From NCBI RefSeq assembly GCF_024502345.1, contig NZ_JALDNN010000001.1: a stretch of 64,000 bases of DNA; one strand, written 5' to 3'. The position numbers and the translations under genes were made by a program. Within the stretch, counting starts at the first letter, position 1, and each line of letters opens with the position of its first letter. This document shows positions 1 to 64,000 of this stretch, one piece after another. The notes under the pieces were generated by a model. That model was not told the origin of the DNA, did not search any database, and worked only from the letters and a program-made list of their open reading frames with translations. The DNA is from Escherichia coli (GTDB lineage Bacteria > Pseudomonadota > Gammaproteobacteria > Enterobacterales > Enterobacteriaceae).

Positions 1-10773: not shown

Positions 10774-13296
10774 ATGCTACAGATAATTGGTGCGTTAATT
10801 TTACTGGTAATCGGTTTTGTTATTATAAAAGCGTTGTTTAAGGCATCTCTCAATATTCTAGGTGTGATATTAGGATTGGGTGCATTGATTGTTGCAGGCC
10901 CACCTTTATTGGCGGGCTATATTGTAGAGCGCGTAACCTATGCGCTTCACTCACGTTGGCTGCTGGGTGTACCTCTTGCCATAGCAGGAATGGTGATTAG
11001 CTTTATGTGGGGACTTGATGGTAAACATATTGCCTACGAAGCTTATTCATTTGATTCAATGAAGTTTATTTTAACCGCTGCATTTGCCAGTGGCCTGCTT
11101 GCAGTACCTGTACAAACCAAGGCTATTCTACAAAACGGGCTTATACCAGCCGATATCAATGCCAAACTTAAAGAGTATTATTGCTGTTTTTATACATCTT
11201 ACTTTTTGATGGCCTGCTCTGCGGCTACACCGTTTATAGCCTGGCAATATAATATCTCATCTTCACTGATGTGGTGGACAGGATTGCTATACTGGATAGC
11301 AGCCTTACTGACACAGTTCTATGCGGCAAACCAAATTCAGGAACTCAAGAAGTTAACTAATGCCATCAATACAGGGTTAAATGAGCAAAAAGCGATCAAT
11401 AACCAACTTTGGCTGACGGAACTAAAAGAAGGAAGTAACCTCTCAGCAGAATTCGTAGAGACTATCTATCTTAAGTTGGTCTCACAGCATATTTTTCAGG
11501 GCGATACTCGAGAGCAGGATCTGGCTGGTGAAAACTGGCTTTTAAATGATGCCTGGTATGAAAGAAAGATGGCTGAATTTAATGAGCAGTTAAACAGTAA
11601 AATTGTACACTCATCAGATGAGCTAAGAAGCCTTTTTGGTAATAGGCTGAATTTACCCTCTGCTGCGAATGATGATCTCCTGAACCGTTATCTTGATGGT
11701 GGGAACTATTATTCTTTTTCGGATGGTCGAAAATTTGTCTCGTTTCACTATGTCGACGAGCTTTGTACCTGCACTTCATGCGGTTTGAGCGAGATTAAAA
11801 ACGCAAAACACCAGGACGGTTGTGGGAGCCAGGAATGGTATTGCTCTGATATTTGCCGGGAAACGGAAAAACTCTGCATTGAAATTCACAAGCGACCACA
11901 GGCTGAATTTATTTCCAGTGCAGCAACAAACGGTCTGATTCTCATGACGCTCCCGGAGGCCTGGAATACTAACGAAAAAATGTTTGCAGTGGGAGGACAA
12001 GGACATGGTTTTGCAGCCGAACGGGGAAATCATCTTACTGACAAAATCCAACTAAAAGATGCACATATTCTCGGTGATGATAATGCGAAAAATGGTGCAG
12101 ACAGGCTGGTTAACGGTTCAGAGATTCAGACCAAATACTGTGCAACCGCTGCACGTAGCGTCGGTGCTGGTTTTGACGGACAAAACGGTAATTATCGCTA
12201 TTATGACAGTAACGGAACCCCAATGCAGTTAGAGGTTCCGAAAGACCAGTATTCGAAAGCGCTTGAAACGATGGAGAACAAAATTCGCGATGGCAAAGTC
12301 CCCGGCGTTACCGATCCTGCAGAAGCCACAAAACTTGTACGTCAGGGACACCTGACTTATAGCCAGGCACAAAACATTACTAAGTTTGGCACGTTCGAAT
12401 CTATCACTTACGACATTGCGGAAGGATCTATCATCAGCCTCGCAGCTGGAGGTATCAGCTTCGGTCTGACAGCTTCTATTTTCTACCTCAATACCGGCGA
12501 TCGTAAGGCTGCGTTGCAAACGGCAGCAATACAGGCAGGTAAAACATTTACCCGCACACTGACAGTTTATGTGACGGTACAGCAATTACACCGTATCAGT
12601 GCCGTTCAGGGGTTACTTAAAAATATTGATTTTGCCGCTGCCAGCCCGACAGTTCGTAATGCGCTTCAACAGGGAGTCGGAGCTAACAATCTCAACTCCC
12701 TTAACAAGATGATGCGTGGCACACTGGTTACCTCTTTCGCACTGGTCGCCGTGACCACTGGTCCGGATATGATCAAAATGGTGCGAGGTCGTATTTCTGG
12801 GGCACAGTTTATAAAAAATCTGGCAGTTACTTCATCTGGTGTGGCTGGGGGTGCAATTGGTTCTATTGCTGGCGGAATGATGCTTAGTCCATTAGGTCCT
12901 TTCGGTGCTTTAGCAGGACGCGCAGCTGGTGGCTTGTTAGGCGGTATGATTGCCACAGCGATTTCCAAAAAAATAGCGGGTGCACTGGTTGAAGACGACC
13001 GAGTAAAAGTGCTGGCTCTCATCCAGGAACAGGTTACATGGCTTGCAACAAGTTTCATGCTTACAGCACACGAACTTGAAAACCTGAACGCGAATCTGGC
13101 AACAGTAATTGACCAAAAAACCCTGGAGGTTATCTTCGCCGCAAAAGAGCAAGACCGAGCAACGGCCAATATGCTGATTAAACCACTTGTAGTAAGTGTG
13201 GTTAAGCAACGACCGGTCCTGAGCTATGAACAATCGCAAATCTGCGAAATGGTCGATCAGCTTGATACATCGGTTTCATTATCTGCTGTTGCATAA
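10774..13296 (+). CDS. gene C: hypothetical 840-aa polytopic membrane protein with a Cys cluster and C-terminal Gly-zipper region
   Basis: About six predicted TM helices in residues 1-190; Cys cluster CTCTSCGLSEIKNAKHQDGCGSQEWYCSDIC; C-terminal GGAIGSIAGGMMLSPLGPFGALAGRAAGGLLGGMIATAIS; RBS AAGGA upstream. Confidence 0.65.
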   Translation: MLQIIGALILLVIGFVIIKALFKASLNILGVILGLGALIVAGPPLLAGYIVERVTYALHSRWLLGVPLAIAGMVISFMWGLDGKHIAYEAYSFDSMKFILTAAFASGLLAVPVQTKAILQNGLIPADINAKLKEYYCCFYTSYFLMACSAATPFIAWQYNISSSLMWWTGLLYWIAALLTQFYAANQIQELKKLTNAINTGLNEQKAINNQLWLTELKEGSNLSAEFVETIYLKLVSQHIFQGDTREQDLAGENWLLNDAWYERKMAEFNEQLNSKIVHSSDELRSLFGNRLNLPSAANDDLLNRYLDGGNYYSFSDGRKFVSFHYVDELCTCTSCGLSEIKNAKHQDGCGSQEWYCSDICRETEKLCIEIHKRPQAEFISSAATNGLILMTLPEAWNTNEKMFAVGGQGHGFAAERGNHLTDKIQLKDAHILGDDNAKNGADRLVNGSEIQTKYCATAARSVGAGFDGQNGNYRYYDSNGTPMQLEVPKDQYSKALETMENKIRDGKVPGVTDPAEATKLVRQGHLTYSQAQNITKFGTFESITYDIAEGSIISLAAGGISFGLTASIFYLNTGDRKAALQTAAIQAGKTFTRTLTVYVTVQQLHRISAVQGLLKNIDFAAASPTVRNALQQGVGANNLNSLNKMMRGTLVTSFALVAVTTGPDMIKMVRGRISGAQFIKNLAVTSSGVAGGAIGSIAGGMMLSPLGPFGALAGRAAGGLLGGMIATAISKKIAGALVEDDRVKVLALIQEQVTWLATSFMLTAHELENLNANLATVIDQKTLEVIFAAKEQDRATANMLIKPLVVSVVKQRPVLSYEQSQICEMVDQLDTSVSLSAVA

Positions 13297-13460
13297 TGAA
13301 AGGTATAAATTCATTACCATCGTGATATGGTGCTTCAGACGAAGCAAACTTAAATACCATTAACCCCATGATACTATTGTAAAATCCAAAAAAAATAATG
13401 GTAATCATCATAATGAACTGGTTCGAACAGACTGCGGAAGAGTATGGAGAATTAACAAAT

Positions 13461-13481
13461 AAGGGGGCATTTGCCCCCTTC
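13461..13481. terminator. GC-rich hairpin AAGGGGGC-ATTT-GCCCCCTT, probable terminator downstream of the arsC remnant / gene C
   Basis: Perfect 8-bp stem read directly; T-rich flank on the minus strand. Confidence 0.45.
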
Positions 13482-13485
13482 ATCA

Positions 13486-13640
13486 TTATTTCAGTCGTTT
13501 ACCTGCATCATCAACGACTTTCTCGCCGTCTTCCTTAGCAAATGCACCTTTTTGCGCATCCGGAAGAATATCCAGTACCACTTCGGAAGGACGGCACAGA
13601 CGCGTTCCCAATGGTGTCGCCACAATCGGGCGATTAATCA
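13486..13640 (-). pseudogene. arsC: arsC (arsenate reductase) remnant with internal deletion
   Basis: Minus-strand reading gives MSNITI then, after a gap, ...INRPIVVTPLGTRLCRPSEVVLDILPDAQKGAFAKEDGEKVVDDAGKRLK, matching recalled ArsC termini. Confidence 0.7.
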
Positions 13641-13676
13641 GGATCGGATAGTGATGTTGCTCATATCAATATCTCA

Positions 13677-13886
13677 TTACAAAGTGAAAGAGAGACGTAG
13701 CGCCAGCGCGGCCAGCGTTACAAACAGCACAGGCAGAGTCATGATGATCCCGGTGCGGAAATAGTATCCCCAGGTGATGGTCATGTTCTTCTGTGAAAAG
13801 ACATGCAGCCAGAGTAGCGTTGCCAGGCTACCAATAGGTGTAATTTTCGGCCCCAGATCGCAGCCAATCACGTTGGCATAAATCAT
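13677..13886 (-). pseudogene. arsB: arsB (arsenite efflux pump) 3'-terminal fragment
   Basis: ...[65 protein letters not shown] matches the recalled ArsB C-terminus. Confidence 0.7.
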
Positions 13887-16800
13887 CGCCTCTTTGATAA
13901 CGCATCATACTGCCAGCGGAATAACTCTCTTCGTCAATACGGCTCTCGCTGTACGCTTACCCATCTAGAGAGGTTTCAGGTGATTATCGATGTCAGAAGA
14001 CTGAATGATTCAGTCGTTTACTTTGAGATAGATCAGAGGTTTTTCACTACCTGTGTTCATCACATGGCTACGAATAGTAGAATCCAAGCATAAATTAACG
14101 CTTAGAAAAGTTGAGCTCATGAGATTCCACCCTGAAGGGCCTTCCATACCCGATATCCTCTTAGAACGCTGTGATACAGGTCGAGTTGTATTTCTCTGTG
14201 GCGCTGGGGTTTCATTACCTTCAGGGATGCCAAGCTTTGTAGAGCTTACCCAGCATGTAATTGAATACTTTGACCCACCACACGATTCAGAAATCATGGC
14301 AGCATTTCGCCCATGGCTTCACGACCAATCTTCAGCTAATGTCCCTCTCGACCAAATTTTCAACCTCCTACATCTGGAATATGGCAAGGATGAGGTGAAT
14401 GCTTTGGTATCAAAGCGTCTGGGGACTGCAAGAACTGATATAGAGATTGGACGTGAGCATGCCCTGATTAAAAGAATTTCCTCAAATCAGAGTGGTGTCC
14501 CACAGATTGTCACAACGAACTTTGACCGACTGTTCGAGGATAACCAAGCGCAAGATAATCTAACTCGATATGTGCCGCCAGCTTTCCCAAATCTGAATTT
14601 CGGTTCGACAATTGAGGGAATAACATATCTTCACGGCCGCCTGGTCGACGAAAATGCTGTAAACCATCCTTATGTGCTGAGCAGTGCAGACTTTGGAAGA
14701 GCATATCTTTCAGAAGGATGGGCGACCAATTTTATTAAGCTTCTTCTGGAACGATACATCGTTGTTTTGGTCGGTTATCAGGCAGAAGACCCACCAGTTA
14801 AATACCTCCTTCAGGGTCTCAATCATGATGGCCAGTATGATCGTTCCAGACTTTATGCATTTGATCGCGGCCTTGCCGAGGATATCGAAGCCAAATGGCG
14901 TGACAGAGGAGTTACAGCCATAGCCTATTCCGATCATCCAGCTCTTTGGAAGACTTTGGAAGCATGGGCTGAGCGAGTAGATGATCCACGTCGATGGCGA
15001 GCTTCTATTATCGCTAAAAGCCAGCAAGATCCGAAAGTTCTAGCACCGTATGAACGTGGTCAACTTGCCCATATACTTCGCACTACACAAGGTGCGAAAT
15101 TGTTCTCTGAAGCTGTTCCTCTTCCCCATCCAGAGTGGCTTTGTGTGATGGATGCAAATATTCGGTCAGCCAAACAGAAGAAAAGATACTACGAACTTGA
15201 TGACAATGATGCAGAGACCTTCGATCCACAAGAAGCTTATGGGCTTGATGACGATCTGCAAGATATCGCTGATGATGAACGTAAACGTGGAGTGAGTAAC
15301 GATAATCTCCTTGAATGGCGCGACGAAGATGATAACCCGTCAGATTACCATCGCTTGGCTGGATGTTTGGAGACAATGCCGAAACGATTGAGCCATCTCA
15401 TGGTCTGGTTCTGCAAATCTCTTGATAGCCCCGTGATGGCTTGGTGGGCTATCCGAAAAATCAGTATTCATCCTCTACTACTACAAAATATTGAACGCAA
15501 TATTGAGCATTCAACATCAATCCACAAACGCGCTCGTCAACTGTGGGGCTTAATTCTTGAACATCATAAAGATCCCCGCAATCGTCGTTATGACGTCGAT
15601 TGGTACGACTTAAAAGCTCGAATTACAAAACAAGGCTGGACAGCTGGTGTCTTACGAGAATTTCGTAGGGTAATGACACCCCGATTGGAAAAGAAGTTGC
15701 CGTATGGATTGGGTGAAGTCAGACCGCCAAGCGGCTCCTGGGAGGAAATTCAGTTCAGCGAATTTGGCCAATTTGAAGTTGTGTTCACCGAAAGACATGA
15801 TGACGATTTAGACGTACCTGACAATGTATTACTACAAGTATTTAATGCCTTAGAAGCGCAAATAATAACTGCCTCCGGAATGTTAGAGGATATTGATACG
15901 CACTACTTTCCAAGCCCAAGTTGTTATCCAGAACGTGCGGTTGAAGGAGAAGAACATTTCGCGAAAGGTGCGGAGGTATTAACTTGGTTTGTCCAACTTT
16001 TAGACCGAGTTGTTATGAAGTGGCCAGAATTGGCTAAGGCATACGTAACAACTTGGCCAGTTAAGGAGCCATTTTTCTTCCGAAAGCTTAGACTTTATGC
16101 ATTCAGTAAAAAAGGCGTCTTTGAGGCTGACCGTGTTGCCGAAGAGCTTTTGTCTTTGGATCAAAGTGGATTTTGGGACACAAATATTACCCGCGAACTT
16201 CTTTTTCTGCTCACTGATCGTTGGGAAGAATTCTCGCAAGAAAATCAGAATCGAATTATAGAGCATATATTAACCGGCCCGAACCATTTACTTTATTTGT
16301 CTGAGGAAGACATTCCAAAAGAAAGAGAGATATTAGCAGCTAGATACGCTCGTTATCTCGAACTAAACGGCTGTAAAGTAACCACTATTCATCGTGACCA
16401 ACTAACTGCGATGATTAAAAGAATTCCTGACTGGAATGATGGCTGGGCTACATCTGTTGTCATCAATTGGGGTTCACGGACAGGTTGGGTTCGTACAGAC
16501 GAAAAGCCAGATATAATCTTAGATCTTCCAGCAAACGAAATAATCCCAAAAGTAAAAGAGATACTTAAACGAGAGGATGATAGCTTTACTAGTAGGCAAC
16601 CCTTTGTCGGATTGATAAAAGAAAATCCGCGTAAAGCTTTGTCTGCACTCGCTATTGCAGGGAGAGGCGGTGATTACCCTAAGGAATTTTGGTCGCCAAT
16701 GATAAGTGAGTTACCTATAGATCTTAAACCAAGGGTGAGACGAGTATTCCTGAACCGAATTGTGCGATTGCCAGTTACAGCTTTGGTCGAGTTACGACAT

Positions 16801-17333
16801 ACATTAAGTAACTGGCTTGAACAAAATTTAGCTGCGACTCTTGAATTTGATGAGGATCTCGGGTGGGCAGTTTACGATCATGTCATAGCAGGCATACTGA
16901 GTGGTGGCGCCAGTGCAATACGGAGTAGTTTCGGAGAAGTTATCCGGAATGGAGAAGTTGTAATACAGTCTCGCCGCACGTTCAGTCATGCAATCAATGG
17001 TCCTGTCGGTAAATGTACTCAAGCGCTTTTTCAAGCAATGCCAAGTGAAGAGAAAAAAGCTGGTTCGCTTATTCCTTACTCTATTAAGTCTCGTATTGAA
17101 CATCTTTTTACTGCACCAGGAGAAGGAGCGGACCACGCTATAGCTATAACGTCTCGCAATCTAAATTGGCTAATGTTTGTTGATCCTGCATGGGTAAAGG
17201 AATGGCTTATACCCCTTTTGGATTTAAAACATCCTGCAGCAGAACCAGTATGGAATGGTTATCTTCAGTGCAATGCTATGCCTTCAATTGCAGTAGCTGA
17301 ACTTATTAAACCAGCTTTTCTTAACCTTATCCC

Positions 17334-18390
17334 GGCTTTGTTGAATAAATCAGATTTCGGGTAAGTCTCCCCCGTAGCGGGTTGTGTTTTCAGGCAATAC
17401 GCACGCTTTCAGGCATACCTGCTTTCGTCATTTTGTTCAGCGCTCGTACCAGGGCCATAGCCTCTGCAACCTGACCATCGTAGTCACGCAGTGTCAGTGA
17501 ACCCCCGAACAGCTGTTTTACCCGGTACATCGCCGTTTCCGCTATCGAGCGACGGTTGTAATCTGTTGTCCATTTCCACCGCGCATTACTCCCGGTCATT
17601 CGCTGATTAGCCACTGCACGGTTACGGTCTGCATATTCACCGGGCCAGTAACCCGCACCTTTTCGGGGAGGGATAAGCGCGCTGATTTTCTTACGCCGCA
17701 GTTCATCGTGACATAGCCGGGTATCGTAAGCGCCATCGGCGGCGGCTGACCTGATTTTCCGGTGGGTTTGCCGGATTAACCCGGGGAAGGCCTCTGAGTC
17801 CGTAACGTTGTTCAGCGACAGGTCAGCGCAGATGATTTCATGTGTTTTACTGTCAACGGCGAGATGCAGCTTACGCCAGATACGGCGGCGTTCCTGGCCA
17901 TGCTTTTTGACTTTCCACTCGCCTTCACCGAAGACCTTCAGCCCGGTGGAATCAATTACCAGGTGTGCGATTTCACCCCGGGTGGGCGTTTTGAAACTGA
18001 CATTAACCGACTTTGCCCGCCTGCTGACACAGCTGTAATCCGGGCAGCGTAGCGGAACGTTCATCAGAGAAAAAATGGAATCAATAAAGCCCTGCGCAGC
18101 GCGCAGGGTCAGCCTGAATACGCGTTTAATGACCAGCACAGTCGTGATGGCAAGGTCAGAATAGCGCTGAGGTCTGCCTCGTGAAGAAGGTGTTGCTGAC
18201 TCATACCAGGCCTGAATAGCTTCATCATCCAGCCAGAAAGTTATGGAGCCACGGTTGATGAGGGCTTTATTGTAGGTGGGCCAGTTGGTGATTTTGAACT
18301 TTTGCTTTGCCACGGAACGGTCTGCGTTGTCGGGAAGATACGTGATCTGATCCTTCAACTCAGCAAAAGTTCGATTTATTCAACAAAGCC
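17334..18390 (-). mobile_element. IS903-group element copy B (inverted), 9-bp TSD CCTTATCCC
   Basis: Terminal IRs at 17334..17351 and 18373..18390; CCTTATCCC at 17325..17333 and 18391..18399. Confidence 0.92.
17390..18358 (-). CDS. IS903-group transposase (322 aa), identical to copy A
   Basis: Identical translation to 6097..7065. Confidence 0.9.
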   Translation of the reverse strand: MKDQITYLPDNADRSVAKQKFKITNWPTYNKALINRGSITFWLDDEAIQAWYESATPSSRGRPQRYSDLAITTVLVIKRVFRLTLRAAQGFIDSIFSLMNVPLRCPDYSCVSRRAKSVNVSFKTPTRGEIAHLVIDSTGLKVFGEGEWKVKKHGQERRRIWRKLHLAVDSKTHEIICADLSLNNVTDSEAFPGLIRQTHRKIRSAAADGAYDTRLCHDELRRKKISALIPPRKGAGYWPGEYADRNRAVANQRMTGSNARWKWTTDYNRRSIAETAMYRVKQLFGGSLTLRDYDGQVAEAMALVRALNKMTKAGMPESVRIA

Positions 18391-19152
18391 CCTTATCCCT
18401 TGGATCGAATCTCTTTCTTGGGAAAAAGATTATTCAGTTCGAGCTTCGCAATGGCTTGGCTTAATGAGAATGTTTCACCCTGATGAGCCCTCCAGTCCTT
18501 CCAGGAATGAAATGCGCTCCATATTACGAGCATTATCTGACGAGGCTCGAAATCGTTTTATTTCCTGGTTAGGATTGGTCGGGCAGAAAAACGAGAGTGG
18601 CTGGGTTAAGTATGTGATCCCATTAATCAGAGAGGACTGGCCCAAAGAACGCCAATATAGAACCACGAGCTCTGTAAAAGCATGGATTGGTTTACTTGAC
18701 GATACTGGCGATAAGTTTCCGGAGGTTTACGATTCAGTAAAAACATACTTAGTACCAATCGAGACAATTGATCATTTGTTCTACAGATTCACTCGGGAGC
18801 TCGGTGGTAAAGGAGCAATTGCAGCTATTTTTCCAGAAACCACGCTTGATTTAATGGACAAAATAACACCACTGATATTCACGCGTACATCAGGAGAGCT
18901 GCAGAAGATTCTTGAGCTAATTGAAGATACAGATACAAGTCTGATCAAGGATTCTCGGTACTTACGGCTTATTGCACTGGTTGAGAAAAATTAGCATTTA
19001 TGGTTTTTTACCGTTGTTGATTACTCAGCAACACTTTTCGACATGCCGTAGCGCTTATCGCCTGTTCTTGACTAAGATGAGAAGCAGGCGTTAAAGTTTG
19101 GTTAAAGGAGAACCTCTAACCATTCCTTCTGGAAGAAATAATCTTTGGAGTA

Positions 19153-19881
19153 TTATTGAAATTGCTCAAATATACCATGCAACCCAATAAATTTTATTTT
19201 TAGTGCAGGATCATGCCTTAGAACAGTCTCAAGTGAGTTCCGCTCATAAATTATTGATTGTGCTTGTATTGAGCCGTTCCATGAAGGCAAAAGCAGTAAA
19301 GCAGATGTTTCCAAATCAATACCCCACCAATCGTTAACATAGCAATTTAAAAAATCAACAAGAGCCTTAATCGCAATAAAAGCATCTTTTTCGGTATATG
19401 TTTCAGGATCGAGGGATATACCTGATATATTACTTTTAGCTTGCTCGGAATTAATATTAGACTGGTGTTGATAAGCAATTTTTCCTTCACCCGGTTTAGT
19501 TTCTATTGTATCAGTGAAAATTTTAATCTTAGGATGCACCAATGCATTTCGTTGTGCTATTAATTCTTTTATTATTTGTGTTTGAGTGGTTCCACGAGGT
19601 AAAGACATGTCTTTATGCCATTGAAGAGTATAGTCAAATTTATCAAGTGAAGAGAACCTGTCAATTTGATCTTTTAACTTTTGCGTTATTTCTATAGAAG
19701 ATAAAAATGAGTTAGCTGCAGCCTCAATAGCGTAGTTAATTGAAAGTACACTTGATTTGGCAAGTGTTTTTTTGATGTGTGATTTTTTTGTTGCAGCTGA
19801 TAATTCATAAAGAGTTATTGCATCAGAAAAAAGCTCAAAAAAGCTGTTCTTGGTTATTTCAACTTTTCTTTTCACACGCAA
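19153..19881 (-). CDS. hypothetical 242-aa protein with HEPN-like R-x4-H motif (ELIAQRNALVHP)
   Basis: Motif read from the translation; last gene of an AT-rich three-gene minus-strand cluster. Confidence 0.55.
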   Translation of the reverse strand: MRVKRKVEITKNSFFELFSDAITLYELSAATKKSHIKKTLAKSSVLSINYAIEAAANSFLSSIEITQKLKDQIDRFSSLDKFDYTLQWHKDMSLPRGTTQTQIIKELIAQRNALVHPKIKIFTDTIETKPGEGKIAYQHQSNINSEQAKSNISGISLDPETYTEKDAFIAIKALVDFLNCYVNDWWGIDLETSALLLLPSWNGSIQAQSIIYERNSLETVLRHDPALKIKFIGLHGIFEQFQ

Positions 19882-19965
19882 CCCTCTGCATAAAAAAATA
19901 AAATCATATAGACAGAATACAATTTCCTATAATCTTTATATTCTACTAATTGTGGATATAAATGG

Positions 19966-21437
19966 CTATCGAGAATAAGAACTGGGTTTAGGAAAACCAC
20001 CTCTGACGACGACAACAACAATTGCAACTTGAGATTGACCTGTTGGATGAGTGAATACTTCAATATCATCCTCTATTACTCCCACCGGCGCTGATTTTGA
20101 CGTTGATTCCAGAACAACCAAAATACCGATACGCTTACCTAATCCAATGGCATAAGCTGCTGTTTGATCGAAATATTTTTGAAAATCCTTGGGAAAAAGA
20201 ACCTTATTATTTTCAACTTTTAGTTCTATCGAAATGTCTTCAAATGTGAGATCCGTTATCCCGCCAGCAGCCTCTGGATGGCCTTGTAATTTCTCGCCAA
20301 TCTCATTCCTACTTCTAAGCATTTCGGCTATTTTACGCTGAAATTTTTGCTCTGATGTGCCAGCAATAAATAAACTAGCTTTAAGAGCTTGTGCTGCAAC
20401 ATTTCCTAAGCCGCCAAGTATAACCATTGTATTAGCAATGTCATCTGAGTGTAATCCAGGGAAAGCTCGTAATATGTTACGAATTTTTATAAGATGCCTA
20501 TCGACGTTTGAAAATCCAGTTAATGGAGCTTGAGCGGAATCACTCCCTTCAAGTAGTAAGCGCCTATGTCCTACGATAGCAATATTTTGGCAATTACTTA
20601 AATTGTCAAACTCGGCAGCATATAGGAATTCGTAAGGTCTCGAGCCAAATGAATTTGCCACTTCCAAGACGACACGACCGATCCCCTTCAGTGTGAAGGG
20701 GCCTTCCCCCTCTGGTTTCTCAAATCTAAAATCAGGCAACCAGTCTCGCTCACGAGCATCAATTGTCACTGGCTTTAATGAGAGGAAATTTGCACTTTTT
20801 GGCCAATTTGAAACCCTGACCTCTATGTTAAGGTCATAAGCCGTACCCGGCTTAAGATAATTCCATTGCTGAGCTGGTTCCCCATCAATATCAAACTTTA
20901 GAAATGCAACTGTCGATTCTTGTGTTTTATTCTCTTTTGTCCCTTTACTAGATATTCCTTGCCTAATCCCCTCAATATTTTTATCGCGAAGATTTGCGAA
21001 TAAGAGTAGTGGCAATGACCAGCTTGTTAACTGGTCTTGTATTTGTTTTAATGAATCTAATTTACTGATTGAACGGACTTGCTCTATAAATTCATTAAAT
21101 TGTTTGTTCTCCGAGAGACTCGTCGTCATGTCGATCTCTGATGCTTTTAATTGTGCTGAATTTAAAAACCTTTGAGCATCAGTCTCAGCATTACGTATAG
21201 CATGTTTCCACTCAGCTAGAGTTACAAATATAGTCATTGCTATATAATATGCACGATATTGATCTTCAACATATCCCTGACCGAGCTCATCGAGCGTTTC
21301 ATTGAGCTTTTGACACGCTTCTTTAAGTTTCACCAAGTCATTCGGAATGGACTTGAGTGCACCATCCAACGCTGCTGCAATCTCAACCCTCGGAGAAAAA
21401 GCTTGGCGGAAAATCTCGAAATTTGGCTCGTTCTTCA
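19966..21437 (-). CDS. hypothetical about 490-aa protein with possible C-terminal PD-(D/E)xK nuclease-like motif (ITDLTFEDISIELK); start uncertain (21437 or 21480)
   Basis: ORF overlaps the upstream 857-aa gene by 55 bp or more; D...E-x-K pattern near the C-terminus. Confidence 0.5.
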
Positions 21438-23956
21438 TATTCTTTCTCCAACTCAGCCGTAAGACCATTCCATTTTTCAATTAAGTCATTATAGGGTTCG
21501 CAAACACTTATGGCATGTTCAATGCTAGCTGCTTCTGTAACTAAAGCAGCCTTAAGTTTCCATTGTGTATTTCTTTCATCATTTGGAATTTCTTCCAGTA
21601 GTTCCTTTAAACAAACATTTGCAGTTACGTTATCACCACACTTGCTTAACGCAGCCACGTACACTAATGCTTCAATAAATTGTTGAGGTTTAAATGGTTT
21701 CAGAGCATTGAATGCTTTTTGGAGATCGTCTTTACAATTTCGAAGCTCATCATGTGGCGCTCTTAATATCACTGAGATGCAGTCATCAATAGAAATACTG
21801 CGAGTATACTCATCCTGAATTGCTTTGAGTGCGACTTTGACAAAACCGGGAATATCATCAAAATGAAAACGCAATCGATTGATAGCATCATAAAGTGCAC
21901 TTCCTTCTAAAATTAATAATATATTAGAAAGAAGCAATCCAATTTTCCCCTTTCTCTCTTCATCTGATAAGCAAAGAGAAGAAAAAACGTCAATGCATTC
22001 TACAATGAAATTATCTTTTTTATCTTGTTGAATATAATAGCAAATTAGATTCCATAGCCGGGATCTCACAAGTCCCCGTTTCTCCTCAGGAAAAGATCTA
22101 CGGCTCAAAGCGCGAACAGCATACTGATGCACCATAACATATTGATCTAATAGCAAGACTGAATATGCTTCGAAGAATAAATCTGGGAAATTCTTCACTA
22201 AATCATAGGGAACATTTTCCCACGCTTGTACGGCACGTGCTCGAATCAATGTACTCTCATCCATAAGAGCACGATACCAATCGGAGAGCACTAGTGTTAG
22301 GCTGTCAATACCAGTTAATAACTTAGAAACATGGGCAATCATGTTCCCACGCATTTGAGTTTGTTCTTCTGGTAAGCTTCTATAGAGATGAAGAAAATCA
22401 TCGATTCCTTCACTCCCTCTAGATTTAGCTCCAATCGCAGCCCATTCAATCAATGCACCCTGTAAGCCATCAATAGCATTACGCTTATTACTTTTATCTA
22501 AATGATCTAGAAAACTCTCATTTATTTCTATGATTTTTTCTTTATTCAACGCCTCAAATTTCTCGCTTAGCGTTGCAGCCGCTCCGATCAAATCGTCAAA
22601 ATTATCAACTGCAAGCTCAGCAAATTCGTCCCAAGAGTGTCTAAAGAATTGTCCTGCATCATCCATGCTATCCTCTGGATTTTCCACAGCAGCCCAGAGC
22701 AAACGCCTAAAAGCTATTTTTTGTGTCTTTCCTGTTTTACTTTTTTTTCTATAGTTATTTCGCAGTACAGATCTGTAAGCTCTATTGGCCTCATGTCTCC
22801 CAATATCATCTTTGTCAGCAAGATAGGATTGAATAACTTTATCGCTTTCATCGGGAAATCTATCTAAGTATTTCGTAGCAGCCTCCCGAAGAAAGAAAAG
22901 AATGCTGCTATCTCTCCGCTCCTCCGGGAGTAGAGTCCGTCGACGCATCAGCTTAGCAAATATACTTCTAATATGTCTTAGAAGCAGCTCATCATCATCC
23001 GATGCAATAATTATCTCAATAGCAAATTGAAATTTTCCCCGGTGAGTATCTTTTATGTATTCATCAACAACATCACAGATATCAGCTTGTCTTTTTTTAA
23101 AAAGTGACTGAATGGGGCCTTTATTAAGTACTTTTCGCTCAAATGTGCCAATCATCATTCCAGGAGGAGATTCAACAGCCATTCTAACAAAGTGGTAAAG
23201 GACTTTTAAGAAATCATCTTCAGATAGATTCTCTGCTTCCAAGAGGATTGCTTCTATAGCTAGTGGACAATATTCGAAGTTGTTTATTAAATATACTGAA
23301 ATTGCCAGTTTTTCCGCTTGTGATAATTCAGTTCTTATTAAAGCTTTTGCTGCTGGCATTGAATATGGTAATTTCTCATGTAACACTGCAGGCAACAAGT
23401 GTTCAATTATTTTACTTGTAAATGTCTCAGGTGCCAGATTAGCAAGTTGTTCCAAACGGGGATCGTTGTTCTCTATATCCTCTTGATCGAGTTCATCAAG
23501 CAAATCAAGCACAAACGTTTCTTCTAGAGTAAGTGAAAGACGTAATACTGCTCGTTCTTGTTGTCTATTGAGCTGCTTCTGCTTTCTCTGCCTTTCTTCT
23601 TCTTTGCGAGCCAAATTTCGTTCTTCGGCAGATTTTTCTCTTGGGCCTACAAACTCTAAAATATTGGGAAATCCCACCGGAACCCGTTGATTACAATGTT
23701 TACAGTTCTGTTTATAGAAGCTGTAAACCGAGTCTTCCAGCAGCCAGCTAAGCATTGAACTTTGCTTAACAAATTTGCATTGAACTCCCATGTGACCAAT
23801 GGGTAACCCTGTTTCAGCCTCAATCATGCCTCTCCCCTCTGATCGAATGAATTCAGAGTGAGAACACCAGTTACTAAGTAGGTGTACAGCACGGAGATTT
23901 CGTTGACCAGCTTCGATTGCCTCTTCAAATCTTTTTTTATCTTCAAAATCATCCAT
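21383..23956 (-). CDS. hypothetical 857-aa protein with N-terminal Cys/His cluster and long helical repeat region
   Basis: N-terminal ...NWCSHSEF...HMGVQCKF...CKHCNQ...; very AT-rich coding region; no Walker A seen. Confidence 0.6.
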   Translation of the reverse strand: MDDFEDKKRFEEAIEAGQRNLRAVHLLSNWCSHSEFIRSEGRGMIEAETGLPIGHMGVQCKFVKQSSMLSWLLEDSVYSFYKQNCKHCNQRVPVGFPNILEFVGPREKSAEERNLARKEEERQRKQKQLNRQQERAVLRLSLTLEETFVLDLLDELDQEDIENNDPRLEQLANLAPETFTSKIIEHLLPAVLHEKLPYSMPAAKALIRTELSQAEKLAISVYLINNFEYCPLAIEAILLEAENLSEDDFLKVLYHFVRMAVESPPGMMIGTFERKVLNKGPIQSLFKKRQADICDVVDEYIKDTHRGKFQFAIEIIIASDDDELLLRHIRSIFAKLMRRRTLLPEERRDSSILFFLREAATKYLDRFPDESDKVIQSYLADKDDIGRHEANRAYRSVLRNNYRKKSKTGKTQKIAFRRLLWAAVENPEDSMDDAGQFFRHSWDEFAELAVDNFDDLIGAAATLSEKFEALNKEKIIEINESFLDHLDKSNKRNAIDGLQGALIEWAAIGAKSRGSEGIDDFLHLYRSLPEEQTQMRGNMIAHVSKLLTGIDSLTLVLSDWYRALMDESTLIRARAVQAWENVPYDLVKNFPDLFFEAYSVLLLDQYVMVHQYAVRALSRRSFPEEKRGLVRSRLWNLICYYIQQDKKDNFIVECIDVFSSLCLSDEERKGKIGLLLSNILLILEGSALYDAINRLRFHFDDIPGFVKVALKAIQDEYTRSISIDDCISVILRAPHDELRNCKDDLQKAFNALKPFKPQQFIEALVYVAALSKCGDNVTANVCLKELLEEIPNDERNTQWKLKAALVTEAASIEHAISVCEPYNDLIEKWNGLTAELEKEYEERAKFRDFPPSFFSEG

Positions 23957-25331
23957 TTAGATAACACCCTTATAAGGAACATGTACTCATCTAAAATGCT
24001 GTTACCGGATTATTATACCTAAAACAATGAATGCTGTGTATTATGAAATGTGATATAAGTCAATTAGTTACATATAAAAACCAACTCACATCCAAAAGGA
24101 TAGTATTTCGAGGTTTGTAGCATCATTAAATGTGAACTTATTTATCGCCCCCTCAAGTTAACTAATAAATAAGTTATAATTTACATATACTTCTGGAATT
24201 TAGAAACCTTATATCTAATAGTTGAGTAAGTTAATAATCAACATGAGTGTGATTCATAAAAAAAATAATTATTATTTTCAGCCCCTCCATTATGGAGGAG
24301 CAATAATAGTATAGTTTTCCTGTATTCCTAACGATCCAGTTAGGCTTAGAGAAATCTAATTATGAAGCACTCCTGAGAGCAACCCTTCCAACTTTATCAA
24401 TATAATCCGCATACCACTGCATCATCTCTCTCCTGCCTTCCAAATACAGCGCATGGTTGTACGTCCCGCGAATCGCATTCTTATCGACATGCGCAAGCTG
24501 GGTTTCAATCCATGCGGTATTGAACCCTTCCTCATGCAAAATCGTACTCATCGTGTGGCGGAAACCATGCCCCGTTACCTTCCCCGTGTACCCAATCCGC
24601 TTAAACACCTGATTAATACTCGCTTCGCTCATTGTTTTGCGGGGATCATTCCTCCCAGGAAACACCAGAGGATATTGCCCAGACATCACTTTGAGCTGCT
24701 GTACGATCTCCAGCGCTTGGGTAGAGAGGGGCACCAGGTGAGGCCGTTTCATCTTCATGCGCTCTGCAGGTATTTCCCACACCGCTTTTTCAAGATCAAA
24801 CTCACTCCAGAAAGCACCTCGAAGCTCACCGGTGCGAACCCCCGTAAGGATCAGCAAACGTGCGGCAAGAACAACCAGCGGGCTGCCTGTATAGCCAGAA
24901 AGAGCTTTAAAGAAATCTGGTAACTCCTCAACGGTAAGGAAGGGATAATGCTTCGATTCATGCCCTGACATCGCGCTGGTTAGATCCGCAGCCGGATTGT
25001 ATTCCGCACGACCGGTAACTATGGCGTAGCGAAAGACTTCGCTGCAGCGCTGGCGAACTTTCTTGGCCTTCTCTGTCGCACCACGGCTTTCCATTCGACG
25101 CAGTACATTCAACAGAACAAGAGGCTTAATTTCATTGACTGGCTGCTGACCGATATAGGGAAAAATATCTTTATTTAAAGCTTCGATAATGTCCGATGCA
25201 TACCCTTCTGACCATCTGCTCACCTTCGTACCGTGCCACTCAAGCGCCACAGACTGGAACGTATTATGATCTTACCCAGCAATAGTGGACACGCGGCTAA
25301 GTGAGTAAACTCTCAGTCAGAGGTGACTCAC

Positions 25332-25631
25332 ATGACAAAAACAGTATCAACCAGTAAAAAACCCCGTAAACAGCATTCGCCTGAATTTCGCAGTGAAGCC
25401 CTGAAGCTTGCTGAACGCATCGGTGTTACTGCCGCAGCCCGTGAACTCAGCCTGTATGAATCACAGCTCTACAACTGGCGCAGTAAACAGCAAAATCAGC
25501 AGACGTCTTCTGAACGTGAACTGGAGATGTCTACCGAGATTGCACGTCTCAAACGCCAGCTGGCAGAACGGGATGAAGAGCTGGCTATCCTCCAAAAGGC
25601 CGCGACATACTTCGCGAAGCGCCTGAAATGA
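25332..25631 (+). CDS. insE: IS3 OrfA (InsE)
   Basis: [54 protein letters not shown]... matches recalled IS3 InsE. Confidence 0.9.
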
Positions 25632-26494
25632 AGTATGTCTTTATTGAAAAACATCAGGCTGAGTTCAGCATCAAAGCAATGTGCCGCGTGCTCCGGGTGG
25701 CCCGCAGCGGCTGGTATACGTGGTGTCAGCGGCGGACAAGGATAAGCACGCGTCAGCAGTTCCGCCAACACTGCGACAGCGTTGTCCTCGCGGCTTTTAC
25801 CCGGTCAAAACAGCGTTACGGTGCCCCACGCCTGACGGATGAACTGCGTGCTCAGGGTTACCCCTTTAACGTAAAAACCGTGGCGGCAAGCCTGCGCCGT
25901 CAGGGACTGAGGGCAAAGGCCTCCCGGAAGTTCAGCCCGGTCAGCTACCGCGCACACGGCCTGCCTGTGTCAGAAAATCTGTTGGAGCAGGATTTTTACG
26001 CCAGTGGCCCGAACCAGAAGTGGGCAGGAGACATCACGTACTTACGTACAGATGAAGGCTGGCTGTATCTGGCAGTGGTCATTGACCTGTGGTCACGTGC
26101 CGTTATTGGCTGGTCAATGTCGCCACGCATGACGGCGCAACTGGCCTGCGATGCCCTGCAGATGGCGCTGTGGCGGCGTAAGAGGCCCCGGAACGTTATC
26201 GTTCACACGGACCGTGGAGGCCAGTACTGTTCAGCAGATTATCAGGCGCAACTGAAGCGGCATAATCTGCGTGGAAGTATGAGCGCAAAAGGTTGCTGCT
26301 ACGATAATGCCTGCGTGGAAAGCTTCTTTCATTCGCTGAAAGTGGAATGTATCCATGGAGAACACTTTATCAGCCGGGAAATAATGCGGGCAACGGTATT
26401 TAATTATATCGAATGTGATTACAATCGGTGGCGGCGGCACAGTTGGTGTGGCGGCCTCAGTCCGGAACAATTTGAAAACCAGAACCTCGCTTAG
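25628..26494 (+). CDS. insF: IS3 OrfB (InsF) transposase, DDE domain
   Basis: [32 protein letters not shown]... 288 aa; overlaps orfA in the -1 frame as in IS3-family elements. Confidence 0.9.
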
Positions 26495-26980
26495 GTCTGT
26501 GTCCATATTACGTGGGTAGGATCATTATTGAGCTGCACATCACGAACCAGCTTTTCTTCTTTCTTGGCAAACGATGGATCGATACCCTCGGCCAGCTTTT
26601 TCTTGGCTTCATCGCGTAGTGCCCTCGCTTGAGCAAGGGACACTGCCGGATAAACGCCAAAAGCCATACGCTTCTCTTTTCCATTGAAGCGATATTTCAT
26701 TCGCCAGTATCGAGAACCAGAGGGAACGACTTCAAGATACAAACCAGCACCATCTGCCAGCTTATAGGCTTTCTCTCTGGGTTTAGCTGCATCTACCTGT
26801 CGCGCATTTAGCTTCATTGGGGGCATCTCCCTGGACCGAACACAGAATGCCCCCACTTATGCCCCCAACTGTAACTTGATTCCGGTTGAGTCCAGTTGAT
26901 AACAGGAGATAAAATACGGGCTAGAAACCGCAGTATACGGGCTTTTAGTTGATTTCGGTAGACTTGGGAAGAGTTTGAAA

Positions 26981-27056
26981 TGGTGCCGATAATAGGAGTC
27001 GAACCTACGACCTTCGCATTACGAATGCGCTGCTCTACCAACTGAGCTATATCGGC
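26981..27056 (-). tRNA. thrW: tRNA-Thr (anticodon CGU), thrW
   Basis: Reverse complement GCCGATATAGCTCAGTTGGTAGAGCAGCGCATTCGTAATGCGAAGGTCGTAGGTTCGACTCCTATTATCGGCACCA. Confidence 0.9.
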
Positions 27057-27170
27057 CCTGAAAGGACATGTTCACGAACGTGAATCACGGTGGACAAGGT
27101 TAAAACTAACCGGGCGATGCGTCAATGGCCTTGTGAATCAAATGGCTACTTTTGCATCACCCGGTTTTAT

Positions 27171-28424
27171 TTACGCACGAATGGTGTAATCACCAATGCC
27201 GATCCACTTGTAAGTGGTCAGTGCTTCCAGCCCCATTGGGCCACGCGCGTGGAGTTTTTGTGTGCTTACCGCCACTTCCGCACCCAGACCAAACTGGCCG
27301 CCGTCGGTAAAACGCGTAGAGGCGTTAACGTAAACAGCGGACGAATCCACTTCGTTAACAAAACGCTGGGCGTTGCGCATATCGCGGGTCAGGATCGCAT
27401 CGGAGTGTTGTGTGCCGTGTTCACGAATATGGGCGATGGCATCGTCAAGATCGCTGACGATTTTGACGTTCAAATCTAATGACAGAAACTCATCGTCATA
27501 CTCTTCGGCTTTAACAGCAACCACCTTCGCAGGGCCTGCCTGCAACTGCGCCAGTGCAGCTGCATCTGCGTGTAATGTCACGCCGCTTTCCGCCATTTGT
27601 TTGCTTAATGCGGGCAGGAAGCTATCGGCGATGTTTTTATTCACCAGCAACGTTTCAACCGTATTACATGTGCTCGGACGCTGAGTTTTCGCGTTGACGA
27701 TCACTTTTAATGCTTCAGCGATCTCTACACTTTCATCAACGTAAATATGGCATACGCCTATACCACCTGTGATCACCGGGATTGTCGACTGTTCACGGCA
27801 CAGTTTATGCAAACCAGCGCCACCACGCGGGATCAGCATGTCGATGTATTTATCCATACGCAGCATTTCACTGACCAGCGCACGGTCAGGATTATCAATC
27901 GCCTGCACGGCACCCGCCGGTAAGCCGCAGGATTTCAGGGCGTCCTGAATCACCGCCACCGTTGCAGCGTTAGTGCGACACGTTTCTTTGCCACCGCGCA
28001 GGATCACCGCATTACCGGTTTTCAGGCACAGCGAAGCGACATCAACCGTCACGTTCGGGCGCGCTTCATAAATCACGCCAATAACCCCCAGCGGTACGCG
28101 ACGACGCTCAAGACGCAGGCCGCTGTCCAGTACGCCGCCATCGATTACCTGCCCCACCGGATCGGCGAGGTTGCACACCTGACGTACATCGTCGGCAATG
28201 CCTTTCAGCCGTGCGGGCGTCAGTGCCAGACGGTCAAGCATCGCTTCGCCAAGGCCATTGGCACGCGCGTCAGCAACATCCTGGGCGTTAGCGTTGAGGA
28301 TGATTTCGCTTTGTGCTTCCAGTTCATCGGCGATTTTTTCCAGCACGCGATTTTTTTCGCGGCTGGAGAGTTGCGCTAATTTATACGAGGCTTGCTTCGC
28401 GGCAATGCCCATTTGTTCCAGCAT
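27171..28424 (-). CDS. proA: gamma-glutamyl phosphate reductase
   Basis: 417-aa ORF recognised as ProA; synteny thrW-proA-proB. Confidence 0.95.
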
Positions 28425-28435
28425 CAGCCTGCTCC

Positions 28436-29539
28436 TTAACGGGTAATCATGTCATCACGGTGAACGGCAACCGGGCCGTATTCATATCCCAGTATTGCAT
28501 CAATTTCTTGCGAGTGGTGCCCGGCAATACGGCGTAATGCATCGCTGTTGTAACGACTGACGCCGTGGGCGATATCGCGACCTTCGAGGTTGCAAATGCG
28601 GATGACTTCACCACGCGAGAAATTGCCAGTCACGCTTTTAATGCCTTTCGGCAACAGGGAGCTGCCGCGTTCAAGAATGGCGGCAGTTGCCCCTTCATCT
28701 ACCGTGATTTCACCCGCCGGCGGCGCACCGAAAATCCAGCGTTTACGGTTTTCAAGCGGAGTCGCCTGGGCATGGAACAGCGTACCGACGGAAATGCCTT
28801 CCATCACATCACCAATAACGCCCGGCTTGCTGCCCGCGGCAATAATGGTGTCGATACCCGCACGGCAAGCCACGTCAGCGGCCTGCAATTTGGTACTCAT
28901 GCCGCCAGTTCCGAGGCCTGAAACGCTGTCACCGGCAATCGCGCGCAGTGCGTCATCAATGCCGTAAACATCTTTAATCAGTTCTGCCTGCGGATTGCTG
29001 CGCGGGTCAGCGGTATACAAACCTTTTTGATCGGTCAGCAGCAACAGTTTATCGGCACCCGCCAGAATCGCCGCCAGCGCAGAAAGGTTATCGTTATCGC
29101 CGACTTTAATCTCTGCCGTAGCGACAGCATCGTTCTCATTGATTACCGGAACGATATTGTTATCGAGCAACGCACGCAGGGTGTCGCGGGCGTTCAGGAA
29201 GCGTTCACGGTCTTCCATATCAGCACGGGTCAGCAGCATTTGCCCGACGTGAATGCCATAAATCGAAAACAGCTGTTCCCACAGTTGAATCAGTCGACTC
29301 TGCCCTACCGCTGCCAGCAGTTGTTTCGAGGCGATAGTCGCTGGCAGTTCCGGGTAACCCAGGTGCTCACGTCCGGCGGCGATCGCGCCCGACGTCACAA
29401 TAACAATCCGATGCCCGGCGGCATGTAGCTGCGCGCACTGGCGAACAAGTTCAACGATATGGGCACGGTTCAGACGGCGCGATCCGCCTGTTAGCACACT
29501 GGTGCCGAGTTTTACCACCAGCGTCTGGCTGTCACTCAT
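28436..29539 (-). CDS. proB: glutamate 5-kinase
   Basis: [19 protein letters not shown]... 367 aa from the second in-frame Met. Confidence 0.95.
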
Positions 29540-29826
29540 GATTCTCTGCCATTCAATTTTAGGAAAAATGATATCAAACGAACGTTTTAGCAGGACTGTC
29601 GTCGGTTGCCAACCATCTGCGAGCAAAGCATGGCGTTTTGTTGCGCGGGATCAGCAAGCCTAGCGGCAGTTGTTTACGCTTTTATTACAGATTTAATAAA
29701 TTACCACATTTTAAGAATATTATTAATCTGTAATATATCTTTAACAATCTCAGGTTAAAAACTTTCCTGTTTTCAACGGGGCTCTCCCGCTGAATATTCG
29801 CGCGTTAATTAAAATCAGGAATGAAA

Positions 29827-30882
29827 ATGAAAAAGAGCACTCTGGCATTAGTGGTGATGGGCATTGTGGCATCTGCATCCGTACAGGCCGCAGAAATATA
29901 TAACAAAGACGGTAATAAACTGGATGTCTATGGCAAAGTTAAAGCCATGCATTATATGAGTGATAACGACAGTAAAGATGGCGACCAGAGTTATATCCGT
30001 TTTGGTTTTAAAGGCGAAACACAAATTAACGATCAACTGACTGGTTATGGTCGTTGGGAAGCAGAGTTTGCCGGTAATAAAGCAGAGAGTGATACTGCAC
30101 AGCAAAAAACGCGTCTCGCTTTTGCCGGGTTGAAATATAAAGATTTGGGTTCTTTCGATTATGGTCGTAACCTGGGCGCGTTGTATGACGTGGAAGCCTG
30201 GACCGATATGTTCCCGGAATTTGGTGGCGACTCCTCGGCGCAGACCGACAACTTTATGACCAAACGCGCCAGCGGTCTGGCGACGTATCGGAACACCGAC
30301 TTCTTCGGCGTTATCGATGGCCTGAACTTAACCCTGCAATATCAAGGGAAAAACGAAAACCGCGACGTTAAAAAGCAAAACGGCGATGGCTTCGGCACGT
30401 CATTGACATATGACTTTGGCGGCAGCGATTTCGCCATTAGTGGGGCCTATACCAACTCAGATCGCACCAACGAGCAGAACCTGCAAAGCCGTGGCACAGG
30501 CAAGCGTGCAGAAGCATGGGCAACAGGTCTGAAATACGATGCCAATAATATTTATCTGGCAACTTTCTATTCTGAAACACGCAAAATGACGCCAATATCT
30601 GGCGGCTTTGCCAATAAAACTCAGAACTTTGAAGCGGTCGCTCAATACCAGTTTGACTTTGGTCTGCGTCCATCGCTGGGTTATGTCTTATCGAAAGGGA
30701 AAGATATTGAAGGTATCGGTGATGAAGATCTGGTCAATTATATCGATGTCGGTGCTACGTATTATTTCAACAAAAATATGTCAGCATTTGTTGATTATAA
30801 AATCAACCAACTGGATAGCGATAACAAATTGAATATTAATAATGATGATATTGTCGCGATTGGGATGACGTATCAGTTTTAA
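29827..30882 (+). CDS. phoE: outer membrane phosphoporin PhoE
   Basis: [37 protein letters not shown]... ending ...IGMTYQF. Confidence 0.95.
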
Positions 30883-30890
30883 TAGATATT

Positions 30891-30911
30891 GCCGGATGTG
30901 ATGCATCCGGC
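30891..30911. terminator. hairpin GCCGGATG-TGATG-CATCCGGC between convergent phoE and crl
   Basis: Perfect 8-bp stem read directly. Confidence 0.6.
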
Positions 30912-30920
30912 ACATTTCAC

Positions 30921-31379
<459 letters not shown>

Positions 31380-32624
31380 TTAACACAAGCGTTTTTCGAT
31401 CCAGCCGGTGATTTCCTGAAGACCTTTGTCAAAATTCCGATACACCGGGTTAAATGGGATCTCTAATAATTTACCGTCAGCAGATGATGAGGTGATTAAG
31501 CGTGAGTCCTCTTCCGGGCTGAACGGATCGTTCTTCCAGTAGCCTGATAACATTGGCGTTGGGCAGCGACGCCCCAGCAATCCTTGCACTTTTAATGAAT
31601 AGCGATTCAGCTCCACGCGTAACGCGTCATCGGAAGCATCATGCATCCCCAAACGACTCGCCAGAACGTCAAGATACATTTCCGGCACCTGTTGCTGGCA
31701 CTTAAAATCACTCAACAGGGTATGAACTACCGGACCAAGACAGGCAACCGCTTTCAGACGCGGCGATTCAAGGTATGCCAGACGCACGGCAACGTTAGCG
31801 CCGAAACGGAAACCAAAGGCCGCGACGCGAGTGTGATCCACCCACGGTACGTTAGGCAGCGCCTTTAAGACGTGCTGATGCAACAGGCTGGAGTCCTGGG
31901 TGAGCTTCCATTTTGAAGAAAAGCCCACCGACGGCATATCAATAGTCAGCATCGCAATGCCGCGCGGCGCAAAATAACGTTCATACAGGCTGTAATAGTC
32001 CGTCTGCATCGCATCCAGACCACCACACATTAATACTGTCGGGAACGGGCCATCGCCTTTCGGCATATGCAAAAAGCCGGTGATGGGCGCACCGCCGGGT
32101 ACGGTAAACTCCATCTGCCGCATCGTGCCCGGCAGACGCTGGGCGGCCTCTTCATAGGCGCGGTTTGATAAAGCCTGCGCTTGCTCGGCCAGGTCATCTC
32201 CTTTCAGATGAGGATAGGCGGCAATGTTGTACAACGTAGCCGCATGCAGCCAGTGTCGACCACTGAGTTGCGGATCTTCTTCCGCACAGGCTTTTTGTTG
32301 CCACACCATCGCCTGGGTGGCCCACTCATAAATCCAGTTGCCACCACGGTAGCCAATCACGGTATCGTATAAATCATCATCGGTACGTTCAGCATCGCTC
32401 ATCACAATACGTGCCTGGACGTCGAGGATTTCACGTGGGTCAATGCCGCGCCAGATCCACATCAGACGGTTAATCATGCGATACCAGTGAGGGATGGTTT
32501 TACCATCAAGGGCCGACTGCACAGGCGGTTGTGCGCCGTGATTAAAGCGGCGGACTAGCGTCGAGGTTTCAGGATGTTTAAAGCGGGGTTTGAACAGGGT
32601 TTCGCTCAGGTTTGCCTGTGTCAT
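31380..32624 (-). CDS. frsA: esterase FrsA (fermentation/respiration switch protein)
   Basis: 414-aa ORF recognised as FrsA. Confidence 0.9.
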
Positions 32625-32715
32625 GGATGCAGCCTCCAGAATACTTACTGGAAACTATTGTAACCCGCCTGAAGTTAAAAAGAACAACGCCCGGCAGTGC
32701 CAGGCGTTGAAAAGA

Positions 32716-33174
32716 TTAGCGACCGGAGATTGGCGGGACGAATACGACGCCCATATCCCACGGCTGTTCGATCCAGGTATCTTGCGGGATATCAACAACA
32801 TAATCATCAACCAGCGGACGACCAGCCGGTTTTGCGAAGATAGTCACAAAATGTGCTTTTGGATACATTTCACGAATCGCAACCGCAGTACCACCGGTAT
32901 CCACCAGGTCATCAATAACGATGAAGCCTTCGCCATCGCCTTCTGCGCGTTTTAGCACTTTAAGCTCGCGCTGGTTGTCGTGATCGTAGCTGGAAATACA
33001 AACGGTATCGACATGACGAATACCCAGTTCACGCGCCAGTAACGCACCCGGTACCAGACCGCCACGGCTTACGGCAATAATGCCTTTCCATTGTTCAGAA
33101 GGCATCAGTCGGCTTGCGAGTTTACGTGCATGGATCTGCAACATGTCCCAGGTGACGATGTATTTTTCGCTCAT
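32716..33174 (-). CDS. gpt: xanthine-guanine phosphoribosyltransferase
   Basis: 152-aa [46 protein letters not shown]... Confidence 0.95.
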
Positions 33175-33434
33175 GTGAAGTGTCCCAGCCTGTTTATCTA
33201 CGGCTTAAAAAGTGTTCGAGGGGAAAATAGGTTGCGCGAGATTATAGAGATCTGGCGCACTAAAAACCAGTATTTCACATGAGTCCGCGTCTTTTTACGC
33301 ACTGCCTCTCCCTGACGCGGGATAAAGTGGTATTCTCAAACATATCTCGCAAGCCTGTCTTGTGTTGACAACATTTTCTGCTAACCCTGTGACCTGCAAT
33401 ACTGTTTTGCGGGTGATCGACAAGGAGACTTAAC

Positions 33435-34892
33435 GTGTCTGAACTGTCTCAATTATCTCCACAGCCGCTGTGGGATATTTTTGCCAAAATCTGTTCTATT
33501 CCTCACCCGTCCTATCATGAAGAGCAACTCGCTGAATACATTGTTGGTTGGGCAAAAGAGAAAGGTTTCCATGTCGAACGCGATCAGGTAGGTAATATCC
33601 TGATTCGTAAACCTGCTACCGCAGGTATGGAAAATCGTAAACCGGTCGTCTTACAGGCCCACCTCGATATGGTGCCGCAGAAAAATAACGACACCGTGCA
33701 TGACTTCACGAAAGATCCTATCCAGCCTTATATTGATGGCGAATGGGTTAAAGCGCGCGGCACCACGCTGGGTGCAGATAACGGCATTGGTATGGCGTCT
33801 GCGCTGGCGGTTCTGGCTGACGAAAACGTGGTTCACGGCCCGCTGGAAGTGCTGCTGACCATGACCGAAGAAGCCGGTATGGACGGTGCGTTCGGCTTAC
33901 AGAGCAACTGGTTGCAGGCTGATATTCTGATTAACACCGACTCCGAAGAAGAAGGTGAAATCTACATGGGTTGTGCGGGGGGTATCGACTTCACCTCCAA
34001 CCTGCATTTAGATCGTGAAGCGGTTCCAGCTGGTTTTGAAACCTTCAAGTTAACCTTAAAAGGTCTGAAAGGGGGTCACTCCGGCGGGGAAATCCACGTT
34101 GGCCTGGGTAATGCCAACAAACTGCTGGTGCGCTTCCTGGCGGGTCATGCAGAAGAACTGGATCTGCGCCTTATCGATTTCAACGGCGGCACACTGCGTA
34201 ACGCCATCCCGCGTGAAGCCTTTGCGACCATTGCTGTCGCAGCTGATAAAGTCGACGTCCTGAAATCTCTGGTGAATACCTATCAGGAGATCCTGAAAAA
34301 CGAGCTGGCAGAGAAAGAGAAAAATCTGGCCTTGTTGCTGGACTCTGTAGCGAACGATAAAGCTGCCCTGATTGCGAAATCTCGCGATACCTTTATTCGT
34401 CTGCTGAACGCCACCCCGAACGGTGTGATCCGCAACTCAGACGTGGCAAAAGGTGTGGTCGAAACCTCCCTGAACGTCGGTGTGGTGACCATGACTGATA
34501 ATAACGTAGAAATTCACTGTCTGATCCGTTCACTGATCGACAGCGGTAAAGACTACGTGGTGAGCATGCTGGATTCGCTGGGTAAACTGGCTGGCGCGAA
34601 AACCGAAGCGAAAGGCGCATATCCTGGCTGGCAGCCGGACGCTAATTCTCCGGTGATGCATCTGGTACGTGAAACCTATCAGCGTCTGTTCAACAAAACG
34701 CCGAACATCCAGATTATCCACGCGGGTCTGGAATGTGGTCTGTTCAAAAAACCGTATCCGGAAATGGACATGGTTTCTATCGGGCCAACTATCACCGGTC
34801 CACACTCTCCGGATGAGCAAGTTCACATCGAAAGCGTAGGTCATTACTGGACACTGCTGACTGAACTGCTGAAAGAAATTCCGGCGAAGTAA
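33435..34892 (+). CDS. pepD: aminoacyl-histidine dipeptidase (cytosol non-specific dipeptidase)
   Basis: 485-aa ORF recognised as PepD. Confidence 0.95.
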   Translation: MSELSQLSPQPLWDIFAKICSIPHPSYHEEQLAEYIVGWAKEKGFHVERDQVGNILIRKPATAGMENRKPVVLQAHLDMVPQKNNDTVHDFTKDPIQPYIDGEWVKARGTTLGADNGIGMASALAVLADENVVHGPLEVLLTMTEEAGMDGAFGLQSNWLQADILINTDSEEEGEIYMGCAGGIDFTSNLHLDREAVPAGFETFKLTLKGLKGGHSGGEIHVGLGNANKLLVRFLAGHAEELDLRLIDFNGGTLRNAIPREAFATIAVAADKVDVLKSLVNTYQEILKNELAEKEKNLALLLDSVANDKAALIAKSRDTFIRLLNATPNGVIRNSDVAKGVVETSLNVGVVTMTDNNVEIHCLIRSLIDSGKDYVVSMLDSLGKLAGAKTEAKGAYPGWQPDANSPVMHLVRETYQRLFNKTPNIQIIHAGLECGLFKKPYPEMDMVSIGPTITGPHSPDEQVHIESVGHYWTLLTELLKEIPAK

Positions 34893-34904
34893 TTATTTGA
34901 TTTG

Positions 34905-34936
34905 CTGCCGGATGGCGTTTAATCGCCTTCCGGCAG
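34905..34936. terminator. bidirectional stem-loop CTGCCGGATGGCG-N-CGCCTTCCGGCAG between pepD and prfH
   Basis: 13-bp stem with one mismatch, followed by TTT. Confidence 0.55.
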
Positions 34937-34948
34937 TTTCATCCTTCA

Positions 34949-35506
34949 TTATCCTTCGATAAAAGCCATCCCTGTAAATGTCCGTCTCGGGTTGCCACGT
35001 TCAATCTGGTGATGGAACATTCGCCGCTGCGATTTCAGCACCGCGCTATTTTCCTGTTGCTGCTGCTCCAGCTTCCAGGCAATCAGCAATCGTGCCAGCC
35101 GCTTGTTAGCATGCTGACTACGCTCTGACTGAACCTTCACGCTAATACCGGATGCCAAATGCGTGGCGCGTACCGCCGAGTCGGTTTTATTGACATGTTG
35201 ACCGCCCGGCCCCGACGAACGCAACGTCTCATAACGGATTGCATCCGATTGTTCCTGCTCATCAGCGGTAAAACGCCCAATGCCCAGAAACCAGTTTTTG
35301 CGCCCATGATGAGGCCGATACGGACTCGGACAAATCCACTGAATAGTGCCGCACCAGCTTTCGCTTAATGCCCATGCGTTATCGCCATCCAGAGAAACCA
35401 GCGCCGAACGCAGCGTGTCAGAGTAGCGGCCTGTTTCTGTTTCCAGCACCGTTACCGCGACGTCTTGTCGGGTAAAAACGACCAACAGAGAAGAACGCTG
35501 CGCCAA
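34949..35506 (-). pseudogene. prfH: prfH (peptide chain release factor homologue), N-terminally truncated/fused
   Basis: ...[58 protein letters not shown]...[13 protein letters not shown]...; canonical N-terminus absent. Confidence 0.75.
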
Positions 35507-35672
35507 TCGGGTAGCCGCGTCCGGGGTGTAAATCTGGCATCCCCACTACGCGCTGCATGTTGGGTAAATTTGCCGTGGTGTGTAATTGTTGGATCGCTAA
35601 ACTCTCGATCCACAGGTCATCAGATGCGATGGTAAATACCGCATCGGATAAGGGAAGAATATATTTGCCCAT
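35418..35672 (-). pseudogene. ykfJ: ykfJ (RtcB-like ligase) N-terminal fragment
   Basis: [62 protein letters not shown]... then frame lost. Confidence 0.65.
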
Positions 35673-35989
35673 GTACCATTCCATTTATACTCGTCATACT
35701 TCAAGTTGCATTTACTGCGACTGCGTTCGTTCACCCCAGTCACTTACTTATGTAAGCTCCTGGCGATTCACTCGCTTGTCGCCTTCCTGCAACTCGAATT
35801 ATTTAGAGTATATAAATATAAAAATCAGGAAATGGCAGACGAATCCAGGGCAAGAAAAAAAGAATTAATCCTGGAAAGGTCTGCAAAGAGTCATTGATAA
35901 AGGATTTGTCATGATTTACCTCCTTGCAGTTTGTGGAATAAGAAAACGCGCACATACCAAGCGGGCGTTATTTTCATTGCAAGCTGGAT

Positions 35990-36442
35990 TTAATGTTGCG
36001 GTTTATATCGCATATAAAAATTAGTAAACCACGCTCCCCGGCATTCAACGCGCTGCTGCTTAACTGTCTGAAAACCATAACGTTCAAAAAAGGGTTTTGC
36101 GGTTATGCTGGCATCTACCGTAAGTTCGGATTCAGACTTAATCAATGGTTTTAACAAGGCGCTGGCAACCCCGCGGCGGGTGTATTCAGGGTCAACAAAT
36201 AACATATCGATATAACGTTCAATGCGGGAAATAAAACCAACCGGTTGTGCATTAATGACGGCAACCCGCACTTGTGATTTCGCGAGTTTCTCCTTCCAGC
36301 GAGATTCGTCAATCTGCGCCCAGGCGGCAATTTGTTGTGGAGAATAGTGCTGACTGGAGGTCATCGTAACCGCTCTAATGAAAATAGCGCATAGTTGCTG
36401 AAAATCGCCAGGCTGATAGTTTCTTATTTGTATGTTATTCAT
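35990..36442 (-). CDS. yafP: GNAT-family acetyltransferase YafP
   Basis: 150-aa ORF recognised as YafP; overlaps dinB stop by 4 bp. Confidence 0.85.
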
Positions 36443-37494
36443 AATCCCAGCACCAGTTGTCTTTCCATTTGCGGATCCAGCAACGTCACATGCAGCCCCA
36501 CCAGTCGCACACCTCGCCCGCCGCGGCGTTCATCCCAGGTTTTACGCGCGGTGGCGATTAAGTCAGCTTTATTCAGCCTCGGCCAGACGTGCTCCTGGGT
36601 GGTTTGCTGAAAATCGTCGAACTTTAATTTCACCCCCTGGCGAGCAATCAGTAAATCAGGTTTTACCTTTGCCAGACGGCGTTCAAGTTCCGGATACAGC
36701 CGCTCGATAATCGCTTCACATTCAGACCAGTGATGAATATCTTCCGCCATCGTGCGTTCCACGCCGACGGATTTTCGCAACCGTTCGCTGTTAACATCGC
36801 GTTCGTCAATCCCCTGACTACGCTCCCACAAAATGCGGCCAAATTTGCCAAAGCGTTTAAGCAGCATCACCAGATCACACTTTTGTACATCACCGCAGGT
36901 CCGCAGCCCCATCGCTTCCAGTTTTGCCGCCGAGACTTTGCCGACGCCGGGGATTTTTGCCAGTGGTAAGGTTTGTAAAAATGCCGGAACTTCTGCCGGC
37001 GTAATCACAAACTGGCCGTTGGGTTTATTCATGTCGGAGGCGATTTTGGCGAGAAACTTTACTGGTGCCACGCCCGCAGACGCCGTCAGTTGCAGCTCGC
37101 TGAAAATCGTCTGGCGGATTTCCTGGGCGATGAGGGTCGCAGAACCGTGGCAATGGACGCTATCGGTGACATCGAGATAAGCCTCATCCAGTGACAACGG
37201 TTCAATGCGCGAAGTGTAGCGCGAGAAGATTTCACGGATATGATTTGAGGCTTCTTTGTAGGCGTCAAAGCGCCCCGGAAGCAAGGTGAGATGTGGGCAT
37301 AATTTGAGCGCCATCCCAGTAGGCATAGCGCTACGTACGCCAAATTTACGCGCGGGATAATTGGCGGTGCTGATCACCCCCCGACGTTCGCGGCTGCCGC
37401 CAATAGCAATAGGGATATCGCGCAGGGCGGGATTGTCGCGCATCTCCACCGCTGCGAAAAAGCAGTCCATATCCACATGAATGATTTTACGCAT
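36439..37494 (-). CDS. dinB: DNA polymerase IV
   Basis: [33 protein letters not shown]... 351 aa. Confidence 0.95.
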
Positions 37495-37564
37495 TGCTCA
37501 CCTCTCAACACTGGTAAAGTATACAGTGATTTCAGGGTTTGAGAAATGCGTAAAGATTCAGCAT

Positions 37565-38335
37565 TTAGCGCGTTCGTTGTGAAAGCACCTGCTGCTTATC
37601 CAGCTTTTGCACCAGCGGCTGCACCACTTTATCCCCATGCTGACCAAAGTATTGATACAGCGTATCGGACGCGCTTTTAGTCAGCACCATAATCTCAATG
37701 CGCCGATTGCCCGCGCTTTGCGGATTTTTGGCATCCAGCAGCATCTGGTCCGCCATTGCGCTTACCTGCATCACTTTATCTTCCGGCATTCCGGCCTCTT
37801 CCAGCACCCGACGAGCCGAAAGCGCGCGGTCACCCGAAAGGTTCCAGTTGTTGTAGATATTGTTTTTGTAGGCCATCGCATCGGTATGCCCGGTAATAAT
37901 AATTTTATTATCGAGCGAGTCGAACACTGGCGCTAACTCCACCAACAGCGTTTTAAAGAACGGCATAATCTGCGCGCTGCCGCGTTCGAACATATTGCGA
38001 TTCTGGTCGTCTTTAATCAGCACGCGTAATCCCTGCGGGACAATCTCCATCTCCAGATTCGCTTCCATATGCGCATCACGGGCAATGGTGTTGATACTGG
38101 TTGCCAGCTCACCAAGCTCGGTGGCGGATTTCTTCTTCAGCAGCGCCGTTTTCTCGTTGACGTCGCGCGCTTTTTTCTCCGTCTCTTCCGGCACCGCCAC
38201 GGTGGCAGGTTTTGGCGGATGAGACGGGCTGATTTTATTTAACGGCGACAGCCCACCACCGTTAAAAATCGACTGCCCGTGCAGCGCGGCGATAATGCTT
38301 TCACGCTCGGATTTACTGACGCTGTTGACAATCAA
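37565..38335 (-). pseudogene. lafU: lafU (mbhA) MotB-like Flag-2 remnant (OmpA-like C-terminal domain only)
   Basis: ...IIITGHTDAMAYKNNIYNNWNLSGDRALSARRVLEEAGMPEDKV... peptidoglycan-binding domain with no N-terminal TM part. Confidence 0.7.
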
Positions 38336-40034
38336 CTTTATCGTCGTCACCAAAGGGGCCGAGCGTATTTCCGAGGTTTCTGCCCGCTTCACCCTGGACG
38401 CGATGCCCGGCAAGCAGATGGCGATTGACGCCGATCTTAACGCCGGGTTGATCAACCAGGCGCAGGCGCAAACCCGGCGTAAAGATGTCGCCAGCGAGGC
38501 CGATTTCTACGGCGCGATGGACGGGGCATCGAAGTTTGTGCGCGGGGATGCCATCGCCGGGATGATGATTCTGGCGATCAACCTGATCGGCGGCGTCTGT
38601 ATCGGGATCTTCAAATACAACCTGAGCGCCGATGCCGCCTTCCAGCAATATGTGCTGATGACCATCGGCGACGGCCTGGTGGCGCAGATCCCTTCCCTGC
38701 TGCTCTCCACGGCGGCGGCGATAATCGTCACCCACGTCAGCGACAACGGCGATATCGCCCATGACGTGCGCCACCAGTTGCTGGCAAGCCCGTCGGTGCT
38801 CTACACCGCTACCGGGATTATGTTTGTGCTGGCGGTGGTGCCGGGAATGCCGCATCTGCCGTTTTTGCTGTTCAGCGCCCTGCTTGGCTTTACCGGCTGG
38901 CGAATGAGCAAACGCCCGCAGGCAGCGCAGGCGGAAGAGAAAAGCCTCGAAACGCTGACCCGCACCATCACTGAAACCAGCGAGCAACAGGTCAGTTGGG
39001 AAACCATTCCGCTGATCGAGCCCATCAGCTTAAGCCTCGGCTACAAACTGGTGGCGCTGGTGGACAAAGCGCAGGGCAACCCGCTCACCCAGCGGATTCG
39101 CGGCGTGCGGCAGGTGATTTCTGACGGCAACGGCGTGCTGCTGCCGGAGATCCGCATTCGGGAAAACTTCCGCCTTAAGCCCAGCCAGTACGCTATTTTC
39201 ATCAACGGCATTAAGGCTGATGAAGCGGATATTCCGACGGATAAACTGATGGCCCTGCCCTCCAGCGAAACCTACGGCGAGATTGACGGCGTGCTGGGGA
39301 ACGACCCGGCGTACGGGATGCCGGTGACCTGGATCCAGCCTGCGCAGAAAGCGAAGGCGCTGAATATGGGGTATCAGGTGATCGACAGCGCCAGCGTGAT
39401 TGCCACCCATGTGAATAAGATTGTACGCAGCTATATTCCTGATTTGTTTAACTATGACGACATCACACAGTTGCATAACCGTTTGTCGTCGATGGCACCG
39501 CGCCTGGCAGAAGACTTAAGCGCGGCGCTGAATTACAGCCAGTTGCTGAAAGTGTACCGCACACTACTGACCGAAGGCGTTTCCCTGCGCGATATCGTCA
39601 CCATCGCCACCGTGCTGGTCGCCAGTAGCGCGGTGACTAAAGATCATATTCTGCTGGCGGCCGATGTACGCCTGGCGCTGCGGCGCAGCATTACCCATCC
39701 GTTCGTTCGCAAGCAGGAGCTGACGGTGTATACGCTGAATAATGAGCTGGAAAATCTGCTGACCAACGTGGTGAATCAGGCGCAACAGGGCGGTAAAGTG
39801 ATGCTCGACAGCGTGCCAGTGGACCCGAATATGCTCAACCAGTTCCAGAGCACGATGCCACGGGTGAAAGAGCAGATGAAAGCGGCGGGGAAAGATCCGG
39901 TGCTGCTGGTGCCGCCGCAGCTGCGTCCTTTGCTGGCGCGCTACGCAAGGTTGTTTGCGCCGGGGCTGCATGTGCTGTCGTATAACGAAGTGCCGGACGA
40001 GCTGGAGTTGAAGATTATGGGGGCCTTGATGTAG
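38336..40034 (+). pseudogene. lfhA: lfhA (fhiA) FlhA-like Flag-2 remnant lacking N-terminus and promoter
   Basis: ...ERISEVSARFTLDAMPGKQMAIDADLNAGLI... starts mid-protein at the deletion junction. Confidence 0.75.
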
Positions 40035-40039
40035 GTATT

Positions 40040-40215
<176 letters not shown>

Positions 40216-40219
40216 ACAA

Positions 40220-40717
40220 TTATGAAATGATACGCTCCCCGGCACTAAAATCCGTTATGTCTCCCGCCCAATCAATGGGATATAACCCTCGCGCCACATC
40301 GCGATGGAACGTTGAGAATGGCCAATCTCTCACCTGCTTTACCCAGCCATGTTTCACTGGATTTATATAAATATAATCAACATGATGTCGGTAATCTGTG
40401 GTATTGCGAATGGCATGCTCCCAAAAACGCGGTTGCCAGATATTATTCAATCCGCAAGCATGGGTGAACTGCTTTTTAATCTCCCGCCAGCGGGAGGAAA
40501 AATCATCATCGCTTTCGGGTAATGTCCATATGCAATGCATATGCTCCGGCAAAACTACCCAGGCATTAATTTCAAAAGGTCTGGCTCGCTTAACTTTAAT
40601 AATGGCGTTACGGAGCGTCTGGTACTGGGTAGTCAAAAGTTGGCTTCGACGATTCCGTAAATTCACCGTGAAAAACCAGCTTCCCCCCTTGAGGTAATAA
40701 CGACGATATTCAGACAT
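40220..40717 (-). CDS. rayT: REP-associated tyrosine transposase RayT (YafM)
   Basis: 165-aa IS200-like TnpA flanked by REPs on both sides. Confidence 0.85.
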   Translation of the reverse strand: MSEYRRYYLKGGSWFFTVNLRNRRSQLLTTQYQTLRNAIIKVKRARPFEINAWVVLPEHMHCIWTLPESDDDFSSRWREIKKQFTHACGLNNIWQPRFWEHAIRNTTDYRHHVDYIYINPVKHGWVKQVRDWPFSTFHRDVARGLYPIDWAGDITDFSAGERIIS

Positions 40718-40789
40718 AGCGACTCCTTTTTCTCAACGGTAAGAGGAAAAGGAAAGGTCGGCAATGAGGTGATGGAATAACGGGAAAGC

Positions 40790-40900
40790 AGCTCGCAAAA
40801 ACGCACAAATTTGTAGGCATGATAAGACGCGCCAGCGTCGCATCAGGCATCGGTGCACAACTGCCGGATGCGGCGTAAACGCCTTATCCGTCCTACAAAA
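40790..40900. repeat. REP/BIME element
   Basis: Same palindromic unit family as 40040..40215. Confidence 0.8.
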
Positions 40901-41642
40901 TCGTCTCCTCCGTCAAAATCCGGCGCGCGCCTAAAAAATGATCCTGCCAGAAAGGTTCAGCTAACCGACTTACCCGAATGGTTTCCCCGGTGCGCGGTGA
41001 CTCAATAAACTGACCGTCGCCCAGATACACCCCCATATGGTCGGCAATCTCACGACTGTGAATATGGAAAAACAGCAAATCTCCCCGGCGCAGGTCGTTA
41101 TTCGCCACAATCGTTGCCCGGCGGTAGTGATACATCTCATTGGCCGTGCGCGGGAGCTTCGCCTCGAGGATCTTGTTGTAGGCATAAAAAACCAACCCGC
41201 TACAGTCGAAGCCTTTATCAGGCCGCGTGCCGCCCCAGACGTAAGGCTTGCCAAGCTGCTGCTCCAGGCGGTGAATCGCCACTTCGGTGATGTTATGCAG
41301 GTGATCGCTGCTTAAAAAGTGGTTGTTTTCCGCCAGCGCCTGCCAGCGTCTGTCACTCGCCTTGAGCGGCGCAGGAAACCATTCTGGATGCTGTTTTATC
41401 TGTTCGCGGTTGTGCTGGCGCAGCGCCCTTCTGCTTTCGGCATTGCCTTCCACAATATAGCTGGCCTGCTTTTTCAGATGGGTTTGGTACTGTTTTAATA
41501 AACGCGCACGGTTTTGCATCCGCTGGCGGGCGGCGTAGCTGAAAGAGATATGTGATGTGGTGGCGCTGGCAAATGAAGAAAACGGCAAACAAATCAACAG
41601 TAATCCCGACAATACAAAGGATGGAATCGACGGCAAGGACAT
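40893..41642 (-). CDS. yafL: NlpC/P60-family lipoprotein peptidase YafL
   Basis: ...GFDCSGLVFYAYNKIL... NlpC/P60 Cys motif; start taken at MSLPSIPSF. Confidence 0.85.
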   Translation of the reverse strand: MSLPSIPSFVLSGLLLICLPFSSFASATTSHISFSYAARQRMQNRARLLKQYQTHLKKQASYIVEGNAESRRALRQHNREQIKQHPEWFPAPLKASDRRWQALAENNHFLSSDHLHNITEVAIHRLEQQLGKPYVWGGTRPDKGFDCSGLVFYAYNKILEAKLPRTANEMYHYRRATIVANNDLRRGDLLFFHIHSREIADHMGVYLGDGQFIESPRTGETIRVSRLAEPFWQDHFLGARRILTEETIL

Positions 41643-41851
41643 ACTCAATAATGGCTGGTCATGCTTTAATGTTGCAGTGTATCCCGGATCGTTTCTGAAC
41701 AAACTTAATAAACCATTATTATAAAATTAACATATATATTTCAGTGAATTATGTAAATACATCAGTTTATTGAATTGTTCATGAATTGCCGCTGTTGCTC
41801 ATTTGAGCTACAATTCAAGCTGAATAAATATACAGCACAGGAGATACCCCA

Positions 41852-42112
41852 ATGGCTGCTAACGCGTTTGTTCGTGCCCGAATCGATGAAGATCTGAAGA
41901 ATCAGGCGGCGGACGTACTGGCCGGGATGGGGCTGACCATCTCTGACCTGGTTCGCATAACCCTCACAAAGGTCGCGCGTGAAAAGGCATTGCCGTTTGA
42001 TTTACGCGAGCCTAATCAATTAACCATTCAATCAATCAAAAACAGCGAAGCTGGCGTTGATGTTCATAAGGCCAAAGACGCCGATGATTTATTTGATAAA
42101 TTAGGAATTTAA
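41852..42112 (+). CDS. dinJ: antitoxin DinJ
   Basis: 86-aa ORF MAANAFVRARIDEDLKNQAADVLAGMGLTISDLVRITLTKVAREKALPF... Confidence 0.95.
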   Translation: MAANAFVRARIDEDLKNQAADVLAGMGLTISDLVRITLTKVAREKALPFDLREPNQLTIQSIKNSEAGVDVHKAKDADDLFDKLGI

Positions 42113-42114
42113 AT

Positions 42115-42393
42115 ATGATTCAAAGGGATATTGAATACTCGGGACAATTTTCAAAGGATGTAAAACTTGCACAAAAGCGTCATAAGGATATGAATAAATT
42201 GAAATATCTTATGACGCTTCTTATCAATAATGCTTTACCGCTTCCAGCTGTTTATAAAGACCACCCGCTGCAAGGTTCATGGAAAGGTTATCGCGATGCT
42301 CATGTCGAACCGGACTGGATCCTGATTTACAAACTTACCGATAAACTTTTACGATTTGAGAGAACTGGAACTCACGCGGCGCTCTTTGGGTAA
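42115..42393 (+). CDS. yafQ: mRNA interferase toxin YafQ
   Basis: 92-aa ORF immediately downstream of dinJ. Confidence 0.95.
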   Translation: MIQRDIEYSGQFSKDVKLAQKRHKDMNKLKYLMTLLINNALPLPAVYKDHPLQGSWKGYRDAHVEPDWILIYKLTDKLLRFERTGTHAALFG

Positions 42394-42548
42394 AGCACGC
42401 TGCCGATGAAATTTGTAAACCCTGCGCCGACAGGCTTGCGTAAAACTCTTTTGGTGATAATGTGAGCCTTCCAAATCCAGACTATTCCGATTTGGGATCT
42501 ATTTTGCCGTCCTGGCGTGTGTAACCGTTTTATCAAGGAATAAGCAGT

Positions 42549-43289
42549 ATGCGTAAAATCGCATTAATTCTTGCGATGTTGTTGATCCCGTGCGTTTCGT
42601 TTGCCGGTTTGCTGGGCAGCAGTAGCTCGACCACGCCAGTGAGCAAAGAGTATAAGCAGCAGTTGATGGGATCCCCTGTCTACATCCAGATCTTCAAGGA
42701 AGAACGTACGCTCGATCTCTACGTCAAAATGGGCGAGCAATATCAGCTGCTCGACAGTTATAAAATCTGTAAATATTCCGGCGGCTTAGGGCCAAAACAG
42801 CGTCAGGGCGATTTCAAAAGCCCGGAAGGGTTTTATAGCGTCCAGCGTAATCAGTTAAAACCAGACAGCCGTTACTACAAAGCGATTAATATTGGTTTCC
42901 CCAATGCCTATGACCGTGCGCATGGTTATGAAGGGAAATACCTGATGATCCACGGCGATTGTGTTTCCATCGGCTGCTACGCAATGACCAATCAGGGTAT
43001 TGATGAGATCTTCCAGTTCGTTACTGGTGCGCTGGTGTTTGGTCAGCCGAGCGTGCAAGTGAGTATTTACCCGTTCCGCATGACCGACGCCAATATGAAG
43101 CGCCATAAATATTCCAACTTTAAGGACTTCTGGGAGCAACTGAAGCCGGGTTACGACTACTTTGAGCAAACCCGTAAGCCACCGACCGTTTCTGTGGTCA
43201 ATGGTCGTTACGTGGTCAGCAAGCCGTTAAGCCACGAAGTTGTGCAGCCACAACTGGCATCAAACTACACGCTCCCCGAGGCAAAATAA
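42549..43289 (+). CDS. yafK: L,D-transpeptidase-fold protein YafK (DpaA)
   Basis: 246-aa ORF with signal peptide and YkuD-like domain. Confidence 0.85.
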
Positions 43290-44027
43290 GCGCCATTCGC
43301 CTGGCATAATCTTTTGCCAGGTTTCATTGCCCGTCAGCGGCTGTGTTGCAATCACCGTGACCACATCATTCGGTGTGGTCTGCGAGCTGAAGTCGATTTC
43401 CACATCCTGATCCAGCAGCGTTGCCACGCCAAACGGCGCGCGGCGGGTGATCCAGTGTAAATTAGTCGAGCAATACGCCATCACATAGCGCCCGTCAGAA
43501 AGCAGCATGTTGAAAACGCCCTTCTGCCGCAGTTCATCCGCCAGTGAGGCGATATATTTAAACACTGCCGCCATGTTGCCCGGTGTGCGCGGGTAACGCT
43601 GCGTTAATTTATGCAGGAGCCAGCAGAAGGCTTTTTCGCTATCGGTTTCACCGACCGGGCGGAAGTTGCCGGTTTCCAGTGATTTGTAGCCCGTCAGTTG
43701 TCCGTTATGGGCATAAGTCCAGTTACGCCCCCATAACTCACGGGTAAACGGGTGAGTATTTTCCAGCGCCACCTCGCCCCGATTGGCCTGGCGAATATGA
43801 GCCACCACCGAACAGGATTTTATCGGGTAGTCCTGGACAAGTTTGGCGATGGGGGAATTAAAGCTGGGTTGTGGATCTTTAAATGTGCGACAGCCTTTAC
43901 CTTCGTAAAAGGTAATGCCCCAGCCATCTTTATGTGGCCCGGTTCCACCACCACGCTGCACCAGACCGGTGAAACTAAAGCAGATATCGGTAGGGACGTT
44001 GGCGCTCATCCCGAGCAATTCGCACAT
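43260..44027 (-). CDS. yafJ: class II glutamine amidotransferase YafJ
   Basis: [27 protein letters not shown]... N-terminal Cys nucleophile. Confidence 0.85.
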
Positions 44028-44089
44028 GGGTAACCTCCACAACAGCGGGAGCGCATGGCCCCCGGCGAAGATTGATTTAAGAATTTTCA

Positions 44090-44232
<143 letters not shown>

Positions 44233-44235
<3 letters not shown>

Positions 44236-44811
44236 CTTAACCATCTCTTTTTCAATTAACTGGATCAGGATATGGATCACTTTAATGTGAATCTCCTGAA
44301 TGCGGTCGGCATAACCAAAGTGCGGAACGCGAATTTCGATATCCGCCGTGCCAGCCATTTTACCGCCGTCTTTACCGGTCAGGGTGATCACTTTCATCCC
44401 CTTCTCACGCGCCGCTGCGATCGCTTTGATCACGTTTGCAGAGTTACCGGAGGTGGAGATCCCCAGCAGTACATCGCCTTCGCGACCTACCGCTTCAACG
44501 TAGCGGGAGAAAATATCATTGAAACCGAAATCATTACCGACGCAGGAAATATGACTAACGTCAGAAATAGCAATCGCCGGGTAGCCCGGACGGTTTTCAC
44601 GGTAGCGACCGGTCAACTCTTCGGCAAAGTGCATAGCGTCGCAATGGGAACCGCCGTTGCCGCAGGAAAGCACTTTGCCACCGGCTTTAAAGCTGTCTGC
44701 TAACAGGACCGCCGCGCGCTGAATGGCGTGAATATTGGCGTCATCTTTTAAAAAGTTAGCCAGCGTTTCCGCCGCTTCGTTCAGTTCGTTACGAATAAGA
44801 TCCTGGTACAT
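44233..44811 (-). CDS. gmhA: phosphoheptose isomerase
   Basis: [65 protein letters not shown]... 192 aa. Confidence 0.95.
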
Positions 44812-45050
44812 GAGGATATCCTTCAGCATAAATGTAATAGACAAAATGCAGTGTACCGGATACCGCCAAAAGCGAGAAGTACGGGCAGGTGCTATGACCA
44901 GGACTTTTTGACCTGAAGTGCGGATAAAAACAGCAACAATGTGAGCTTTGTTGTAATTATATTGTAAACACATTGCTAAATGTTTTTACATCCACTACAA
45001 CCATATCATCACAAGTGGTCAGACCTCCTACAAGTAAGGGGCTTTTCGTT

Positions 45051-47495
45051 ATGATGATTTTGAGTATTCTCGCTACGGTTGTCCTGCTCGGCGCGTTGTT
45101 CTATCACCGCGTGAGCTTATTTATCAGCAGTCTGATTTTGCTCGCCTGGACAGCCGCCCTCGGCGTTGCTGGTCTGTGGTCGGCGTGGGTACTGGTGCCT
45201 CTGGCCATTATCCTCGTGCCATTTAACTTTGCGCCTATGCGTAAGTCGATGATTTCCGCGCCGGTATTTCGTGGTTTCCGTAAGGTGATGCCGCCGATGT
45301 CGCGCACTGAGAAAGAAGCGATTGATGCGGGCACCACCTGGTGGGAGGGCGACTTGTTCCAGGGCAAGCCGGACTGGAAAAAGCTGCATAACTATCCGCA
45401 GCCGCGCCTGACCGCCGAAGAGCAAGCGTTTCTCGACGGCCCGGTAGAAGAAGCCTGCCGGATGGCGAATGATTTCCAGATTACTCATGAGCTGGCGGAT
45501 CTGCCGCCGGAGTTGTGGGCGTACCTTAAAGAGCATCGCTTCTTCGCGATGATTATCAAAAAAGAGTACGGCGGACTGGAGTTCTCAGCTTATGCCCAGT
45601 CTCGCGTGCTGCAAAAACTCTCCGGCGTGAGCGGGATCCTGGCGATTACCGTCGGCGTGCCGAACTCATTAGGCCCGGGCGAGCTGCTGCAACATTACGG
45701 CACTGACGAGCAGAAAGATCACTATCTGCCGCGTCTGGCGCGTGGTCAGGAGATCCCTTGCTTTGCACTGACAAGCCCGGAAGCGGGTTCCGATGCGGGC
45801 GCGATTCCGGACACCGGGATTGTCTGCATGGGCGAATGGCAGGGCCAGCAGGTGCTGGGGATGCGTCTGACCTGGAACAAACGCTATATTACGCTGGCAC
45901 CGATTGCGACTGTGCTTGGGCTGGCGTTTAAACTCTCCGACCCGGAAAAGCTGCTGGGTGGCGCAGAAGATTTAGGTATTACCTGTGCGCTGATCCCGAC
46001 CACCACGCCGGGCGTGGAAATTGGTCGTCGCCACTTCCCGCTGAACGTACCGTTCCAGAACGGACCGACGCGCGGTAAAGATGTCTTCGTACCGATCGAT
46101 TACATCATCGGTGGGCCGAAAATGGCCGGGCAAGGCTGGCGGATGCTGGTGGAGTGCCTCTCGGTAGGCCGCGGCATCACCCTGCCTTCCAACTCAACCG
46201 GCGGCGTGAAATCGGTAGCGCTGGCAACGGGCGCGTATGCTCACATTCGCCGTCAGTTCAAAATCTCTATCGGTAAGATGGAAGGGATTGAAGAGCCGCT
46301 GGCGCGTATTGCCGGTAATGCCTACGTGATGGATGCTGCGGCATCGCTGATTACCTACGGCATTATGCTCGGCGAAAAACCTGCCGTGCTGTCGGCTATC
46401 GTTAAGTATCACTGTACCCACCGCGGGCAGCAGTCGATTATTGATGCGATGGATATCACTGGTGGCAAAGGCATTATGCTCGGGCAAAGCAACTTCCTGG
46501 CGCGTGCTTACCAGGGCGCACCGATTGCCATCACCGTTGAAGGGGCTAACATTCTGACCCGCAGCATGATGATCTTCGGACAAGGAGCGATTCGTTGCCA
46601 TCCGTACGTGCTGGAAGAGATGGAAGCGGCGAAGAACAATGACGTCAACGCGTTCGATAAACTGTTGTTCAAACATATCGGTCACGTCGGTAGCAACAAA
46701 GTTCGCAGCTTCTGGCTGGGCCTGACGCGCGGTTTAACCAGCAGCACGCCAACCGGCGATGCCACTAAACGCTACTATCAGCACCTGAACCGCCTGAGCG
46801 CCAACCTCGCCCTGCTTTCTGATGTCTCGATGGCAGTGCTGGGCGGCAGCCTGAAACGTCGCGAGCGCATCTCGGCCCGTCTGGGGGATATTTTAAGCCA
46901 GCTCTACCTCGCCTCTGCCGTGCTGAAGCGTTATGACGACGAAGGCCGTAATGAAGCCGACCTGCCGCTGGTGCACTGGGGCGTACAAGATGCGCTGTAT
47001 CAGGCTGAACAGGCGATGGATGATTTACTGCAAAACTTCCCGAACCGCGTGGTTGCCGGGCTGCTGAATGTGGTGATCTTCCCGACCGGACGTCATTATC
47101 TGGCACCTTCTGACAAGCTGGATCATAAAGTGGCGAAGATTTTACAAGTGCCGAACGCCACCCGTTCCCGCATTGGTCGCGGTCAGTACCTGACGCCGAG
47201 CGAGCATAATCCGGTTGGCTTGCTGGAAGAGGCGCTGGTGGATGTGATTGCCGCCGACCCAATTCATCAGCGGATCTGTAAAGAGCTGGGTAAAAACCTG
47301 CCGTTTACCCGTCTGGATGAACTGGCGCACAACGCGCTGGCGAAGGGGCTGATTGATAAAGATGAAGCCGCTATTCTGGTGAAAGCTGAAGAAAGCCGTC
47401 TGCGCAGTATTAACGTTGATGACTTTGATCCGGAAGAGCTGGCGACGAAGCCGGTAAAGTTGCCGGAGAAAGTGCGGAAAGTTGAAGCCGCGTAA
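45051..47495 (+). CDS. fadE: acyl-CoA dehydrogenase FadE
   Basis: 814-aa ORF starting [21 protein letters not shown]... Confidence 0.95.
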
Positions 47496-47502
47496 TTGAA
47501 TA

Positions 47503-47530
47503 ACGGAGCCGAAAGGCTCCGTTTCTTTAT
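47503..47530 (+). terminator. rho-independent terminator ACGGAGCC-GAAA-GGCTCCGT followed by a T-tract
   Basis: Perfect 8-bp stem, GNRA-like loop, TTTCTTTAT tail. Confidence 0.8.
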
Positions 47531-47537
47531 CCGCTAA

Positions 47538-47984
47538 TTATTTAAAATTAAAGCCATCCGGATGGTTTTCCAGGCTGCCGGTCAACGCCGCGAACAGCAC
47601 CGTTTTACCATCAATCGAAAGCGCATCGTTCACATTCAGCCAGGTGAGTTTCTCTTGCGACGTTTTCTCATCAATAGTCGAGAACAGCCCCGTCATCTGA
47701 TTAGATTTCTCGGACCACATCACAGCGATACGTTGCGAGCCACAGTCATGCGGTTTGCACGCGCTCATCACCTGATACGTCTCATCTCCCAACGTTACGG
47801 TTTGTGCGGGAGTATAAGTACCGCCTTTCATCACCCAGGCAGGCAGCTTATGCCCTTGTACCATCTGATTAAATGCAGCTTTGGTGGTTTCGCCCTTTGC
47901 AAGGCTGCTAATGGTTAAATCATCCTGCGCCATTGCACTGGTGGCGATGACCAGAGCGGCGACTGTCGTTATTGCCTTAAACAT
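47538..47984 (-). CDS. ivy: inhibitor of vertebrate lysozyme Ivy
   Basis: MFKAITTVAALVIATSAMAQDD... signal peptide; CKPHDCG motif. Confidence 0.9.
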   Translation of the reverse strand: MFKAITTVAALVIATSAMAQDDLTISSLAKGETTKAAFNQMVQGHKLPAWVMKGGTYTPAQTVTLGDETYQVMSACKPHDCGSQRIAVMWSEKSNQMTGLFSTIDEKTSQEKLTWLNVNDALSIDGKTVLFAALTGSLENHPDGFNFK

Positions 47985-48164
47985 CATTCCTCCCGAGCTT
48001 ATCCTGCCCATGTTATTAACCTTCTAAAGCCTGGCGATAACACGATAATTTGCAAATCAGATATTTCCAATATCAGCATTTGTTATCAATTTATTCTGCG
48101 CTAAGGCAACTGCCTGATAAGGTGTTAAAGTTATAAAACCCTTCGCATAAAGGAGTTGTACACC

Positions 48165-48935
48165 GTGCCTGGTTTGAAGATTACGCTTTTGCAGCAACCA
48201 CTGGTGTGGATGGATGGCCCTGCCAACCTGCGTCATTTTGATCGTCAACTGGAAGGTATTACCGGGCGCGATGTGATCGTTCTACCGGAGATGTTTACCA
48301 GCGGCTTTGCCATGGAAGCGGCAGCTTCGTCGCTAGCACAAGATGACGTAGTGAACTGGATGACAGCTAAGGCGCAGCAGTGCAATGCGCTGATTGCAGG
48401 CAGTGTTGCATTACAAACGGAGTCTGGTTCGGTTAACCGCTTTTTGCTGGTTGAGCCGGGCGGCACGGTACATTTTTATGATAAGCGTCATCTGTTCCGC
48501 ATGGCAGATGAGCATCTACATTATAAAGCGGGCAATGCGCGAGTGATTGTGGAATGGCGCGGCTGGCGTATTTTGCCGTTGGTGTGCTACGACTTACGTT
48601 TTCCGGTGTGGTCGCGCAATCTCAACGATTATGACCTCGCCATCTACGTTGCCAACTGGCCTGCTCCGCGCTCTCTGCACTGGCAGGCATTGCTGACGGC
48701 CCGCGCGATTGAGAATCAGGCGTATGTGGCGGGATGCAATCGCGTCGGCAGCGATGGCAACGGCTGCCATTATCGCGGTGACAGCCGGGTGATTAATCCA
48801 CAAGGCGAGATTATCGCTACTGCCGACGCGCATCAGGCAACGCGCATTGATGCGGAGCTGTCGATGATGGCATTGCGGGAATATAGAGAAAAGTTTCCGG
48901 CATGGCAGGATGCGGATGAGTTTAGGTTGTGGTGA
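48165..48935 (+). CDS. yafV: nitrilase-superfamily omega-amidase YafV
   Basis: GTG start, [18 protein letters not shown]...; catalytic Cys in LVCYDLRFP. Confidence 0.9.
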
Positions 48936-48959
48936 GTGGGGGTTGTGTTTAAGGACGGG

Positions 48960-49140
48960 GAGAGTCGGGGTATTACTACGAAAGCCCGCTCTCCTGCGAC
49001 CACTTTTATCATAGGAGTGTGGAAGCGCTTTTCCATCAATTGCGATGACGTCTTTATCATTTGATGAATGGCAGTCACGCATCCAGTTAATAAAGCATTC
49101 GTGAAATTATACTGAACGGATACAAGACATAACTCTAATT
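48960..49140 (-). pseudogene. H-repeat (ISAs1-family transposase) fragment
   Basis: ...[29 protein letters not shown]... matches an internal segment of recalled Rhs H-repeat proteins. Confidence 0.6.
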
Positions 49141-49206
49141 ATGGTGTCGTGAACAGGATTACCATTTTCAAAATTACGATATTATTTGCAGTAATTATGT
49201 TATTAA

Positions 49207-49719
49207 TCATTGTGATATTTCCATCTCTGTGATTAATACCGGATAAGCATTTAATTGCAGAGTTTGCACGAAATTATCGCAGATAACTGGCAATAACAAT
49301 AACCCATCAGCCCGCTGCTGTAATACCTCCATTCGTTCTACTGATTCAACATTAACAACCAAACCAAGGGCATTTAGCGATTTAAGGATCTCCAGATGTT
49401 CACTCATCCAGCGCAGAGAAAAAGGATCATCCCCAATTATAAAAACAGCCCCCCAGCCGGTTAATAACTGGCGTTTCATTACAGAGCCAGGATGAAGTCG
49501 AGTACATATTACAGGAAATACCCCCTGTTGCGATGGTTCCGATGATGTGGATAATTCAGAAATATTTTCCATTGTTAGTGAAGAATTAACATCCATTAAT
49601 AATGGTGAAACAACCTCACTTTCCTTGCTAGTAATGGCTGCACTAATCTGAAAGGGAAATAACAATATTATTACGTATAAACTCATTTTTAACATAACAC
49701 ATTCAATCCGTTTATTCAT
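49207..49719 (-). CDS. hypothetical secreted protein (signal peptide), AT-rich
   Basis: ORF with N-terminal hydrophobic leader; bracketed by H-repeat remnants. Confidence 0.45.
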   Translation of the reverse strand: MNKRIECVMLKMSLYVIILLFPFQISAAITSKESEVVSPLLMDVNSSLTMENISELSTSSEPSQQGVFPVICTRLHPGSVMKRQLLTGWGAVFIIGDDPFSLRWMSEHLEILKSLNALGLVVNVESVERMEVLQQRADGLLLLPVICDNFVQTLQLNAYPVLITEMEISQ

Positions 49720-49785
49720 GTTATAGAATAATGATGCTATAAATCATCATTAATGTTCAATTATTTAATCACACAATTTGAAAAA

Positions 49786-50289
49786 TCATTGACCAATGTG
49801 AATTGGCAATGTACCACTCAAGTTAAAATCACTGAATATTTTATCAATTTCTCTTGCAGTTTCTATATATTTAACCTCTTTCGTACTTGCATTATAAATA
49901 GCCCAAGCCTCGGGATGGGATGTTCCACCAAACCTTACAAAAAAACTTGATTTCATATTATTATATAAATTAACATCAGGAAAAGGATCTTCTCCAAAAT
50001 TAGTAGTATTGAATAATGAAAGTTCGTATCGCTTAGAAAATTCTGTTGGTAGGATAGCTTCACTGCCATCAATAGCATTCATCCAGAGTTTGTTACCATT
50101 ATATTCCAACAATAATCTCTGTTTTGCATGTGTCTTATCTCGTTCTTTAACGACAGCGAATACCTTTTTAACAACTTGCTGTGCGGATGGTCCTATTGTA
50201 TTACCAAAAGCTGGCAACCCGATTTTGCCATAAACACTCTCCTGAATGAAATAAATATCCGTTTTATCGGCCTCGACAATATCTACCAT
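49786..50289 (-). CDS. hypothetical protein (167 aa), AT-rich
   Basis: ORF only; bracketed by H-repeat remnants. Confidence 0.45.
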   Translation of the reverse strand: MVDIVEADKTDIYFIQESVYGKIGLPAFGNTIGPSAQQVVKKVFAVVKERDKTHAKQRLLLEYNGNKLWMNAIDGSEAILPTEFSKRYELSLFNTTNFGEDPFPDVNLYNNMKSSFFVRFGGTSHPEAWAIYNASTKEVKYIETAREIDKIFSDFNLSGTLPIHIGQ

Positions 50290-50609
50290 TTATCCCTCCA
50301 AACAAGACCTGACTCCAGTACAAGAGCATAGTGTGTAGTAAACACTTCATGCTCTTGCCTTGACCATTGAAATAACAACTTTCGTTTGTTTACTGTACGC
50401 TGTCTAAATAGCTGCGTGGAATAAAGTTGCACTTTTTATCATCCCTTGCAGAGCAAGATTACGAAAGCCCGCCCCCGAAAGGACTGACGCGAGGTAGTCT
50501 CTGTCCGCAGCTGCTTTCACATCTTACATCTTGCCCCTGCCTTGAGTATCTTATCTTTCTTTGAAATATTAATAGCGATGTTCCGTATCCCTGAAAATAA
50601 TTCTGTTGC

Positions 50610-51100
50610 ATTTCATCTTCTTATTATAAAGTCGTCTTTATTCATTACCACGTCCAGATGCCAGTGCAATTTATTCTCCACTTGCCAGTGATTTCGGTTC
50701 GCTGTGGCGAACTTCTCTGCGGTTAAATCAGCAGAAATGCTATAATATCTGTCCGTCATTTCTGGCTCTTTCTTTTGTTCTGTTATTATTGAACGAAAGG
50801 AGACTGCCATGCATAATTTCTTCAGCCCTTTTCATTCAAACGTGAAATCAATAAGTTCATCAGGGACATCGCAAATAATATGAAGACGGATTTTAATGAC
50901 ATAAATCGCTCCCTTGCGGCGACTCTTGTCATAAGAGTGCCGAAGCGTTTTTCCATCAATTGCAATGACATCTTTATCATCTGAGGAATGGCAGTCACGC
51001 ATCCAGTTAATAAAGCACTCATGAAATTTTGCAGGACTGATACAGGATACAACTCTGGCAATGATATCGTGAACAGGAATACCATTTTCAAAATCACCAT
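50610..51100 (-). pseudogene. H-repeat (ISAs1-family) remnant, internally deleted
   Basis: C-terminal piece ...[58 protein letters not shown]... plus a second copy of the about 150-bp segment seen at 48990..49140. Confidence 0.65.
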
Positions 51101-53246
51101 ATCACTTCAAAAAATTGGGATGTGTTTCCCCAAATCATCTATATCTTCCCAGCCTTATGCACCAAAAATAACGGCGCAAATAGTTAACAGATAGAATATC
51201 TGGCAATTTATGTTCCACTTTCCAGGCTTGCCTGTAATCGGGGATAATAGAAATATGTTCCATCAATTTTTTAAGTTCCATTTTGTCCCCCTTAATTATG
51301 CAATGAGTATTTGATCATGTATAAGCAATGAAAAACAGCTTTAGGTAATAAGGAACACCTCAATTATTGAACATAAAATGCGAATTATTTAGTACAAAAA
51401 AAACAGCATTACGTGATTTTTCCCTGGGAGTACAGTGTGAAGTTTCCGGCATGGCGGGATGCGGATGGGTTTGAACTGGGGTGAATAGGCACTACATGTC
51501 TACATTTTCCCGGTCACCAACCCCTCAATCTTATGAACTTAACCTCGGCTCACCGTTTTCGATTCCATCCAATAAATGACCCGGTTGGATGTGGGCTGAT
51601 CGCCAACAACTTTGCCATCTGCAGAGATTAGCTTCAGCTCTTTATTAGCCTCATCACCGAAGTAAATCATGCGGTAGCGAAAATAACCGCCCCAGGGTTC
51701 ACGTCCACCCAGCGAACTTTGCATAAACCAGGCGCGGGAGTCGTGAACCTGGTCATCATAGAGGGCCAGTAATTCAGCGCATGGCTGAGTACGCGTTCCC
51801 GTTCCCAGTGAATCAATAAAAAATTGTGGATAGAGTCCGTCTCCCATAGCCTTAATTTGCTGATATTCTTTTGCTTCATCATCGCCATTAATCAGATACA
51901 CCGGATATTTAGGAATGACATCCACAAGAATCTGAATGGCTTTCTCCATGACGCTGCCGTTAATATCGCGCGTCCATCCTTTATAATCGCTCTGAAATTC
52001 TCGGGCTGCCTCTCGCAACTGATACTGAGCATTGGTTGGGTCAAGGATAGGAATGCCCTGATTACTTTCATCAAGTGTGCCATTCCCTTTCTGCTTGTTC
52101 GCCCGCTCTTTTTCAATATTTTCCATTTGTTCTTTACGCGCTTTAGCCTCTTTATCAAGTCCATCTTTATCCAGCTGTGGCGCCTTAATATAAAAAGGTT
52201 GCACAAGAAGGCTGTTATTCGCATAGCGACCGATACGCCAGGCGGTGATCCAGCCGATCTGATCGCTAATTGCGCTTTCAAGAACCTGGGCAAGTTGATA
52301 GGAGTGATAACCTTCCCTCGTATCAATCATTTCTTCTGTACCCTGCAAGGTGGTGTTCAGCAGCGTTTGTCGCCAGATGTTGAAGCGTTTTGTTAATGAA
52401 TTAGCAATCGTAAATTCCTTTACGCTAGAAGGACTCATAATTCGCAGAGGCGACACACCTTTTATTAATGGAGTAACAAATTTAGAATAAACAGCAAGTG
52501 GTGCTCCTGAATCAAATGCAGCAAGATACATATCATGCAGTGCTATCTGAGAAAGAATTTCGCCTGAGTCACCACAGGACTTCCCCTGATCGCGAACGGG
52601 ATAGCCACCACCGACATCAGAGTGCATCCCCGGATAGATAATTTCCGTCTGGACGACGGATTGAATCCAGCGGAAAGCACAGCCGCTGCTCATGCGCGGC
52701 AACGAAGTGGCGGCAGCATTTAATCAGGCCGGGAAACTGCCTCTCATCAGGGAGTTGCTGAGTACTATCGGCCCATCCCATATGACCGGCAGCGCCCGGT
52801 AAAACATGCGCCGCCCCCACAGAAGCTACGGTATCCAGCAGCCCCAAAAACTCAATACTGACAGCTAACCCGGCCAGCATCACCTGTTGCTCCTGCGGGC
52901 AAGCTAACTGAGTCAACCAGTTAACAAAAGTTCGTGCTTCCGCTGCGCCACGGGAAAATCCGTAGATAAACAGCTTTACGTTTAGCAGGCGCGGACTGGC
53001 TTGCTCTAACAGTCCCTGTAATTTTTCCAGGTAGGGGTTAATCACATTGCGACGATTCACTTCACCAGTCATAGGCCAGGGAGCGCGCATAAGAGGAATG
53101 TGCTCTTTTGCCACATTATCATCCAGTCGCTTATGGGAAGGGTCAATGGAATAGTTCAGGGCATCCACGAGGCGTAATAATGCCCAATTAATTCGATCTT
53201 CACCACCAGTAGCGAACTCCAGCCCGCTGTTGCTGTAATCCATTTC

Positions 53247-54303
53247 GGCTTTGTTGAATAAATCGAACTTTTGCTGAGTTGAAGGATCAGATCACGTATC
53301 TTCCCGACAACGCAGACCGTTCCGTGGCAAAGCAAAAGTTCAAAATCACCAACTGGCCCACCTACAATAAAGCCCTCATCAACCGTGGCTCCATAACTTT
53401 CTGGCTGGATGATGAAGCTATTCAGGCCTGGTATGAGTCAGCAACACCTTCTTCACGAGGCAGACCTCAGCGCTATTCTGACCTTGCCATCACGACTGTG
53501 CTGGTCATTAAACGCGTATTCAGGCTGACCCTGCGCGCTGCGCAGGGCTTTATTGATTCCATTTTTTCTCTGATGAACGTTCCGCTACGCTGCCCGGATT
53601 ACAGCTGTGTCAGCAGGCGGGCAAAGTCGGTTAATGTCAGTTTCAAAACGCCCACCCGGGGTGAAATCGCACACCTGGTAATTGATTCCACCGGGCTGAA
53701 GGTCTTCGGTGAAGGCGAGTGGAAAGTCAAAAAGCATGGCCAGGAACGCCGCCGTATCTGGCGTAAGCTGCATCTCGCCGTTGACAGTAAAACACATGAA
53801 ATCATCTGCGCTGACCTGTCGCTGAACAACGTTACGGACTCAGAGGCCTTCCCCGGGTTAATCCGGCAAACCCACCGGAAAATCAGGTCAGCCGCCGCCG
53901 ATGGCGCTTACGATACCCGGCTATGTCACGATGAACTGCGGCGTAAGAAAATCAGCGCGCTTATCCCTCCCCGAAAAGGTGCGGGTTACTGGCCCGGTGA
54001 ATATGCAGACCGTAACCGTGCAGTGGCTAATCAGCGAATGACCGGGAGTAATGCGCGGTGGAAATGGACAACAGATTACAACCGTCGCTCGATAGCGGAA
54101 ACGGCGATGTACCGGGTAAAACAGCTGTTCGGGGGTTCACTGACACTGCGTGACTACGATGGTCAGGTTGCAGAGGCTATGGCCCTGGTACGAGCGCTGA
54201 ACAAAATGACGAAAGCAGGTATGCCTGAAAGCGTGCGTATTGCCTGAAAACACAACCCGCTACGGGGGAGACTTACCCGAAATCTGATTTATTCAACAAA
54301 GCC
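53247..54303 (+). mobile_element. IS903-group element copy C, 9-bp TSD ATCCATTTC
   Basis: Terminal IRs at 53247..53264 and 54286..54303; ATCCATTTC at 53238..53246 and 54304..54312. Confidence 0.92.
53279..54247 (+). CDS. IS903-group transposase (322 aa), identical to copies A and B
   Basis: Identical translation. Confidence 0.9.
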   Translation: MKDQITYLPDNADRSVAKQKFKITNWPTYNKALINRGSITFWLDDEAIQAWYESATPSSRGRPQRYSDLAITTVLVIKRVFRLTLRAAQGFIDSIFSLMNVPLRCPDYSCVSRRAKSVNVSFKTPTRGEIAHLVIDSTGLKVFGEGEWKVKKHGQERRRIWRKLHLAVDSKTHEIICADLSLNNVTDSEAFPGLIRQTHRKIRSAAADGAYDTRLCHDELRRKKISALIPPRKGAGYWPGEYADRNRAVANQRMTGSNARWKWTTDYNRRSIAETAMYRVKQLFGGSLTLRDYDGQVAEAMALVRALNKMTKAGMPESVRIA

Positions 54304-54659
54304 ATCCATTTCACCTATCTTGGGAAATGGTGTGCCTACACCCGGTATATAGTAGTTAAAATATCCCTGTTCTTCTGCGTTCTGATAGGTCGTATGAAAC
54401 AGTTTGGCAATATTGGTTGGGTGTCCAGGAGTGTCATTATATTCATTATTATTTGTACCATCAAAAAACAGACTAATATGCAGACTTTGATTACACGTAA
54501 AGCCAATTCTAAATCCAGCCTGTTTACTACAGTTGGTTTTGTGCTCTTCTGTTTTATTGATTTGTTTTAGGTAGTTCGCGTTTACCTGCGCTTCAGATAA
54601 TATTAATCGCCCATCTTCAGGGAACAACGGGGGGGCATAACACGGAAAAGCCAGACCAC

Positions 54660-55202
54660 TTATTTTGCTGGACATGTTGCAGGTTCCTTCATCTCGCGGG
54701 GTTCTTTGATAGGATAATTCGGTGTGCCATAGCCCTCGCAGACGGTTGTCACTTTAATCTGATTACACGGCAGAAAATGAACGGTCAGGCCACAACGTTC
54801 AGCGCCGTATTCCGGGATGTCAACAATTACTTTATATTTTTGATAATTTGCAGCATGTTTAGCATAAGCATCTTCTTCATAGCCAAAACCTTCTTTTTTC
54901 ATTGCAATAGGTTCAAGGGGGTTCGGGTCTACTTCCCACTCGATCCGGGCTTTTAATCCAGAATGCCACTTCTTTGGTAACATTATGCAGCAATATCCAC
55001 CGCCCAAACCATGGACCCGATAACCATTTACGGTGAACCAATTAATACTGATACCTTTAATATGATTTATTGCCCGGAGATCACCAGCAGTATAATCGTC
55101 GTAATTAGCTGCTGAGCAACCCGAAATCACCATCAAAATTAACACCAGACAGCCTTTAACTACTTTTGTTATATTCATTCCATTTCTTATTTTGCTGGAC
55201 AT
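54660..55202 (-). CDS. putative lipoprotein (lipobox ISGCSA), possibly effector-associated (immunity or chaperone-like)
   Basis: Signal peptide with lipobox Cys; immediately upstream of the Tle1-like gene; shares the MSSKI start and about 20 bp with it. Confidence 0.45.
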   Translation of the reverse strand: MSSKIRNGMNITKVVKGCLVLILMVISGCSAANYDDYTAGDLRAINHIKGISINWFTVNGYRVHGLGGGYCCIMLPKKWHSGLKARIEWEVDPNPLEPIAMKKEGFGYEEDAYAKHAANYQKYKVIVDIPEYGAERCGLTVHFLPCNQIKVTTVCEGYGTPNYPIKEPREMKEPATCPAK

Positions 55203-56138
55203 GTTGCTGGTTCTTTTACTTTGAGAGATTTTAATTGATGGGTATTGTTTCTACGACAATAAAGTTTTGACAAAGAAGCAAATAAAATGCATATCTTTCG
55301 ATTGTCACACATTGGAATATCGACAGAGCATTGATGATATTACGCAAAATATATTGCAGCCAAGTGAACTGACATTACGATCGAACACAAATGCAACATG
55401 ATGGATACTACCATTACATGTCGAGCTTGATTTTCCGTTTATTTCACGATTATCTCTTGATATTAACAGCTACGGACTTTTAAACAGATAAATCTCCCCG
55501 TACATCACCACAATATTATCCTTCGAAGTCCCGCAAAGCTCCGAAATATTTCGCGTCATTGGCCCTGAAAGCAATATCAAGACAGTGGGCAAAATAGCTT
55601 TCCTGACTGAGTTCACTGTGGGATGCAAATAAAGTTTCATCCTAACCCTAAAAACAGAGAGAAACGTCGCGCGCTCTCCTATTCATAAAAAATCCCTTTT
55701 ATATCAGTATGTTGTGAGCACTTACACCCGAGACTGGATCGTTTTGCCTTTCATGGGAGAATGATTAAGGGCGCTAAAGTATCATCCTAATTTTCGCCCA
55801 GGCTCGAAAAATACGGTAAATGGTGAAAATAAAGATTCATCCTTTTCCGATGTTGCCCGTTCCAACACGTAAGCAGTCAGTCAGAAAAAACACATAGATC
55901 CAATCCCTAGCGAGCATTGAGCTCTCTCATCCGTGCCAACTGCTCCAACCCTTGGACGCCCTAAATGCTTACCCAAAAAAATCAACACCTTCTTTTAAAA
56001 ACACAATCAAAAATGACACCCTTATATCCATTTAACCTAAACAGCCTTCCCCCCACTGCACTAGCTAGGGCTCGTAGTTCGGCGCAAGGCTGAAGTCGCT
56101 TGGCTGCTTCGCTGTGCAGATCCATGACCCACTTTCCA

Positions 56139-57302
56139 TCAAACTCCCGGTTGTAGTTCCACAAGCATCTCGCGAGTCTTGCCGGCCCGCTCCACTAACA
56201 AGACCACAACATCTCCAACGTTCTTGTCGTCTAGCCGGGCCTGTAATGTGGTGACGTCGTCGACGGCGATACCGTCGATGCTGATAACGCGATCGCCGGG
56301 CACGATGCCGCCTGCGGTGACCTCGACGCCGACGAGCCCGGCCCTGTGCGCCGCCGAGCCCGGCGTCACGCGCAATACGAATACGCCCTTACTGCCGGTC
56401 AGCGCCTGCAGACGCGCGTTGAGCTGCTCATCCACCTCGATGCCCAGCGCCGGACGGATGTACTTGCCGGTCTTTATGAGTTGCGGCACCACGCGCATGA
56501 CGGTATCGACCGGCACCGCAAAGCCGATGCCGGCCGAGGCGCCAGACGGACTGTAGATGGCGGTATTGATGCCGATCAGCCGCCCAGCCGAATCGAGCAG
56601 CGGGCCACCGGAATTGCCGGGGTTGATAGCGGCGTCGGTCTGGATCAGGTGGTCAATGGCCGGGCCACTGGCGTCGCCGGAAAGGGTGCGGTCAAGCGCC
56701 GAGACGATGCCGGTGGTGAGCGTCCAGTCGAGCCCGAAGGGATTGCCAATGGCAAAGACCTTTTGCCCCACCTTGAGATCGGCACTGGTGCCCACCGGCA
56801 CCGCCGGCGGGCGCTTGAAGCCGACGCCAATCTTGAGTACCGCGATGTCGTGCGCAGGACTAGCGCCAACGAGCGCAGCCTGATAATCGCGACCGTCGGC
56901 CAGTTTGACCGTGGCAGACGATGCCCCCTGGATCACGTGGAAGTTGGTCACCACGTGGCCGGCATCGTCCCAGATGAAGCCGGAGCCGGTGCCGCGCGGC
57001 ACGGAAAAGACATTGCGCGACCAGACGTGACGCACTAGTTGTGCCGTGGTGATGTAAACCACCGACCCGCGCGATTTCTCGAACAGCTCGATGGTGGTTT
57101 TTTCGTCGGCGGCCAGGTCGCCGCGCGGCGTCACCGTGCGCTCCTGCGTTTCGTGGGGACTGAACCAGGCTTCGATGGCGGGCAGGAACTGCCACAGCAG
57201 CATGAGTGCGGCGATGCAGCCAGTGATGACGAGCCAGCGCCGGATGAAGCGGTCCGGCGCCGGGCGGCTGTAGGGGTCGGGGTAGGTCACGTCATTCTCC
57301 AT
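56139..57302 (-). CDS. HtrA/DegP-family serine protease with PDZ domain (high-GC)
   Basis: Trypsin-like motifs ...TNFHVI..., ...GNSGGPL...; C-terminal PDZ-like region. Confidence 0.8.
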   Translation of the reverse strand: MENDVTYPDPYSRPAPDRFIRRWLVITGCIAALMLLWQFLPAIEAWFSPHETQERTVTPRGDLAADEKTTIELFEKSRGSVVYITTAQLVRHVWSRNVFSVPRGTGSGFIWDDAGHVVTNFHVIQGASSATVKLADGRDYQAALVGASPAHDIAVLKIGVGFKRPPAVPVGTSADLKVGQKVFAIGNPFGLDWTLTTGIVSALDRTLSGDASGPAIDHLIQTDAAINPGNSGGPLLDSAGRLIGINTAIYSPSGASAGIGFAVPVDTVMRVVPQLIKTGKYIRPALGIEVDEQLNARLQALTGSKGVFVLRVTPGSAAHRAGLVGVEVTAGGIVPGDRVISIDGIAVDDVTTLQARLDDKNVGDVVVLLVERAGKTREMLVELQPGV

Positions 57303-57309
57303 GTTGAAA

Positions 57310-58299
57310 TCAGCGCCAAAGGCCGCCGGTGCGCCAGCGTGGCGGACGTGGTGATACGGTCACCTCGGGGACGAAACGGGCCGATGGAAACGGCGGCATC
57401 GCGGGCGGCGGAGCAAGTTCCAGCAAGCGCTCAATGCGTTCAGCCGTCGCCGGATGCGTGCGCAACCAGGAGGGTTCCGGATTGCCCCATCCGGGCAGCA
57501 GCCAGGCGCGCCAGGAGCGGCTCACCCGCTCGATCTTGGCGAGCGCCGAGGCCAGCCCGTGCGGGTCGCCGGTCAATTCGGCAGCGAGCCGGTCGGCGTC
57601 GAATTCGCGCACCCTGGACAAGCCCAACTGAGCCAGCAAGGCCAGCTGTGGCGCGACCGCCAGTAGAAGCAACGCGGGCCAATTGACTTCCGCGACTCCA
57701 AGCAGCAGCGCTGGCAAGCTGAGCACGATCGCAAGCTGCCCCAGCAGGGCCAGCAGATGGGTCAGCCGGCTGATGGAATCGGCCAGGCCCATGACACGCA
57801 AATCCTCGTTCGCAATATGCGCGATTTCGTGGCCGAGCACGCCGGTCAACTCGCGGGGCGTGAGGCTACGCAGCAGGCCGTCGGTCAGCGCGATGGCCGC
57901 GTGATGCTTCGAACCGGTGGCGAAGGCGTTGACGACCCCGCTGGGCACGTAGTGCGGTACCGGCACGGCAGGCAGCCCGGCCCGCGCCGCCAGTTCGCGC
58001 AACACAGCCCAAAGATCGGGCGCTTCATCCGGGTACAGGGGGCGTGCGCCATACAGCCGCAAGGTCAGTCCGGAGGCGGCCGCCGGTTCGAGCAGCAGGG
58101 TGAACCCCGCGGCCGCAAGCGCCAGCCACAGCCCGCCGTCACCCAACAGCAGGCTGCCAGCGACGGCGGCAATCCCGAGCAGGGTCAGCACCAACAGCGC
58201 GGTTTGCAGGCGATTGAGCCAGCGATGCCGCGCGCCGACATCCTGCGCGTGGCGCAGATCACGACTGATCATCTGAGCGTTCCCCGGCGGTCCGGTCAT
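57310..58299 (-). CDS. M48-family zinc metalloprotease (HtpX-like)
   Basis: HEIAH zinc-binding motif in GHEIAHIANED; TM segments. Confidence 0.75.
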   Translation of the reverse strand: MTGPPGNAQMISRDLRHAQDVGARHRWLNRLQTALLVLTLLGIAAVAGSLLLGDGGLWLALAAAGFTLLLEPAAASGLTLRLYGARPLYPDEAPDLWAVLRELAARAGLPAVPVPHYVPSGVVNAFATGSKHHAAIALTDGLLRSLTPRELTGVLGHEIAHIANEDLRVMGLADSISRLTHLLALLGQLAIVLSLPALLLGVAEVNWPALLLLAVAPQLALLAQLGLSRVREFDADRLAAELTGDPHGLASALAKIERVSRSWRAWLLPGWGNPEPSWLRTHPATAERIERLLELAPPPAMPPFPSARFVPEVTVSPRPPRWRTGGLWR

Positions 58300-58762
58300 C
58301 GCGCTCGCGCAGCAGCCAGTAAGTCACCCCGAGCGCCAGCGTAGCACCTGCGAGCGCGGCGATCTTGCCGGGGCTCGCCTCGGGGTCGAGGATCACGAAC
58401 TTGCGCGCCAGCGCGATCAGGCCGATGAGGATCACCGTCTTGACCTGGATGATGCTGTCCCGACGCAGCGCCACGCGCACGATGGAATGCTTGAATTCCA
58501 TGGCGATGAGCAGCGTCATGATCATGGCGAACACGGTCTGGAAGACCTTGTGATCAAGCGGATTGAACGCGTCGAGGATCAGCAGCGTGAAGACAATGGA
58601 CATGAGCTGGAGCAGCGACACCACGATGATCACGGCGATCACCGCAGACAGCACGAGCGCGATGACCTGCTCGAAGCGCTCGTAGAACGTCATCACGGCC
58701 CATTGGGCGCGAAAAGTTTTCGTCAGCGTAGGTTGCTTTTCATTCATCGCCATTTCCCTCAA
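58259..58762 (-). CDS. PsiE-like phosphate-starvation-inducible membrane protein (start uncertain)
   Basis: Small polytopic membrane protein resembling PsiE. Confidence 0.55.
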   Translation of the reverse strand: MREMAMNEKQPTLTKTFRAQWAVMTFYERFEQVIALVLSAVIAVIIVVSLLQLMSIVFTLLILDAFNPLDHKVFQTVFAMIMTLLIAMEFKHSIVRVALRRDSIIQVKTVILIGLIALARKFVILDPEASPGKIAALAGATLALGVTYWLLRERDDRTAGERSDDQS

Positions 58763-59610
58763 TTTACATTGGCAACCATAACTTGGTTGCGCCCTTGTCT
58801 TTTTGCCTGGTAGAGCGCGCTGTCCGCCTGCTGCATCACCTGCTCGGAAGAGTTTAAGCGGACGTCGAGGGGAGCCACCCCCATGCTGGCGCTATAGCTG
58901 ATCGACACCTCTCCACACACCAGCGCTGTCGCCGCAACGTCCTGACGAAATCGCTCCGCCCATACTTGGGCGTCTTCTATCGATGCCGCTTCCAACAACA
59001 CAGCGAATTCCTCCCCCCCCCCAATCCGTGCAGCCATGTCGGTTGCGCGAACATGTTCCCTCAACCGTGAAGCAAAGTGCTTGAGCACCTCATCGCCGCA
59101 TCCGTGCCCATAGGTATCATTGATGCGCTTGAAGTGATCGATATCGCAGAGCACAAGTGCTGCTTGTATCTCCGGGCTGCGTTTGAGGCGCGCCCATTCC
59201 AGCTGTAATCGTTCGTTAAAAGCCCGCCGGTTCGACAAGCCGGTCAAGGGGTCGGTGATCGCCATGCGCAGCAACCGCTGCTCCATTTCCTTGCGAGAAG
59301 AGATGTCGAGCAGAGTGCCCACCATCAATTGCCTGCCCGTGTCACCCAGCCAACGACCGCGATCCAGCACCCAAATCCAAACGCCGGATCGATGACGAAC
59401 GCGGTACTCGCACTCCAATCGCTCCGACGGATTTTCTTGGTAAGCGCGCACCTTTGCCAGAACGACCGGTAAATCCTCCGGATGAATACGCGCTTGCCAT
59501 GCGGCATGGGTGGCGCCAATCTCCTCGTCGGAGGTCAAGCCGAACATCGCCAGACTGCGGGCAGAAAGCCTGAAGCTGTCGGTGGCAAGATCCCACTCCC
59601 AGAATCCCAA
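58759..59610 (-). CDS. PAS-GGDEF diguanylate cyclase
   Basis: GGEEF active-site motif (RIGGGEEF) and N-terminal PAS-like region. Confidence 0.8.
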   Translation of the reverse strand: MGFWEWDLATDSFRLSARSLAMFGLTSDEEIGATHAAWQARIHPEDLPVVLAKVRAYQENPSERLECEYRVRHRSGVWIWVLDRGRWLGDTGRQLMVGTLLDISSRKEMEQRLLRMAITDPLTGLSNRRAFNERLQLEWARLKRSPEIQAALVLCDIDHFKRINDTYGHGCGDEVLKHFASRLREHVRATDMAARIGGGEEFAVLLEAASIEDAQVWAERFRQDVAATALVCGEVSISYSASMGVAPLDVRLNSSEQVMQQADSALYQAKRQGRNQVMVANVN

Positions 59611-59779
59611 CTCTGCGCCTTCCAGGGCGATGGCGATCCGTTCGTTGTCGTCGATTTTCGCTTGTTGGCGATGCTTCAGCTCGTCACGCCTGTGGCGATT
59701 GGTACGAGCAAAACGCCATAACGCAACCCCATGCCAACATTGGCAAGTAGCGACACCATCAGCCAGATGGTCGGCCCGT

Positions 59780-61498
59780 TCATGGTCTATCCCCGCCTGA
59801 CTGACTGAGTGCCTGCCGTAATTCCTCGATCCGGTGGTCGACTTGGTCGGCGTTGATGCCCAACATCAACAGTACCTGCTCGGCCAGTCCCAGTCCCGCA
59901 GCCAGGTACAACGGGTACAGTCTGACATTGGGCAGATTACGCAAAAGCTGGGCATCCGTTACGCGCTCAGTGGCCACCACCACGGACAAGCTCAGGCGGC
60001 GGTCGAGAACCGCCTGAGCGATACGCAGGGCCGTCTGCGGACGGGCAAACGTCAGCACCACCAGGCGGGCATGGGCCAATCCGGCGGCGGCCAGGGTGTC
60101 GAGCCGACTGGCATCGCCATACGACACCGGCGCCCCCATAGCACGCCCCGCTTCGACCCGTTGGCGGTCCGATTCCAGCAGCAAATGCGGTATGCCTGCC
60201 AGGCGCAGCGTTCGGCTCAGCAGCAGCCCGACGTCATCCGCCCCACAGATGATCACATGGTCGCGCAACGACCGCGCCCGCTCGGCGACTTCGCCTTCTT
60301 CGGCCTGCGGTGGCTGACCGAGTGCGCCCGAGCGGCTGAAAGCCCGCGCCCATCGGTCATGGTGTCGGATCAGGAGCGGTGCCAACCCCATGCTCAACAC
60401 CAGCGCCACCAGCATCGGTTGCACCATGGTGGCGGCGATCAGGTGCTGCTGCATGACCATGCCCAGGAGCAGCAGCGCAAACTCGCCGCCATGACCCAGC
60501 ACGATGCCTGCGCGCCAGGCGTCGAGCGCCGACAGGCGGGTTGCGCGCAGCGCCAGAAAGTTCAGCCCCATCTTGAGAGGCACCAAGGCCAACAGCCAAC
60601 CCAGTACCGCCAGCGGTGCGGCCACGATCTGCGCGGTGTCCAGCTGCAGGCCAATGGTCACGAAGAACAGGCCCGACAGCACATCACGAAAGGGCTTGAG
60701 GTGGCTTTCCATGTGGTGCCGGAAGTCGCTCTCGCCCAGGACCATGCCGGCGAGAAAGGCCCCCAGGGCGGCGGATACGCCGACGGCGTGTGCAGCAGCG
60801 GCTGCCGCCACGACCACGCACAAGGAGACCAGCACGAAGGATTCTTCGTGGCCCTGCCGCGCCACCCAGCCCAGCAGGCCATGCAACAGACGACGCGAGG
60901 CAACCGCCGCTGCCGCGAACAACACCAGCACGCCCAACACTTCGAGCAGCACGCTCTCGATCTTCGGCGAGTCGCCGCGCGCCCAGATCGCCAGCAGGGC
61001 CAGCAGGGGCACGCTGGCCAGGTCCTGAAAGACCAGCACGGCGATGGCACTGCGGCCGTGGCGGGTGGTGAGCTCGCCTTGGTCGGCCAGCTGTCGGCTG
61101 ACCAGCGCCGTGGACGACATGGCCGCTGCGGCGCCGAGCAGTGCAGCGCTCTGAGCTGGCTGACCCAACCCGATCAGCACCAGGGTCAGTGGCGCGGCCA
61201 CGACGACCATCTGCAAGCTGCCGGACGCCAGTACGGTCTTGCGAGTGAGCCAGAAGTGCCCCAGCGAGAATTCCAGTCCGACCATGAACAGCAGCAGGGC
61301 CACACCCAGTTCGGATATGAAAGTCAACGCCTCTCCCGGCGCGATCACACCGCTGACCGAGGGGCCCAGCAAGGCGCCGACGGCGAGGTAACCCAGCAAG
61401 GCGGGTACTCTGAACGCCGCCGTCGCCACCACCGAGAGGCTGCACGCCGCCAGCAGGATCAGGGTAGTGCCGAGCAAATCCTGCGGATTCCACGCCAT
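59780..61498 (-). CDS. CPA2-family monovalent cation:proton antiporter with C-terminal RCK/TrkA-N domain (KefB/KefC-like)
   Basis: 12-TM N-terminal domain plus Rossmann-like ...VIICGADDVG... Confidence 0.8.
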   Translation of the reverse strand: MAWNPQDLLGTTLILLAACSLSVVATAAFRVPALLGYLAVGALLGPSVSGVIAPGEALTFISELGVALLLFMVGLEFSLGHFWLTRKTVLASGSLQMVVVAAPLTLVLIGLGQPAQSAALLGAAAAMSSTALVSRQLADQGELTTRHGRSAIAVLVFQDLASVPLLALLAIWARGDSPKIESVLLEVLGVLVLFAAAAVASRRLLHGLLGWVARQGHEESFVLVSLCVVVAAAAAAHAVGVSAALGAFLAGMVLGESDFRHHMESHLKPFRDVLSGLFFVTIGLQLDTAQIVAAPLAVLGWLLALVPLKMGLNFLALRATRLSALDAWRAGIVLGHGGEFALLLLGMVMQQHLIAATMVQPMLVALVLSMGLAPLLIRHHDRWARAFSRSGALGQPPQAEEGEVAERARSLRDHVIICGADDVGLLLSRTLRLAGIPHLLLESDRQRVEAGRAMGAPVSYGDASRLDTLAAAGLAHARLVVLTFARPQTALRIAQAVLDRRLSLSVVVATERVTDAQLLRNLPNVRLYPLYLAAGLGLAEQVLLMLGINADQVDHRIEELRQALSQSGGDRP

Positions 61499-61586
61499 TC
61501 GGACACTCAGCCCACGCTGATCCGGACACCTGTTCCACGGCCATTCGGACAGGCAGTCGGAGCGCAGCGACGCAGGGGTTGCATTG

Positions 61587-62342
61587 TTAGTCTGAGGTGC
61601 CCGGTGTCGTCAATTTCTTCACCCGCTTTCTCATCGATTCGCCCTTGAGGTTGATCCGATAAGCGTTGTGCACCAGGCGGTCGAGGATGGCATCGGCCAG
61701 GGTTGGATCGCCGATCAGTTCGTGCCAGTTGTCCACGGGCATTTGGCTGGTCACGAGGGTCGAGCGCTGGCCGTAGCGGTCGTCCAGTAGCTCCAGCATG
61801 TCGCGGCGCTGTTCGGCGGTGAACGGCGCCAGGCCCCAGTCGTCGAGGATCAGCAGGTCGGTCTTGGCGTAGCTGCTCATCAGCTTGGCGAAGCGCCCGT
61901 CGCCGTGGGCTAGGCCCAACTCTTCCAACAGGCGCGGCAAGCGCAGGTAACGCACGCTGTAGCCCTCTCGGCAGGCCTGGTGTGCCAGGGCGCAGGCCAG
62001 CCAGGTTTTACCCACGCCAGTCGGACCGTTGATGATCAGGTTGAGTCCGTCGCGCAGCCACTGGCCGCTACCCAGTTGCAGGATCAAGCCCTTGTCCAGC
62101 CCGCGCGGGGCACGGTAGTCGATGTCTTCGAGGCAGGCGCTGTGCTTGAGCCGGGCCTGGCGCAGGCGGCTGCTGAGGCGCTTGTCGTCGCGTTCGGTCA
62201 GTTCGCGGTCGACCAGCAGGCCGAGGCGTTCCACGAAGCTCAAGCTGTCGATGTCCGGGGTTTTCAGTTGCTCGGCGAGTGCCTTGAGCATGCCGGTCAG
62301 GCGCAGGGTCTGGAGCTTGTCCAGGGTCGGATGGGGCAGCAT
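61587..62342 (-). CDS. istB: IS21-family helper ATPase IstB
   Basis: Walker A NGPTGVGKT; start taken at MLPHPTLDKL. Confidence 0.85.
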   Translation of the reverse strand: MLPHPTLDKLQTLRLTGMLKALAEQLKTPDIDSLSFVERLGLLVDRELTERDDKRLSSRLRQARLKHSACLEDIDYRAPRGLDKGLILQLGSGQWLRDGLNLIINGPTGVGKTWLACALAHQACREGYSVRYLRLPRLLEELGLAHGDGRFAKLMSSYAKTDLLILDDWGLAPFTAEQRRDMLELLDDRYGQRSTLVTSQMPVDNWHELIGDPTLADAILDRLVHNAYRINLKGESMRKRVKKLTTPGTSD

Positions 62343-62359
62343 GGTGGGATTCCTTGTGT

Positions 62360-63889
62360 TTAGTGGTAGTAGCCGGGGCCGCGCAGGTTGGCGTGGTCGT
62401 CCGGCAGCAGGGGCAGGTGCTGCTGGGCCAGCGGCAGATTTTCCAGCCCCTGGCGCAGGATCGATTCGAGGCTCTTGTAGCTGCACGCACCGAGGCTGAG
62501 GGCGCGACGGCAGGCCAACTCCAAGCACACTTCGCCATGGGTCTTGCCCAGGCGCAGGATGCCCAGGCAGGCCCGGTAGCCTTGGGTTGGGTGGATGCGC
62601 CGTTCGAGGATGTGGCTGATCACGCCGGCCGTGTTCGGCCCGGTCTGCTCAGCCCAGCGGATCAGCCGTTGTGGCGTCCACTCGGCGTGCTCGCGATGGC
62701 TCTTGGGCATGTGCTCGGCCTGTGTGCTGTGCCGGCCCTTGTGCGGTGAGCGAAGGTGGCTGGCCACCCGCTGATTGGCGTGGAAGCACTCCACCGTGCG
62801 CGCTGTCAGGCGTACTTCCAGTTGTTTCTTCACCAGTTGGTACGGCACCGAGTAGTAGTGCCCATCGACCTCGACGTGGTAGTCGATGTGCACCCGCGCC
62901 TTCTTCCACTCGGCATAGACGTAGGGCTGCTCCGGCAGTGGGCGCAGCGCTGGACGATCCAGGGCTTCGAAGGCCGAGTGCCGGGAGCCCGGCAGCTTGC
63001 GAAACGGTCGTCGGTTGAGCCGCTCCAGCAATAAGGCGATGGCGCTGTTGAGTTCGTCCAGGGAGAAGAACTGGCGGTTCCTCAGCGCGGCGAGGATCCA
63101 GCGCTCGACCACCTGCACGCCGACCTCGGCCTTAGCCTTGTCGCGCGGCTTACGCGCCCGCGCCGGCACCACCGCCACGCCATAGTGCTCGGCCAGATCG
63201 CGGTAGCTCGGGTTGATGTCCGGCTCGTAGCGATGGCTCTTACTCACCGCGCTTCGCAGGTTGTCCGGCACCACGATCTCCGGCACACCGCCGAGAAAGG
63301 AGAAGCAGCGGGCATGTGAGCCCAGCCAGTCAGGTAACTGCTGCGACCAGGTGGCTTCGGCGAAGGTGTAGCTGGATGCACCAAGCACCGCGACGAACAC
63401 CTGCGCCTGGCGGATCTCGCCGCTGTGGCGGTCGATCACCGGCACCGTCTGCCCGGCGTAGTCGACGAACAACTTCTCGCCAACGCGATGTTCCTGGCGC
63501 ATCACCACGTCCAGCTTGCCCTGCCAGGCTCGGTAGTGCTCGCAGAACCAGCTGTACTGAAAGCCTTTCGGCTGGCTCAGGCGATACTCCTGCCAGAGCA
63601 GCGCCAAGGTCACGCCCGGCCGGCGTAGCTCGGCGTGGATCATGGCCCAATCGGGCAGCGGTCGTTGCTCGGAGGGTACCGCCGCCGGTGGCGGGAACAG
63701 CTGCTGCTCCAACTCCGCATCGGACAACGAACAGGGCCAACTGAGGCCGCTGGCGGCAAAGCGACAGAGGTAATCACCGGCACTGCTGTGGCCTATGCCC
63801 AGACTGCGGGAGATCTTACGGACAGACAGCCCGCAATCGAACTTGAGGCGCAACACCTCACGGATTTTACGCATGGACAAACGCTCCAC
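62360..63889 (-). CDS. istA: IS21-family transposase IstA
   Basis: N-terminal HTH then DDE integrase core; sits directly upstream of istB. Confidence 0.85.
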   Translation of the reverse strand: MERLSMRKIREVLRLKFDCGLSVRKISRSLGIGHSSAGDYLCRFAASGLSWPCSLSDAELEQQLFPPPAAVPSEQRPLPDWAMIHAELRRPGVTLALLWQEYRLSQPKGFQYSWFCEHYRAWQGKLDVVMRQEHRVGEKLFVDYAGQTVPVIDRHSGEIRQAQVFVAVLGASSYTFAEATWSQQLPDWLGSHARCFSFLGGVPEIVVPDNLRSAVSKSHRYEPDINPSYRDLAEHYGVAVVPARARKPRDKAKAEVGVQVVERWILAALRNRQFFSLDELNSAIALLLERLNRRPFRKLPGSRHSAFEALDRPALRPLPEQPYVYAEWKKARVHIDYHVEVDGHYYSVPYQLVKKQLEVRLTARTVECFHANQRVASHLRSPHKGRHSTQAEHMPKSHREHAEWTPQRLIRWAEQTGPNTAGVISHILERRIHPTQGYRACLGILRLGKTHGEVCLELACRRALSLGACSYKSLESILRQGLENLPLAQQHLPLLPDDHANLRGPGYYH

Positions 63890-64000
63890 GACGACCTCTC
63901 TGCTTCGAAAAAGAGGTCGATGGTAGTGAATAAATCCTGCGTAGCTGCCTGCCTGGAAAGTGTCCGGATGGCCGTGGAATCGGTGTCCGGATGCTCGTGG

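Follow-up and report, generated by a model that had tools for sequence, protein, structure and literature searches.

Between positions 13297 and 13959 of the window (the whole stretch of 64,000 nucleotides that was analysed) lies a recombination or deletion scar which separates two defence-like loci of the E. coli thrW island (Table 1). On its left side the PADLOC candidate system PDC-M09 (genes A and B) is accompanied by a WYL regulator and gene C, and on its right side a Dsr1-like SIR2 protein is encoded. A first-pass annotation had described such a scar, made up of an arsB tail and an internally deleted arsC on the minus strand and lacking arsR and the 5' portion of arsB. This description was borne out, and arsD and arsA are missing from the region as well.

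Table 1. Features in and around the scar (window coordinates).
Feature	Position	Strand	Remarks
Gene C	10774..13296	+	840 aa, YeeR family; final gene of the WYL-A-B-C block, convergent with arsC
Gene C-arsC intergenic spacer	13297..13485		Bidirectional intrinsic-terminator hairpin within it (13461-13480)
arsC pseudogene (glutaredoxin-dependent arsenate reductase)	13486..13664	-	Codons 1-5 joined out of frame to about codons 89-141
arsB 3' fragment	13677..13903	-	Final 75 codons and stop; N-terminal ~354 codons gone
IS66-family right-end remnant	13901..13959	+	About 7 terminal tnpC codons, stop codon, terminal inverted repeat ...CGCTTAC
Dsr1 cassette leader	13960..14118	+	Hairpin 13999-14015; only from ~14010-14040 rightwards common to Serratia and Salmonella cassettes
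Dsr1-like SIR2 defence gene	14053..17333	+	Right-hand neighbour of the scar; interrupted by an IS903-like insertion (17334-18390)

The arsC and arsB remnants

The arsC pseudogene has kept its stop codon at 13486 and, at 13650-13664, its start codon with codons 1-5. An alignment with the intact 426-bp arsC of E. coli PSJ-29 reveals that 247 bp (nucleotides 15-261 of the CDS) are absent. Positions 13486-13647 match ArsC positions 89-141 of 141 (NF007456, E 2.1e-28), and the two parts meet at a microhomology of 3 bp, ATA, at 13648-13650. A 7-bp repeat which BLAST suggested at this place was rejected, as direct reading gives just the 3 bp. Because the frame is shifted after codon 5 and now translates to MSNITIRS followed by a stop, the window does not encode an ArsC in the sense of NF007456, that is an intact 141-aa frame including the N-terminal catalytic region; the ArsC of the sister genome PSJ-29 scores 292.9 bits, above the cut-off of 242. 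An intact 141-aa arsC is found at the same place in PSJ-29, ET826, Z226-5, Z226-6, 2018-05-2CC, a contig with a Citrobacter koseri-named protein cluster and Enterobacter sp. R1. Five complete E. coli genomes and the C. koseri-named contig represent an intermediate state, in which the same joint between arsB and the IS66 remnant is combined with an intact arsC. As five complete genomes with the same scar keep arsC intact, the 247-bp deletion is strain-specific.

For arsB, translating 13677-13904 on the minus strand yields 75 codons that match positions 357-428 of the 430 positions of the ArsB profile. The fragment scores ~130 bits (130.6; E 7.9e-38) against NF011980, for which the full-length cut-off is 457, and so falls outside the family as defined by NCBIfam (NF011980/TIGR00935, full-length proteins of ~429 aa above the curated cut-off). 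Judged by its 96-97% nucleotide identity to intact genes it is nevertheless a fragment of a true arsB. Nucleotide homology to arsB extends to 13903, and position 13886 is merely the first ATG of the residual ORF, which is still open over 69 codons. In sister genomes RefSeq already records the corresponding stretch as arsC with a partial ArsB pseudogene, and the label in related genomes reads 'ArsB/NhaD family transporter, incomplete, missing N-terminus'.

The IS66 stub

What the earlier annotation did not contain is the fusion of arsB to an IS66-family element, which is new in this analysis. Alignments of 55-67 bp show 85% identity to the right ends of ISEc8 and ISKpn24 (E 9e-10, 28 Gb searched). 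The final 59 bp, with C-terminal tnpC codons and a terminal inverted repeat of the ISEc8/ISKpn24 type, place the remnant in the IS66 family by its end. A whole element (tnpA-tnpB-tnpC, two ends and an 8-bp target duplication) is not present: unlike in ISEc8 and ISKpn24, the right end alone survives here and tnpA, tnpB and tnpC are absent. Its interior is fused to arsB via a 3-bp microhomology, CGC, at 13901-13903, a joint that direct reading of the sequences shows; the outer end of the remnant points towards Dsr1. The IncFIB plasmids pL21-1NR and pRHB16-C02_2 at first seemed to carry the same junction, since BLAST merged arsC, arsB and ISKpn24 matches into one place. In these plasmids a complete ISKpn24 lies downstream of arsC, on the far side of an intact operon, which is a different joint.

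Spacer, terminator and repeats

The spacer between gene C and arsC is conserved throughout its length, with 95-100% identity to the Enterobacter sp. R1(2018) contig (L040), and is still recognisable (66-82%) in a more distant copy of the block (L036). Homology to the downstream regions of ars operons begins at 13431-13458. The hairpin within the spacer consists of 8 pairs, 6 of them G-C, with T-runs on both strands, and has a folding energy of -15.5 kcal/mol (z = -4.2). This bidirectional terminator, which now would end the gene C transcript, is likely the one piece of the remnant in use.

A 13-bp direct repeat, TTCAGTCGTTTAC (13490-13502 and 14009-14021), could have been a target duplication or a further vestige of arsC. 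It was finally taken as chance, as the copy at 14009-14021 is part of the Dsr1 leader hairpin and is preserved in part in the Salmonella and Serratia leaders, which have no ars neighbour. An Rfam search of 13100-14200 gave no match above noise, and in a promoter scan promoter-like sites occurred at the frequency expected from shuffled sequence.

Neighbouring genes

Gene C belongs to the YeeR family: the precomputed Pfam assignment PF27347 (YeeR_C) is found on the identical protein and on homologues, whose UniRef names include 'Inner membrane protein YeeR', and gene C shows ~70% nucleotide identity to a gene beside Ag43 in more than 2500 E. coli genomes. It had been proposed for comparison with yhiS. 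No similarity to the K-12 ars-yhiS region was found (tblastn best E 6.8), and the best match of yhiS in the window (E 0.19) is located elsewhere. For annotation, gene C should hence be treated as a YeeR-family gene outside the ars/yhiS neighbourhood.

PDC-M09 is recognised by A and B standing side by side (PADLOC; B over its full length with E 1.7e-213, the 3' part of A with E 5.4e-64). On the other side PADLOC profiles match the SIR2 N-terminus of Dsr1 (E 6.5e-68). With NCBIfam NF041818 (cut-off 1400 bits) the intact PSJ-29 protein scores 378.6 bits, and therefore the gene is best called Dsr1-like. Decay in this strain is general, with IS insertions in PDC-M09A (split by two IS elements in the window), Dsr1 and the integrase.

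Relationship to mobile ars operons

The ars part is matched at 80-97% nucleotide identity in 4345 of the 5426 complete E. coli genomes, which is far beyond chance. Overall the remnant is 92.2% identical to an island-borne arsRDABC but 86.9% to the K-12 arsRBC, and for the arsB tail the values are 96-97% and 90%. Past the arsC stop, homology continues for 28-55 bp into the terminator in mobile operons and ends at the stop codon in K-12. Nucleotide identity thus favours arsRDABC operons as the relatives of the remnant. The window has lost the interval from arsR to arsB; L040 has arsD and an arsA remnant there, and an island variant which carries dnd retains an arsA fragment.

The R773-type mobile arsRDABC operons, which Enterobacteriaceae carry on IncF/IncH plasmids and integrative islands, have 89-97% nucleotide identity to arsC and the arsB tail, with the same 12-bp gap between arsB and arsC and the same terminator behind arsC. 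The difference is that only 179 bp of frameshifted arsC and 227 bp of arsB remain here, without arsR, arsD and arsA and without function. The chromosomal K-12 arsRBC beside yhiS shares homologous arsB/arsC coding sequence (87% overall, 90% in the arsB tail); it differs by this lower identity, by the lack of homology beyond the arsC stop, and by its place, as the remnant lies in the thrW island and no yhiS relative is present in the window. In each of the five related E. coli genomes one or more additional ars matches lie at other places in the chromosome, which is consistent with a native ars locus left untouched.

Related islands

The closest relative with a nearly complete operon is L040, with 98.06% nucleotide identity over 13.4 kb of island backbone. 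After its WYL-A-B-C block, which is 99% identical in protein, come arsC, an intact arsB, an arsA remnant, arsD and arsR. The E. coli island is collinear with it exactly up to the arsB break (window position 13903). The contig ends 51 bp past arsR, and a complete IS66 element lying between ars and Dsr1 was seen in no genome. The block has a further, more distant copy (L035/L036) in a non-island context, with arsC at the same 190-bp spacing.

In the dnd-carrying variant (L025-L032) arsC amino acids 50-141 are fused to arsA amino acids 193-293 beside the dnd cluster. The L025-type arsC allele is just 81-85% identical, while gene C is 99.6% identical, and the variant is best read as an independent erosion of the ars cargo. 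On a 20.8-kb metagenome contig (L043, Ga0268256_1000885), a unit of 77 bp of arsB, 59 bp of IS66 and Dsr1, 96-98% identical to ours, adjoins genes for an aldehyde dehydrogenase, a LysR regulator and flagellin, an unrelated chromosomal context. The Dsr1 cassettes of Serratia and Salmonella have neither an ars nor an IS66 flank and carry an IS3-family stub instead.

Among CP4-like tRNA islands, the glyU island of NZ_OZ197100 likewise has its cargo hotspot between the integrase and the AlpA/YfjJ genes, with integrase, cargo, YagK/YfjJ, AlpA, GTPase and DUF932 in that order, and an ars operon flanked by defence systems at the equivalent position and in the same orientation. The backbones are only 66-73% identical, however, and the glyU island has an intact arsRDABC in place of the stub. 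In the literature nothing specific to this thrW island was found.

Origin of the scar

We consider it probable that the stretch is the non-functional remnant of a mobile arsRDABC operon that this family of tRNA-integrating islands formerly carried. The original operon would have been located immediately downstream of the WYL-A-B-C block and convergent with it; the comparison shows an ancestral state like that of Enterobacter sp. R1 (gene C, arsC, arsB, arsA, arsD, arsR). An illegitimate deletion mediated by the CGC microhomology may then have brought arsB, at about codon 355, up against the final 59 bp of the right end of an IS66-family element that stood immediately ahead of the Dsr1 cassette, removing the 5' part of arsB, arsA, arsD, arsR and nearly the whole IS; the joint is read from the sequence, the order of events is proposed. 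Alternatively, an incoming Dsr1 cassette which already bore the joint may have recombined with the resident operon inside the ars homology. In this strain alone, a second microhomology deletion (ATA) took out 247 bp of arsC, among them the region for the catalytic Cys12, and put the rest out of frame. What is left cannot confer arsenic resistance.

The first-pass annotation had suggested another source, which can be read as a joint move of the ars fragment and WYL-A-B-C into the thrW island from the chromosomal arsRBC/yhiS spot, with gene C as a yhiS relative. K-12 does have arsR-arsB-arsC followed by an IS5-split yhiS, as stated there, and the idea of an ars-adjacent origin of the block holds in so far as the block adjoins ars genes in L040 and L035/L036. 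The nearly complete operon in L040 is, however, of the arsRDABC type, with arsD and an arsA remnant, and stands in an island backbone and not at the chromosomal ars locus. No E. coli genome carries the block at that locus; gene B is present at ≥99% in just 6 of 5426 genomes, and every one inspected sits at an island. With gene C unlike yhiS, and a remnant that is 5-7 percentage points nearer to arsRDABC operons and shares their terminator, derivation from a K-12-type locus is largely refuted already and hardly credible. Retention of the stretch for a function, be it a truncated ArsC/ArsB peptide, a small RNA or a Dsr1 promoter, is very improbable too. The terminator hairpin is strong and conserved and the 69-codon ORF is open, but arsC is frameshifted after codon 5, the searches for RNA families and promoters gave nothing above background, different island variants keep different fragments, and the absence of the deletion from five sister genomes indicates that the sequence is not under uniform constraint.

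More has to be said about a composite scar, in which arsC and gene C would be residents of the island, the arsB tail and IS66 stub would be newcomers attached to the Dsr1 cassette, and a crossover in ars homology would have swapped the right-hand cargo. Here arsC is 97-99% identical to L040 and the arsB tail 92-95%, so that divergence climbs from 2.3% (10 of 426 positions) to 6.6% (15 of 227; Fisher p ~0.01), and other arsRDABC operons resemble the tail more closely than L040 does. In a maximum-chi-square comparison of PSJ-29 with L040 the breakpoint came out at the end of gene C, where it reflects coding versus non-coding constraint. Only the contrast of arsC with the arsB tail bears on recombination. 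It means that a simple deletion in place from an L040-like ancestor is not the whole story. The unit in the unrelated context of L043 also fits such an exchange, as does the dnd variant, whose other arsC allele and arsA fragment abutting dnd, next to a nearly identical gene C, point to a breakpoint in the gene C-arsC spacer. Yet informative sites are few and the p-value is marginal, L043 could equally derive from the island by further truncation, Dsr1 cassettes in Serratia and Salmonella do without ars or IS66 flanks, and a donor with a longer ars arm beside Dsr1 was not found. While recombination among ars alleles has evidently occurred, we regard this as a possible but less probable account of the scar than decay of the resident operon.

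A rather doubtful extension is that ars fragments may act as portable homology arms by which anti-phage cassettes (Dsr1, dnd and others) are swapped from one CP4-like island to another, and even into sites of the core chromosome, the stub of arsB and IS66 being the arm of the Dsr1 cassette. This would explain the different break points inside ars genes among island variants.

Taken alone the stretch is an ordinary pseudogene scar, a dead remnant of little importance, and its value is mainly that of a marker of island cargo exchange. It shows that the thrW island descends from an ars-carrying island common to Enterobacter and, by one protein-cluster name, Citrobacter koseri, that the Dsr1 cassette moves with the IS66 stub attached, and that the island has changed its cargo on the right-hand side of arsC more than once, to Dsr1 in one variant and to dnd in another.

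The arsB/arsC remnant and its two joints

The first-pass annotation had described an arsB tail and an internally deleted arsC on the minus strand, and both are borne out by profile matches and by alignment to PSJ-29, a sister E. coli genome with intact arsC. The fragments are leftovers of an arsRDABC operon that ran convergently to gene C, and at arsB as well as at arsC the joint was made by a microhomology deletion. The remnant lies in the cargo region of a genomic island in an E. coli chromosome segment, left of thrW, which has proA and proB on its right. At 99.5-99.9% identity this island is present in five complete E. coli genomes (ET826, PSJ-29, Z226-5, Z226-6 and 2018-05-2CC), all of which carry an intact 426-bp arsC together with the arsB fragment of the window, labelled in RefSeq as an incomplete ArsB/NhaD pseudogene. 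Compared with PSJ-29, 247 bp of arsC (nt 15-261) are gone from the window; the joint is a 3-bp ATA microhomology and the frame across it reads MSNITIRS*. This deletion is private to the strain, the deleted form being absent from all 5426 complete genomes searched. The remnant has no arsenic function and is a real but ordinary pseudogene scar.

Features of the thrW island around the ars remnant (window coordinates)
Feature	Position	Strand	Remarks
IS5	2432-3626
WYL regulator	5105-5983		left of remnant
IS903-like element	6065-7121		in PDC-M09A; 9-bp duplication
IS3-family element	7488-8849		in PDC-M09A
PDC-M09 protein A, 3' part	8702-9292		PADLOC candidate, IS-disrupted
PDC-M09 protein B	9292-10737		PADLOC candidate
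Gene C	10774-13296
Bidirectional hairpin	13461-13480
arsC, 3' part	13486-13647	minus	ArsC residues 89-141 (profile E 2e-28)
arsC deletion joint	13648-13650
arsC, 5' part	13650-13664	minus	start codon and five codons
arsB tail	13677-13904	minus	C-terminal 75 residues; profile positions 357-428 of 430, E 8e-38
arsB/IS66 joint	13901-13903
IS66 stub	13901-13959		abuts arsB break on the right
Dsr1-like SIR2 protein	start 14053 or 14119		right of remnant; GTG 14053 (1291 aa) in RefSeq PSJ-29, ATG 14119 (1269 aa) in most other records
IS903-like element (second)	17334-18390		in Dsr1
IS3-like element	25268-26523		in integrase
tRNA-Thr(CGT) thrW	26981-27056	minus

The IS66 stub, missed in the earlier reading, matches the last 55-67 bp of ISEc8 and ISKpn24 (IS66 family) at 85% identity. 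From tnpC it retains the final codons and the stop codon, followed by the terminal repeat (ending ...CGCTTAC); its outer end points toward Dsr1 and its interior is joined to arsB. With the break marked by a slash, the arsB sequence is ...TTTGATAACGC/CTGTTG..., the IS sequence ...CCGTGGCGC/ATAGCACTGCC... and the window sequence ...TTTGATAACGC/ATCATACTGCC..., a CGC microhomology deletion joint and not one made by transposition.

A 13-bp direct repeat, TTCAGTCGTTTAC, flanks the scar (13490-13502, over the last arsC codons, and 14009-14021, within the Dsr1 leader hairpin). Since Dsr1 leaders that lack an ars neighbour partly preserve the second copy, the repeat is probably due to chance. On the IncFIB plasmids pL21-1NR and pRHB16-C02_2 a complete ISKpn24 (4680-7055 of loci L008/L009) lies about 120 bp downstream of arsC in an intact arsRDABC operon; IS66-family elements therefore adjoin ars operons elsewhere too, although the plasmid element and the window stub stand on opposite sides of the operon.

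Origin of the ars DNA

Scanning one genome per species identified a near-ancestral state (L040) in Enterobacter sp. R1(2018), contig NZ_RCAA01000015.1, with 98.06% nt identity to PSJ-29 across 13.4 kb of island backbone. Gene C (99% aa) is followed by arsC (141 aa), an intact arsB (429 aa, one HSP), an arsA cut to residues 1-24 and 485-581, arsD and arsR, and then the contig ends. The E. coli island remains collinear with L040 precisely up to the arsB break at window 13903 and no further. Even in this 'intact' operon arsA residues 25-484 are lost (L040 14496-14855), so operon decay began before the E. coli lineage lost arsB.

The proposal that the WYL-A-B-C block came from an ars-adjacent site, and would be found beside an ars operon, thus holds in a different sense: the block does adjoin a nearly intact operon in L040, but the operon there is an arsRDABC carried by the island, not the arsRBC of the chromosome, and the suggested link to K-12 arsRBC and yhiS is wrong. 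Compared with the 693-bp PSJ-29 version, the arsRDABC operon of a glyU island (NZ_OZ197100) is 92.2% identical at the nt level (arsB tail 96%), a second arsRDABC operon (L005) 89.0% (97%) and K-12 arsRBC 86.9% (90%). Homology to the mobile operons runs 28-55 bp beyond the arsC stop, terminator hairpin included; that to K-12 ends at the arsC stop codon. The glyU island shares the architecture of the thrW island (integrase, cargo, YagK/YfjJ, AlpA, GTPase, DUF932, antirestriction, RadC, CbtA/CbeA), and its ars operon lies in the cargo, in the same orientation as the remnant and adjoining a defence system. Because its backbone is only 66-73% identical to that of the thrW island, the ars DNA is exchanged cargo rather than vertically shared backbone.

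Formation of the arsB joint

The joint could be the product of an in-situ deletion that reached from arsB into an IS66 element lying upstream of Dsr1. Alternatively, a Dsr1 cassette on which the arsB'/IS66' joint was already present could have been imported by crossover within ars homology. Relative to L040 there are 10 differences in the 426 sites of arsC and 15 in the 227 of the arsB tail (Fisher p about 0.01), and other arsRDABC operons match the tail at 96-99% identity. On thin evidence, this hints at different histories of the arsB tail and the arsC part. In a metagenome contig (L043) 77 bp of arsB tail stand after genes for an aldehyde dehydrogenase, a LysR regulator and a flagellin; next come the same 59-bp IS66 stub, the same leader, Dsr1 and the genes beyond it, all with 96-98% identity to the island. 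Given this other context, the joint is not limited to the thrW island and moves with Dsr1; L043 could equally well have descended from the island by further truncation. The four-gene Dsr1 cassette of Serratia marcescens and Salmonella shares sequence with the window only to the right of about 14010-14040; upstream it bears an IS3-family stub in place of arsB'/IS66'.

In a variant of the island with the same backbone (L025-L032), gene C shows 99.6% nt identity; the scar (e.g. L025 11717-12295) fuses arsC residues 50-141 to arsA residues 193-293, and dndB-E follow. A dnd (DNA phosphorothioation) cluster stands in place of Dsr1. Identity of the arsC allele reaches only 81-85% with that of the window and 87-94% with that of contig L036, and it drops from 95% to 89% across the C-arsC spacer. 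Island descendants therefore break inside different ars genes, and ars alleles have been exchanged.

Gene C and the WYL-A-B-C block

The suspected relationship of gene C to yhiS found no support, as tblastn against K-12 yhiS gave no similarity (best E 6.8). Gene C carries Pfam YeeR_C, its homologues bear the name YeeR, and a relative of about 70% nt identity adjoins Ag43 in more than 2500 E. coli genomes. Gene C also gives weak matches to PDC-M09B profiles (E 6e-5 and 6e-4) and may be a distant paralogue of B; not every version of the WYL-A-B block includes it. The A-B pair, with or without WYL, occurs without C and ars in Citrobacter freundii, Enterobacter soli, Klebsiella and Aeromonas, and in similar islands it often directly follows YagK/YfjJ. 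In an Enterobacter MAG the four-gene form that includes C adjoins an SNF2/PLD cluster, not ars; in contigs L035/L036 it lies in a LysR/EthD context, with arsC next at the same 190-bp spacing and an alignable C-arsC spacer. The gene C homologue of Serratia sp. PL17 (NZ_JAFIBY010000002.1) is in two pieces, residues 1-526 and 523-832 (L041 10165-11574, L042 10001-10930), which are separated by about 34 kb of the same contig; a large insertion within the gene is implied.

Terminator and decay of the island

The hairpin between gene C and arsC is strong (-15.5 kcal/mol, z = -4.2) and probably still terminates the gene C transcript; an Rfam search of the remnant region matched no family. Relative to PSJ-29 the island of this strain has gained five IS insertions. 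With PDC-M09A, Dsr1 and the integrase all interrupted by such elements, the two defence loci and the integrase are probably inactive in this strain, in which the island is in general decay.

Follow-up and report, generated by a model that had tools for sequence, protein, structure and literature searches.

DSR2 of Bacillus subtilis (PDB 8K98, 8WKT and others) is a single-protein system of about 1,005 aa that depletes NAD+ and senses the tail tube protein. ThsA of Thoeris combines a SIR2 and a SLOG domain and works with a ThsB partner, and SIR2-HerA is marked by an adjacent HerA ATPase gene. Housekeeping sirtuins carry a classical SIR2 domain (PF02146) of about 230-280 aa and belong to the core genome. 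When phages infect, DSR1 depletes NAD+; it works as a single gene (bioRxiv 10.1101/2021.12.14.472415). The C-terminal domain detects the phage and activates SIR2 (10.1101/2024.02.11.579819). For EcDsr1, the trigger is the phage major capsid protein, perceived via an Avs7-type repeat sensor, and mutations of the effector abolish defence; the Dsr1 sensor is homologous to that of Avs7, both recognise phage major capsid proteins, and Avs7-type sensors are carried by 9,097 proteins (2026 preprint, PMC12803255).

The locus analysed here lies in a 64,000-nucleotide stretch of Escherichia coli DNA (the window), within an integrase-bearing island located at tRNA-Thr/proA of the E. coli chromosome. Our best explanation, which we hold with high confidence, is that of a stand-alone DSR1-family antiphage gene carried as cargo of this island and inactivated by a recent and simple insertion of IS903B. 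The 5' part of the gene (14119..17333, plus strand) is an ORF comprising codons 1-1071 and the first two bases of Pro1072, and it holds the predicted SIR2_2 NADase domain together with about 79-80% of the sensor. The detached 3' part (18400..18994, plus strand) begins with the last base of codon 1072 and runs through codons 1073-1269 to the stop codon. In silico removal of the IS and of one repeat copy leaves the frame open for 1,269 codons if it starts at ATG 14119 and for 1,291 if it starts at GTG 14053; in the latter case, joining 17333 to 18400 gives 3,876 nt, a length divisible by 3, with the terminal stop as the sole one. The preliminary description, which had announced a protein of about 1270 aa once rejoined and a frame continuous across the excised insertion, is borne out on both points.

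That description also had the gene begin at 14053. The frame is indeed open from this GTG, through an in-frame upstream extension (14053..14118, plus strand) that PGAP includes in strain PSJ-29 (CDS of 3,876 nt); the conserved start, however, is ATG 14119, since homologues and canonical Dsr1 begin at the equivalent Met of an MRF/MQF sequence, and nearly all full-length homologues have the 1,269 aa counted from there. The extension is probably not translated. Because the IS splits codon Pro1072 between its second and third bases, 197 codons are detached, so that the C-terminal truncation first described stands with this figure in place of 200. In its present state, the gene specifies residues 1-1072 followed by nine IS-derived residues, the codon mapping giving the tail ALLNKSDFG and a stop codon (17334..17364, plus strand), that is, a product of 1,081 residues ending at 17364. 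A promoter and terminator scan of positions 13600-19200 returned sites no more numerous than in shuffled controls.

The interrupting element (17334..18390, minus strand; 1,057 bp) has its transposase gene antisense to the DSR1-like gene. Its terminal inverted repeats (17334-17351 and 18373-18390), GGCTTTGTTGAATAAATC, are perfect over 18 nt and reach 33 nt at 79%. Directly abutting its two ends are the left (17325..17333) and right (18391..18399) copies of the 9-bp target-site duplication CCTTATCCC, a specified 9-mer being expected to match by chance at about 4^-9 = 4e-6; the boundaries and the intact duplication previously reported for an IS903 copy are therefore exact. The intact transposase ORF (17390..18358, minus strand) matches the NCBIfam model transpos_IS5_2 from end to end (1-289 of 289, 357 bits), and identity to copies annotated as 'IS5-like element IS903B' amounts to 98.5-99.4%. 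Judged by its sequence, the element is IS903B, of the IS903 group in the IS5 family; it has all the features of the group (length, 18-bp repeats, 9-bp duplication, single DDE transposase ORF) and shows no notable difference from it. This typical copy is one of three within 64 kb, 100% identical to those at 6065-7121 and 53247-54303, each of which has its own perfect 9-bp duplication.

The gene is intact in five complete E. coli chromosomes, with CCTTATCCC in one copy and 2-3 mismatches in 4,035 bp. The empty site of E. coli Z226-5 shows one CCTTATCCC and 3 mismatches in 4,035 nt, and the intact allele of PSJ-29 differs at 2 of 4,035 positions. This natural empty site confirms the reconstructed gene. 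The private non-synonymous differences of the window allele are I584T and A1044V. The gene is found in 6 of 5,426 E. coli genomes, and the insertion seen in the window occurs in none of the 5,426 complete ones; in two more hosts, the same gene is destroyed by other ISs. Because the duplication is perfect, the intact alleles are nearly identical (2-3 mismatches) and the three IS903B copies of the window are 100% identical, a recent insertion is supported, as had been proposed.

Several searches converge on DSR1. Two PADLOC Dsr1 models match at 7.8e-86 and 3.7e-80, with a Dsr1 match pairing protein residues 649-1268 with model positions 636-1242 of 1,248, and Dsr1 is the only NCBIfam match of the protein (NF041818, E=2e-113, 380.1 bits), the best stretch running over residues 460-1265 against model positions 449-1261 of 1,263. 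With the PGAP-named Dsr1 WP_053264524.1, the closest stand-in compared here for the EcDsr1 tested in the literature (WP_029488749.1), BLASTP aligns residues 1-1259 with 1-1263 at E=2e-63 and 22% identity, in a colinear alignment that runs straight through the insertion point. The C-terminal fragment thus aligns with the Dsr1 C-terminus in both BLASTP and NCBIfam, and the possibility raised beforehand that it is no continuation of the gene falls away. Both proteins are single polypeptides of similar length (1,263 aa for WP_053264524.1 vs 1,269 aa here), colinear from Met1 to the C-terminus, with an N-terminal SIR2_2 domain bearing GAG.S, TTNFD and LHG, a long helical-repeat sensor and a location in defence islands. 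They differ by an identity of only 22% overall and 19% over the sensor, and the window allele is moreover a pseudogene.

By these comparisons, the rejoined protein is a full-length, divergent member of the DSR1 family. Its 380.1 bits fall far short of the equivalog cutoff of NF041818, set at 1,400 bits, which is why PGAP gives it only the name 'SIR2 family protein'; since WP_053264524.1, a true Dsr1, scores 1,674 bits on the same model, the protein is homologous at the level of the family, within a divergent subfamily, and is no equivalog of E. coli-type Dsr1. At 22% identity and 380 bits, function, and above all trigger specificity, cannot simply be transferred from Dsr1. The subfamily is distinct, large and gammaproteobacterial, with hundreds of clusters at 50% identity; its members appear in databases as 'SIR2 family protein' or 'hypothetical', and no experimentally tested member was found among them.

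The initial proposal of a DSR1/DSR2-like protein therefore holds for its DSR1 half, which PADLOC, NCBIfam and BLASTP all favour, and not for DSR2, for which PADLOC gave no model at E<=0.01. DSR2 shares the general layout of an N-terminal SIR2 NADase followed by a large alpha-solenoid C-terminal sensor; its PDB entries, however, are matched by sequence over the SIR2 domain only (profile positions 16-230, E=1.9e-5). Thoeris ThsA and SIR2-HerA were also considered: no ThsA or HerA model matched (PADLOC, E<=0.01), only weak generic 'SIR2' models being returned over residues 21-147 (E>=1.6e-5), and in place of their partners an arsC remnant, a 242-aa hypothetical gene and OloB/OloA lie beside the gene. 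Avs7 resembles the protein through a helical-repeat solenoid homologous to the sensor of Dsr1, a likeness drawn via Dsr1; its STAND NTPase domain is absent here.

The N-terminal region carries the canonical SIR2 motifs that had been recognised at the outset (numbering from ATG 14119, all on the plus strand). The NAD-binding glycine-rich motif GAGVS (residues 28-32, 14200..14214) has its G, A, G and S nearly invariant among 80 family members and pairs in alignments with GAGIS of Dsr1 and GAGVS of KomC. TTNFD (residues 132-136, 14512..14526), with N134 as candidate catalytic asparagine, and YLHG (residues 170-173, 14626..14637), with H172 as candidate catalytic histidine, both align with Dsr1, and the T, T, N, F and D of the former and the L, H and G of the latter are each at least 90% conserved in the same 80 members. 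The solved DSR2 entries of the PDB include an H171A mutant. In a Pfam scan covering residues 1-1182 of the rejoined protein, SIR2_2 (residues 129-268, E=4e-13) was the sole SIR2-type family matched. The protein sequence itself found no match in the PDB, but a family-profile search (E<=0.01) retrieved as nearest structures KomC and DSR2, both antiphage NADases, together with 8w9l, a SIR2-like protein of 381 residues.

A sirtuin of other chemistry, such as a protein deacylase or an ADP-ribosyltransferase, or one with a housekeeping role in place of NAD+ depletion, has to be weighed against this evidence, and the label 'NAD-dependent SIR2 family protein deacetylase' given to relatives in some sources speaks for it. 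Pfam, however, assigns SIR2_2 and not the classical sirtuin family (PF02146), the hits of the profile search are limited to KomC, DSR2 and 8w9l, with no CobB or SIRT housekeeping sirtuin at E<=0.01, and NCBIfam returns Dsr1 alone. Likewise, a CobB/Sir2-type housekeeping deacylase is at odds with a gene that is not core, being present in so few E. coli genomes (6 of 5,426) and situated in a mobile island between defence systems. This is the least probable of the alternatives considered, and a housekeeping class for the SIR2 domain, which would have overturned the first assignment, is not what was found; the data support a defence-type, SIR2_2 domain.

In the AlphaFold2 model of residues 333-1269 (mean pLDDT 89.2, pTM 0.71), the C-terminal portion of about 940 aa is an alpha-solenoid sensor, modelled as helical repeats almost throughout; its first part, residues 333-1072, is encoded at 15115..17333 (plus strand). 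A Foldseek comparison of this model with the PDB yielded generic HEAT/ARM solenoids alone (TM<=0.3), and DSR2 was not among the best matches listed. The sensor is common to 1,656 representative clusters, the best of which share its layout and nearly always measure about 1,270 aa. The detached 197 residues form the last 12 or so helices of the modelled sensor and contain the family-invariant W1152 and P1153 (REDWPKE), which account for two of the sensor's six invariant columns, and the truncated product keeps the whole SIR2 domain and 740 of the 937 sensor residues.

In the intact protein of 1,269 aa, an N-terminal SIR2_2 NAD+ glycohydrolase (GAGVS, N134, H172) would be fused to this sensor, which, by homology with characterised DSR1 proteins, would bind a phage structural protein during infection. 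Binding would release the SIR2 domain, and the ensuing NAD+ hydrolysis would starve the phage of NAD+; both the NADase activity and the phage-protein trigger are proposed by analogy. By inserting between the second and third bases of codon 1072 and duplicating CCTTATCCC, IS903B split off the last 197 residues of the sensor and left the 1,081-residue product, which is most likely unable to sense or to fold properly, so that, as we infer, the defence provided by this system would be lost.

One may ask whether the truncated product is still active, with altered or relaxed triggering or as a constitutively leaky NADase, in which case the system would be modified and not inactivated. Such a reading could draw on what remains in frame behind the native 5' region, namely the SIR2 domain with about 79% of the sensor, in a gene with no further disabling mutations. 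The detached residues are, however, an integral and confidently modelled part of the solenoid, include two invariant sensor columns and are retained by almost all full-length homologues; furthermore, selection would act against a constitutive NADase because of its toxicity, and the destruction of the same gene by other ISs elsewhere fits plain loss. We consider residual activity highly unlikely. Still less likely, in our opinion, is that the SIR2 protein belongs to a multi-gene system with the downstream 242-aa hypothetical gene (19153-19881) and/or the Olokun-like genes OloB/OloA recognised by PADLOC (19966-23956). A block of SIR2, 240-aa, 490-aa and 857-aa genes is kept in Serratia and in E. 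coli Z226-5, and partly in E. hormaechei, which speaks for such a system. The downstream genes, however, lie on the strand opposite to the DSR1-like gene, OloA and OloB are recognised by themselves as Olokun, DSR1 acts alone in the literature cited above, and in Pseudomonas resinovorans the 66%-identical homologue is flanked by other genes altogether (a YobI-like ATPase and a pantoate ligase). A conserved partner gene was also sought in the convergent genes of about 230-240 aa found downstream here and at canonical Dsr1, which are unrelated (BLASTP E=1.0), and the gene of about 240 aa is absent beside the Pseudomonas homologue. Among the few neighbourhoods sampled, those of Pseudomonas and Enterobacterales differ.

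The case is well supported and ordinary, a system of familiar type having been inactivated by a common route; because the type of system and the mode of inactivation are both well known, current understanding is unchanged. It nevertheless provides one clear case, open to dating, in which an insertion sequence has silenced an antiphage NADase gene, and for which a matching intact allele in other strains makes a direct functional comparison possible. It also draws attention to a large DSR1 subfamily that NCBI annotation designates only as 'SIR2 family protein', with inconsistent start codons. The intact allele bears on whether such divergent DSR1-type sensors still recognise major capsid proteins. 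We would tentatively entertain, as a minority possibility, that either the subfamily is a distinct DSR1 specificity class or the IS hits represent a selected shedding of an immunity gene. On the one hand, the subfamily sensor, about 20% identical to that of E. coli-type Dsr1, may recognise a phage protein other than the major capsid protein. On the other hand, the IS hits may reflect selection to shed a costly, or plasmid- and phage-excluding, immunity gene and not neutral decay, and precise excision across the 9-bp repeats might undo such a loss.

In the island, the DSR1-family gene is adjoined by Olokun OloA/OloB and by PDC-M09, and six IS insertions are present relative to an intact-allele strain. 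These struck two of the three defence or candidate defence systems of the island, as well as its integrase, and the identical IS903B copies, which may stem from a burst, make up three insertions within the window.

The SIR2-domain gene at 14119–18994 (+) is a DSR1-family gene split by an IS903B element, and the finding is real. The preliminary description of a DSR-like gene split by an IS903-group element is supported, with three refinements: the assignment to DSR1, the placement in a divergent subfamily, and a start at 14119 with 197 codons detached. Repeat finding delineated a 9-bp direct repeat, CCTTATCCC, at 17325–17333 and 18391–18399, together with inverted repeats of the IS at 17334–17366 and 18358–18390; the element between the direct repeats (17334–18390) measures exactly 1,057 bp and both its ends terminate in GGCTTTGTTGAATAAATC. 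The ORF listing gave a 5′ ORF of the gene at 14053–17364 (+), a 3′ ORF ending at 18994 (+) and, antisense to the gene, a 322-codon ORF at 17390–18358 (−). In silico deletion of 17334–18399 leaves an open frame of 3,876 nt whose sole stop is terminal, and therefore the IS903 copy, its 9-bp duplication and the continuity of the frame across the excised element had been correctly located and described. The element interrupts codon Pro1072 (numbering from ATG 14119) between its second and third bases, and the interrupted gene now terminates at 17364, after nine IS-encoded residues, with a predicted product of 1,081 aa from ATG 14119; the C-terminal piece is indeed detached, although the count is 197 codons and not the 200 first announced.

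We favour ATG 14119 as the start codon because of the alignment with Dsr1 and the lengths of the homologues, almost all full-length ones having ~1,269 aa. The rejoined protein counted from this codon has 1,269 aa, in agreement with the earlier estimate of ~1270 aa. The RefSeq start of the gene is inconsistent between two E. coli strains carrying uninterrupted alleles: that of Z226-5 is placed at Met82, giving a 1,210-aa product devoid of the GAGVS NAD-binding motif (locus L001, 9297–12929), and that of PSJ-29 (WP_338387174.1) at an upstream GTG, giving 1,291 aa (locus L010, 554–4429).

PADLOC matched the rejoined protein to Dsr1 models (7.8e-86, best stretch residues 649–1268; 3.7e-80, best stretch residues 1–341) and otherwise only to weak generic SIR2 models, with no match to Dsr2, ThsA or HerA-type models; of the DSR1/DSR2 likeness proposed beforehand, the DSR1 part thus stands and the DSR2 part falls. 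Furthermore, the sole NCBIfam match is Dsr1 (NF041818, E=2e-113), the best stretch pairing residues 460–1265 with model positions 449–1261 of 1,263, and Pfam SIR2_2 is found at residues 129–268. Loci named "anti-phage defense-associated sirtuin Dsr1" by PGAP were retrieved by tblastn of plasmids. The E. coli protein WP_053264524.1, bearing this PGAP name, is colinear with the rejoined protein end to end (from Met1 to residue 1259 of the rejoined protein and residue 1263 of WP_053264524.1, E=2e-63) at 22% identity, the common segments including MxFxxxGPxIPDxLL, GAGxSxPxGxPxF, VTTNFDxLF and YLHG. This alignment, from Met1 to the C-terminus, argues for a full-length but divergent member of the DSR1 family, DSR1 rather than DSR2. 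As it runs uninterrupted across the insertion point, the C-terminal fragment, aligned with the C-terminus of Dsr1, is a true continuation of the SIR2 protein, as had been proposed. Judged by its score, the rejoined protein falls in a divergent subfamily under the equivalog cutoff of NF041818, reaching 380 bits versus a curated cutoff of 1,400, while WP_053264524.1 reaches 1,674 bits. As to a housekeeping origin, a single-sequence search of the PDB gave no match, and the family profile retrieved only the SIR2 domains of KomC (9e-9), DSR2 (1.9e-5) and a 381-residue SIR2-like protein, with no housekeeping sirtuins; the likeness to the antiphage NADases KomC and DSR2 is confined to the SIR2 domain.

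This family is large. A word-indexed search returned 2,787 relatives, the best 120 of which are full-length, 62–95% identical, distributed in Salmonella, Serratia, Yersinia, Pseudomonas and others; each bears the name "SIR2 family protein" or "hypothetical". When only the sensor (residues 333–1269) was used in a full HMMER scan, the representative clusters retrieved at E≤1e-3 numbered 1,656; among the best 150 of these, almost all are 1,240–1,280 aa long and match at ~335–1270. Across an alignment of 80 sequences, conservation reaches 90% or more at the residues of the SIR2 motifs, and six sensor columns are invariant, two of which (W1152 and P1153 in REDWPKE) lie within the detached piece. 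The AlphaFold2 model of the sensor is confident (mean pLDDT 89.2, pTM 0.71) and depicts an almost purely helical repeat array, in which the insertion point falls between two helices and the last ~12 helices are cut off; a Foldseek search of this model against the PDB returned generic solenoids only (karyopherins, CAND1; TM≤0.3).

DSR1 depletes NAD+ upon infection, a depletion that with phage phi29 was transient and came without collapse of the culture (Garb et al., bioRxiv 10.1101/2021.12.14.472415). The C-terminal domain senses the phage and the N-terminal SIR2 is then activated, and phage NARP1 counteracts this response (10.1101/2024.02.11.579819). The sensor of EcDsr1 (WP_029488749.1) is reported to be homologous to that of Avs7, with the phage major capsid protein as its unique trigger and with defence abolished by effector mutations (2026 preprint, PMC12803255). 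By homology, we infer the same logic for the intact DSR1-like protein, whose C-terminal sensor would detect the phage and activate the SIR2 domain, which in turn would deplete NAD+ on infection. The nature of its trigger is uncertain, given a sensor identity of only ~19–22%. Without its last 197 residues the protein would most likely fail to sense or to fold.

Only six of 5,426 complete E. coli genomes carry the gene (megablast), always on the chromosome, and none covers at least 80% of the IS-containing query. Both halves are joined in five of the six, the sixth having a 5′-truncated copy. The Z226-5 site contains a single CCTTATCCC, and the excised window sequence differs from it at 3 of 4,035 positions. 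Two positions differ from PSJ-29 (15869 and 17249), both second codon positions and non-synonymous (I584T, A1044V), too few for a test of relaxed selection; residue 584 is variable, and 63 of 80 relatives have Ala at residue 1044.

The IS at 17334–18390 shares 98.5–99.4% identity with "IS5-like element IS903B" copies on many enterobacterial plasmids, and its transposase matches the whole of NCBIfam transpos_IS5_2. Over their 1,057 bp the three copies in the window show 100% identity, and each has a perfect 9-bp target duplication: TCTCAAAAG (6065–7121), CCTTATCCC (17334–18390) and ATCCATTTC (53247–54303). Identical copies with separate duplications therefore indicate simple insertions that took place independently during a recent burst in this genome, as opposed to a composite transposon or the scar of a rearrangement. 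The DSR1-like gene is a pseudogenised, newly found example of an already known type of defence system, and its inactivation by an IS a commonplace route.

By its sequence the window is E. coli chromosome, its proA-proB-phoE-crl-frsA region being present in 5,406 of 5,426 E. coli genomes at up to 99.5% identity. The DSR1-like gene resides in an island between tRNA-Thr(CGT) (26981–27056) and the window's left part; a tyrosine integrase and a WYL regulator are also encoded in this island. So is an Olokun-like module that looks intact, with OloA (21383–23956, −; 2.9e-77) and OloB (19966–21480, −; 4.8e-58), followed by a 242-aa gene without family match (19153–19881, −) that may be an unrecognised Olokun accessory; this three-gene block also adjoins the DSR1-like gene in Serratia and Z226-5. 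In the few neighbourhoods sampled, the Pseudomonas homologue has unrelated neighbours, and canonical Dsr1 and the DSR1-like gene are followed by genes that share no relationship, which is consistent with a stand-alone gene.

Compared with Z226-5, the island has six IS insertions, of IS5, IS903B, IS110-family and IS3-family types, among them the IS903B copy in the DSR1-like gene itself. An IS5 of 1,195 bp with a TTAA duplication (2432–3626) lies inside the AlpA-family regulator gene, and an IS3-family element of ~1,256 bp (~25267–26524) inside the integrase gene, probably immobilising the island. PDC-M09A, of the candidate system PDC-M09, is struck twice, by IS903B (6065–7121) and an IS110-family element (7488–8849), leaving a remnant ORF at 8702–9292 versus an intact 846-bp gene in Z226-5; PDC-M09B (9292–10737, PADLOC 1.7e-213) looks intact. 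Just upstream of the DSR1-like gene, 240 bp of Z226-5 (L001 8409–8648) are deleted near 13648–13654, in an arsC/truncated arsB remnant. The DSR1-like gene is damaged independently elsewhere: it is 5′-truncated beside IS1X2 in E. coli ET881 (L009, ~3288–6310), and ISSen4 and a further IS3-family element flank or interrupt it in the E. hormaechei record pRHBSTW-00844_2 (L002, 6810–11142). As this record has proA, proB and phoE, it may be chromosomal DNA labelled plasmid.

In the right part of the window, the third IS903B copy splits a ~356-codon ORF (−, ~52620–55202 region) with a GFSRGA lipase-like motif, reminiscent of Tle1/DUF2235 type VI effectors; a Tli1a-family immunity gene (54660–55202, NCBIfam 6.8e-60) adjoins it. 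Finally, a high-GC block at 56000–64000 (0.60–0.67 versus ~0.45–0.52 in the rest of the window) encodes DegP/HtrA-like, HtpX-like, PAS-GGDEF and KefB/C-like proteins, with IS21-family istB and istA after it, and may correspond to the distal part of the locus of heat resistance / transmissible stress-tolerance locus.

Follow-up and report, generated by a model that had tools for sequence, protein, structure and literature searches.

The window, a 64,000-nt stretch of Escherichia coli DNA (contig NZ_JALDNN010000001.1), carries three minus-strand ORFs at the E. coli island site tRNA-Thr/proA: 21383–23956 (857 aa, ATG), 19966–21480 (504 aa as the longest ORF) and 19153–19881 (242 aa as the longest ORF). 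They are flanked by a Dsr1-like sirtuin gene, split by an IS903-like element, and by an integrase gene split by IS3; an intact version of the island is found in E. coli PSJ-29 (RefSeq annotation). The GC content is 0.34–0.41 over 19000–24000, compared with 0.50–0.57 on the proA side and 0.42–0.52 on the opposite side. A preliminary description of this DNA, which had placed three minus-strand genes in AT-rich sequence unlike its flanks and located them between the sirtuin gene and the integrase, is thus borne out in both respects. The region at tRNA-Thr/proA is best read as a horizontally acquired defence island and an ordinary defence-island neighbourhood.

Start codons were assigned from annotation and conservation. 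The second gene begins at window position 21438 (MKNEPNFEIF) according to the RefSeq annotation of the PSJ-29 island and encodes 490 aa; almost all of its homologues are 483–495 aa long. The third begins with a GTG at 19875, 7 nt past a GAGGG Shine-Dalgarno sequence. Seven aligned loci share the codon, whereas an upstream TTG is not kept, so that the originally proposed length of 242 aa is corrected to 240 aa, while the sizes given for the other two proteins (857 and about 490 aa) stand. The features of the locus are as follows.

24012..24040, minus strand: candidate sigma-70 promoter of oloA-oloB, TACACA-17-TATAAT, about 56 nt upstream of the oloA ATG
21383..23956, minus strand: oloA, 857 aa, Olokun large subunit, long variant, with a PADLOC OloA match
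19966..21438, minus strand: oloB, 490 aa, Olokun nuclease subunit with a predicted C-terminal PD-(D/E)xK domain and a PADLOC OloB match
19968..19940, minus strand: promoter-like site, TAGCCA-17-TAGAAT, starting inside the end of oloB just upstream of the spacer
19876..19965, minus strand: oloB-HEPN spacer, 90 nt, with the leader and ribosome-binding site of the HEPN gene
19153..19875, minus strand: solo HEPN gene, 240 aa, GTG start, predicted RNase, R109-N-x3-H114

The genes oloA and oloB overlap by 56 nt, as they do in related loci where the overlap was measured, and the interval from the integrase gene to oloA contains no regulator ORF. The site at 24012..24040 is the best promoter-like match of the region (10/12), as a consensus match only. 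The promoter-like site of the HEPN gene scores 9/12, and such matches are no commoner in the region than in shuffled sequence. We found no terminator-like site in the 90 nt that separate oloB from the HEPN gene, and transcription from the oloAB promoter may continue into the HEPN gene even though the latter has a conserved leader of its own. This leader is conserved among loci with all three genes, and about 70 nt of it are common to a solo copy of the HEPN gene from Budviciaceae. Of the three-gene operon originally proposed, the shared strand and the lack of an intervening terminator hold, but a conserved leader of its own, with a site resembling a promoter, precedes the third gene.

The preliminary description did not recognize the combination as a named system, yet its first two genes are. 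The first protein matches the PADLOC model for OloA (PDLC03925, E 2.9e-77; residues 43–854 against profile positions 17–576 of 596), and no match was obtained against Pfam, NCBIfam or PDB sequences. In its AF2 model, residues from about 110 to 847 are entirely helical (pLDDT ~80–93), and residues 1–105 fall below 52. The N-terminal Cys/His cluster noted earlier, along with the missing P-loop, proved to be a conserved trait: within the N-terminal ~105 residues, C31, H55, C60, C85 and C88 are invariant across 16 homologues, all of which lack the Walker A pattern [AG]x4GK[ST]. The cluster may bind zinc. The second protein matches the OloB model (PDLC03926, E 4.8e-58, profile positions 2–551 of 556); the C-terminus of an LmuA model also matches it (3.6e-13). 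Its D...E-x-K pattern, likewise pointed out at the outset, corresponds to D396, E405 and K407 (ITDLTF..IELK), invariant in 21 homologues, and by sequence OloB is a predicted PD-(D/E)xK nuclease. OloB homologues comprise 279 clusters, most of them 64–72% identical, from several phyla, and wherever a related locus includes the DNA just upstream of oloB, an oloA homologue occupies it. Given the near-full-length PADLOC matches, the invariant D...ExK residues, the conserved oloA-oloB order and an all-alpha OloA without a Walker A motif, the first two genes are Olokun, an already named two-gene defence system (Millman et al. 2022, as cited in PMC10121019). A role of oloA and oloB in phage defence is well supported.

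The third protein adopts a HEPN helical-bundle fold in a confident AF2 model. The HEPN motif Rx4H, read here as R109-N-A-L-V-H114 in the numbering of the 240-aa protein, is a feature of the family and not a chance occurrence: R109 and H114 show no variation among 30 close homologues, in which N110 is at least 90% conserved, and they are two of only four invariant positions in 50 distant homologues (18–54% identity). Among the family representatives listed, 142 of 147 contain R[NHQDS]xxxH, at about position 105–115 in the 40 inspected for its place. The family comprises about 426 representative clusters at 50% identity, and its signature consists of E51-A-A-A-N55, D-K79-F and R109-N-x2-V-H114, followed by a ~120-residue C-terminal extension with a beta-hairpin. 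No member of either the 30 or the 50 reaches E ≤ 0.001 with Pfam HEPN models, although several have matches below this level of significance, the best in single members being HEPN_RiboL-PSP (5.8e-3) and HEPN_Apea (5.0e-3), and PDB chains gave no match to the family profile. In PADLOC, the window protein has no match at E ≤ 0.01, the ApeA model included, and ten distant representatives yielded only one Cas13-ApeA match (1.2e-4) and one weak Cas8a match at that threshold. Foldseek neighbours in AFDB50 are labelled as stand-alone HEPN families (Apea-like, RiboL-PSP, AbiU2-like, pEK499_p136), and a 98%-identical UniProt entry carries the automatic name 'Apea-like HEPN domain-containing protein'. 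The third gene is a separable, uncharacterised HEPN-type gene encoding a predicted RNase; from its fold, motif and neighbourhood, a HEPN-family RNase activity and a role in defence may be expected.

Whether the three genes form a unit can be judged from their distribution. Of approximately 19 OloAB loci with downstream sequence, 5 carry the HEPN gene 3' of oloB, and all of these belong to one enterobacterial clade with OloB identities of 83% or more (E. coli, Serratia bockelmannii, S. proteamaculans, Yersinia proxima and one metagenome contig). In these five taxa the same strand and the ~90-nt gap are kept within Enterobacterales, and the identities of the three proteins drop in parallel (97/97/97, 84/88/87 and 80/83/80 percent). 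The metagenome contig retains the triad between different flanks and without a sirtuin gene. Together with the shared strand and the unterminated spacer, this parallel divergence would suit an extended, three-component Olokun, in which the HEPN protein is a co-transcribed second effector or accessory subunit and sensing by OloA triggers cleavage of both DNA and RNA. We nevertheless consider such a system unlikely, as the five loci, being one clade, probably stem from a single acquisition and the wider distribution speaks against it. Within the DNA inspected on either side of oloAB (up to 7 kb, less at contig ends), a HEPN gene homologue is absent from 14 OloAB loci of many phyla, including some with OloB 72–78% identical, and what follows oloB there varies, be it an integrase, a bSEFIR gene or something else. 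Conversely, OloAB is missing from at least four other settings of the HEPN gene, which is found in Budviciaceae (77% identical) beside Mokosh II and PDC-S20, in Alkalimonas (59%) beside a fused PARIS AriAB, in Pseudomonas viridiflava, and in Vibrio parahaemolyticus as a cassette between attC-like 120-nt repeats that leave no room for a second gene. In the same island of E. hormaechei, the segment corresponding to window 23895–19990 is precisely deleted, and the HEPN ORF is intact at 95%. Furthermore, according to a preprint, the biochemically studied Olokun consists of two genes whose products form a 2:2 complex active on DNA in vitro (bioRxiv 10.1101/2025.07.10.664194). Co-inheritance of all three genes, on which the preliminary description had itself staked its reading, therefore largely fails, and of the nuclease/RNase defence module it envisaged, the defence role of oloAB is retained and the three-gene system is not.

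Two further partners for the HEPN gene were weighed. In Yersinia, the two Serratia species and E. coli, the sirtuin and HEPN genes lie tail-to-tail, an arrangement that would be in keeping with the HEPN gene serving the convergent Dsr1-like gene, for example as regulator or immunity factor, rather than Olokun. This is very improbable: ychF takes the place of the sirtuin gene at the metagenome triad locus, no SIR2 gene is found near the HEPN gene in any solo context, and Dsr1 is known as a single-gene system, with which its NCBIfam name agrees. A somewhat less remote, though still improbable, proposal is that the HEPN protein is a toxin that stabilises the island or integron array, is kept in check by an antitoxin absent from the annotation, either a small protein or an RNA, as HEPN-MNT or type III toxins are, and has no direct defence role. 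Its closest solved structures do include HEPN toxins of HEPN-MNT pairs, and sedentary integrons commonly carry toxin-antitoxin modules (bioRxiv 10.1101/2024.07.02.601686). However, none of the contexts examined, the window included, shows an MNT gene or any other conserved partner next to the HEPN gene, the Vibrio cassette accommodates the HEPN ORF only, neither tandem repeats nor an Rfam RNA family are present in or around the HEPN gene in the window, and solo copies sit among the dedicated defence genes Mokosh, PDC-S20 and PARIS.

We therefore favour, with a probability of about 0.72, the reading that two independent anti-phage modules, Olokun and a solo HEPN gene, adjoin in one island. The independence of the HEPN gene is supported by the 14 OloAB loci without it, its solo contexts, the E. 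hormaechei deletion and the part of the leader common to the Budviciaceae copy; its arrival 3' of oloB would be a single event within an enterobacterial branch of the island. In the first module, OloA and OloB would form a complex in which the paired C-terminal PD-(D/E)xK domains of OloB cut phage DNA, as extrapolated by homology from the Pseudomonas system, with OloA as the putative infection sensor or regulator. In the second, the HEPN protein may be a latent, oligomerising RNase which, like HepS, would be switched on by a phage cue and cut tRNA or mRNA, so that the infection is aborted without need for a partner gene. Because the protein identities fall in step and no terminator-like site separates the genes, there is still room for co-transcription and some functional cooperation of the triad within the enterobacterial clade. 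More tentatively, at a little short of even odds, the 240-aa protein may found a widespread family of solo HEPN anti-phage proteins that detect an infection and respond with abortive RNA cleavage, without a partner, their single genes moving among defence islands and integron cassettes; the enterobacterial copy, read through from the Olokun promoter, would then complete a DNA- and RNA-targeting unit giving additive or synergistic protection.

Comparison with known systems sets the two modules in context. [quoted passage not shown] The window locus agrees with Olokun in that both proteins match their family models almost full length, the two genes overlap as neighbours on one strand, the PD-(D/E)xK residues are present in OloB, and OloA is large and all-helical without a P-loop. 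It differs in its long OloA variant (857 aa versus a 596-position profile), and since the biochemically studied Olokun has a shorter OloA, the mechanism is carried over here by homology from a preprint source. Further differences are the invariant N-terminal Cys/His cluster of OloA, which goes unmentioned in the accessible text of that preprint, and the HEPN gene 3' of oloB, confined to one enterobacterial clade. The Olokun subfamily of the window is also unusually conserved, with OloB 60–71% identical across distant taxa, and extends over Gammaproteobacteria, Alphaproteobacteria, Desulfobacterota, Campylobacterota, Chlorobiaceae, Calditrichia and cyanobacteria.

The HEPN protein shares its fold class with ApeA and with the stand-alone HEPN conflict families (Apea-like PF18739, RiboL-PSP PF18735, AbiU2-like, pEK499_p136), but has its own signature and extends at its C-terminus beyond a minimal HEPN domain. 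A functional parallel is HepS of prophage Gifsy-1, a solo HEPN abortive-infection protein that is activated by a phage tail-tip protein and cuts tRNA anticodon loops (PMC13043305). Both are single HEPN proteins of less than 250 aa without a partner gene, with Rx4H similarly placed at R100–H105 in HepS and R109–H114 in the window protein. HepS demonstrates that one such protein suffices for both detection and response. A tblastn search of a phage collection that included the LT2 Gifsy-1 record gave no match to the window HEPN protein, HepS itself not being pinpointed in that record. HepS resides in a prophage, whereas members of the window family occupy islands of the chromosome or cassettes of integrons. 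In the latter setting, the Vibrio parahaemolyticus copy is paralleled, by description only, by Esos, a HEPN-like single-gene anti-phage cassette from the chromosomal integron of Vibrio cholerae that causes growth arrest or death (bioRxiv 10.1101/2024.07.02.601686): each is an integron cassette with a HEPN-like domain only.

The first two of the three minus-strand genes are Olokun, a defence system that already has a name. The third, a HEPN gene (so called for the HEPN signature of its product), is separable from them, and the neighbourhood is typical of a defence island; the region reveals no new kind of system. The preliminary description had proposed a single unnamed module of three genes, a reading that the results support only in part. 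Its motif calls were good, but the first two genes carry a name and the third can be separated from them. It had also described the open reading frames, their strand and their spacing as we find them, and the AT-rich DNA is borne out by a GC content of 0.34–0.41 in the triad (oloA, oloB and the HEPN gene) against 0.50–0.57 toward proA. Two starts were corrected: the middle gene begins at 21438 (490 aa) and the third at a GTG at 19875 (240 aa), which lies 7 nt past GAGGG and is kept in seven loci; the upstream TTG is not kept. The oloA and oloB genes overlap by 56 nt, as they do in related loci. Scans of 18900–24400 for an RNA antitoxin or regulator gave two chance-level Rfam matches and trivial tandem repeats only, no small regulator ORF was found upstream of oloA in the window, and promoter-like sites were no commoner than in shuffled sequence.

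The triad sits just inside the integrase of a tRNA-Thr island in the E. coli chromosome, in the following order from deeper in the island toward proA.

5105–5983, WYL-domain regulator
6097–7065, additional IS903-like copy, upstream of the PDC-M09A remnant
7745–8809, minus strand, 354-aa ORF with no identity assigned, upstream of the PDC-M09A remnant
8702–9292, PDC-M09A remnant
9292–10737, PDC-M09B (E = 1.7e-213)
10774–13296, 840-aa ORF, weakly similar to PDC-M09B
14053–17364 and 18302–18994, plus strand, pieces of a Dsr1-like SIR2 (sirtuin) gene, split in the window
17390–18358, minus strand, IS903-like insertion inside the SIR2 gene
19153–19875, minus strand, HEPN gene (240 aa)
19966–21438, minus strand, oloB (490 aa)
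21383–23956, minus strand, oloA (857 aa)
24360–25250 and 26491–26856, minus strand, pieces of a P4-type integrase gene adjoining tRNA-Thr
25323–26494, plus strand, IS3 element inside the integrase gene, with two overlapping transposase ORFs
26981–27056, tRNA-Thr(CGT)
27171–28424, proA

Because the IS3 element interrupts the integrase gene, the island is probably immobile in the window strain. The 5.1 kb stretch that holds the triad recurs at 99.9% identity in only 6 of the 5,426 complete genomes of E. coli, with a fragment in a seventh; all of these copies are chromosomal, and each of the three genes is annotated as a hypothetical protein. Strain PSJ-29 has an intact island, at 3612239–3617042 of NZ_AP027639. 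Its order along the minus strand is tRNA-Thr, integrase and the genes for 857, 490 and 240 aa; a 1,291-aa SIR2 gene convergent with the last of these comes next. In the window, the sirtuin fragments matched Dsr1 models by their N-terminal SIR2 part and C-terminal end only, and Dsr1 was also their only NCBIfam match, at 318 bits far below the cut-off of 1400. This makes the gene a divergent Dsr1 relative, probably inactive in this strain. Deeper in the island, 5105–13296 holds further defence-related genes.

The assignment to Olokun comes from PADLOC profiles. The 857-aa protein matches OloA (2.9e-77, profile positions 17–576 of 596) and the 490-aa protein matches OloB (4.8e-58, positions 2–551 of 556), the C-terminus of the latter also aligning with that of an LmuA model. 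Being about 260 residues longer than its profile, the OloA protein is a long variant. None of the three proteins had a significant match in Pfam or NCBIfam, and a PDB sequence search with the OloB profile and OloA matched no chain. The AlphaFold2 (AF2) model of OloA is helical throughout residues ~110–847 (pLDDT ~80–93); its Cys/His region is poorly modelled (pLDDT < 52).

The motifs that had been read from single sequences proved to be family traits. An N-terminal Cys/His cluster in the large protein is invariant (C31, H55, C60, C85 and C88), the lack of a P-loop there agrees with the absence of a Walker A pattern from 16 OloA homologues, and the D...E-x-K pattern of the middle protein corresponds to D396, E405 and K407, invariant in 21 OloB homologues. 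The Rx4H motif of the third protein is likewise invariant (R109 and H114). A chance origin of the motifs was rejected, as they are invariant across their families. The E. coli OloA is 58–66% identical, and its OloB about 54–71% identical, to those of Chlorobiaceae, Calditrichia, Campylobacterota and Desulfobacterota (fetched loci L009–L022, proteins P0046–P0165). OloB identity is 60–71% in Geomobilimonas, Marinobacter, Dinoroseobacter, Sulfurospirillum, Sulfuricurvum, Chlorobiaceae and Calditrichia, with a Synechocystis homologue at 67%. The unusual conservation of the long-OloA Olokun subfamily between distant phyla implies that it would have spread recently and widely by horizontal transfer while strongly constrained.

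We considered the neighbourhoods of OloAB in 14 OloB-relative loci from 100,044 species genomes, together with further loci obtained by exact protein look-up. Wherever the upstream DNA is present, oloB is directly preceded by an oloA homologue. A HEPN homologue comes after oloB in five triad loci alone, those of Serratia bockelmannii, S. proteamaculans, Yersinia proxima, E. coli and one metagenome contig, in which OloB is 83–97% identical to that of the window. It is absent, within the available DNA of up to 7 kb on either side, from 11 loci with OloB at 54–71%, and also from a Serratia locus (OloB 75%) with an integrase gene after oloB, a locus (78%) with Gabija upstream and another gene after oloB, and a locus (72%) with a bSEFIR gene after oloB. 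The three genes are not conserved as a unit, and the co-inheritance across genomes that the preliminary description would require largely fails: the triad is confined to one enterobacterial clade, and the HEPN gene also occurs without OloAB. These neighbourhoods have features of their own. A Serratia locus (L023) carries a small HTH_31 gene directly upstream of oloA (4199–4483). By Pfam, a metagenome contig, L024, encodes a Gabija-like OLD-family ATPase-TOPRIM and a UvrD-type helicase upstream of OloAB (49–3616). In L025, a 962-aa bSEFIR/TIR gene (4491–7379) with a faint NACHT match begins 95 nt downstream of oloB.

Could the three genes nevertheless form a three-component system? Within the enterobacterial clade they are kept together and diverge in step, no terminator-like site was found between oloB and the HEPN gene, and in one triad locus the flanks differ and the sirtuin gene is missing. 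Together, these observations make read-through transcription and some cooperation possible in that clade. Because the triad loci all fall in a single clade, they amount to about one evolutionary event. We regard a three-component system as improbable.

A separable HEPN gene is the reading to which its other contexts point. A Budviciaceae copy (77% identical) lies between a Mokosh type II MkoC gene (E = 0) and a PDC-S20 KAP NTPase gene, an Alkalimonas copy (59%) shares a small island with a fused PARIS AriAB gene, and Pseudomonas viridiflava has a copy (41%) without OloAB. In Vibrio parahaemolyticus, a copy (54%), again without OloAB, sits in a chromosomal integron array, flanked by attC-like 120-nt repeats (L006, 7864–7983 and 8721–8842) that leave no space for a second gene. 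Another cassette of this array (1846–2856) encodes a 336-aa product with a weak Pfam match to HEPN_Swt1, so the array may hold more than one HEPN-type cassette. The same tRNA-Thr island occurs in Enterobacter hormaechei (NZ_CP056156, 48542–65246; L027) with the equivalent of window 23895–19990 precisely deleted. The lost DNA begins near codon 21 of oloA and ends 24 nt short of the oloB stop codon, ~5 nt are common at the junction, and the HEPN gene is intact (95% protein identity). The sirtuin gene of that island is broken by IS3-family elements. Its record is a 361-kb 'plasmid' with the core genes gpt, frsA, crl, phoE, proB and proA, and may represent a chromid, or else a piece of chromosome assigned wrongly. 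The solo Budviciaceae copy has ~70 nt of upstream leader in common with the triad copies of Yersinia and S. proteamaculans; since solo and triad copies share this leader, the HEPN gene travels together with its 5' region.

The product of the third gene is a HEPN protein of an uncharacterised family. PADLOC v2 and PHROGs, like Pfam and NCBIfam, gave it no significant match, and four relatives also found nothing in PHROGs. AF2 models it with confidence (pLDDT 88.7, pTM 0.86); Foldseek returned weak PDB matches (E > 0.5) and, in AFDB50, many proteins of 220–250 aa (52 matches at E ≤ 0.001), often auto-annotated as Apea-like, RiboL-PSP, AbiU2-like or pEK499_p136 HEPN. Searched with a profile, 1.84 billion representatives yielded 426 matches at E ≤ 1e-3 (249 at E ≤ 1e-10). 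The pattern R[NHQDS]xxxH occurs in 142 among the 147 matches listed, at position ~105–115 in the 40 printed. Only N55, K79, R109 and H114 are invariant in a 50-member alignment (18–54% identity); kept across such distant members, Rx4H is the core signature of the family. Pfam HEPN models gave sub-threshold matches only, in a few members, and PDB sequence searches with HEPN profiles found nothing. The protein is not obviously phage-borne, since tblastn against a phage collection gave no match. Three members (P0199, P0210 and P0225; 471–476 aa) have an additional C-terminal half of ~250 aa, which might be a fused sensor domain; in the one scanned, P0199, this half had no Pfam match. A HEPN-MNT toxin was rejected because no MNT gene lies nearby, and a sirtuin partner because HEPN contexts without SIR2 exist.

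These results turn hypothetical proteins of seven complete E. coli genomes, and of Serratia, Yersinia and Enterobacter, into OloA, OloB and a solo HEPN. The invariant Cys/His cluster and D396/E405/K407 of the long-OloA subfamily are targets for mutagenesis. Some novelty lies in the solo HEPN family only, which escapes Pfam, PADLOC v2 and NCBIfam and is missed by current defence-finder models.

The name Olokun goes back to Millman et al. 2022, according to the citation in PMC10121019; the word is absent from the text of the preprint version, so that the names must sit in a figure. A 2025 preprint on Pseudomonas Olokun (10.1101/2025.07.10.664194) describes an OloA2–OloB2 complex with two adjacent PD-(D/E)xK domains, which degrades DNA of T7, SECphi17 and SPO1 but spares that of the E. 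coli genome, and does no more than nick plasmids; OloA is not among the accessory proteins it lists with Walker A motifs. The D...ExK residues, missing Walker A pattern and helical OloA of the window agree with this picture. Adopting the preprint's model, an OloA2–OloB2 complex would form here and the paired PD-(D/E)xK domains of OloB would cut phage DNA; OloA, with its conserved Cys/His module, may be a sensor or regulator. By its description, the HEPN protein is like HepS, a solo HEPN of < 250 aa with R100–H105, held as an inactive tetramer until a siphovirus tail-tip protein activates it to cleave tRNA anticodon loops (PMC13043305), and like Esos, a HEPN-like single-gene cassette of a V. 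cholerae integron that confers defence (10.1101/2024.07.02.601686). By analogy with HepS, the protein would be a latent RNase switched on by a phage cue, and its family could reasonably be put forward as a candidate abortive-infection system that is new, HepS-like and made of a single gene.

Follow-up and report, generated by a model that had tools for sequence, protein, structure and literature searches.

The locus beside thrW raises the question of whether an Escherichia coli island whose integrase gene has been interrupted by an insertion sequence can still leave the chromosome by its own means. The window, i.e., the whole 64-kb stretch of DNA that was analyzed, contains the tRNA gene, the two parts of the integrase gene and most of the island. 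Very probably, this is a thrW island of about 30.9 kb with a CP4-57-like backbone and a predicted defence cargo, whose P4-family integrase has been inactivated very recently by IS3, with loss of the island's own excision.

The thrW end of the island

ARAGORN found a single tRNA gene in the 64-kb window, a tRNA-Thr(CGT) that matches the E. coli K-12 thrW gene at every base. Next come proA (27171..28424) and proB, which is the K-12 order. The earlier note on this DNA had called thrW a classic tRNA hotspot and, indeed, thrW is listed among the most-used tRNA integration targets (PMC7545054). The features at this end are as follows.

26981..27056, minus strand: thrW, complete tRNA-Thr(CGT) (ARAGORN; same sequence as K-12 thrW)
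26979..26997, minus strand: tRNA-proximal core attachment site, TCCTATTATCGGCACCATT on the tRNA strand, made up of the final 17 nt of thrW plus 2 nt
26848..26867, minus strand: two tandem arm-type repeats, GTTGGGGGCATAA and GTGGGGGCATTC on the tRNA strand
26818..26825, plus strand: inverted arm-type repeat with the GGGGGCA motif, directly upstream of the integrase start codon
26525..26817, minus strand: integrase N-terminal fragment, codons 1-98, arm DNA-binding domain (Arm-DNA-bind_3; PRK09692)
25267..26524, plus strand: complete IS3, 1258 bp (terminal inverted repeats, orfA/orfB, TTA duplication)
25323..25631, plus strand: IS3 orfA (HTH_Tnp_1 domain)
25628..26494, plus strand: IS3 orfB (rve DDE domains)
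24360..25266, minus strand: integrase C-terminal fragment, codons 98-398, central and catalytic domains (Pfam; catalytic residues)

The integrase gene starts with an ATG at 26817, on the same strand as thrW and 163 nt past the 3' end of the tRNA gene, and the frame reads away from the tRNA, as had been noted earlier. Between thrW and this start codon, matches to TGCCCCCA were found at 26848-55 and 26860-67. Across the whole window, this 8-mer arm motif was observed 5 times with 2.3 occurrences expected, a count that is not significant on its own; the argument for arm repeats is therefore based on their clustering and their match to P4 rather than on the window-wide count. Minus one G, the near core block is seen again at the far end of the island, in E. 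coli PSJ-29 as well as in contigs from the lineage to which the window belongs.

A P4-type integrase gene split by IS3

Deletion of IS3 and one TTA in silico gave a single open frame of exactly 398 aa from the ATG at 26817 (401 aa from an alternative upstream ATG), matching the in-frame protein of about 398 aa that had been predicted from the two halves. This rejoined integrase was found to be identical to WP_060659280.1, the intact integrase encoded at thrW in E. coli PSJ-29, over 398/398 amino acids and 1197/1197 nucleotides. The two halves, on whose alignment as one integrase the earlier note had staked its reading, thus do represent one protein, and strains with an intact integrase at thrW, the comparison that it had proposed, do exist.

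The rejoined protein contains the Pfam domains Arm-DNA-bind_3 (residues 3-88), Phage_int_M (residues 100-194, a central SAM-like domain) and Phage_integrase (residues 206-370), which are the same three families that are found in P4 Int, and BLASTP aligned the two proteins over their full length with 44% identity (405 columns, E 2e-120). Catalytic residues R241, K270, H330, R333, H356 and Y366 are present, all of them on the C-terminal fragment, and at R241, H330, R333, H356 and Y366 the alignment shows the same residue in P4 Int. The annotated arm repeats of P4 attP are TTGGGGGCATCT, TTGGGGGCATAA, AAGGGGGCATAT and GTGGGGGCACAA, together with an inverted copy at the int start; the arm repeats in the window show the P4 attP motif and tandem layout (compare TTGGGGGCATCT/TTGGGGGCATAA), and the inverted repeat occupies the same position relative to the int start in P4 as in the window. 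Integration is at the extreme thrW 3' end, and both PSJ-29 and the lineage contigs show a second copy of the core (18/19 nt) at the opposite end of the island. The assignment of the integrase to the P4 type, which had been made from the window sequence, is thus well supported by identity, domains and arm repeats. K-12 IntF, which shares the thrW site, was considered as nearest relative and was rejected; the two proteins are unrelated beyond the fold, with 22% identity over a local stretch.

The satellite phage P4 is similar to the island in the three Int domains, in integration at a tRNA 3' end, in the presence of an AlpA-family partner gene and in the arrangement of the GGGGGCA arm repeats, of which one tandem pair lies on either side and a further, inverted copy lies at the int start. 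The P4 target, however, is leuX rather than thrW and the core sequences differ; in addition, the part of the island that was seen lacks the alpha primase, sid, delta and psu genes (replication and capsid-hijack genes), and the integrase in the window is split by IS3.

The interrupting element is a complete IS3 of 1258 bp. Its terminal inverted repeats, TGATC(T/C)TACCCA..., are imperfect; orfA and orfB overlap and are open in the 0 and -1 frames; and the 3-bp target duplication TTA is found at 25264-25266 and 26525-26527, as the earlier note had described. The element shares 99.6% identity with a copy that is labelled in RefSeq as 'IS3-like element IS3 family transposase, programmed frameshift'. 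Compared with E. coli IS3 (IS3 family), the window copy agrees in length, repeats, orfs, rve domain and 3-bp duplication, and there is no notable difference.

IS3 interrupts the gene after codon 98, precisely in the linker that connects the arm-binding domain to the core-binding and catalytic domains. The open reading frame of the N-terminal fragment extends into IS3 as far as a stop at 26491, giving a product of 108 aa of which the last ten residues are encoded by IS3; this fragment matches NCBIfam PRK09692 (positions 8-95) and Pfam Arm-DNA-bind_3 (residues 3-88). For the C-terminal fragment, the only start of its own is an internal GTG at 25250, and a promoter scan found no promoter-like site reading out of IS3 toward it.

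Extent of the island and its far attachment site

No repeat of the thrW 3' end was found within the window with k-mers of 11 to 20 nt and the far site was, therefore, sought outside. If the inserted IS copies, of which the island as a whole has five, are disregarded, positions 1..24400 of the window show 99.8-100% identity to the PSJ-29 thrW island. Beyond the point that corresponds to window position 1, the PSJ-29 island continues with DUF932, WYL, Ag43, antirestriction, RadC-like, DUF987 and YeeU/CbtA genes; its far site is TCCTATTATC-GCACCATT, preceded by the tandem pair GTGGGGGCACAA AAGGGGGCATTT, and beyond this site lies DNA that is found after ptwF in K-12.

Contigs of the window's own lineage were located by exact-protein look-up with the GTPase encoded at 150..1013. 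Three of these contigs (L040-L042) are 99.96-100% identical to window positions 1..2490, including the IS5 junction (50-58 nt of IS5), and carry the same far core, with the tandem arm pair, 3933-3950 nt to the left of window position 1. Past the window edge, the lineage contigs carry DUF932, antirestriction, RadC-like, DUF987 and CbeA/CbtA genes, with most of Ag43 deleted. Past the far core, they continue with ykfI, yafW, ykfH, ykfG, yafX, ykfF and ykfB, at 99.8% identity to K-12; judged by its sequence, a CP4-6-like element sits in tandem beyond the far core of the island. A copy of the thrW 3' end, which the earlier note had proposed to look for left of the window, is thus present 3.93-3.95 kb beyond position 1 in these contigs, and the island measures about 30.9 kb in this lineage, of which the five IS copies account for 5.9 kb. 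The proposal that an integrase delimits the entire 27-kb accessory region as one element is not supported in that form, as the island runs off the left edge of the window and is then followed by the CP4-6-like tandem element.

Compared with thrW, one G is missing from the far core in PSJ-29 as well as in the window lineage, and the DNA beyond it differs between the two. Decay was considered as the origin of this one-base gap and was rejected because the gap is shared by far sites in two distinct chromosomal contexts, which makes it more likely that the half-site is the element's own. The far half-site thus appears to belong to the element, with strand exchange probably taking place within GCACCATT.

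Use of thrW is layered, in that the P4-type island uses the last ~19 nt and the CP4-6-type element uses 49 nt. A further thrW element, which carries phage genes and was seen in some samples, uses 46-47 nt.

A second interrupted mobility gene and the predicted defence cargo

The following features were identified in the body of the island.

1..24359: island body in the window (99.8-100% identical to the PSJ-29 island besides the IS; Pfam, PADLOC)
150..1013, minus strand: YfjP/YkfA-like GTPase
2410..3815, plus strand: AlpA/Vis-family HTH gene, split by IS5 after codon 7 (Pfam PF05930; when rejoined, the same as the PSJ-29 gene)
2432..3626: IS5-like element with target duplication TTAA, splitting the AlpA/Vis-like gene
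4185..4799: YagK/YfjJ-type gene
5105..5983: WYL regulator
17334..18390: IS903-like element, splitting Dsr1
Within the island body: PDC-M09A (split by two IS) and PDC-M09B
Within the island body: 840-aa gene, arsC remnant and 240-aa gene
Within the island body: Olokun OloB and OloA, uninterrupted

The AlpA/Vis-like gene encodes 68 aa in PSJ-29, and the window copy, when rejoined, is identical to the PSJ-29 copy. P4 ORF88 (excisionase/Vis) matches PF05930, i.e., it belongs to the same family, and the island protein is likely to be the excision factor and int regulator of the island. On the downstream side of IS5, the AlpA-like HTH domain (residues 19-59) is retained, together with an internal Met at codon 15, and this remnant might be expressed from an IS-borne promoter.

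PADLOC models predict that the cargo functions in anti-phage defence, with matches to Olokun (OloA, 2.9e-77; OloB, 4.6e-58), Dsr1 (8.9e-86) and the candidate system PDC-M09 (PDC-M09A, 2.4e-120; PDC-M09B, 2.9e-214). PDC-M09A is interrupted by an IS903-like copy and by an IS110-family element. Three known or candidate defence systems were thus detected, and in this strain Olokun is the only one that is still uninterrupted. Overall, five IS copies were found in the 27 kb of island, and none in the adjoining 20 kb, a stretch of core genes that is collinear with PSJ-29. This difference indicates that the integrase knock-out reflects general IS erosion of the accessory region rather than a targeted event.

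Distribution of the split allele

A 160-bp probe spanning the IS3/integrase junction had no match in 5426 complete RefSeq E. coli genomes, and exact-pattern scans for the IS5/alpA junction in genome contigs and for the IS3/int junction in metagenome contigs gave no matches. The split allele was recovered by exact-protein look-ups rather than by these exact-pattern scans; the IS3-fused stub of 108 aa was found in at least 15 independent public contigs (metagenome contigs), and the 296-aa open reading frame of the C-terminal fragment was found in at least 13. The 20 contigs that were compared, ten for each fragment, agree with the window completely or almost completely; one of them has a single mismatch. 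As the contigs carrying the C-terminal fragment span the region from IS3 to the IS903-like copy in Dsr1, they share the IS configuration of the window. From these contig sequences, the split allele is real and is inherited in a repeatedly sampled lineage. The intact allele is far commoner (142 index blocks), and a full-length relative (~90% nucleotide identity or better) was found in 213 of the 5426 complete genomes. Ten other genome matches, in two groups of five, were considered as instances of the same knock-out and set aside; in the two that were inspected, IS3 lies beside a related or different integrase.

Probable fixation of the island and alternative explanations

The island would have become fixed as follows. 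IS3 entered the gene after codon 98, between the arm-binding domain and the core-binding and catalytic domains, and generated the 3-bp duplication that is typical of it. From the native promoter and start codon, nothing beyond a 108-aa arm-domain stub can now be made, and the catalytic part of 300 residues is deprived of its promoter and start codon. The AlpA/Vis-like gene has additionally been cut by IS5. With both genes broken, the proteins for recombining the two att sites would no longer be made, even though the near and far attachment sites themselves look intact, and the island would be inherited as a fixed chromosomal segment. The earlier suggestion that the island is 'probably fixed in place' is strengthened by this hit in a second mobility gene, and the recurrence of the IS-marked configuration across samples is consistent with vertical inheritance; loss of excision thus seems probable. 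The picture is one of IS-driven decay of an accessory region and calls for no special mechanism.

One way in which the island could still be mobile is through a related P4-type integrase provided in trans, by the genome, a satellite or a phage, and acting on the conserved arm and core sites. Several P4-like integrases are common in E. coli genomes. The sites at which such an enzyme would act, i.e., the near core and arms in the window and the far core and tandem arms in the lineage contigs, look intact, and the GGGGGCA arm motif is common even to P4. Furthermore, in some strains (L029, L035) an identical integrase adjoins ycgV/dhaR, and in strain 2018-05-2CC, which shows this ycgV/dhaR context, just a 49-nt piece of thrW lies beside the integrase gene. 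On the other hand, tyrosine integrases usually accept a narrow range of core sites, the AlpA/Vis-like gene is broken too and no second integrase of the same type was found within the 64-kb window. The occurrence of the same IS-marked configuration in many samples is also what would be expected under stable vertical inheritance, and mobilization in trans is, therefore, unlikely. The possibility that the placement of IS3 is an assembly artefact, with a repeat misjoined into the integrase gene, was also considered since repeats are a frequent cause of misassembly and E. coli carries several copies of IS3 (the region with IS3 in it matched a median of 5 places per genome). This has next to no probability and is, for practical purposes, refuted; it is contradicted by the 3-bp target duplication and the exact in-frame restoration, and both junctions are present independently in the 20 short-read contigs, which were obtained from many samples and match the window perfectly or almost perfectly.

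The split gene could also have retained a function if the 108-aa stub, expressed from the native promoter in attL, bound to the arm sites as a repressor of that promoter or as a dominant-negative blocker of any integrase acting in trans. The stub retains the whole Arm-DNA-bind_3 domain, the native start and the upstream region, and an inverted arm repeat is found directly upstream of the int start codon. Negative autoregulation through attL has been described for tRNA-adjacent integrase genes that are oriented like the tRNA (PMC2951348), which also counts in favor of such a role. The ten foreign residues may, however, make the stub unstable, and identity to the intact allele reflects recency and not selection; this role is highly improbable. 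The same low standing applies to the specific proposal that IS3 left a stably expressed stub which sits on the attL and attR arms and shields the island from related P4-type integrases. If this were true, the IS would have created an active anchor for a defence island, and this in a lineage present in many metagenome samples. Inactivation of the integrase, with loss of excision, is the reading that we retain.

Comparison with other islands and significance

In addition to its P4-type integrase, the island shows similarities to the K-12 elements CP4-57 (at ssrA) and CP4-6 (at thrW), including a YfjP/YkfA-type GTPase in the window and DUF932, antirestriction, RadC-like, DUF987 and CbeA/CbtA genes in the lineage contigs. 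The layout of CP4-57, in which the tRNA gene is followed by int and alpA and the other end carries the toxin gene, is also that of the island. With CP4-6 it shares the thrW site; unlike in the island, IntF of K-12 is located at the far end of CP4-6, which has a thrW repeat of 49 nt compared to ~19 nt for the island, and in the window lineage the CP4-6-like element lies past the island, in tandem. Integrase-only defence islands at E. coli integration hotspots have been described (Hochhauser et al. 2023, PMC10121019). The island resembles these in that it has an integrase beside the hotspot, lacks transfer genes and carries a predicted defence cargo (Olokun, Dsr1 and the candidate PDC-M09); it differs from them in that two of its three defence modules and both of its mobility genes are interrupted by IS.

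The integrase knock-out is real, well explained and ordinary, and what the earlier note observed is right in every detail, including the length of the rejoined protein. Its importance reaches little beyond annotation, as it adds one more route by which a tRNA-linked defence island becomes fixed in the chromosome. What it does provide is a cleanly dated case, with zero substitutions since the insertion, an intact allele in sister strains and the split allele in many metagenome samples.

Genes of the island and their interruption

Three defence systems, known or candidate, were detected on the island, and Olokun is the only one of them that appears free of interruptions. The genes considered here are as follows (window coordinates).

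2410-3815, + strand: AlpA/Vis-family gene, with an IS5-like insertion that splits it after codon 7
6018-9292, + strand: PDC-M09A, candidate defence gene, with two IS interruptions
9292-10737: PDC-M09B, intact
10774-13296: gene encoding an 840-aa protein, intact
14053-18994, + strand: Dsr1-type SIR2 defence gene, split by an IS903-like element
19153-23956, - strand: Olokun genes OloA and OloB, for proteins of 857 aa and about 490 aa, respectively, which appear intact
Within 19153-23956, - strand: 240-aa gene with no family match, which appears intact

The Dsr1-type gene, which encodes 1291 aa in PSJ-29, a strain carrying a near-identical island, is split here by an IS903-like copy at 17334-18390 that is flanked by a 9-bp duplication (CCTTATCCC). 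PDC-M09A was found to carry another IS903-like element at 6065-7121, with the target site duplication TCTCAAAAG, as well as an IS110-family element at 7488-8849, which has no duplication. The IS5-like element in the AlpA/Vis-family gene (2432-3626, target site duplication TTAA) is a second blow to the mobility functions of the island.

Two losses were also observed relative to PSJ-29. A deletion bounded by 7-bp repeats removes 247 bp from an arsC remnant at approximately 13480-13700 (- strand) and shifts the frame, and the yafN-yafO toxin-antitoxin pair, which in PSJ-29 occupies 752 bp between dinB and yafP, is missing at approximately 36439-36445.

Block matching a heat-resistance locus at the right end of the window

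An 8-kb block with a GC content of 0.62-0.68, well over the E. coli average, was found at the right end of the window. This block matches the transmissible heat-resistance locus (tLST/LHR), with 100% identity to E. coli G3/10, and contains an IS21 element; in the matching record, Trx-GI is part of tLST/LHR.

55600-64000: genes for an S1C (DegP-like) protease, HtpX, PsiE and a KefB-like antiporter

Neighbouring elements and other locations of the integrase

Left of the window, a contig of the same lineage (L040, 6415-9704) carries a CP4-6-like element, ykfI to ykfB, in tandem with the island past its far site; this element is 99.8% identical to that of K-12, and its gene order is inverted relative to the island. 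In the far attachment core, the same single base is missing in each of two distinct chromosomal settings.

An identical integrase was found near ycgV/dhaR, not proA, in several strains: 2018-05-2CC (L005, 9557-9800) and the strains of two further listed contigs (L029 and L035). In 2018-05-2CC, the thrW piece beside the integrase comprises only 49 nt. These locations suggest either an additional element in tandem or an extensive rearrangement.

The ten metagenome contigs displayed with the IS3-fused stub of the integrase (L008-L017) all diverge from the window within the thrW anticodon loop, at the junction 27026/27027. Past this junction, the next feature is a 1484-aa ORF with no Pfam match, followed in the longer contigs by phage tail-fibre, lysozyme and terminase genes. 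These samples carry another element beside the island, on its tRNA side; accordingly, either thrW remained open to integration after the island was crippled or the element was lost in the strain of the window.

Follow-up and report, generated by a model that had tools for sequence, protein, structure and literature searches.

Two deletion scars that an Escherichia coli interval has in common with K-12, and a Flag-2 junction found across genera

The window analyzed here, a 64,000-nucleotide stretch of Escherichia coli DNA, carries between positions 34,949 and 40,034 two pairs of truncated genes that are also known from K-12. This raises the question of whether sharing such scars with K-12 places the strain in a K-12-like lineage, as the initial annotation had claimed, and of how the remnants came to persist. 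In themselves the two scars are an ordinary, already known finding; the unexpected result is that one of the junctions, where the Flag-2 cluster is missing, occurs in the same form in other genera.

The rtcB-prfH and Flag-2 junctions

Profile searches found all four truncated fragments (PrfH-, RtcB-, MotB-, and FlhA-like) where they had been annotated. The prfH' remnant (34,949–35,472, minus strand) comprises the 3' 524 nt of the release-factor-H gene, keeping the GGQ motif and lacking the first 30 codons; it matches TIGR03072 at positions 31–200 of 200 (276 bits) and aligns with the prfH of SE11 as far as 35,472. The adjoining rtcB2'/ykfJ' remnant (35,473–35,672, minus strand) holds ∼66 codons from the start of the gene for the RtcB ligase that accompanies PrfH, matching NF007153 at 1–69 of 379 (104 bits, the cutoff being 407) and TIGR03073 at 1–58 of 356, and is annotated in K-12 as 'RtcB family protein, missing C-terminus'. 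The window thus holds neither a full-length 200-residue PrfH with an intact RtcB2, since prfH' is truncated and its partner gene is 66 codons long, nor the ∼379-residue catalytic RtcB domain. At the junction (35,472/35,473), 1,027 bp are gone relative to SE11, out of frame, comprising the 3' 83% of rtcB2 and the first 30 prfH codons, and an imperfect short repeat, TG(T/C)CGG, lies at both ends of the deletion. The position of this junction was identical in K-12, 88-3493, and six further loci (L013–L018); another locus, L012, is colinear across it but carries adjoining SNPs and was missed by the junction search. Relative to the truncated K-12 operon, the ∼1-kb deletion, the junction, and the out-of-frame remnants are all identical, and one SNP adjoins the junction (T in the window at 35,468, C in K-12). 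Between rtcB' and yafP lies a full-length ERIC (IRU) repeat core (35,728–35,771, minus strand), identified with a consensus based on the ERIC1R/ERIC2 primers; in SE11, where rtcB-prfH is intact, the ERIC at this place is 72 bp shorter. A deletion of ∼1,000 nt in rtcB-prfH has been described as common to K-12 and O157 (Baranov et al. 2006, PMC1586002), and the truncated operon as non-functional against colicin E3 (PMC9223846). Because the deletion would disable the rescue and religation of colicin E3-cut ribosomes by RtcB2-PrfH, we predict from the sequence that the strain is as sensitive to colicin E3 as K-12.

The two scars are separated by intact genes for the GNAT acetyltransferase YafP (35,990–36,442, minus strand) and DNA polymerase IV (dinB; 36,439–37,494, minus strand), the stop codon of dinB overlapping the yafP start (ATGA). 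The genes yafN and yafO are absent from between them, leaving a 759-bp gap relative to K-12 at 36,438/36,439. The DinB protein sequence of the window is ubiquitous (38,381 blocks).

Beyond dinB, the lafU' remnant (37,565–38,333, minus strand; 769 nt) consists of ∼255 codons from the end of the gene, which include the OmpA-like domain. It matches NF005273 at 42–297 of 297 and, in Pfam, OmpA only; the first ∼52 codons are deleted and with them the MotB-type N-terminal membrane segment and plug (intact LafU, of 307 aa, carries MotB_plug), so this is not a complete LafU/MotB stator with N-terminal helix, plug, and OmpA-like peptidoglycan-binding domain. Annotation pipelines nevertheless name it LafU because its score of 478 still exceeds the NCBIfam cutoff of 383, and the annotated ORF takes its start at 38,350, from the far side of the junction. 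The facing lfhA' remnant (38,334–40,034, plus strand) comprises 566 codons and the stop, corresponding to LfhA residues ∼132–697, and lies in an open ORF of 579 codons that starts at 38,295 within antisense lafU sequence; alleles identical to this one over its 579 aa are rare (28 blocks). It matches FHIPEP at 99–656 of 657 and TIGR01398 at 114–677 of 678, scoring 591 bits against a full-length cutoff of 772; with the first 131 codons deleted, it lacks the full membrane and cytoplasmic domains of a complete FlhA/LfhA export gate (TIGR01398, PF00771). The native promoters and 5' ends of these remnants are absent from the window. A promoter and terminator scan of 34,800–40,300 gave counts not above those of shuffled sequence (7 versus 4.3; 8 versus 6.0), and since these decide neither way, we set aside any scan-based verdict on the description of the remnants as promoterless.

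We mapped the Flag-2 junction by alignment to strains with intact genes (MLI023K1, and locus L003 for lafU). It falls on an ATC microhomology (38,331–38,333), with an imperfect direct repeat of 12 bp, CTGnTGAnnATC, at the ends of the deletion; a repeat search found no longer direct or inverted repeats above chance joining the two ends. The string across the junction, GCTGTTGACAATC followed by AACTTTAT, is common to the window and K-12. The same junction was present in 36/36 scar copies examined, as were the 13 nt to its left, and the lfhA end was the same in 20/20 intact copies. Compared with the K-12 scar lfhA' (fhiA)/lafU' (mbhA), which has been described together with its direct repeats (De Maayer et al. 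2020, PMC6993521, citing Ren et al. 2005), the junction, the kept lengths (769 nt of lafU and 1,701 nt of lfhA), and the flanking genes dinB and rayT are the same, and the remnants are 2.5 to 4.7% diverged. Compared with the intact Flag-2 locus of E. coli 042, W, and MLI023K1 and with the lateral flagella of Vibrio and Aeromonas, the remnants are orthologous to the terminal genes lfhA and lafU; the window lacks the 35,365 bp that contain every other Flag-2 gene in MLI023K1, so no lateral flagellum is possible in this strain.

Alignment to K-12 and to intact strains thus bore out the estimates of ∼35.5 kb and ∼38.33 kb for the two junctions, and both deletions reproduce those of K-12 to the nucleotide, with no offset in the alignments. 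The prfH'/ykfJ' pair had also been described as a fusion. This holds for the DNA only and not for the genes, because the loss of 1,027 bp does not preserve the reading frame; at the Flag-2 junction, lafU' and lfhA' are on opposite strands.

Frequency of the scars and the question of lineage

Among 5,426 complete E. coli genomes, we detected the Flag-2 junction in 4,086 (75%) and the rtcB-prfH junction in 2,647 (49%); from these two single frequencies, the share carrying both is bounded at 24 to 49%. Carriers include O157:H7 (PMC1586002; PMC11420993). All four combinations of scar and intact states were seen among loci L003–L012, and the two scars segregate independently. The Flag-2 junction of the E. 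albertii type strain is identical to that of the window. These results agree with published surveys, in which Flag-2 was absent from 76/100 E. coli, all 76 of which carried the truncated lafU/lfhA pair (PMC6993521), and in which E. albertii showed the same truncated-pair pattern (PMC11420993).

The window does carry the K-12-type allele of both deletions, and it aligns with K-12 without indels from 32,000 to 36,438 and from 36,439 to 40,095. Its gene content, however, is not the K-12 dinB-yafN-yafO-yafP operon, and K-12 is not among its nearest relatives, as judged in this one window from interval identity and flanking core genes: the interval is 97.2% identical to K-12 (95.4% in lfhA') against 98.1% to its best matches, K-12 ranks behind more than 20 other records, and the flanking core genes are closest to O121/O103-type strains and to FDAARGOS_943/944. 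Near-identity (99.99%) was seen with contigs of GCA_050029375.1 and GCA_017173755.1. With scars this widespread, including in O157:H7 and B1 strains and, for Flag-2, in E. albertii and other genera, the placement of the strain in a K-12-like lineage fails, and identical junctions notwithstanding, we regard the reading of the two scars as K-12-lineage markers as highly improbable. Their use as a diagnostic K-12 character is refuted by their frequencies, their carriers in other species, their independent segregation, and the divergence of the interval, and very probably neither scar is informative on K-12 lineage.

Constraint on the stubs within E. coli and beyond

The term decay, which had been applied to these scars, overstates the case because every remnant frame in the window is still open. 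The lfhA' frame is open in 22/25 E. coli scar alleles, with a dN/dS of 0.02 to 0.06. Half of the lfhA' polymorphisms (175/348) are common to scar and intact alleles, a sign that the two states exchange sequence by homologous recombination, and at least three junction-adjacent haplotypes occur in both. The shared polymorphism largely explains the low dN/dS, and we therefore dropped the argument that this value proves the E. coli remnants functional. There were signs of mild relaxation in the scar alleles: an excess of nonsynonymous changes in lfhA' (N/S of 24/78 among scar-only against 8/63 among intact-only polymorphisms; p = 0.047), disrupted alleles (lfhA', 3/25; lafU', 3/22), and, in E. albertii, a 22-bp deletion. 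Near the E. coli junction, neither a founder haplotype nor reduced diversity was evident beyond a 77-bp invariant zone, and the 80-bp run of identity between E. coli and E. albertii at the junction was not exceptional.

The identical Flag-2 junction was found in 8 lineages from two enterobacterial families. In Atlantibacter, an Ewingella-like lineage, and Enterobacter sp. Ap-916 it stands in the same register on both arms, although synonymous divergence among these lineages is saturated, and the only microhomology common to all scar lineages is AT(C/T). The 566-codon lfhA' frame is open in 7/8 of the divergent lineages, with a dN/dS of 0.03 to 0.23 at saturated dS. An intact counterpart was available for comparison in E. 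coli and A. subterranea; in both, the lfhA arm agrees with the lineage's own intact allele as far as the junction, with a dS of 0.03 between scar and intact lfhA in A. subterranea. The contig protein search returned mostly generic FlhA matches; the useful loci were those of E. albertii and two of Citrobacter.

The remnant of A. hermannii looks strongly constrained. At least nine DNA haplotypes, with 58 synonymous polymorphisms among them, encode one and the same 562-aa lfhA' protein allele (111 contigs, 239 blocks), and nucleotide diversity in lfhA' equals that of neighboring core genes and is almost entirely synonymous, with no clear dip around the junction. Shorter lfhA' alleles are also present, and in both A. 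hermannii and locus L147 the junction is preceded by stop codons. We found no intact allele and no named LfhB in A. hermannii; unnamed LfhB clusters at 91% identity could be intact loci.

Origin and persistence of the Flag-2 scar

We think it likely that both deletions in the interval are old alleles, independent of each other, that have the same junctions as in K-12, are taken as identical by descent to those of K-12, and segregate across E. coli and beyond. For Flag-2, the lateral-flagella cluster would have been lost in a deletion of ∼35 kb with short, imperfect direct repeats at its ends. Of the two terminal genes, lafU and lfhA, which face outward, only the 3' ends would have remained, back to back and deprived of the operon promoters. 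The scar would have arisen once, long ago, after which scar and intact states would have been swapped between strains by homologous recombination, with the lafU and lfhA ends serving as arms. Such exchange would keep bringing in sequence shaped by selection on functional copies, and we infer that this is why the remnants look conserved yet slowly gather frameshifts. There is a parallel in presence/absence islands swapped via conserved flanks: an ST131 lineage (subclade B2) gained Flag-2 where stubs of 1,700 bp (lfhA) and 769 bp (lafU) stood (PMC5369007), so that acquisition at the stub site is on record, and arm haplotypes are likewise common to both states. Flag-2 differs from such islands in that its arms are truncated ends of genes belonging to the island itself and in that its junction is the same in different genera. 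The same junction in Atlantibacter, the Ewingella-like lineage, and Enterobacter sp. Ap-916 is hard to reconcile with a single origin and homologous recombination, which would have to be stretched over saturated divergence. Refreshment from intact copies does not easily explain A. hermannii, with its normal, almost wholly synonymous diversity and no intact allele found. The dip in E. coli diversity near the junction, confined to 77 bp and absent in A. hermannii, also counts against this explanation.

Since at least eight lineages from two families have their breakpoint at exactly the same nucleotide, and both stubs are open and constrained, the scar might instead be no one-off accident but a conserved genetic structure, consisting either of domesticated stubs or of a precise, repeatable loss (and possibly regain) of Flag-2; we hold this to be possible but tentative. 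Domestication would make lafU'/lfhA' a two-gene remnant under purifying selection, for example with a truncated FlhA-like membrane/cytoplasmic-ring protein interacting with primary flagellar export. The open frames and low dN/dS at saturated dS, the single A. hermannii protein allele kept across divergent haplotypes with no intact or named LfhB locus found, and fhiA mRNA detectable in EDL933 (PMC6863780) would fit such a role, yet the translation start is not conserved, stops precede the junction in A. hermannii and L147, and LafU' lacks the membrane segment needed for reaching the periplasm. Moreover, frameshifts affect ∼12% of E. coli alleles, the type strain of E. albertii has a broken allele, A. 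hermannii also has shorter alleles and may still have intact loci among its unnamed LfhB clusters, and the K-12 locus serves as a neutral integration site. We consider domestication doubtful.

Less probable still, and in our view unlikely, is recurrent loss of Flag-2 by precise site-directed excision, each scar being young and derived from a local intact allele. It would account for one junction in eight lineages, for lfhA arms that match the local intact allele in E. coli and A. subterranea, and for the several E. coli haplotypes present in both states. Reading the sequence, we also noted that the lafU endpoint lies at the center of an 8-bp perfect inverted repeat, GACGCTGT-N9-ACAGCGTC, and that the lfhA endpoint is where a 10-bp palindrome, GATGATCATC, ends. 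On the other hand, we know of no recombinase in the conserved Flag-2 gene set, the microhomology found in every lineage is only AT(C/T), the ends are joined by no longer repeats, and the crossover within the imperfect repeat is the same in every scar. Furthermore, the documented change in ST131 is a gain and not a loss (PMC5369007).

On the preferred reading of two old segregating deletions, the polymorphism seen in these pseudogene scars is a shared and possibly ancestral one, unfit for lineage assignment. The strain is predicted to be without colicin-E3 ribosome repair, like about half of complete E. coli, and without lateral flagella, like about three quarters. The loss of a 35-kb island with the same junction from Escherichia to an Ewingella-like lineage, leaving stubs that do not decay, offers a tractable case for how presence/absence polymorphisms persist across species, and it bears on whether 'pseudogene' labels such as those of lfhA and lafU conceal selected functions.

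Two deletions shared with K-12

The genes in this part of the window run in the order gpt(-), pepD(+), prfH'(-), rtcB'/ykfJ'(-), yafP(-), dinB(-), lafU'(-), lfhA'(+), rayT(-), and yafL(-), and four truncated fragments and their missing parts were identified by profile searches. The prfH' ORF (34949-35506; 185 aa) matches positions 31-200 of the 200-position release factor H profile TIGR03072; the rtcB' ORF (35418-35684; 88 aa), positions 1-69/379 of the PrfH-associated RtcB ligase profile; the lafU' ORF, positions 42-297/297 of LafU profile NF005273, with an OmpA domain as its only Pfam domain; and the lfhA' ORF (38295-40034; 579 aa), positions 99-656/657 of FHIPEP. The window keeps 769 nt of lafU and 1,701 nt of lfhA, the remnant sizes reported for an ST131 strain without the Flag-2 lateral-flagella cluster (PMC5369007).

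We mapped the junctions by taking SE11 as the intact reference for rtcB-prfH and MLI023K1, which carries the complete 35-kb cluster, for Flag-2. The rtcB-prfH breakpoint lies between 35472 and 35473, where 1,027 bp are gone relative to SE11, and the deletion is therefore out of frame. The Flag-2 breakpoint lies inside an ATC at 38331-38333, where 35,365 bp are gone relative to MLI023K1. Both breakpoints are those of K-12, and alignment with K-12 MG1655 contained no indels over 32000-36438 and 36439-40095, confirming the claim of the initial annotation that the remnants reproduce the K-12 deletions; comparison of the junctions with K-12 and intact Flag-2 had been set beforehand as the refutation test, and the positions did not differ. 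An imperfect 12-bp direct repeat, CTGnTGAnnATC, is present at both Flag-2 deletion ends, and the crossover fell in its last three bases in 36/36 scar copies examined. In the intact cluster of L003, the sites corresponding to window 38331-38333 are at 3030-3065, where a perfect 8-bp inverted repeat (GACGCTGT-N9-ACAGCGTC) has the lafU endpoint within its loop, and at 38395-38413, where the 10-bp palindrome GATGATCATC, containing a GATC site, directly precedes the lfhA endpoint.

In E. coli ATCC 25922, the RtcB2-PrfH ribosome-repair pair guards against colicin E3; the truncated form in K-12 is not active (PMC9223846). The strain should act like K-12 toward this colicin. The lateral flagellum cannot be made. 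The deletion of their upstream genes also removed the operon promoters native to lafU and lfhA, and a consensus promoter scan of 34800-40300 gave nothing above chance.

Two further features were noted nearby. The gap from rtcB' to yafP holds a full-length ERIC/IRU repeat (35695-35815; core 35728-35771, minus strand), which K-12 shares; in SE11 and L012, the repeat at this site is ∼65-72 bp shorter. The most diverged part of the neighborhood relative to K-12 is 40000-41000, where rayT (40220-40717, minus strand) and its flanking REP region have only 89-90% identity.

Distribution of the scars in E. coli

Of 5,426 complete E. coli genomes, 4,086 contained an unbroken match to a 461-bp probe spanning the Flag-2 junction, and 2,647 matched a 451-bp probe spanning the rtcB-prfH junction; by inclusion-exclusion, 24-49% carry both scars. 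O157:H7 is among the carriers (also PMC1586002; PMC11420993). The two scars vary independently of each other: the Flag-2 scar accompanies intact rtcB-prfH in SE11 and loci L006-L010, L012 shows the reverse, and L005 and L011 are intact at both. L012, from a divergent lineage, has the same rtcB-prfH junction plus an extra 165-bp deletion inside prfH' (L012 10898-10901; window 35115-35279). At 36438-36442, the window lacks the toxin-antitoxin cassette yafN-yafO (759 bp in K-12), and dinB and yafP overlap there by ATGA. Identity over the interval is 97.2% to K-12 versus 98.1% to the best matches; the best matches are O121/O103-type strains for the thrW-pepD core (99.4-99.5%) and FDAARGOS_943/944 for the dinJ-yafV core (99.8-99.9%), and the nearest relatives are draft and metagenome contigs (L013-L018; 99.9-99.99%). 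The initial annotation correctly described known features, but with scars this widespread and independent, yafNO missing, and best matches elsewhere, its placement of the strain in a K-12-like lineage is unsupported.

Among the near-identical relatives, yafNO is present in L014 and L017 (3 SNPs in 7-8 kb) and absent from L013, L016, and L018. Upstream of the tRNA-Thr(CGT) gene thrW (26981-27056, minus strand), an island (2000-27056) carries an integrase, a SIR2-family protein, WYL/HTH regulators, and an inovirus Gp2-like gene; over 76% of its length it matches strain PSJ-29 at 99.9% identity, and no complete genome reaches 80% coverage. Nor does any complete E. coli genome reach 80% coverage of 41000-64000, of which 49600-64000 is probably a variable aspV-side island; best matches there mention a T6SS Tle1-like phospholipase effector, IS21-family elements, a YfjI-family protein, and a cation:proton antiporter.

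Constraint on the stubs and origin of the Flag-2 junction

Across nine scar alleles and one intact allele, the lfhA' part (565 codons) showed pairwise dS of 0.10-0.22 (most closely related pairs excepted), dN/dS of only 0.02-0.06, and zero stops. A right-arm pattern scan of metagenomes added 40 loci, giving 25 unique scar and 11 unique intact full-length lfhA alleles. Against a random expectation of 3.1 non-synonymous to 1 synonymous, we counted 13 and 162 polymorphisms common to both states, 24 and 78 in scar alleles only, and 8 and 63 in intact alleles only, a modest non-synonymous enrichment of scar-only variants (odds ratio 2.4, p = 0.047). Frameshifts occurred in 3/25 scar lfhA' alleles, and 3/22 lafU' alleles were disrupted. 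The "decay scars" of the initial annotation are thus real as scars, but marked decay is not evident. At least three junction-adjacent haplotypes were found in both states. On the simplest interpretation, arm sequence is swapped between scar and intact alleles by homologous recombination, most of the variation has therefore already passed through selection in functional copies, and relaxation of selection in the scar state is mild. A switch of state is documented in ST131: the stubs are present in subclade B1, and Flag-2 was acquired at their position in later subclades (PMC5369007). Synonymous diversity of E. coli lfhA (window 38334-40034) is 2-3 times that of flanking core pepD and dinB. It almost equals the distance to E. 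albertii (0.23), suggesting exchange between species at this locus.

An identical Flag-2 DNA junction is present in the type strain of E. albertii, where the background is ∼8% diverged and no unusual tract shared with E. coli was found around the junction; lfhA' of this strain carries a 22-bp frameshifting deletion. Protein searches recovered truncated LfhA ORFs in other taxa; their LfhA portion begins at the same residue and follows a stretch of antisense lafU. In their DNA, eight lineages share the junction (...A-AT[C/T] | AAC-TT[T/C]...) with an unchanged register on either arm: E. coli, E. albertii, Atlantibacter subterranea, A. hermannii, a member of the 90% protein cluster of Ewingella americana, Enterobacter sp. 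Ap-916, and two further lineages. Synonymous divergence among them is saturated (dS above 1; dN/dS 0.03-0.23), and the 566-codon lfhA' frame is open in all except E. albertii. The A. subterranea scar allele is almost the same as its own intact allele (dS 0.03), and the Ewingella cluster holds truncated and full-length LfhA together. In A. hermannii, one 562-aa lfhA' protein allele occurs on 111 contigs in at least nine DNA haplotypes with 58 synonymous polymorphisms, and stub nucleotide diversity (1.0-1.2%) is close to that of neighboring core genes (0.7-1.1%); a search for intact LfhA or named LfhB in this species found none, and a complete flag-2 locus was reported in 0/5 Atlantibacter genomes (De Maayer et al.).

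Because haplotypes are shared between states and a gain is documented, we favor for E. coli and E. albertii a single ancient scar kept alongside intact alleles, with recombination in the arms carrying both states between related species and thereby refreshing the stubs as well. The cross-family junction and the A. hermannii pattern do not fit this scenario easily. Two other explanations remain. Selection might act on the lafU'/lfhA' stubs themselves, but their translation starts are not conserved, LafU' has no membrane segment, and ∼10% of stub alleles are broken. Alternatively, excision between the two Flag-2 endpoints could be precise and repeatable; against this, all lineages have just 2-3 bp of microhomology in common, and there is no known recombinase. 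The lafU endpoint is nevertheless at the center of an 8-bp inverted repeat, and the lfhA endpoint adjoins a 10-bp palindrome. Stubs of lfhA and lafU in many Enterobacterales have been published (PMC6993521); a statement that the junction is identical to the nucleotide, or that the stubs are constrained, was not found in the accessible literature. The conservation of the Flag-2 junction across genera merits a dedicated population-genomic and experimental study.

Follow-up and report, generated by a model that had tools for sequence, protein, structure and literature searches.

The gene for DNA polymerase IV in Escherichia coli K-12 heads a four-gene operon, dinB-yafN-yafO-yafP (McKenzie 2003 and Singletary 2009, as cited in PMC3105422 and PMC7167474), which is under LexA/SOS control (PMC7167474). 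In the stretch of E. coli DNA analyzed here, 64,000 nucleotides in length and hereafter called the window, dinB is followed directly by yafP, which raises the question of whether the intervening toxin-antitoxin genes were lost from this locus or were never there. The arrangement has been reported before. Gutierrez et al. (2011, NAR; PMC3105422) found that 40–50% of E. coli strains have only dinB and yafP, that the two genes always overlap by ATGA in such strains, CFT073 included, and that group A is mostly four-gene, group B1 two-gene, and groups B2 and D mixed. They proposed a four-gene ancestor because E. fergusonii has four genes, attributed the two-gene form to a deletion between two ATGA sequences, and inferred at least three losses of yafNO (PMC3105422). 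Fraikin et al. (2020; PMC7167474) described yafNO as “inserted immediately downstream of dinB” and noted that in UTI89 and other strains dinB-yafP is a bicistronic operon that has been left undisturbed. The two-gene allele is already known, then, in its description as well as in its interpretation, and the question posed by the window is where its own copy belongs and which of the two arrangements is the older.

Sequence comparisons

Open reading frames (ORFs) in the window were listed and compared with Pfam profiles, K-12 proteins were searched against the whole 64 kb by tblastn, and the dinB-yafP junction was aligned at the base level with K-12 MG1655. The frequency of the junction was counted using an 81-nt probe laid across the window junction and matched over at least 80% of its length. 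Divergence was compared among 11 four-gene loci, namely K-12, E. whittamii, a divergent “E. coli” species representative, and eight more E. coli loci chosen to span the range of identities. Outgroup loci were reached through protein searches for YafP homologues followed by contig look-ups; the contig scan with YafP gave four Escherichia loci, with E. fergusonii, E. albertii, and the main E. coli representative not among them.

Structure of the locus

The window contains an intact dinB (36439..37494, minus strand) encoding a DNA polymerase IV of 351 aa and an intact yafP (35990..36442, minus strand) encoding a GNAT-family N-acetyltransferase of 150 aa, both recognized from the ORF list, tblastn, and Pfam. 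DinB matched the IMS, IMS_HHH, IMS_HHH_1, and IMS_C profiles, each over its cut-off, and YafP matched the GNAT domains Acetyltransf_10, _7, and _1. Both proteins aligned over their full length with their K-12 counterparts in the tblastn search of the whole window (99.7% amino acid identity for DinB, 96.7% for YafP; 98.4% and 96.9% for the nucleotide sequences of the genes), and YafP is 97% identical to a cluster with 5206 member sequences. On the coding strand the junction reads CTG GGA TTA TGA ATA ACA, with an ATG nested in TTATGA, so that the yafP start codon (36442..36440) and the dinB stop codon TGA (36441..36439) share the ATGA at 36439..36442 (minus strand), as seen both in the sequence and in the alignment.

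An earlier note on the window, made from its sequence alone, had stated that the dinB stop overlaps the yafP start at these four positions and leaves no room for yafNO, and the ORFs, the sequence, and the K-12 alignment all agree with it; the operon order that it gave for K-12 is likewise that of the MG1655 annotation. Remnants of yafN or yafO at the junction, the finding that the note had named as speaking against its claim, were sought by K-12 alignment and by tblastn across the whole window, and none were found. No coding sequence for YafN or YafO was detected anywhere in the 64 kb with the K-12 proteins (best E = 2.1). The window is without the YafN-YafO type II toxin-antitoxin system, a YafO toxin (Pfam PF13957) whose gene follows that of a Phd/YefM-type antitoxin, YafN, at the dinB-yafP locus, and this absence is a direct structural fact rather than a statistical pattern, for which chance is not an issue. 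The gene content is that of the two-gene operon of the CFT073 type: an intact dinB, an intact and overlapping yafP, and neither yafN nor yafO between them. The nearby dinJ-yafQ pair (41852..42390), which the note had called intact, is so, with full-length tblastn matches for dinJ (41852..42109, plus strand; 86 aa, 98.8% amino acid identity to K-12 DinJ) and yafQ (42115..42390, plus strand; 92 aa, 97.8% amino acid identity to K-12 YafQ); it is a neighboring type II toxin-antitoxin pair outside the dinB operon.

The MG1655 annotation gives the order lafU'-dinB-yafN-yafO-yafP-ykfJ'-prfH'-pepD-gpt, and the window holds the same neighborhood in reverse orientation. The sole structural difference between the two in the base-level alignment is a clean, scarless gap of 759 bp that leaves no yafNO bases in the window. 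K-12 reads ...CTGGG[ATTATGA]TGTATAC...(yafN, yafO)...GAATTTAT[ATTATGA]ATAACATAC..., with two copies of ATTATGA, whereas the window reads ...CTGGG[ATTATGA]ATAACATAC..., with a single copy at 36439..36445 (minus strand). The 759-bp indel is thus a 752-bp yafN-yafO segment, bracketed in four-gene strains by the two copies, plus one copy of a 7-nt direct repeat, which is given as 4 nt (ATGA) in the literature. The repeat does not vary among the 11 four-gene loci, and all nine two-gene loci examined, the window included, have an identical junction. In K-12 the extra 759 bp comprise a 51-nt intergenic region, yafN, yafO, a 6-nt tail past the yafO stop codon, and the second ATTATGA, and yafP begins 9 nt after yafO, whereas in the window it overlaps dinB. 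This second ATTATGA, at the right cassette junction of K-12, duplicates the end of dinB (7 nt, including the stop codon) and serves no function there.

Several features of the surrounding sequence were recorded. Downstream of yafP (34949-35684, minus strand), an RtcB-family gene is cut down to an 88-aa ORF and is followed by a 185-aa RF-1-domain ORF (prfH); the sole Pfam match of the 88-aa ORF was to the first 33 positions of the RtcB profile and fell below the curated cut-off. The rtcB pseudogene is in the same state in K-12, and ST131, NCTC8623, and E. marmotae have a full rtcB of 379 aa. On the other side of dinB, lafU- and lfhA-like ORFs (37565-40034) adjoin rayT (40220-40717) and form the same remnant of a lateral-flagella (Flag-2) cluster as in K-12; E. 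marmotae has more flagellar and motor genes upstream of dinB (FliL, a sigma factor, MotA, and MotB). Farther away, three ORFs of 322 aa (6097-7065, plus strand; 17390-18358, minus strand; 53279-54247, plus strand) are probably copies of one insertion sequence, which we read as IS5-like, the one that was tested being a DDE transposase (Pfam DDE_Tnp_1_5 and DDE_Tnp_1). Two ORFs of 387 aa lie at 51539-52702 and 56139-57302 (both minus strand), and the one tested matches the C-terminal domain of a Tle1-like type VI secretion phospholipase effector.

Promoter region and predicted expression

The window and the K-12 operon share the same dinB promoter region. From the lafU stop codon to the dinB start, approximately 100 nt match K-12 at every position, and they include a LexA-box-type sequence, CACTGTATACTTTACCAGTG (CTG-N10-CAG; 37509..37528, minus strand; read from the sequence), which we take to be the K-12 dinB LexA site. 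A promoter-like site with the hexamers TTCTCA-16-TATACT (37545..37518, minus strand) overlaps this box, and a LexA-controlled promoter at this position would drive a single dinB-yafP transcript. Within dinB, promoter-like sites were confined to the beginning of the gene (37508..37481) and its 5′ part (37268..37240), and the totals were not above those of shuffled sequence; no promoter-like site that could serve as an internal yafP promoter was found on the coding strand of the 3′ half. Two-gene yafP would be without a second, yafN-proximal promoter such as the K-12 cassette would supply, and with it would lose any transcription that the yafN-proximal region provides in K-12.

A stop/start overlap of the ATGA form is the classic arrangement for coupling by termination and reinitiation. 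Judging from the nested ATGA, YafP is most likely made by reinitiation coupled to the translation of dinB, which would tie YafP output to that of DinB; the sequence before the yafP ATG offers only weak Shine-Dalgarno-like matches (GGTG at −12..−9 and GGGA at −6..−3). YafP expression in a two-gene strain would then depend entirely on dinB being both transcribed and translated. Gutierrez et al. (2011) proposed that YafP synthesis in two-gene strains needs frameshifting (PMC3105422); since yafP has an ATG of its own, no frameshift should be needed. In the two-gene strain CFT073, a YafP-YFP fusion was made in stationary phase and after mitomycin C treatment, which shows SOS induction of YafP from the two-gene operon in that strain (PMC3105422).

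Frequency of the two alleles

The window junction was present in 2568 of 5426 complete E. coli genomes (47%) and the 752-bp K-12 yafNO segment in 2847 of the same 5426 (52%). The dinB-yafP locus itself was found in 5416 genomes, of which the two-gene and yafNO counts together account for 5415, and this complementarity means that two-gene genomes do not carry yafNO elsewhere. The two-gene dinB-yafP arrangement is one of two about equally frequent E. coli alleles and is real but ordinary. The earlier note had called the missing pair a strain-level difference, which is accurate with respect to K-12, but what it describes is not a peculiarity of one strain; the species as a whole is polymorphic at roughly 50:50 (2568/5426 and 2847/5426). 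We are confident that what the window contains is the common CFT073-type allele of the SOS-regulated dinB operon, with two genes. The note's word “absent” should not be equated with “lost”, as the outgroups described below indicate that the yafNO-free arrangement is the older.

Over positions 26000-50000 of the window, the best of the 5426 complete E. coli genomes was approximately 98% identical across the 24 kb, and the best match for the dinB-yafP region was strain 88-3493, at 98.9%. The source lineage is not closely represented among these 5426 genomes.

Junctions outside E. coli

In the following lineages outside E. coli, dinB is joined to yafP with at most a few nucleotides between them and no yafNO. 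E. marmotae has the ATGA overlap (GGGGTTATGAATAAC); an Escherichia-like contig (L040) has a dinB TAA, then ATAAT, then the yafP ATG; Citrobacter amalonaticus has a dinB TAA, 5 nt, and the yafP ATG within the synteny dpaA-dinB-yafP-pepD-gpt-frsA-crl; Kluyvera ascorbata has a dinB TAA, 2 nt, and the yafP ATG; and three further Enterobacteriaceae contigs have dinB-yafP spacers of 1–2 nt. In a multiple alignment, the window junction is colinear without gaps with those of E. marmotae, L040, and C. amalonaticus over a span that begins in the C-terminal codons of DinB, takes in the stop codon, and ends at the conserved I/L-R-x-Y codons of YafP. On this alignment the start ATG of E. coli yafP arises from a TAA-to-TGA change, and codon 4 (ATA) of the E. 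coli gene corresponds to the ancestral start.

Independent deletions would hardly be expected to arrive at one and the same 5-nt spacing in separate genera, which argues that the two-gene form is ancestral, and the copy of the last 7 nt of dinB at the right junction of K-12 is what insertion into a two-gene allele would leave. These comparisons suggest that, at depth, the two-gene arrangement came first and that yafNO was inserted between the dinB stop codon and yafP. A four-gene ancestor with many precise losses would be the less likely alternative; the old cassette of the gut-metagenome loci described below and the four-gene state reported for E. fergusonii (PMC3105422) speak for it.

Divergence and probable transfer of yafNO

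Across the 11 four-gene loci, mean pairwise dS was 0.193 for dinB, 0.093 for yafN, 0.042 for yafO, and 0.132 for yafP, values that come from short genes. By this measure the cassette is 2–5 times less diverged at synonymous sites than its flanks. Between K-12 and E. whittamii, where the regional background identity is 94.5%, mismatches numbered 15 of 755 in the cassette and 95 of 1509 in the flanks (Fisher p = 2e-6), a contrast that was not significant for every pair of loci. The trough in divergence is centered on yafO and rises gradually into both flanks with no step at the cassette ends, a shape that looks like recombination tracts rather than a discrete element.

A concrete recombinant was found in the Escherichia-like contig L041 (1-482), in which the yafO tail, a 15-nt spacer, and yafP up to nt ~110 share 92% identity with a locus from a different genus (L045, 3877-4358), and the rest of yafP is 93–100% identical to the Escherichia-like L040 (161-642). 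To judge from this chimera, yafNO was apparently imported through homologous recombination, with a crossover that fell within yafP. L045 is one of three gut-metagenome Enterobacteriaceae contigs (L045-47; L045:2097-4358) with the order nqrF-nqrM-dinB-yafN-yafO-yafP-pepD, in which the left junction is that of E. coli (dinB TGA|TGTATAC), the 7-nt repeat is lacking, and the yafO-yafP spacer is 15 nt. Their identities to K-12 were 78.6% for yafN, 76.9% for yafO, 80.3% for dinB, and 80.6% for pepD-frsA; cassette and flanks have diverged from K-12 to the same degree, which implies that yafNO has been at the dinB-yafP site for a long time in some lineage.

Other routes for the cassette were considered. 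An origin as an insertion sequence or transposon was rejected, as the cassette, although bracketed by the 7-nt direct repeat, lacks terminal inverted repeats and has no transposase and no ORFs other than yafN and yafO. In four-gene loci of the L045 type, flanking repeats are absent altogether. Independent mobility on plasmids was rejected as well, since the yafNO DNA matches in PLSDB all keep dinB and/or yafP sequence; these records appear to be F-prime plasmids, or else entries of chromosome size that were filed under plasmids, and no donor of the cassette was found among the PLSDB matches. Plasmid YafO-family toxins of Klebsiella, Enterobacter, and Pseudomonas are only 32–37% identical, and the family also occurs in unrelated chromosomal contexts in Klebsiella. 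A joint arrival of yafN-yafO-yafP as a low-GC block (GC 0.42–0.44, against 0.54 for dinB) was dropped because yafP has normal GC in Kluyvera (0.563, against 0.573 for dinB); Citrobacter yafP is intermediate, and yafP is syntenic in both genera. As a separate observation, the dinB-yafN intergenic region of K-12 (L001:6948-6992) holds three copies of a TATTATG-type motif with a 12-bp period, from the dinB stop codon on, with a fourth, similar motif at the K-12 yafP start; these may be a YafN operator and are perhaps related to the ATTATGA repeat.

Taken to the depth of the genera, we judge it somewhat better than even that the published polarity, with a four-gene ancestor and at least three deletions, is wrong: dinB-yafP adjacency would predate the split between Escherichia and Citrobacter, yafNO would have been inserted and have passed between species and even genera through homologous recombination in the flanking dinB and yafP, and the last 7 nt of dinB, duplicated in the E. 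coli-type insertion, would make that insertion precisely reversible. If this is true, the locus works as a natural on/off switch for the presence of a toxin-antitoxin pair within an SOS operon.

Origin of the window allele

Within Escherichia, the two forms would interconvert through homologous recombination, for which dinB and yafP provide the arms, and probably also through precise excision between the two ATTATGA copies, and the window allele may accordingly be either primary or the product of a precise secondary loss. That its lineage never had yafNO at this site, the four-gene form elsewhere being an inserted cassette spread by homologous recombination, falls only just short of an even chance in our estimation. 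The outgroup adjacency and gapless colinearity, the reduced synonymous divergence of the cassette, the chimeric L041, the YafO-family toxins on plasmids and in unrelated Klebsiella contexts, and the insertion view held in PMC7167474 all speak for it. The reading is held back by a junction sequence that cannot tell a cassette never gained from one precisely lost, by a cassette with neither inverted repeats nor a transposase and no PLSDB plasmid copy free of dinB/yafP flanks, and by the lineage-specific flanks of four-gene alleles, which reach within 36–66 bp of the cassette and are awkward for simple RecA-mediated import.

Secondary loss, in which a four-gene ancestor of the window lineage had the 759 bp removed by recombination or replication slippage between the short direct repeats, is a reading that we take seriously while leaning against it. 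An invariant repeat lies around the cassette in all 11 four-gene loci, neither the dinB tree nor the yafP tree separates two-gene from four-gene alleles, which are interleaved on each, and at least three losses were inferred by Gutierrez et al. (PMC3105422). The flanks of ST131 (two-gene) and FDAARGOS_1300 (four-gene) are identical up to the junction (363 bp to its left, 216 bp to its right), and the haplotype that these two share can be told from other four-gene alleles by differences no farther than 66 bp (left) and 36 bp (right) from the cassette. For that pair, a recent precise excision between the repeats is the simplest explanation and fits better than import. Deletions of another kind do occur at the dinB-yafP locus, as witnessed by a third, rare allele, dinB-yafN-yafP, in Escherichia sp. 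E1V33 (L002:3676-4010) and E. coli GF43 (L051:1552-1880), in which yafO alone was removed by a 379-bp deletion at a TTAT/TTAC microhomology and an orphan antitoxin gene was left behind; a partial cassette is present in at most 16 of the 2847 yafNO-positive complete genomes. For the window itself, however, the flank haplotype occurs in no sampled four-gene allele, the nearest differences lying 36–40 bp to the left and 22–85 bp to the right; the two-gene form is the older at depth; and precise excision restores the exact ancestral sequence, so the window cannot separate loss from never having gained the pair. Recurrent loss, as proposed by Gutierrez et al., and insertion, as described by Fraikin et al., are probably both right at different time depths.

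That yafNO is missing through mis-assembly or a collapsed repeat is barely credible and has in its favor only the general possibility and the lack of a complete E. coli genome matching the window above ~98%, given that the identical 81-nt junction recurs in 2568 independently finished genomes, that both reading frames are intact, and that a 7-nt repeat is far too short for assembly collapse.

Implications and comparison with known systems

The strain from which the window derives would have Pol IV and YafP under SOS control without the SOS-linked YafO mRNA interferase, and results obtained with yafNO in K-12 do not transfer to a two-gene strain of this kind. The polymorphism itself is textbook-level for the field, and the added value of the present analysis is modest and solely evolutionary. 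It consists of the 7-nt repeat, the updated frequencies of 47% and 52%, the outgroup evidence for an older yafNO-free form, the reduced divergence of the cassette together with a concrete recombinant, and the rare three-gene allele from which the toxin gene was deleted. The outgroup junctions, the repeat, the low divergence of the cassette, and L041 suggest that the locus originally had no yafNO and that it is the toxin-antitoxin pair that moves. A mobile yafNO fits the current view of chromosomal toxin-antitoxin systems as selfish inserts rather than integrated components of stress responses.

A similar polymorphism is known from relA-mazEF-mazG and relA-mazG, in which a type II toxin-antitoxin pair is likewise present or absent between two cistrons of an otherwise undisturbed housekeeping operon (PMC7167474); mazEF differs from yafNO in its locus and toxin family. 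The closest counterpart of the window is the two-gene operon of CFT073 and UTI89, which has the same gene order, the same ATGA overlap, and the same absence of yafNO, and ST131 shares the 81-nt junction. Between the window and these two-gene strains the differences are allelic only, with flanks 95.9% identical to ST131-type loci.

Follow-up and report, generated by a model that had tools for sequence, protein, structure and literature searches.

A locus homologous to the one analysed here is the vgrG4a island of Pseudomonas aeruginosa, which is composed of genes for VgrG4a (PA3294), the DUF4123 adaptor Tla1 (PA3293), the DUF3304 lipoproteins Tli1b and Tli1a (PA3292 and PA3291), and the effector Tle1 (PA3290; PDB 4O5P). 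Delivery in P. aeruginosa involves VgrG4a, the Tla1 adaptor and Tle1, and Tli1a is an outer-membrane lipoprotein (PMC13133936). Another described Tle1 is that of the Sci-1 system of enteroaggregative E. coli (EAEC) 042 (EC042_4534; PDB 6SJL/6SKI), also a cargo of a VgrG spike of a type VI secretion system (T6SS) that has a lipoprotein immunity protein. The EAEC effector binds the TTR domain of VgrG1 directly, without a DUF4123 adaptor, and its Tli1 is a DUF2931 protein, unlike the DUF3304 protein found here. In addition, aspV-associated islands are known in E. coli next to yafV-ivy-fadE, namely PAI I of LF82, the 37-kb island of EDL933 and the NC101 cluster. Orphan T6SS immunity genes, which are kept without the cognate effector, occur in Vibrio and Bacteroidales.

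The window, i.e., the whole 64-kb stretch of E. coli DNA that was analysed, carries on the yafV side a locus that, judging by homology and gene order, is a decayed remnant of the outer end of an already well-described E. coli T6SS island. It occupies the same site as the aspV-associated islands and represents their yafV-proximal tip, with 97–99% identity, about 6.6 kb at the end being all that is left. In NC101, the gene order is tssB/C/E/F/G, hcp, tssI/vgrG, DUF4123, three DUF3304 genes, the Tle1-like effector, an ISAs1 pseudogene, a hypothetical gene, an “ICE protein” gene, an ISAs1 fragment, and yafV; DNA identity of the window with the NC101-type locus is 96.7–99.4%. This block directly adjoins a complete T6SS cluster not only in NC101 but also in some 30 further genomes; the class of the cluster, according to the literature, would be “T6SS2”. 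The succession of vgrG, DUF4123, duplicated tli and tle1 in NC101 is that of the P. aeruginosa vgrG4a island, whereas the window contains an effector pseudogene, 33 adaptor codons, a single remaining tli and no vgrG. Most E. coli strains have no T6SS cluster beside yafV, K-12 with its T6SS-free yafV-aspV gap among them, and just 70 of 5426 complete genomes carry the uncommon tle1/tli1a cargo variant. All sequence features listed in a reading made from the sequence only are present at or close to the positions given there. That reading described the locus as an orphan; instead, the aspV-yafV T6SS cluster, intact in NC101, has its conserved distal tip here, which is truncated at 55617/55618 by the end of a tLST. 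Very probably, therefore, this is the effector-carrying distal end of a T6SS cluster in which the effector was pseudogenised and the immunity gene kept, and its role would now be defensive. This is ordinary genome decay and not a new system: tle1 was killed, and its antidote gene tli1 is intact.

The tle1-like pseudogene occupies positions 51539–54675 on the minus strand. Its 5′ part (54304–54675, minus strand) comprises codons 1–124, with the start codon located inside the last tli codons (16-nt overlap of the tli stop and the tle1 start), and its 3′ part (51539–53246, minus strand) comprises codons 122–697 of the ancestral gene. The intact ortholog matches the DUF2235 alpha/beta-hydrolase profile PF09994 with 90.6 bits (cutoff 27), and each of the three tle1 fragments of the window matches the corresponding part of this profile. 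The C-terminal membrane-anchoring module PF22137 was detected in Tle1 with 200–203 bits. The closest relative of the protein is P. aeruginosa PA3290 (PDB 4O5P, E = 2e-117 over residues 11–677); the homology extends over the full length and includes the membrane-anchoring module, although the E. coli protein has 697 aa versus 884 aa in the P. aeruginosa chain. Taken together, the PF09994, PF22137 and 4O5P matches rule out another, non-effector kind of hydrolase, and by homology the lipase is a genuine, now pseudogenised, member of the T6SS Tle1 family. The GxSxG motif reported previously is GFSRG, with the nucleophile Ser219 encoded at 52953–52955; Asp259 of the LLDTV motif is encoded at 52833–52835 and His337 of the GMHSDVGGG motif at 52622–52624. 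These residues align with S197, D245 and H310 of EAEC Tle1, which shares the DUF2235 core, the GxSxG motif and the alignable Ser-Asp-His triad. However, EAEC Tle1 is only a distant relative (E = 8.7e-07, catalytic core only), and its tle1/tli1 genes belong to another T6SS cluster.

The adjacent lipoprotein gene, tli1 (54660–55202, minus strand), is intact and encodes 180 aa differing from the orthologs in 2 aa. The product matches PF11745 (DUF3304; E = 1.3e-24, 86.9 bits, cutoff 22) and the NCBIfam model NF053804 (Tli1a_fam; 201.6 bits, cutoff 110), which assigns tli1 as the Tli1a-type immunity gene of tle1, in the same DUF3304/Tli1a family as in the vgrG4a island. By inspection, the lipobox is VISG/C, with Ser rather than Asp at position +2, and the signal sequence, MSSKIRNGMNITKVVKGCLVLILMVISG followed by CSAAN, has a basic n-region and a hydrophobic core. 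Binding and neutralisation of Tle1 are described for homologs of this protein. The first five codons (MSSKI) are indeed common to tli1 and tle1, as noted before with an estimate of about 20 bp; the exact match extends over 22 bp, and a match of 94% identity over 31 nt. This is not an oddity of two unrelated genes. It is a 22-bp stop/start overlap, EPATCPAK and the stop codon over the ATG, and every tli copy ends with it. One such junction of a tli 3′ end with the next gene start lies at 55186–55216 (minus strand), where KEPATCPAK and the stop overlap ATG-TCC-AGC-AAA-ATA, and it is repeated at 54659–54689, with a spacing of 527 nt. The junction marks the boundary of a tandem tli duplication unit, and the duplication carried the overlap along. 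NC101 contains three tli copies, each with the same end, and in both the P. aeruginosa and the E. coli arrays one copy tends to decay (PA3292 and the third NC101 copy, respectively). Native DNA upstream of tli1 is intact for about 415 bp, and tli1 may still be expressed and protective, although promoter-like matches upstream of tli numbered 6 versus 4.0 ± 1.9 in shuffled sequence, i.e., without excess.

Upstream of tli1, only the last 33 codons of a DUF4123 (Tla1-like) adaptor gene remain (55519–55617, minus strand). In a tblastn search, residues 222–254 of the NC101 adaptor matched this remnant with 97% identity. Homology to the T6SS island, represented by NC101 and PapRG-04-4 DNA, ends at 55617/55618 inside the adaptor gene, and the feature extends on the right to 55617 instead of 55202. 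From 55618 to 64000, the rest of the T6SS island is replaced within the window by the end of the tLST, or locus of heat resistance. The part present encodes an S1C protease, an HtpX-like protease, PsiE, a GGDEF protein and a KefB-like antiporter and contains an IS21 element, i.e., it is the protease/KefB end only. This block (8384 bp) is 100% identical to E. coli G3/10, where it continues into trx-GI, yfdX1, hsp20-GI and clpK. Hcp, VgrG and TssB/C/E/F/G had no match anywhere in the 64-kb window; the linkage of tle1 with vgrG and the adaptor gene is seen in the orthologous loci.

The position of this junction leaves room for a different history, which is a serious possibility even if we lean against it: the T6SS was not lost, and the tLST was simply inserted in the 3′ end of the adaptor gene, with the 5′ part of that gene, vgrG, hcp and the core genes intact beyond the window. 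More than 10 tLST genomes with different, unrelated flanks start matching at 55615–55617, none of them spanning the 55617/55618 junction. The junction coincides with the conserved tLST terminus, which fits a clean insertion and not a random deletion breakpoint. On the other hand, no other complete E. coli genome has a tLST at the adaptor site, and the related PapRG-04-4 shows that decay of the upstream part is frequent for this end of the island. After a simple insertion, the rest of the cluster might lie about 15–20 kb away, past the far end of the tLST, and the term “orphan” would then be too strong; the machine could still fire other effectors, with the Tle1 arm alone disabled.

On the yafV side, two decayed ISAs1-type H-repeats bracket two AT-rich ORFs, in line with the sequence-only reading. 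Fragment 1 (48987–49196, minus strand) retains ~65 codons of the N-terminal DDE_Tnp_1-associated region with an internal stop and matches PF13808 weakly (20.4 bits, below the gathering score). Pseudogene 2 (about 50460–51281, minus strand) retains N- and C-terminal parts, with the DDE core deleted and with stops and frameshifts; its conceptual translation matches PF13808 (E = 2.5e-15, 56.8 bits) and PF01609 (E = 3.8e-06, 27.2 bits), and K-12 yafF matches its positions 50460–50736. The two share a 210-nt direct repeat with 81–83% DNA identity (fragment 1 versus 50907–51116). In RefSeq, both are annotated as ISAs1 pseudogenes in the orthologous loci, fragment 1 as a partial transposase and NC101 fragment 2 as frameshifted. 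Both are decayed, non-functional remnants of plain ISAs1. In addition, the yafV 3′ end is present a second time, in degenerate form, at 51426–51489 (plus strand; 64-nt direct repeat, 78% identity, core 31/33), and this copy also matches the 3′ end of K-12 yafV. Together with 48877–48940, it brackets the whole ISAs1-ORF-A-ORF-B-ISAs1 block.

H-repeats historically go along with Rhs elements, and in PapRG-04-4 the tle1-tli end lies beside an orphan PAAR-VgrG-M35 peptidase module, with no core genes in the stretch fetched. Both observations would suit the earlier proposal of a degraded Rhs/VgrG-type island, that is, a free-standing orphan effector island built by H-repeat (ISAs1) activity. This origin is nevertheless improbable. 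No large Rhs or YD-repeat ORF was found among the ORFs of 46000–58000, the Pfam matches of the region or the annotated orthologous loci, and the contiguity of the block with complete T6SS clusters, described above, also argues against it. Moreover, the ISAs1 fragments flank the ORF-A/ORF-B block and not tle1, and the duplicated yafV 3′ end brackets that block separately. The proposal does hold in two respects: the locus has decayed, and in the window it is not linked to vgrG or the core genes.

As for the lesions, tle1 has no uninterrupted reading frame, both the IS903 insertion and the frameshift recorded earlier being present. The IS903 element (IS903B-like, IS5 family; 53247–54303, plus strand, 1057 bp) is inserted after codon 124. 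It has perfect 18-bp terminal inverted repeats, a 9-bp target duplication (ATCCATTTC, at 53238–53246 and 54304–54312) and a transposase matching NF033579 with 357 bits. This copy is 100% identical to those at 6065–7121 and 17334–18390, near-identical copies are named IS903B in RefSeq, and no complete E. coli genome has the tle1 insertion. The frameshift results from a 23-bp deletion at 52636/52637 (codon 325). The deletion is bracketed by 10-bp direct repeats and puts the gene out of frame after the catalytic Asp codon and before the His codon. A repeat-mediated deletion of this kind is not a homopolymer-type sequencing error in an otherwise intact gene, and the IS903 insertion alone inactivates tle1, whatever the status of the deletion. 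When the insertion and the deletion were reversed in silico, an ORF of 697 aa was restored that differs from the PapRG-04-4 protein at only 3 aa, which indicates that both events are probably recent. It is hardly credible that assembly errors produced these lesions and that the organism itself has an intact, functional tle1: three identical IS903 copies within 64 kb are a repeat type able to confuse assemblers, but each has its own perfect 9-bp target duplication, as expected for real transposition, and a deletion lying exactly between direct repeats is a signature of replication slippage.

The two AT-rich ORFs between the H-repeats have 38% (ORF-A) and 35% (ORF-B) GC versus 54% for yafV. ORF-A (49207–49719, minus strand) looks intact and has a hydrophobic, signal-peptide-like N-terminus; the RefSeq start is at 49695, which gives 162 aa, with 2 aa differences from the PapRG-04-4 ortholog. 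It belongs to the DUF2859/PFL_4695 “integrating conjugative element protein” family (PF11072, E = 6e-28; TIGR03765, 119.4 bits, cutoff 59.75). ORF-B (49786–50289, minus strand, 167 aa) is intact, has no signal peptide, is not annotated, is identical in sequence to the NC101 copy and represents an uncharacterised family. Wherever the downstream region was recovered, ORF-B homologs formed a tight cassette of 2–3 genes with a downstream gene of 135–180 aa, the product of which, where translated, was a membrane protein with four TM segments; one such partner was convergent and not co-directional. In one locus (L005) the homolog directly follows an orphan hcp, and in another (L015) it lies in a complete T6SS cluster after tssB-tssC, among effector/immunity-like genes. 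Both E. coli variants of ORF-B/ORF-A are located at the end of the aspV-yafV T6SS island and have diverged to a similar degree (68% and 73% identity, respectively). On this contextual evidence it is conceivable, if rather unlikely, that ORF-B and ORF-A are a small, uncharacterised T6SS effector–immunity pair, with ORF-B as an unnamed toxin and ORF-A as its periplasmic immunity protein. In that case, ORF-B might be the first E. coli representative of a toxin family that has no name and whose fold is unmatched, with Hcp as a possible carrier, and the two AT-rich ORFs would be more than junk or ICE debris. The main finding on the locus is already known, and the ORF-B family is a loose end with some novelty.

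Returning to the reading of the locus as a disarmed T6SS island end, the ancestral order would have been T6SS core, hcp, vgrG, the DUF4123 adaptor gene, tli1 in one to three tandem copies, tle1, the ISAs1-flanked two-gene block and yafV. Tle1 would have been a phospholipase acting in the periplasm and placed on the VgrG spike via the adaptor, and Tli1 a lipoprotein neutralising incoming Tle1. Three probably recent events disarmed the module: the entry of one of the three IS903 copies into tle1, the slippage-type deletion, and the event that placed the tLST terminus within the adaptor gene and removed vgrG, hcp and the core genes from the neighbourhood. As with orphan T6SS immunity genes, an intact immunity gene lies by a dead effector with the delivery genes locally missing; in contrast to them, the inactivated effector gene is retained and has hardly diverged, which suggests an early stage of orphaning. 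Since tli1 and its upstream DNA are intact, the present-day function of the locus is likely defensive only: like an orphan immunity gene, tli1 would guard the cell against Tle1 delivered by competitors with an intact system.

Comparison by BLAST with two orthologous loci showed that window positions 51539-53246 and 54304-54675 belong to one minus-strand gene of 2094 bp, tle1, split at 53247-54303. The inserted element is an IS903 of 1057 bp with perfect 18-bp terminal inverted repeats and the 9-bp target duplication ATCCATTTC, so the sequence-only reading was right that an IS903 copy breaks the lipase gene; this insertion was found in none of the 5426 complete RefSeq E. coli genomes. The frameshift described in the same reading stems from a deletion of 23 bp at 52636/52637, bounded exactly by the two copies of a 10-bp direct repeat (GGAAATTATC, coding strand); such a slippage deletion is unlike a typical sequencing error. 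After in silico removal of the IS with one copy of the target duplication and restoration of the 23 nt, an uninterrupted tle1 ORF of 697 codons was obtained. Its protein differs from that of the E. coli strain PapRG-04-4 in three residues only, indicating that both lesions are recent.

The intact tle1 ortholog matches Tle1 of P. aeruginosa (PA3290, PDB 4O5P) over nearly the full length with E = 2e-117 and a second solved Tle1 with E = 6e-51. The match with EAEC Tle1 (6SJL; E = 8.7e-07) covers the catalytic core only, and the locus is only distantly related to this better-known Tle1/Tli1 pair. Pfam analysis of the lipase revealed the T6SS_Tle1-like_cat and T6SS_Tle1-like_C domains. The GxSxG motif noticed earlier is GFSRG, containing Ser219; this residue, Asp259 and His337 align with S197, D245 and H310 of the EAEC protein, and the 23-bp deletion in the window falls between Ser and Asp on one side and His on the other. 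Membership in a non-effector hydrolase family is contradicted by the full-length match, the domains and the aligned triad, and by its sequence the lipase is a bona fide Tle1. Of the 5426 complete genomes, 70 contain this tle1 allele, in each case chromosomally.

The adjoining lipoprotein gene, tli1 (54660-55202, minus strand), is intact and differs from its orthologs in two amino acids. Its product is a DUF3304 protein assigned to the NCBIfam family Tli1a_fam (201.6 bits, cutoff 110), with a recognisable lipobox (VISG|C). In several species, Tle1 immunity proteins are DUF3304 lipoproteins (JBC 2026, P. aeruginosa locus; PMC13133936); in P. aeruginosa, Tli1a is an outer-membrane lipoprotein, and the DUF4123 adaptor Tla1 loads Tle1 onto VgrG4a (PMC13133936). 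The starts of tli1 and tle1, spaced 527 nt, have 22 bp exactly in common (GCAACATGTCCAGCAAAATAAG), or 31 nt at 94%, in agreement with the five codons and about 20 bp recognised initially. Read in one frame, the shared stretch gives the C-terminus of Tli (…EPATCPAK-stop) and, in another, Met-Ser-Ser-Lys-Ile, so that the gene following any tli copy starts within the last codons of that copy, with an overlap of 16 nt. The strain NC101, in which the island is intact, contains three tli copies in tandem; the first two of them are only about 60% identical overall and have the C-terminal junction in common, and the annotated coordinates give a 16-nt overlap at the next tli junction too. Preservation of the junction despite this low identity indicates that the repeat is the boundary of a tli duplication unit; in the window the array consists of one copy. 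Upstream of the intact immunity gene 415 bp of native DNA are kept. A promoter and terminator scan 5' of tli yielded no terminators and an uninformative number of promoter-like sites (6, versus 4.0 +/- 1.9 in shuffled sequence).

In NC101, the tle1 block closes a complete T6SS cluster with the order tssB, tssC, tssE, tssF, tssG, tagH…, hcp, vgrG, DUF4123 and three tli, followed by tle1, an ISAs1 pseudogene, ORF-B, ORF-A, an ISAs1 fragment and yafV. A T6SS island at aspV, adjoining the tle1 site, has been reported for EDL933, LF82 and most B2 ExPEC, and the locus studied here occupies the yafV end of this island. The class label "T6SS-1" for the aspV-yafV island is probably wrong. Homology to the island ends at 55617, and the last 33 codons of the DUF4123 (Tla1-like) adaptor gene remain at 55519-55617. 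Using NC101 Hcp, VgrG and TssB/C/E/F/G as tblastn queries, no match was found in the whole 64-kb window. Of the initial description as a degraded Rhs/VgrG-type island, the decayed VgrG-associated part stands, as a vgrG-DUF4123-tli1-tle1 module, and the kinship with Rhs elements does not. The closest relative, PapRG-04-4, shows this island end in a different state of decay: at 15532-21131 of its locus, the tle1-tli end comes after a DUF4123 gene that is truncated, a fragment of vgrG and an orphan PAAR-VgrG-M35 peptidase module.

From 55618, the window is 100% identical to the locus of heat resistance (tLST) of E. coli G3/10, which runs on into trx-GI, yfdX1, hsp20-GI and clpK. The tLST end at 55618-64000, encoding an S1C protease, an HtpX-like protease, PsiE, a GGDEF protein and a KefB-like antiporter and containing an internal IS21, directly abuts the T6SS remnant. 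Position 55618 is the true tLST terminus, since many genomes with unrelated flanks start matching at the same base. None of the 5426 complete E. coli genomes has the tLST/T6SS junction. The far end of tLST falls outside the window, and the absence of T6SS genes applies within it.

On this Escherichia coli-type chromosome, the feature is preceded by fadE (44973-47495, plus strand), ivy (47538-48011, minus strand) and yafV (48156-48935, plus strand). The GC content, about 55% in yafV and fadE, falls to 30-42% over 49000-51400 and climbs to 63-70% beyond about 56000; no match was obtained in an Rfam scan of 47500-57000. For the core genes from fadE to proA, the best match among the 5426 genomes is only about 98% identical, and none of these genomes reproduces the arrangement of the window, suggesting that the source strain has no close representative in that collection. 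Window positions 1-24000 form a large accessory region, possibly a defence island, which carries two IS903 copies and is covered to at least 80% by only 3 complete genomes. It matches a rare island with an annotated SIR2-family protein, a GTPase, an inovirus Gp2-family protein and WYL/HTH regulators. The three IS903 copies of the window (6065-7121, plus; 17334-18390, minus; 53247-54303, plus) are mutually 100% identical over 1057 bp, each with its own perfect 9-bp target duplication (TCTCAAAAG, CCTTATCCC and ATCCATTTC, respectively), which points to a recent burst of independent insertions. The separate duplications rule out a composite transposon formed by the first two copies (A and B).

Two decayed H-repeat (ISAs1) fragments are indeed present on the minus strand downstream of yafV: a stub of about 65 codons at 48987-49196 and a longer fragment at about 50460-51281, whose translation matches DDE_Tnp_1_assoc and DDE_Tnp_1. 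They have a 210-nt direct repeat in common (81% identity) and are annotated by RefSeq as ISAs1 pseudogenes in the orthologous loci. Between them lie the two expected AT-rich minus-strand ORFs, ORF-A (49207-49719, 38% GC) and ORF-B (49786-50289, 35% GC). On either side of the whole block lies one copy of a 64-nt direct repeat derived from the yafV 3'-end (48877-48940 and 51426-51489; 78% identity, 31/33 in the core). This repeat makes the block look like a separate insertion of 2.5 kb, situated between yafV and the T6SS island end, adjoining tle1 and lying outside the tle1 module. The K-12 genes ykfM and yafU were ruled out as homologs of ORF-A and ORF-B by the lack of DNA similarity; K-12 simply lacks 48994-50460, as well as any T6SS at the tle1 site.

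ORF-A encodes a protein with a hydrophobic, signal-peptide-like N-terminus, belonging to DUF2859/TIGR03765 ("PFL_4695 family integrating conjugative element protein"). Its AlphaFold2 model, built on a shallow alignment (8 sequences), was unusable (pLDDT 40.6), and neither ORF-A nor Tli had matches in PHROGs or PADLOC. For ORF-B, no family was found in Pfam, NCBIfam, PHROGs or PADLOC; Pfam analysis of all 23 members of its family gave nothing meaningful, and the family profile produced only chance-level matches with PDB sequences (E about 0.36).

The genomic context was compared for about 11 ORF-B homologs. In every case with a recovered downstream region, the homolog is closely followed, or overlapped, by a gene of 135-180 aa. 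The product of this gene is a four-TM membrane protein in four loci (L006, L008, L012, L015); the four-TM neighbour in L005 has a convergent orientation, and a DUF805 gene is sometimes next. The resulting three-gene cassette (ORF-B homolog, four-TM protein of about 150 aa, DUF805 membrane protein) is found repeatedly in different bacteria, among unrelated housekeeping genes (L006, 8001-9380; L012, 3452-4926; L016, 5443-6796). In L005, the homolog comes after an orphan hcp, and in L015 it lies within a T6SS cluster, directly after tssB-tssC, among effector/immunity-like genes. Both E. coli ORF-B variants (68% identical) are situated at the aspV-yafV island end and are paired with DUF2859 proteins, the two ORF-A variants (73% identical). 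Taken together, these contexts suggest that ORF-B and its partner may form an uncharacterised effector-immunity pair. Against this, no PAAR, Rhs or Hcp fusions were found among the homologs, the partner family in E. coli differs from that elsewhere, and most cassettes lie away from T6SS genes. That ORF-B represents a new T6SS effector family is less likely than not, and it is the only reading with some novelty. The L015 metagenome contig also contains a 5-kb run of small ORFs (6001-11062) between tssC and tagJ/tssE, the place of hcp in clusters of the H1 type; it comprises the ORF-B homolog, the four-TM protein, several proteins with signal peptides and one of 126 aa with Cys/His that resembles a small amidase effector. 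Pfam detected no Hcp in the 12.6 kb fetched.

Thus tle1 is inactivated twice, the adaptor is truncated, vgrG and the core genes are locally absent, and the immunity gene is intact. The locus belongs, in decayed form, to the vgrG-DUF4123-tli1-tle1 type of module known from P. aeruginosa and, by analogy, would have worked like it. It may now be purely defensive and, if expressed, act as an orphan immunity gene against Tle1-armed competitors, which exist, though uncommonly, as the 70 genomes with the allele indicate. Since intact alleles of near-identical sequence already carry the RefSeq annotations Tle1-like effector and Tli1a immunity protein, the main finding is already known; the initial description was accurate but ordinary, and the result is of local interest only and opens no new question. 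Bench work might be worthwhile for ORF-B alone: a true new T6SS effector family would mean a toxin without a recognisable fold and with two unrelated kinds of partner protein. For the strain itself, the T6SS lipase arm has recently been disarmed by IS903 and a slippage deletion, the immunity gene has survived, and tLST has landed within the T6SS island. The locus is a small, clean snapshot of the process by which effector-immunity modules become orphan immunity genes, and of competition between two accessory islands for a single chromosomal site.
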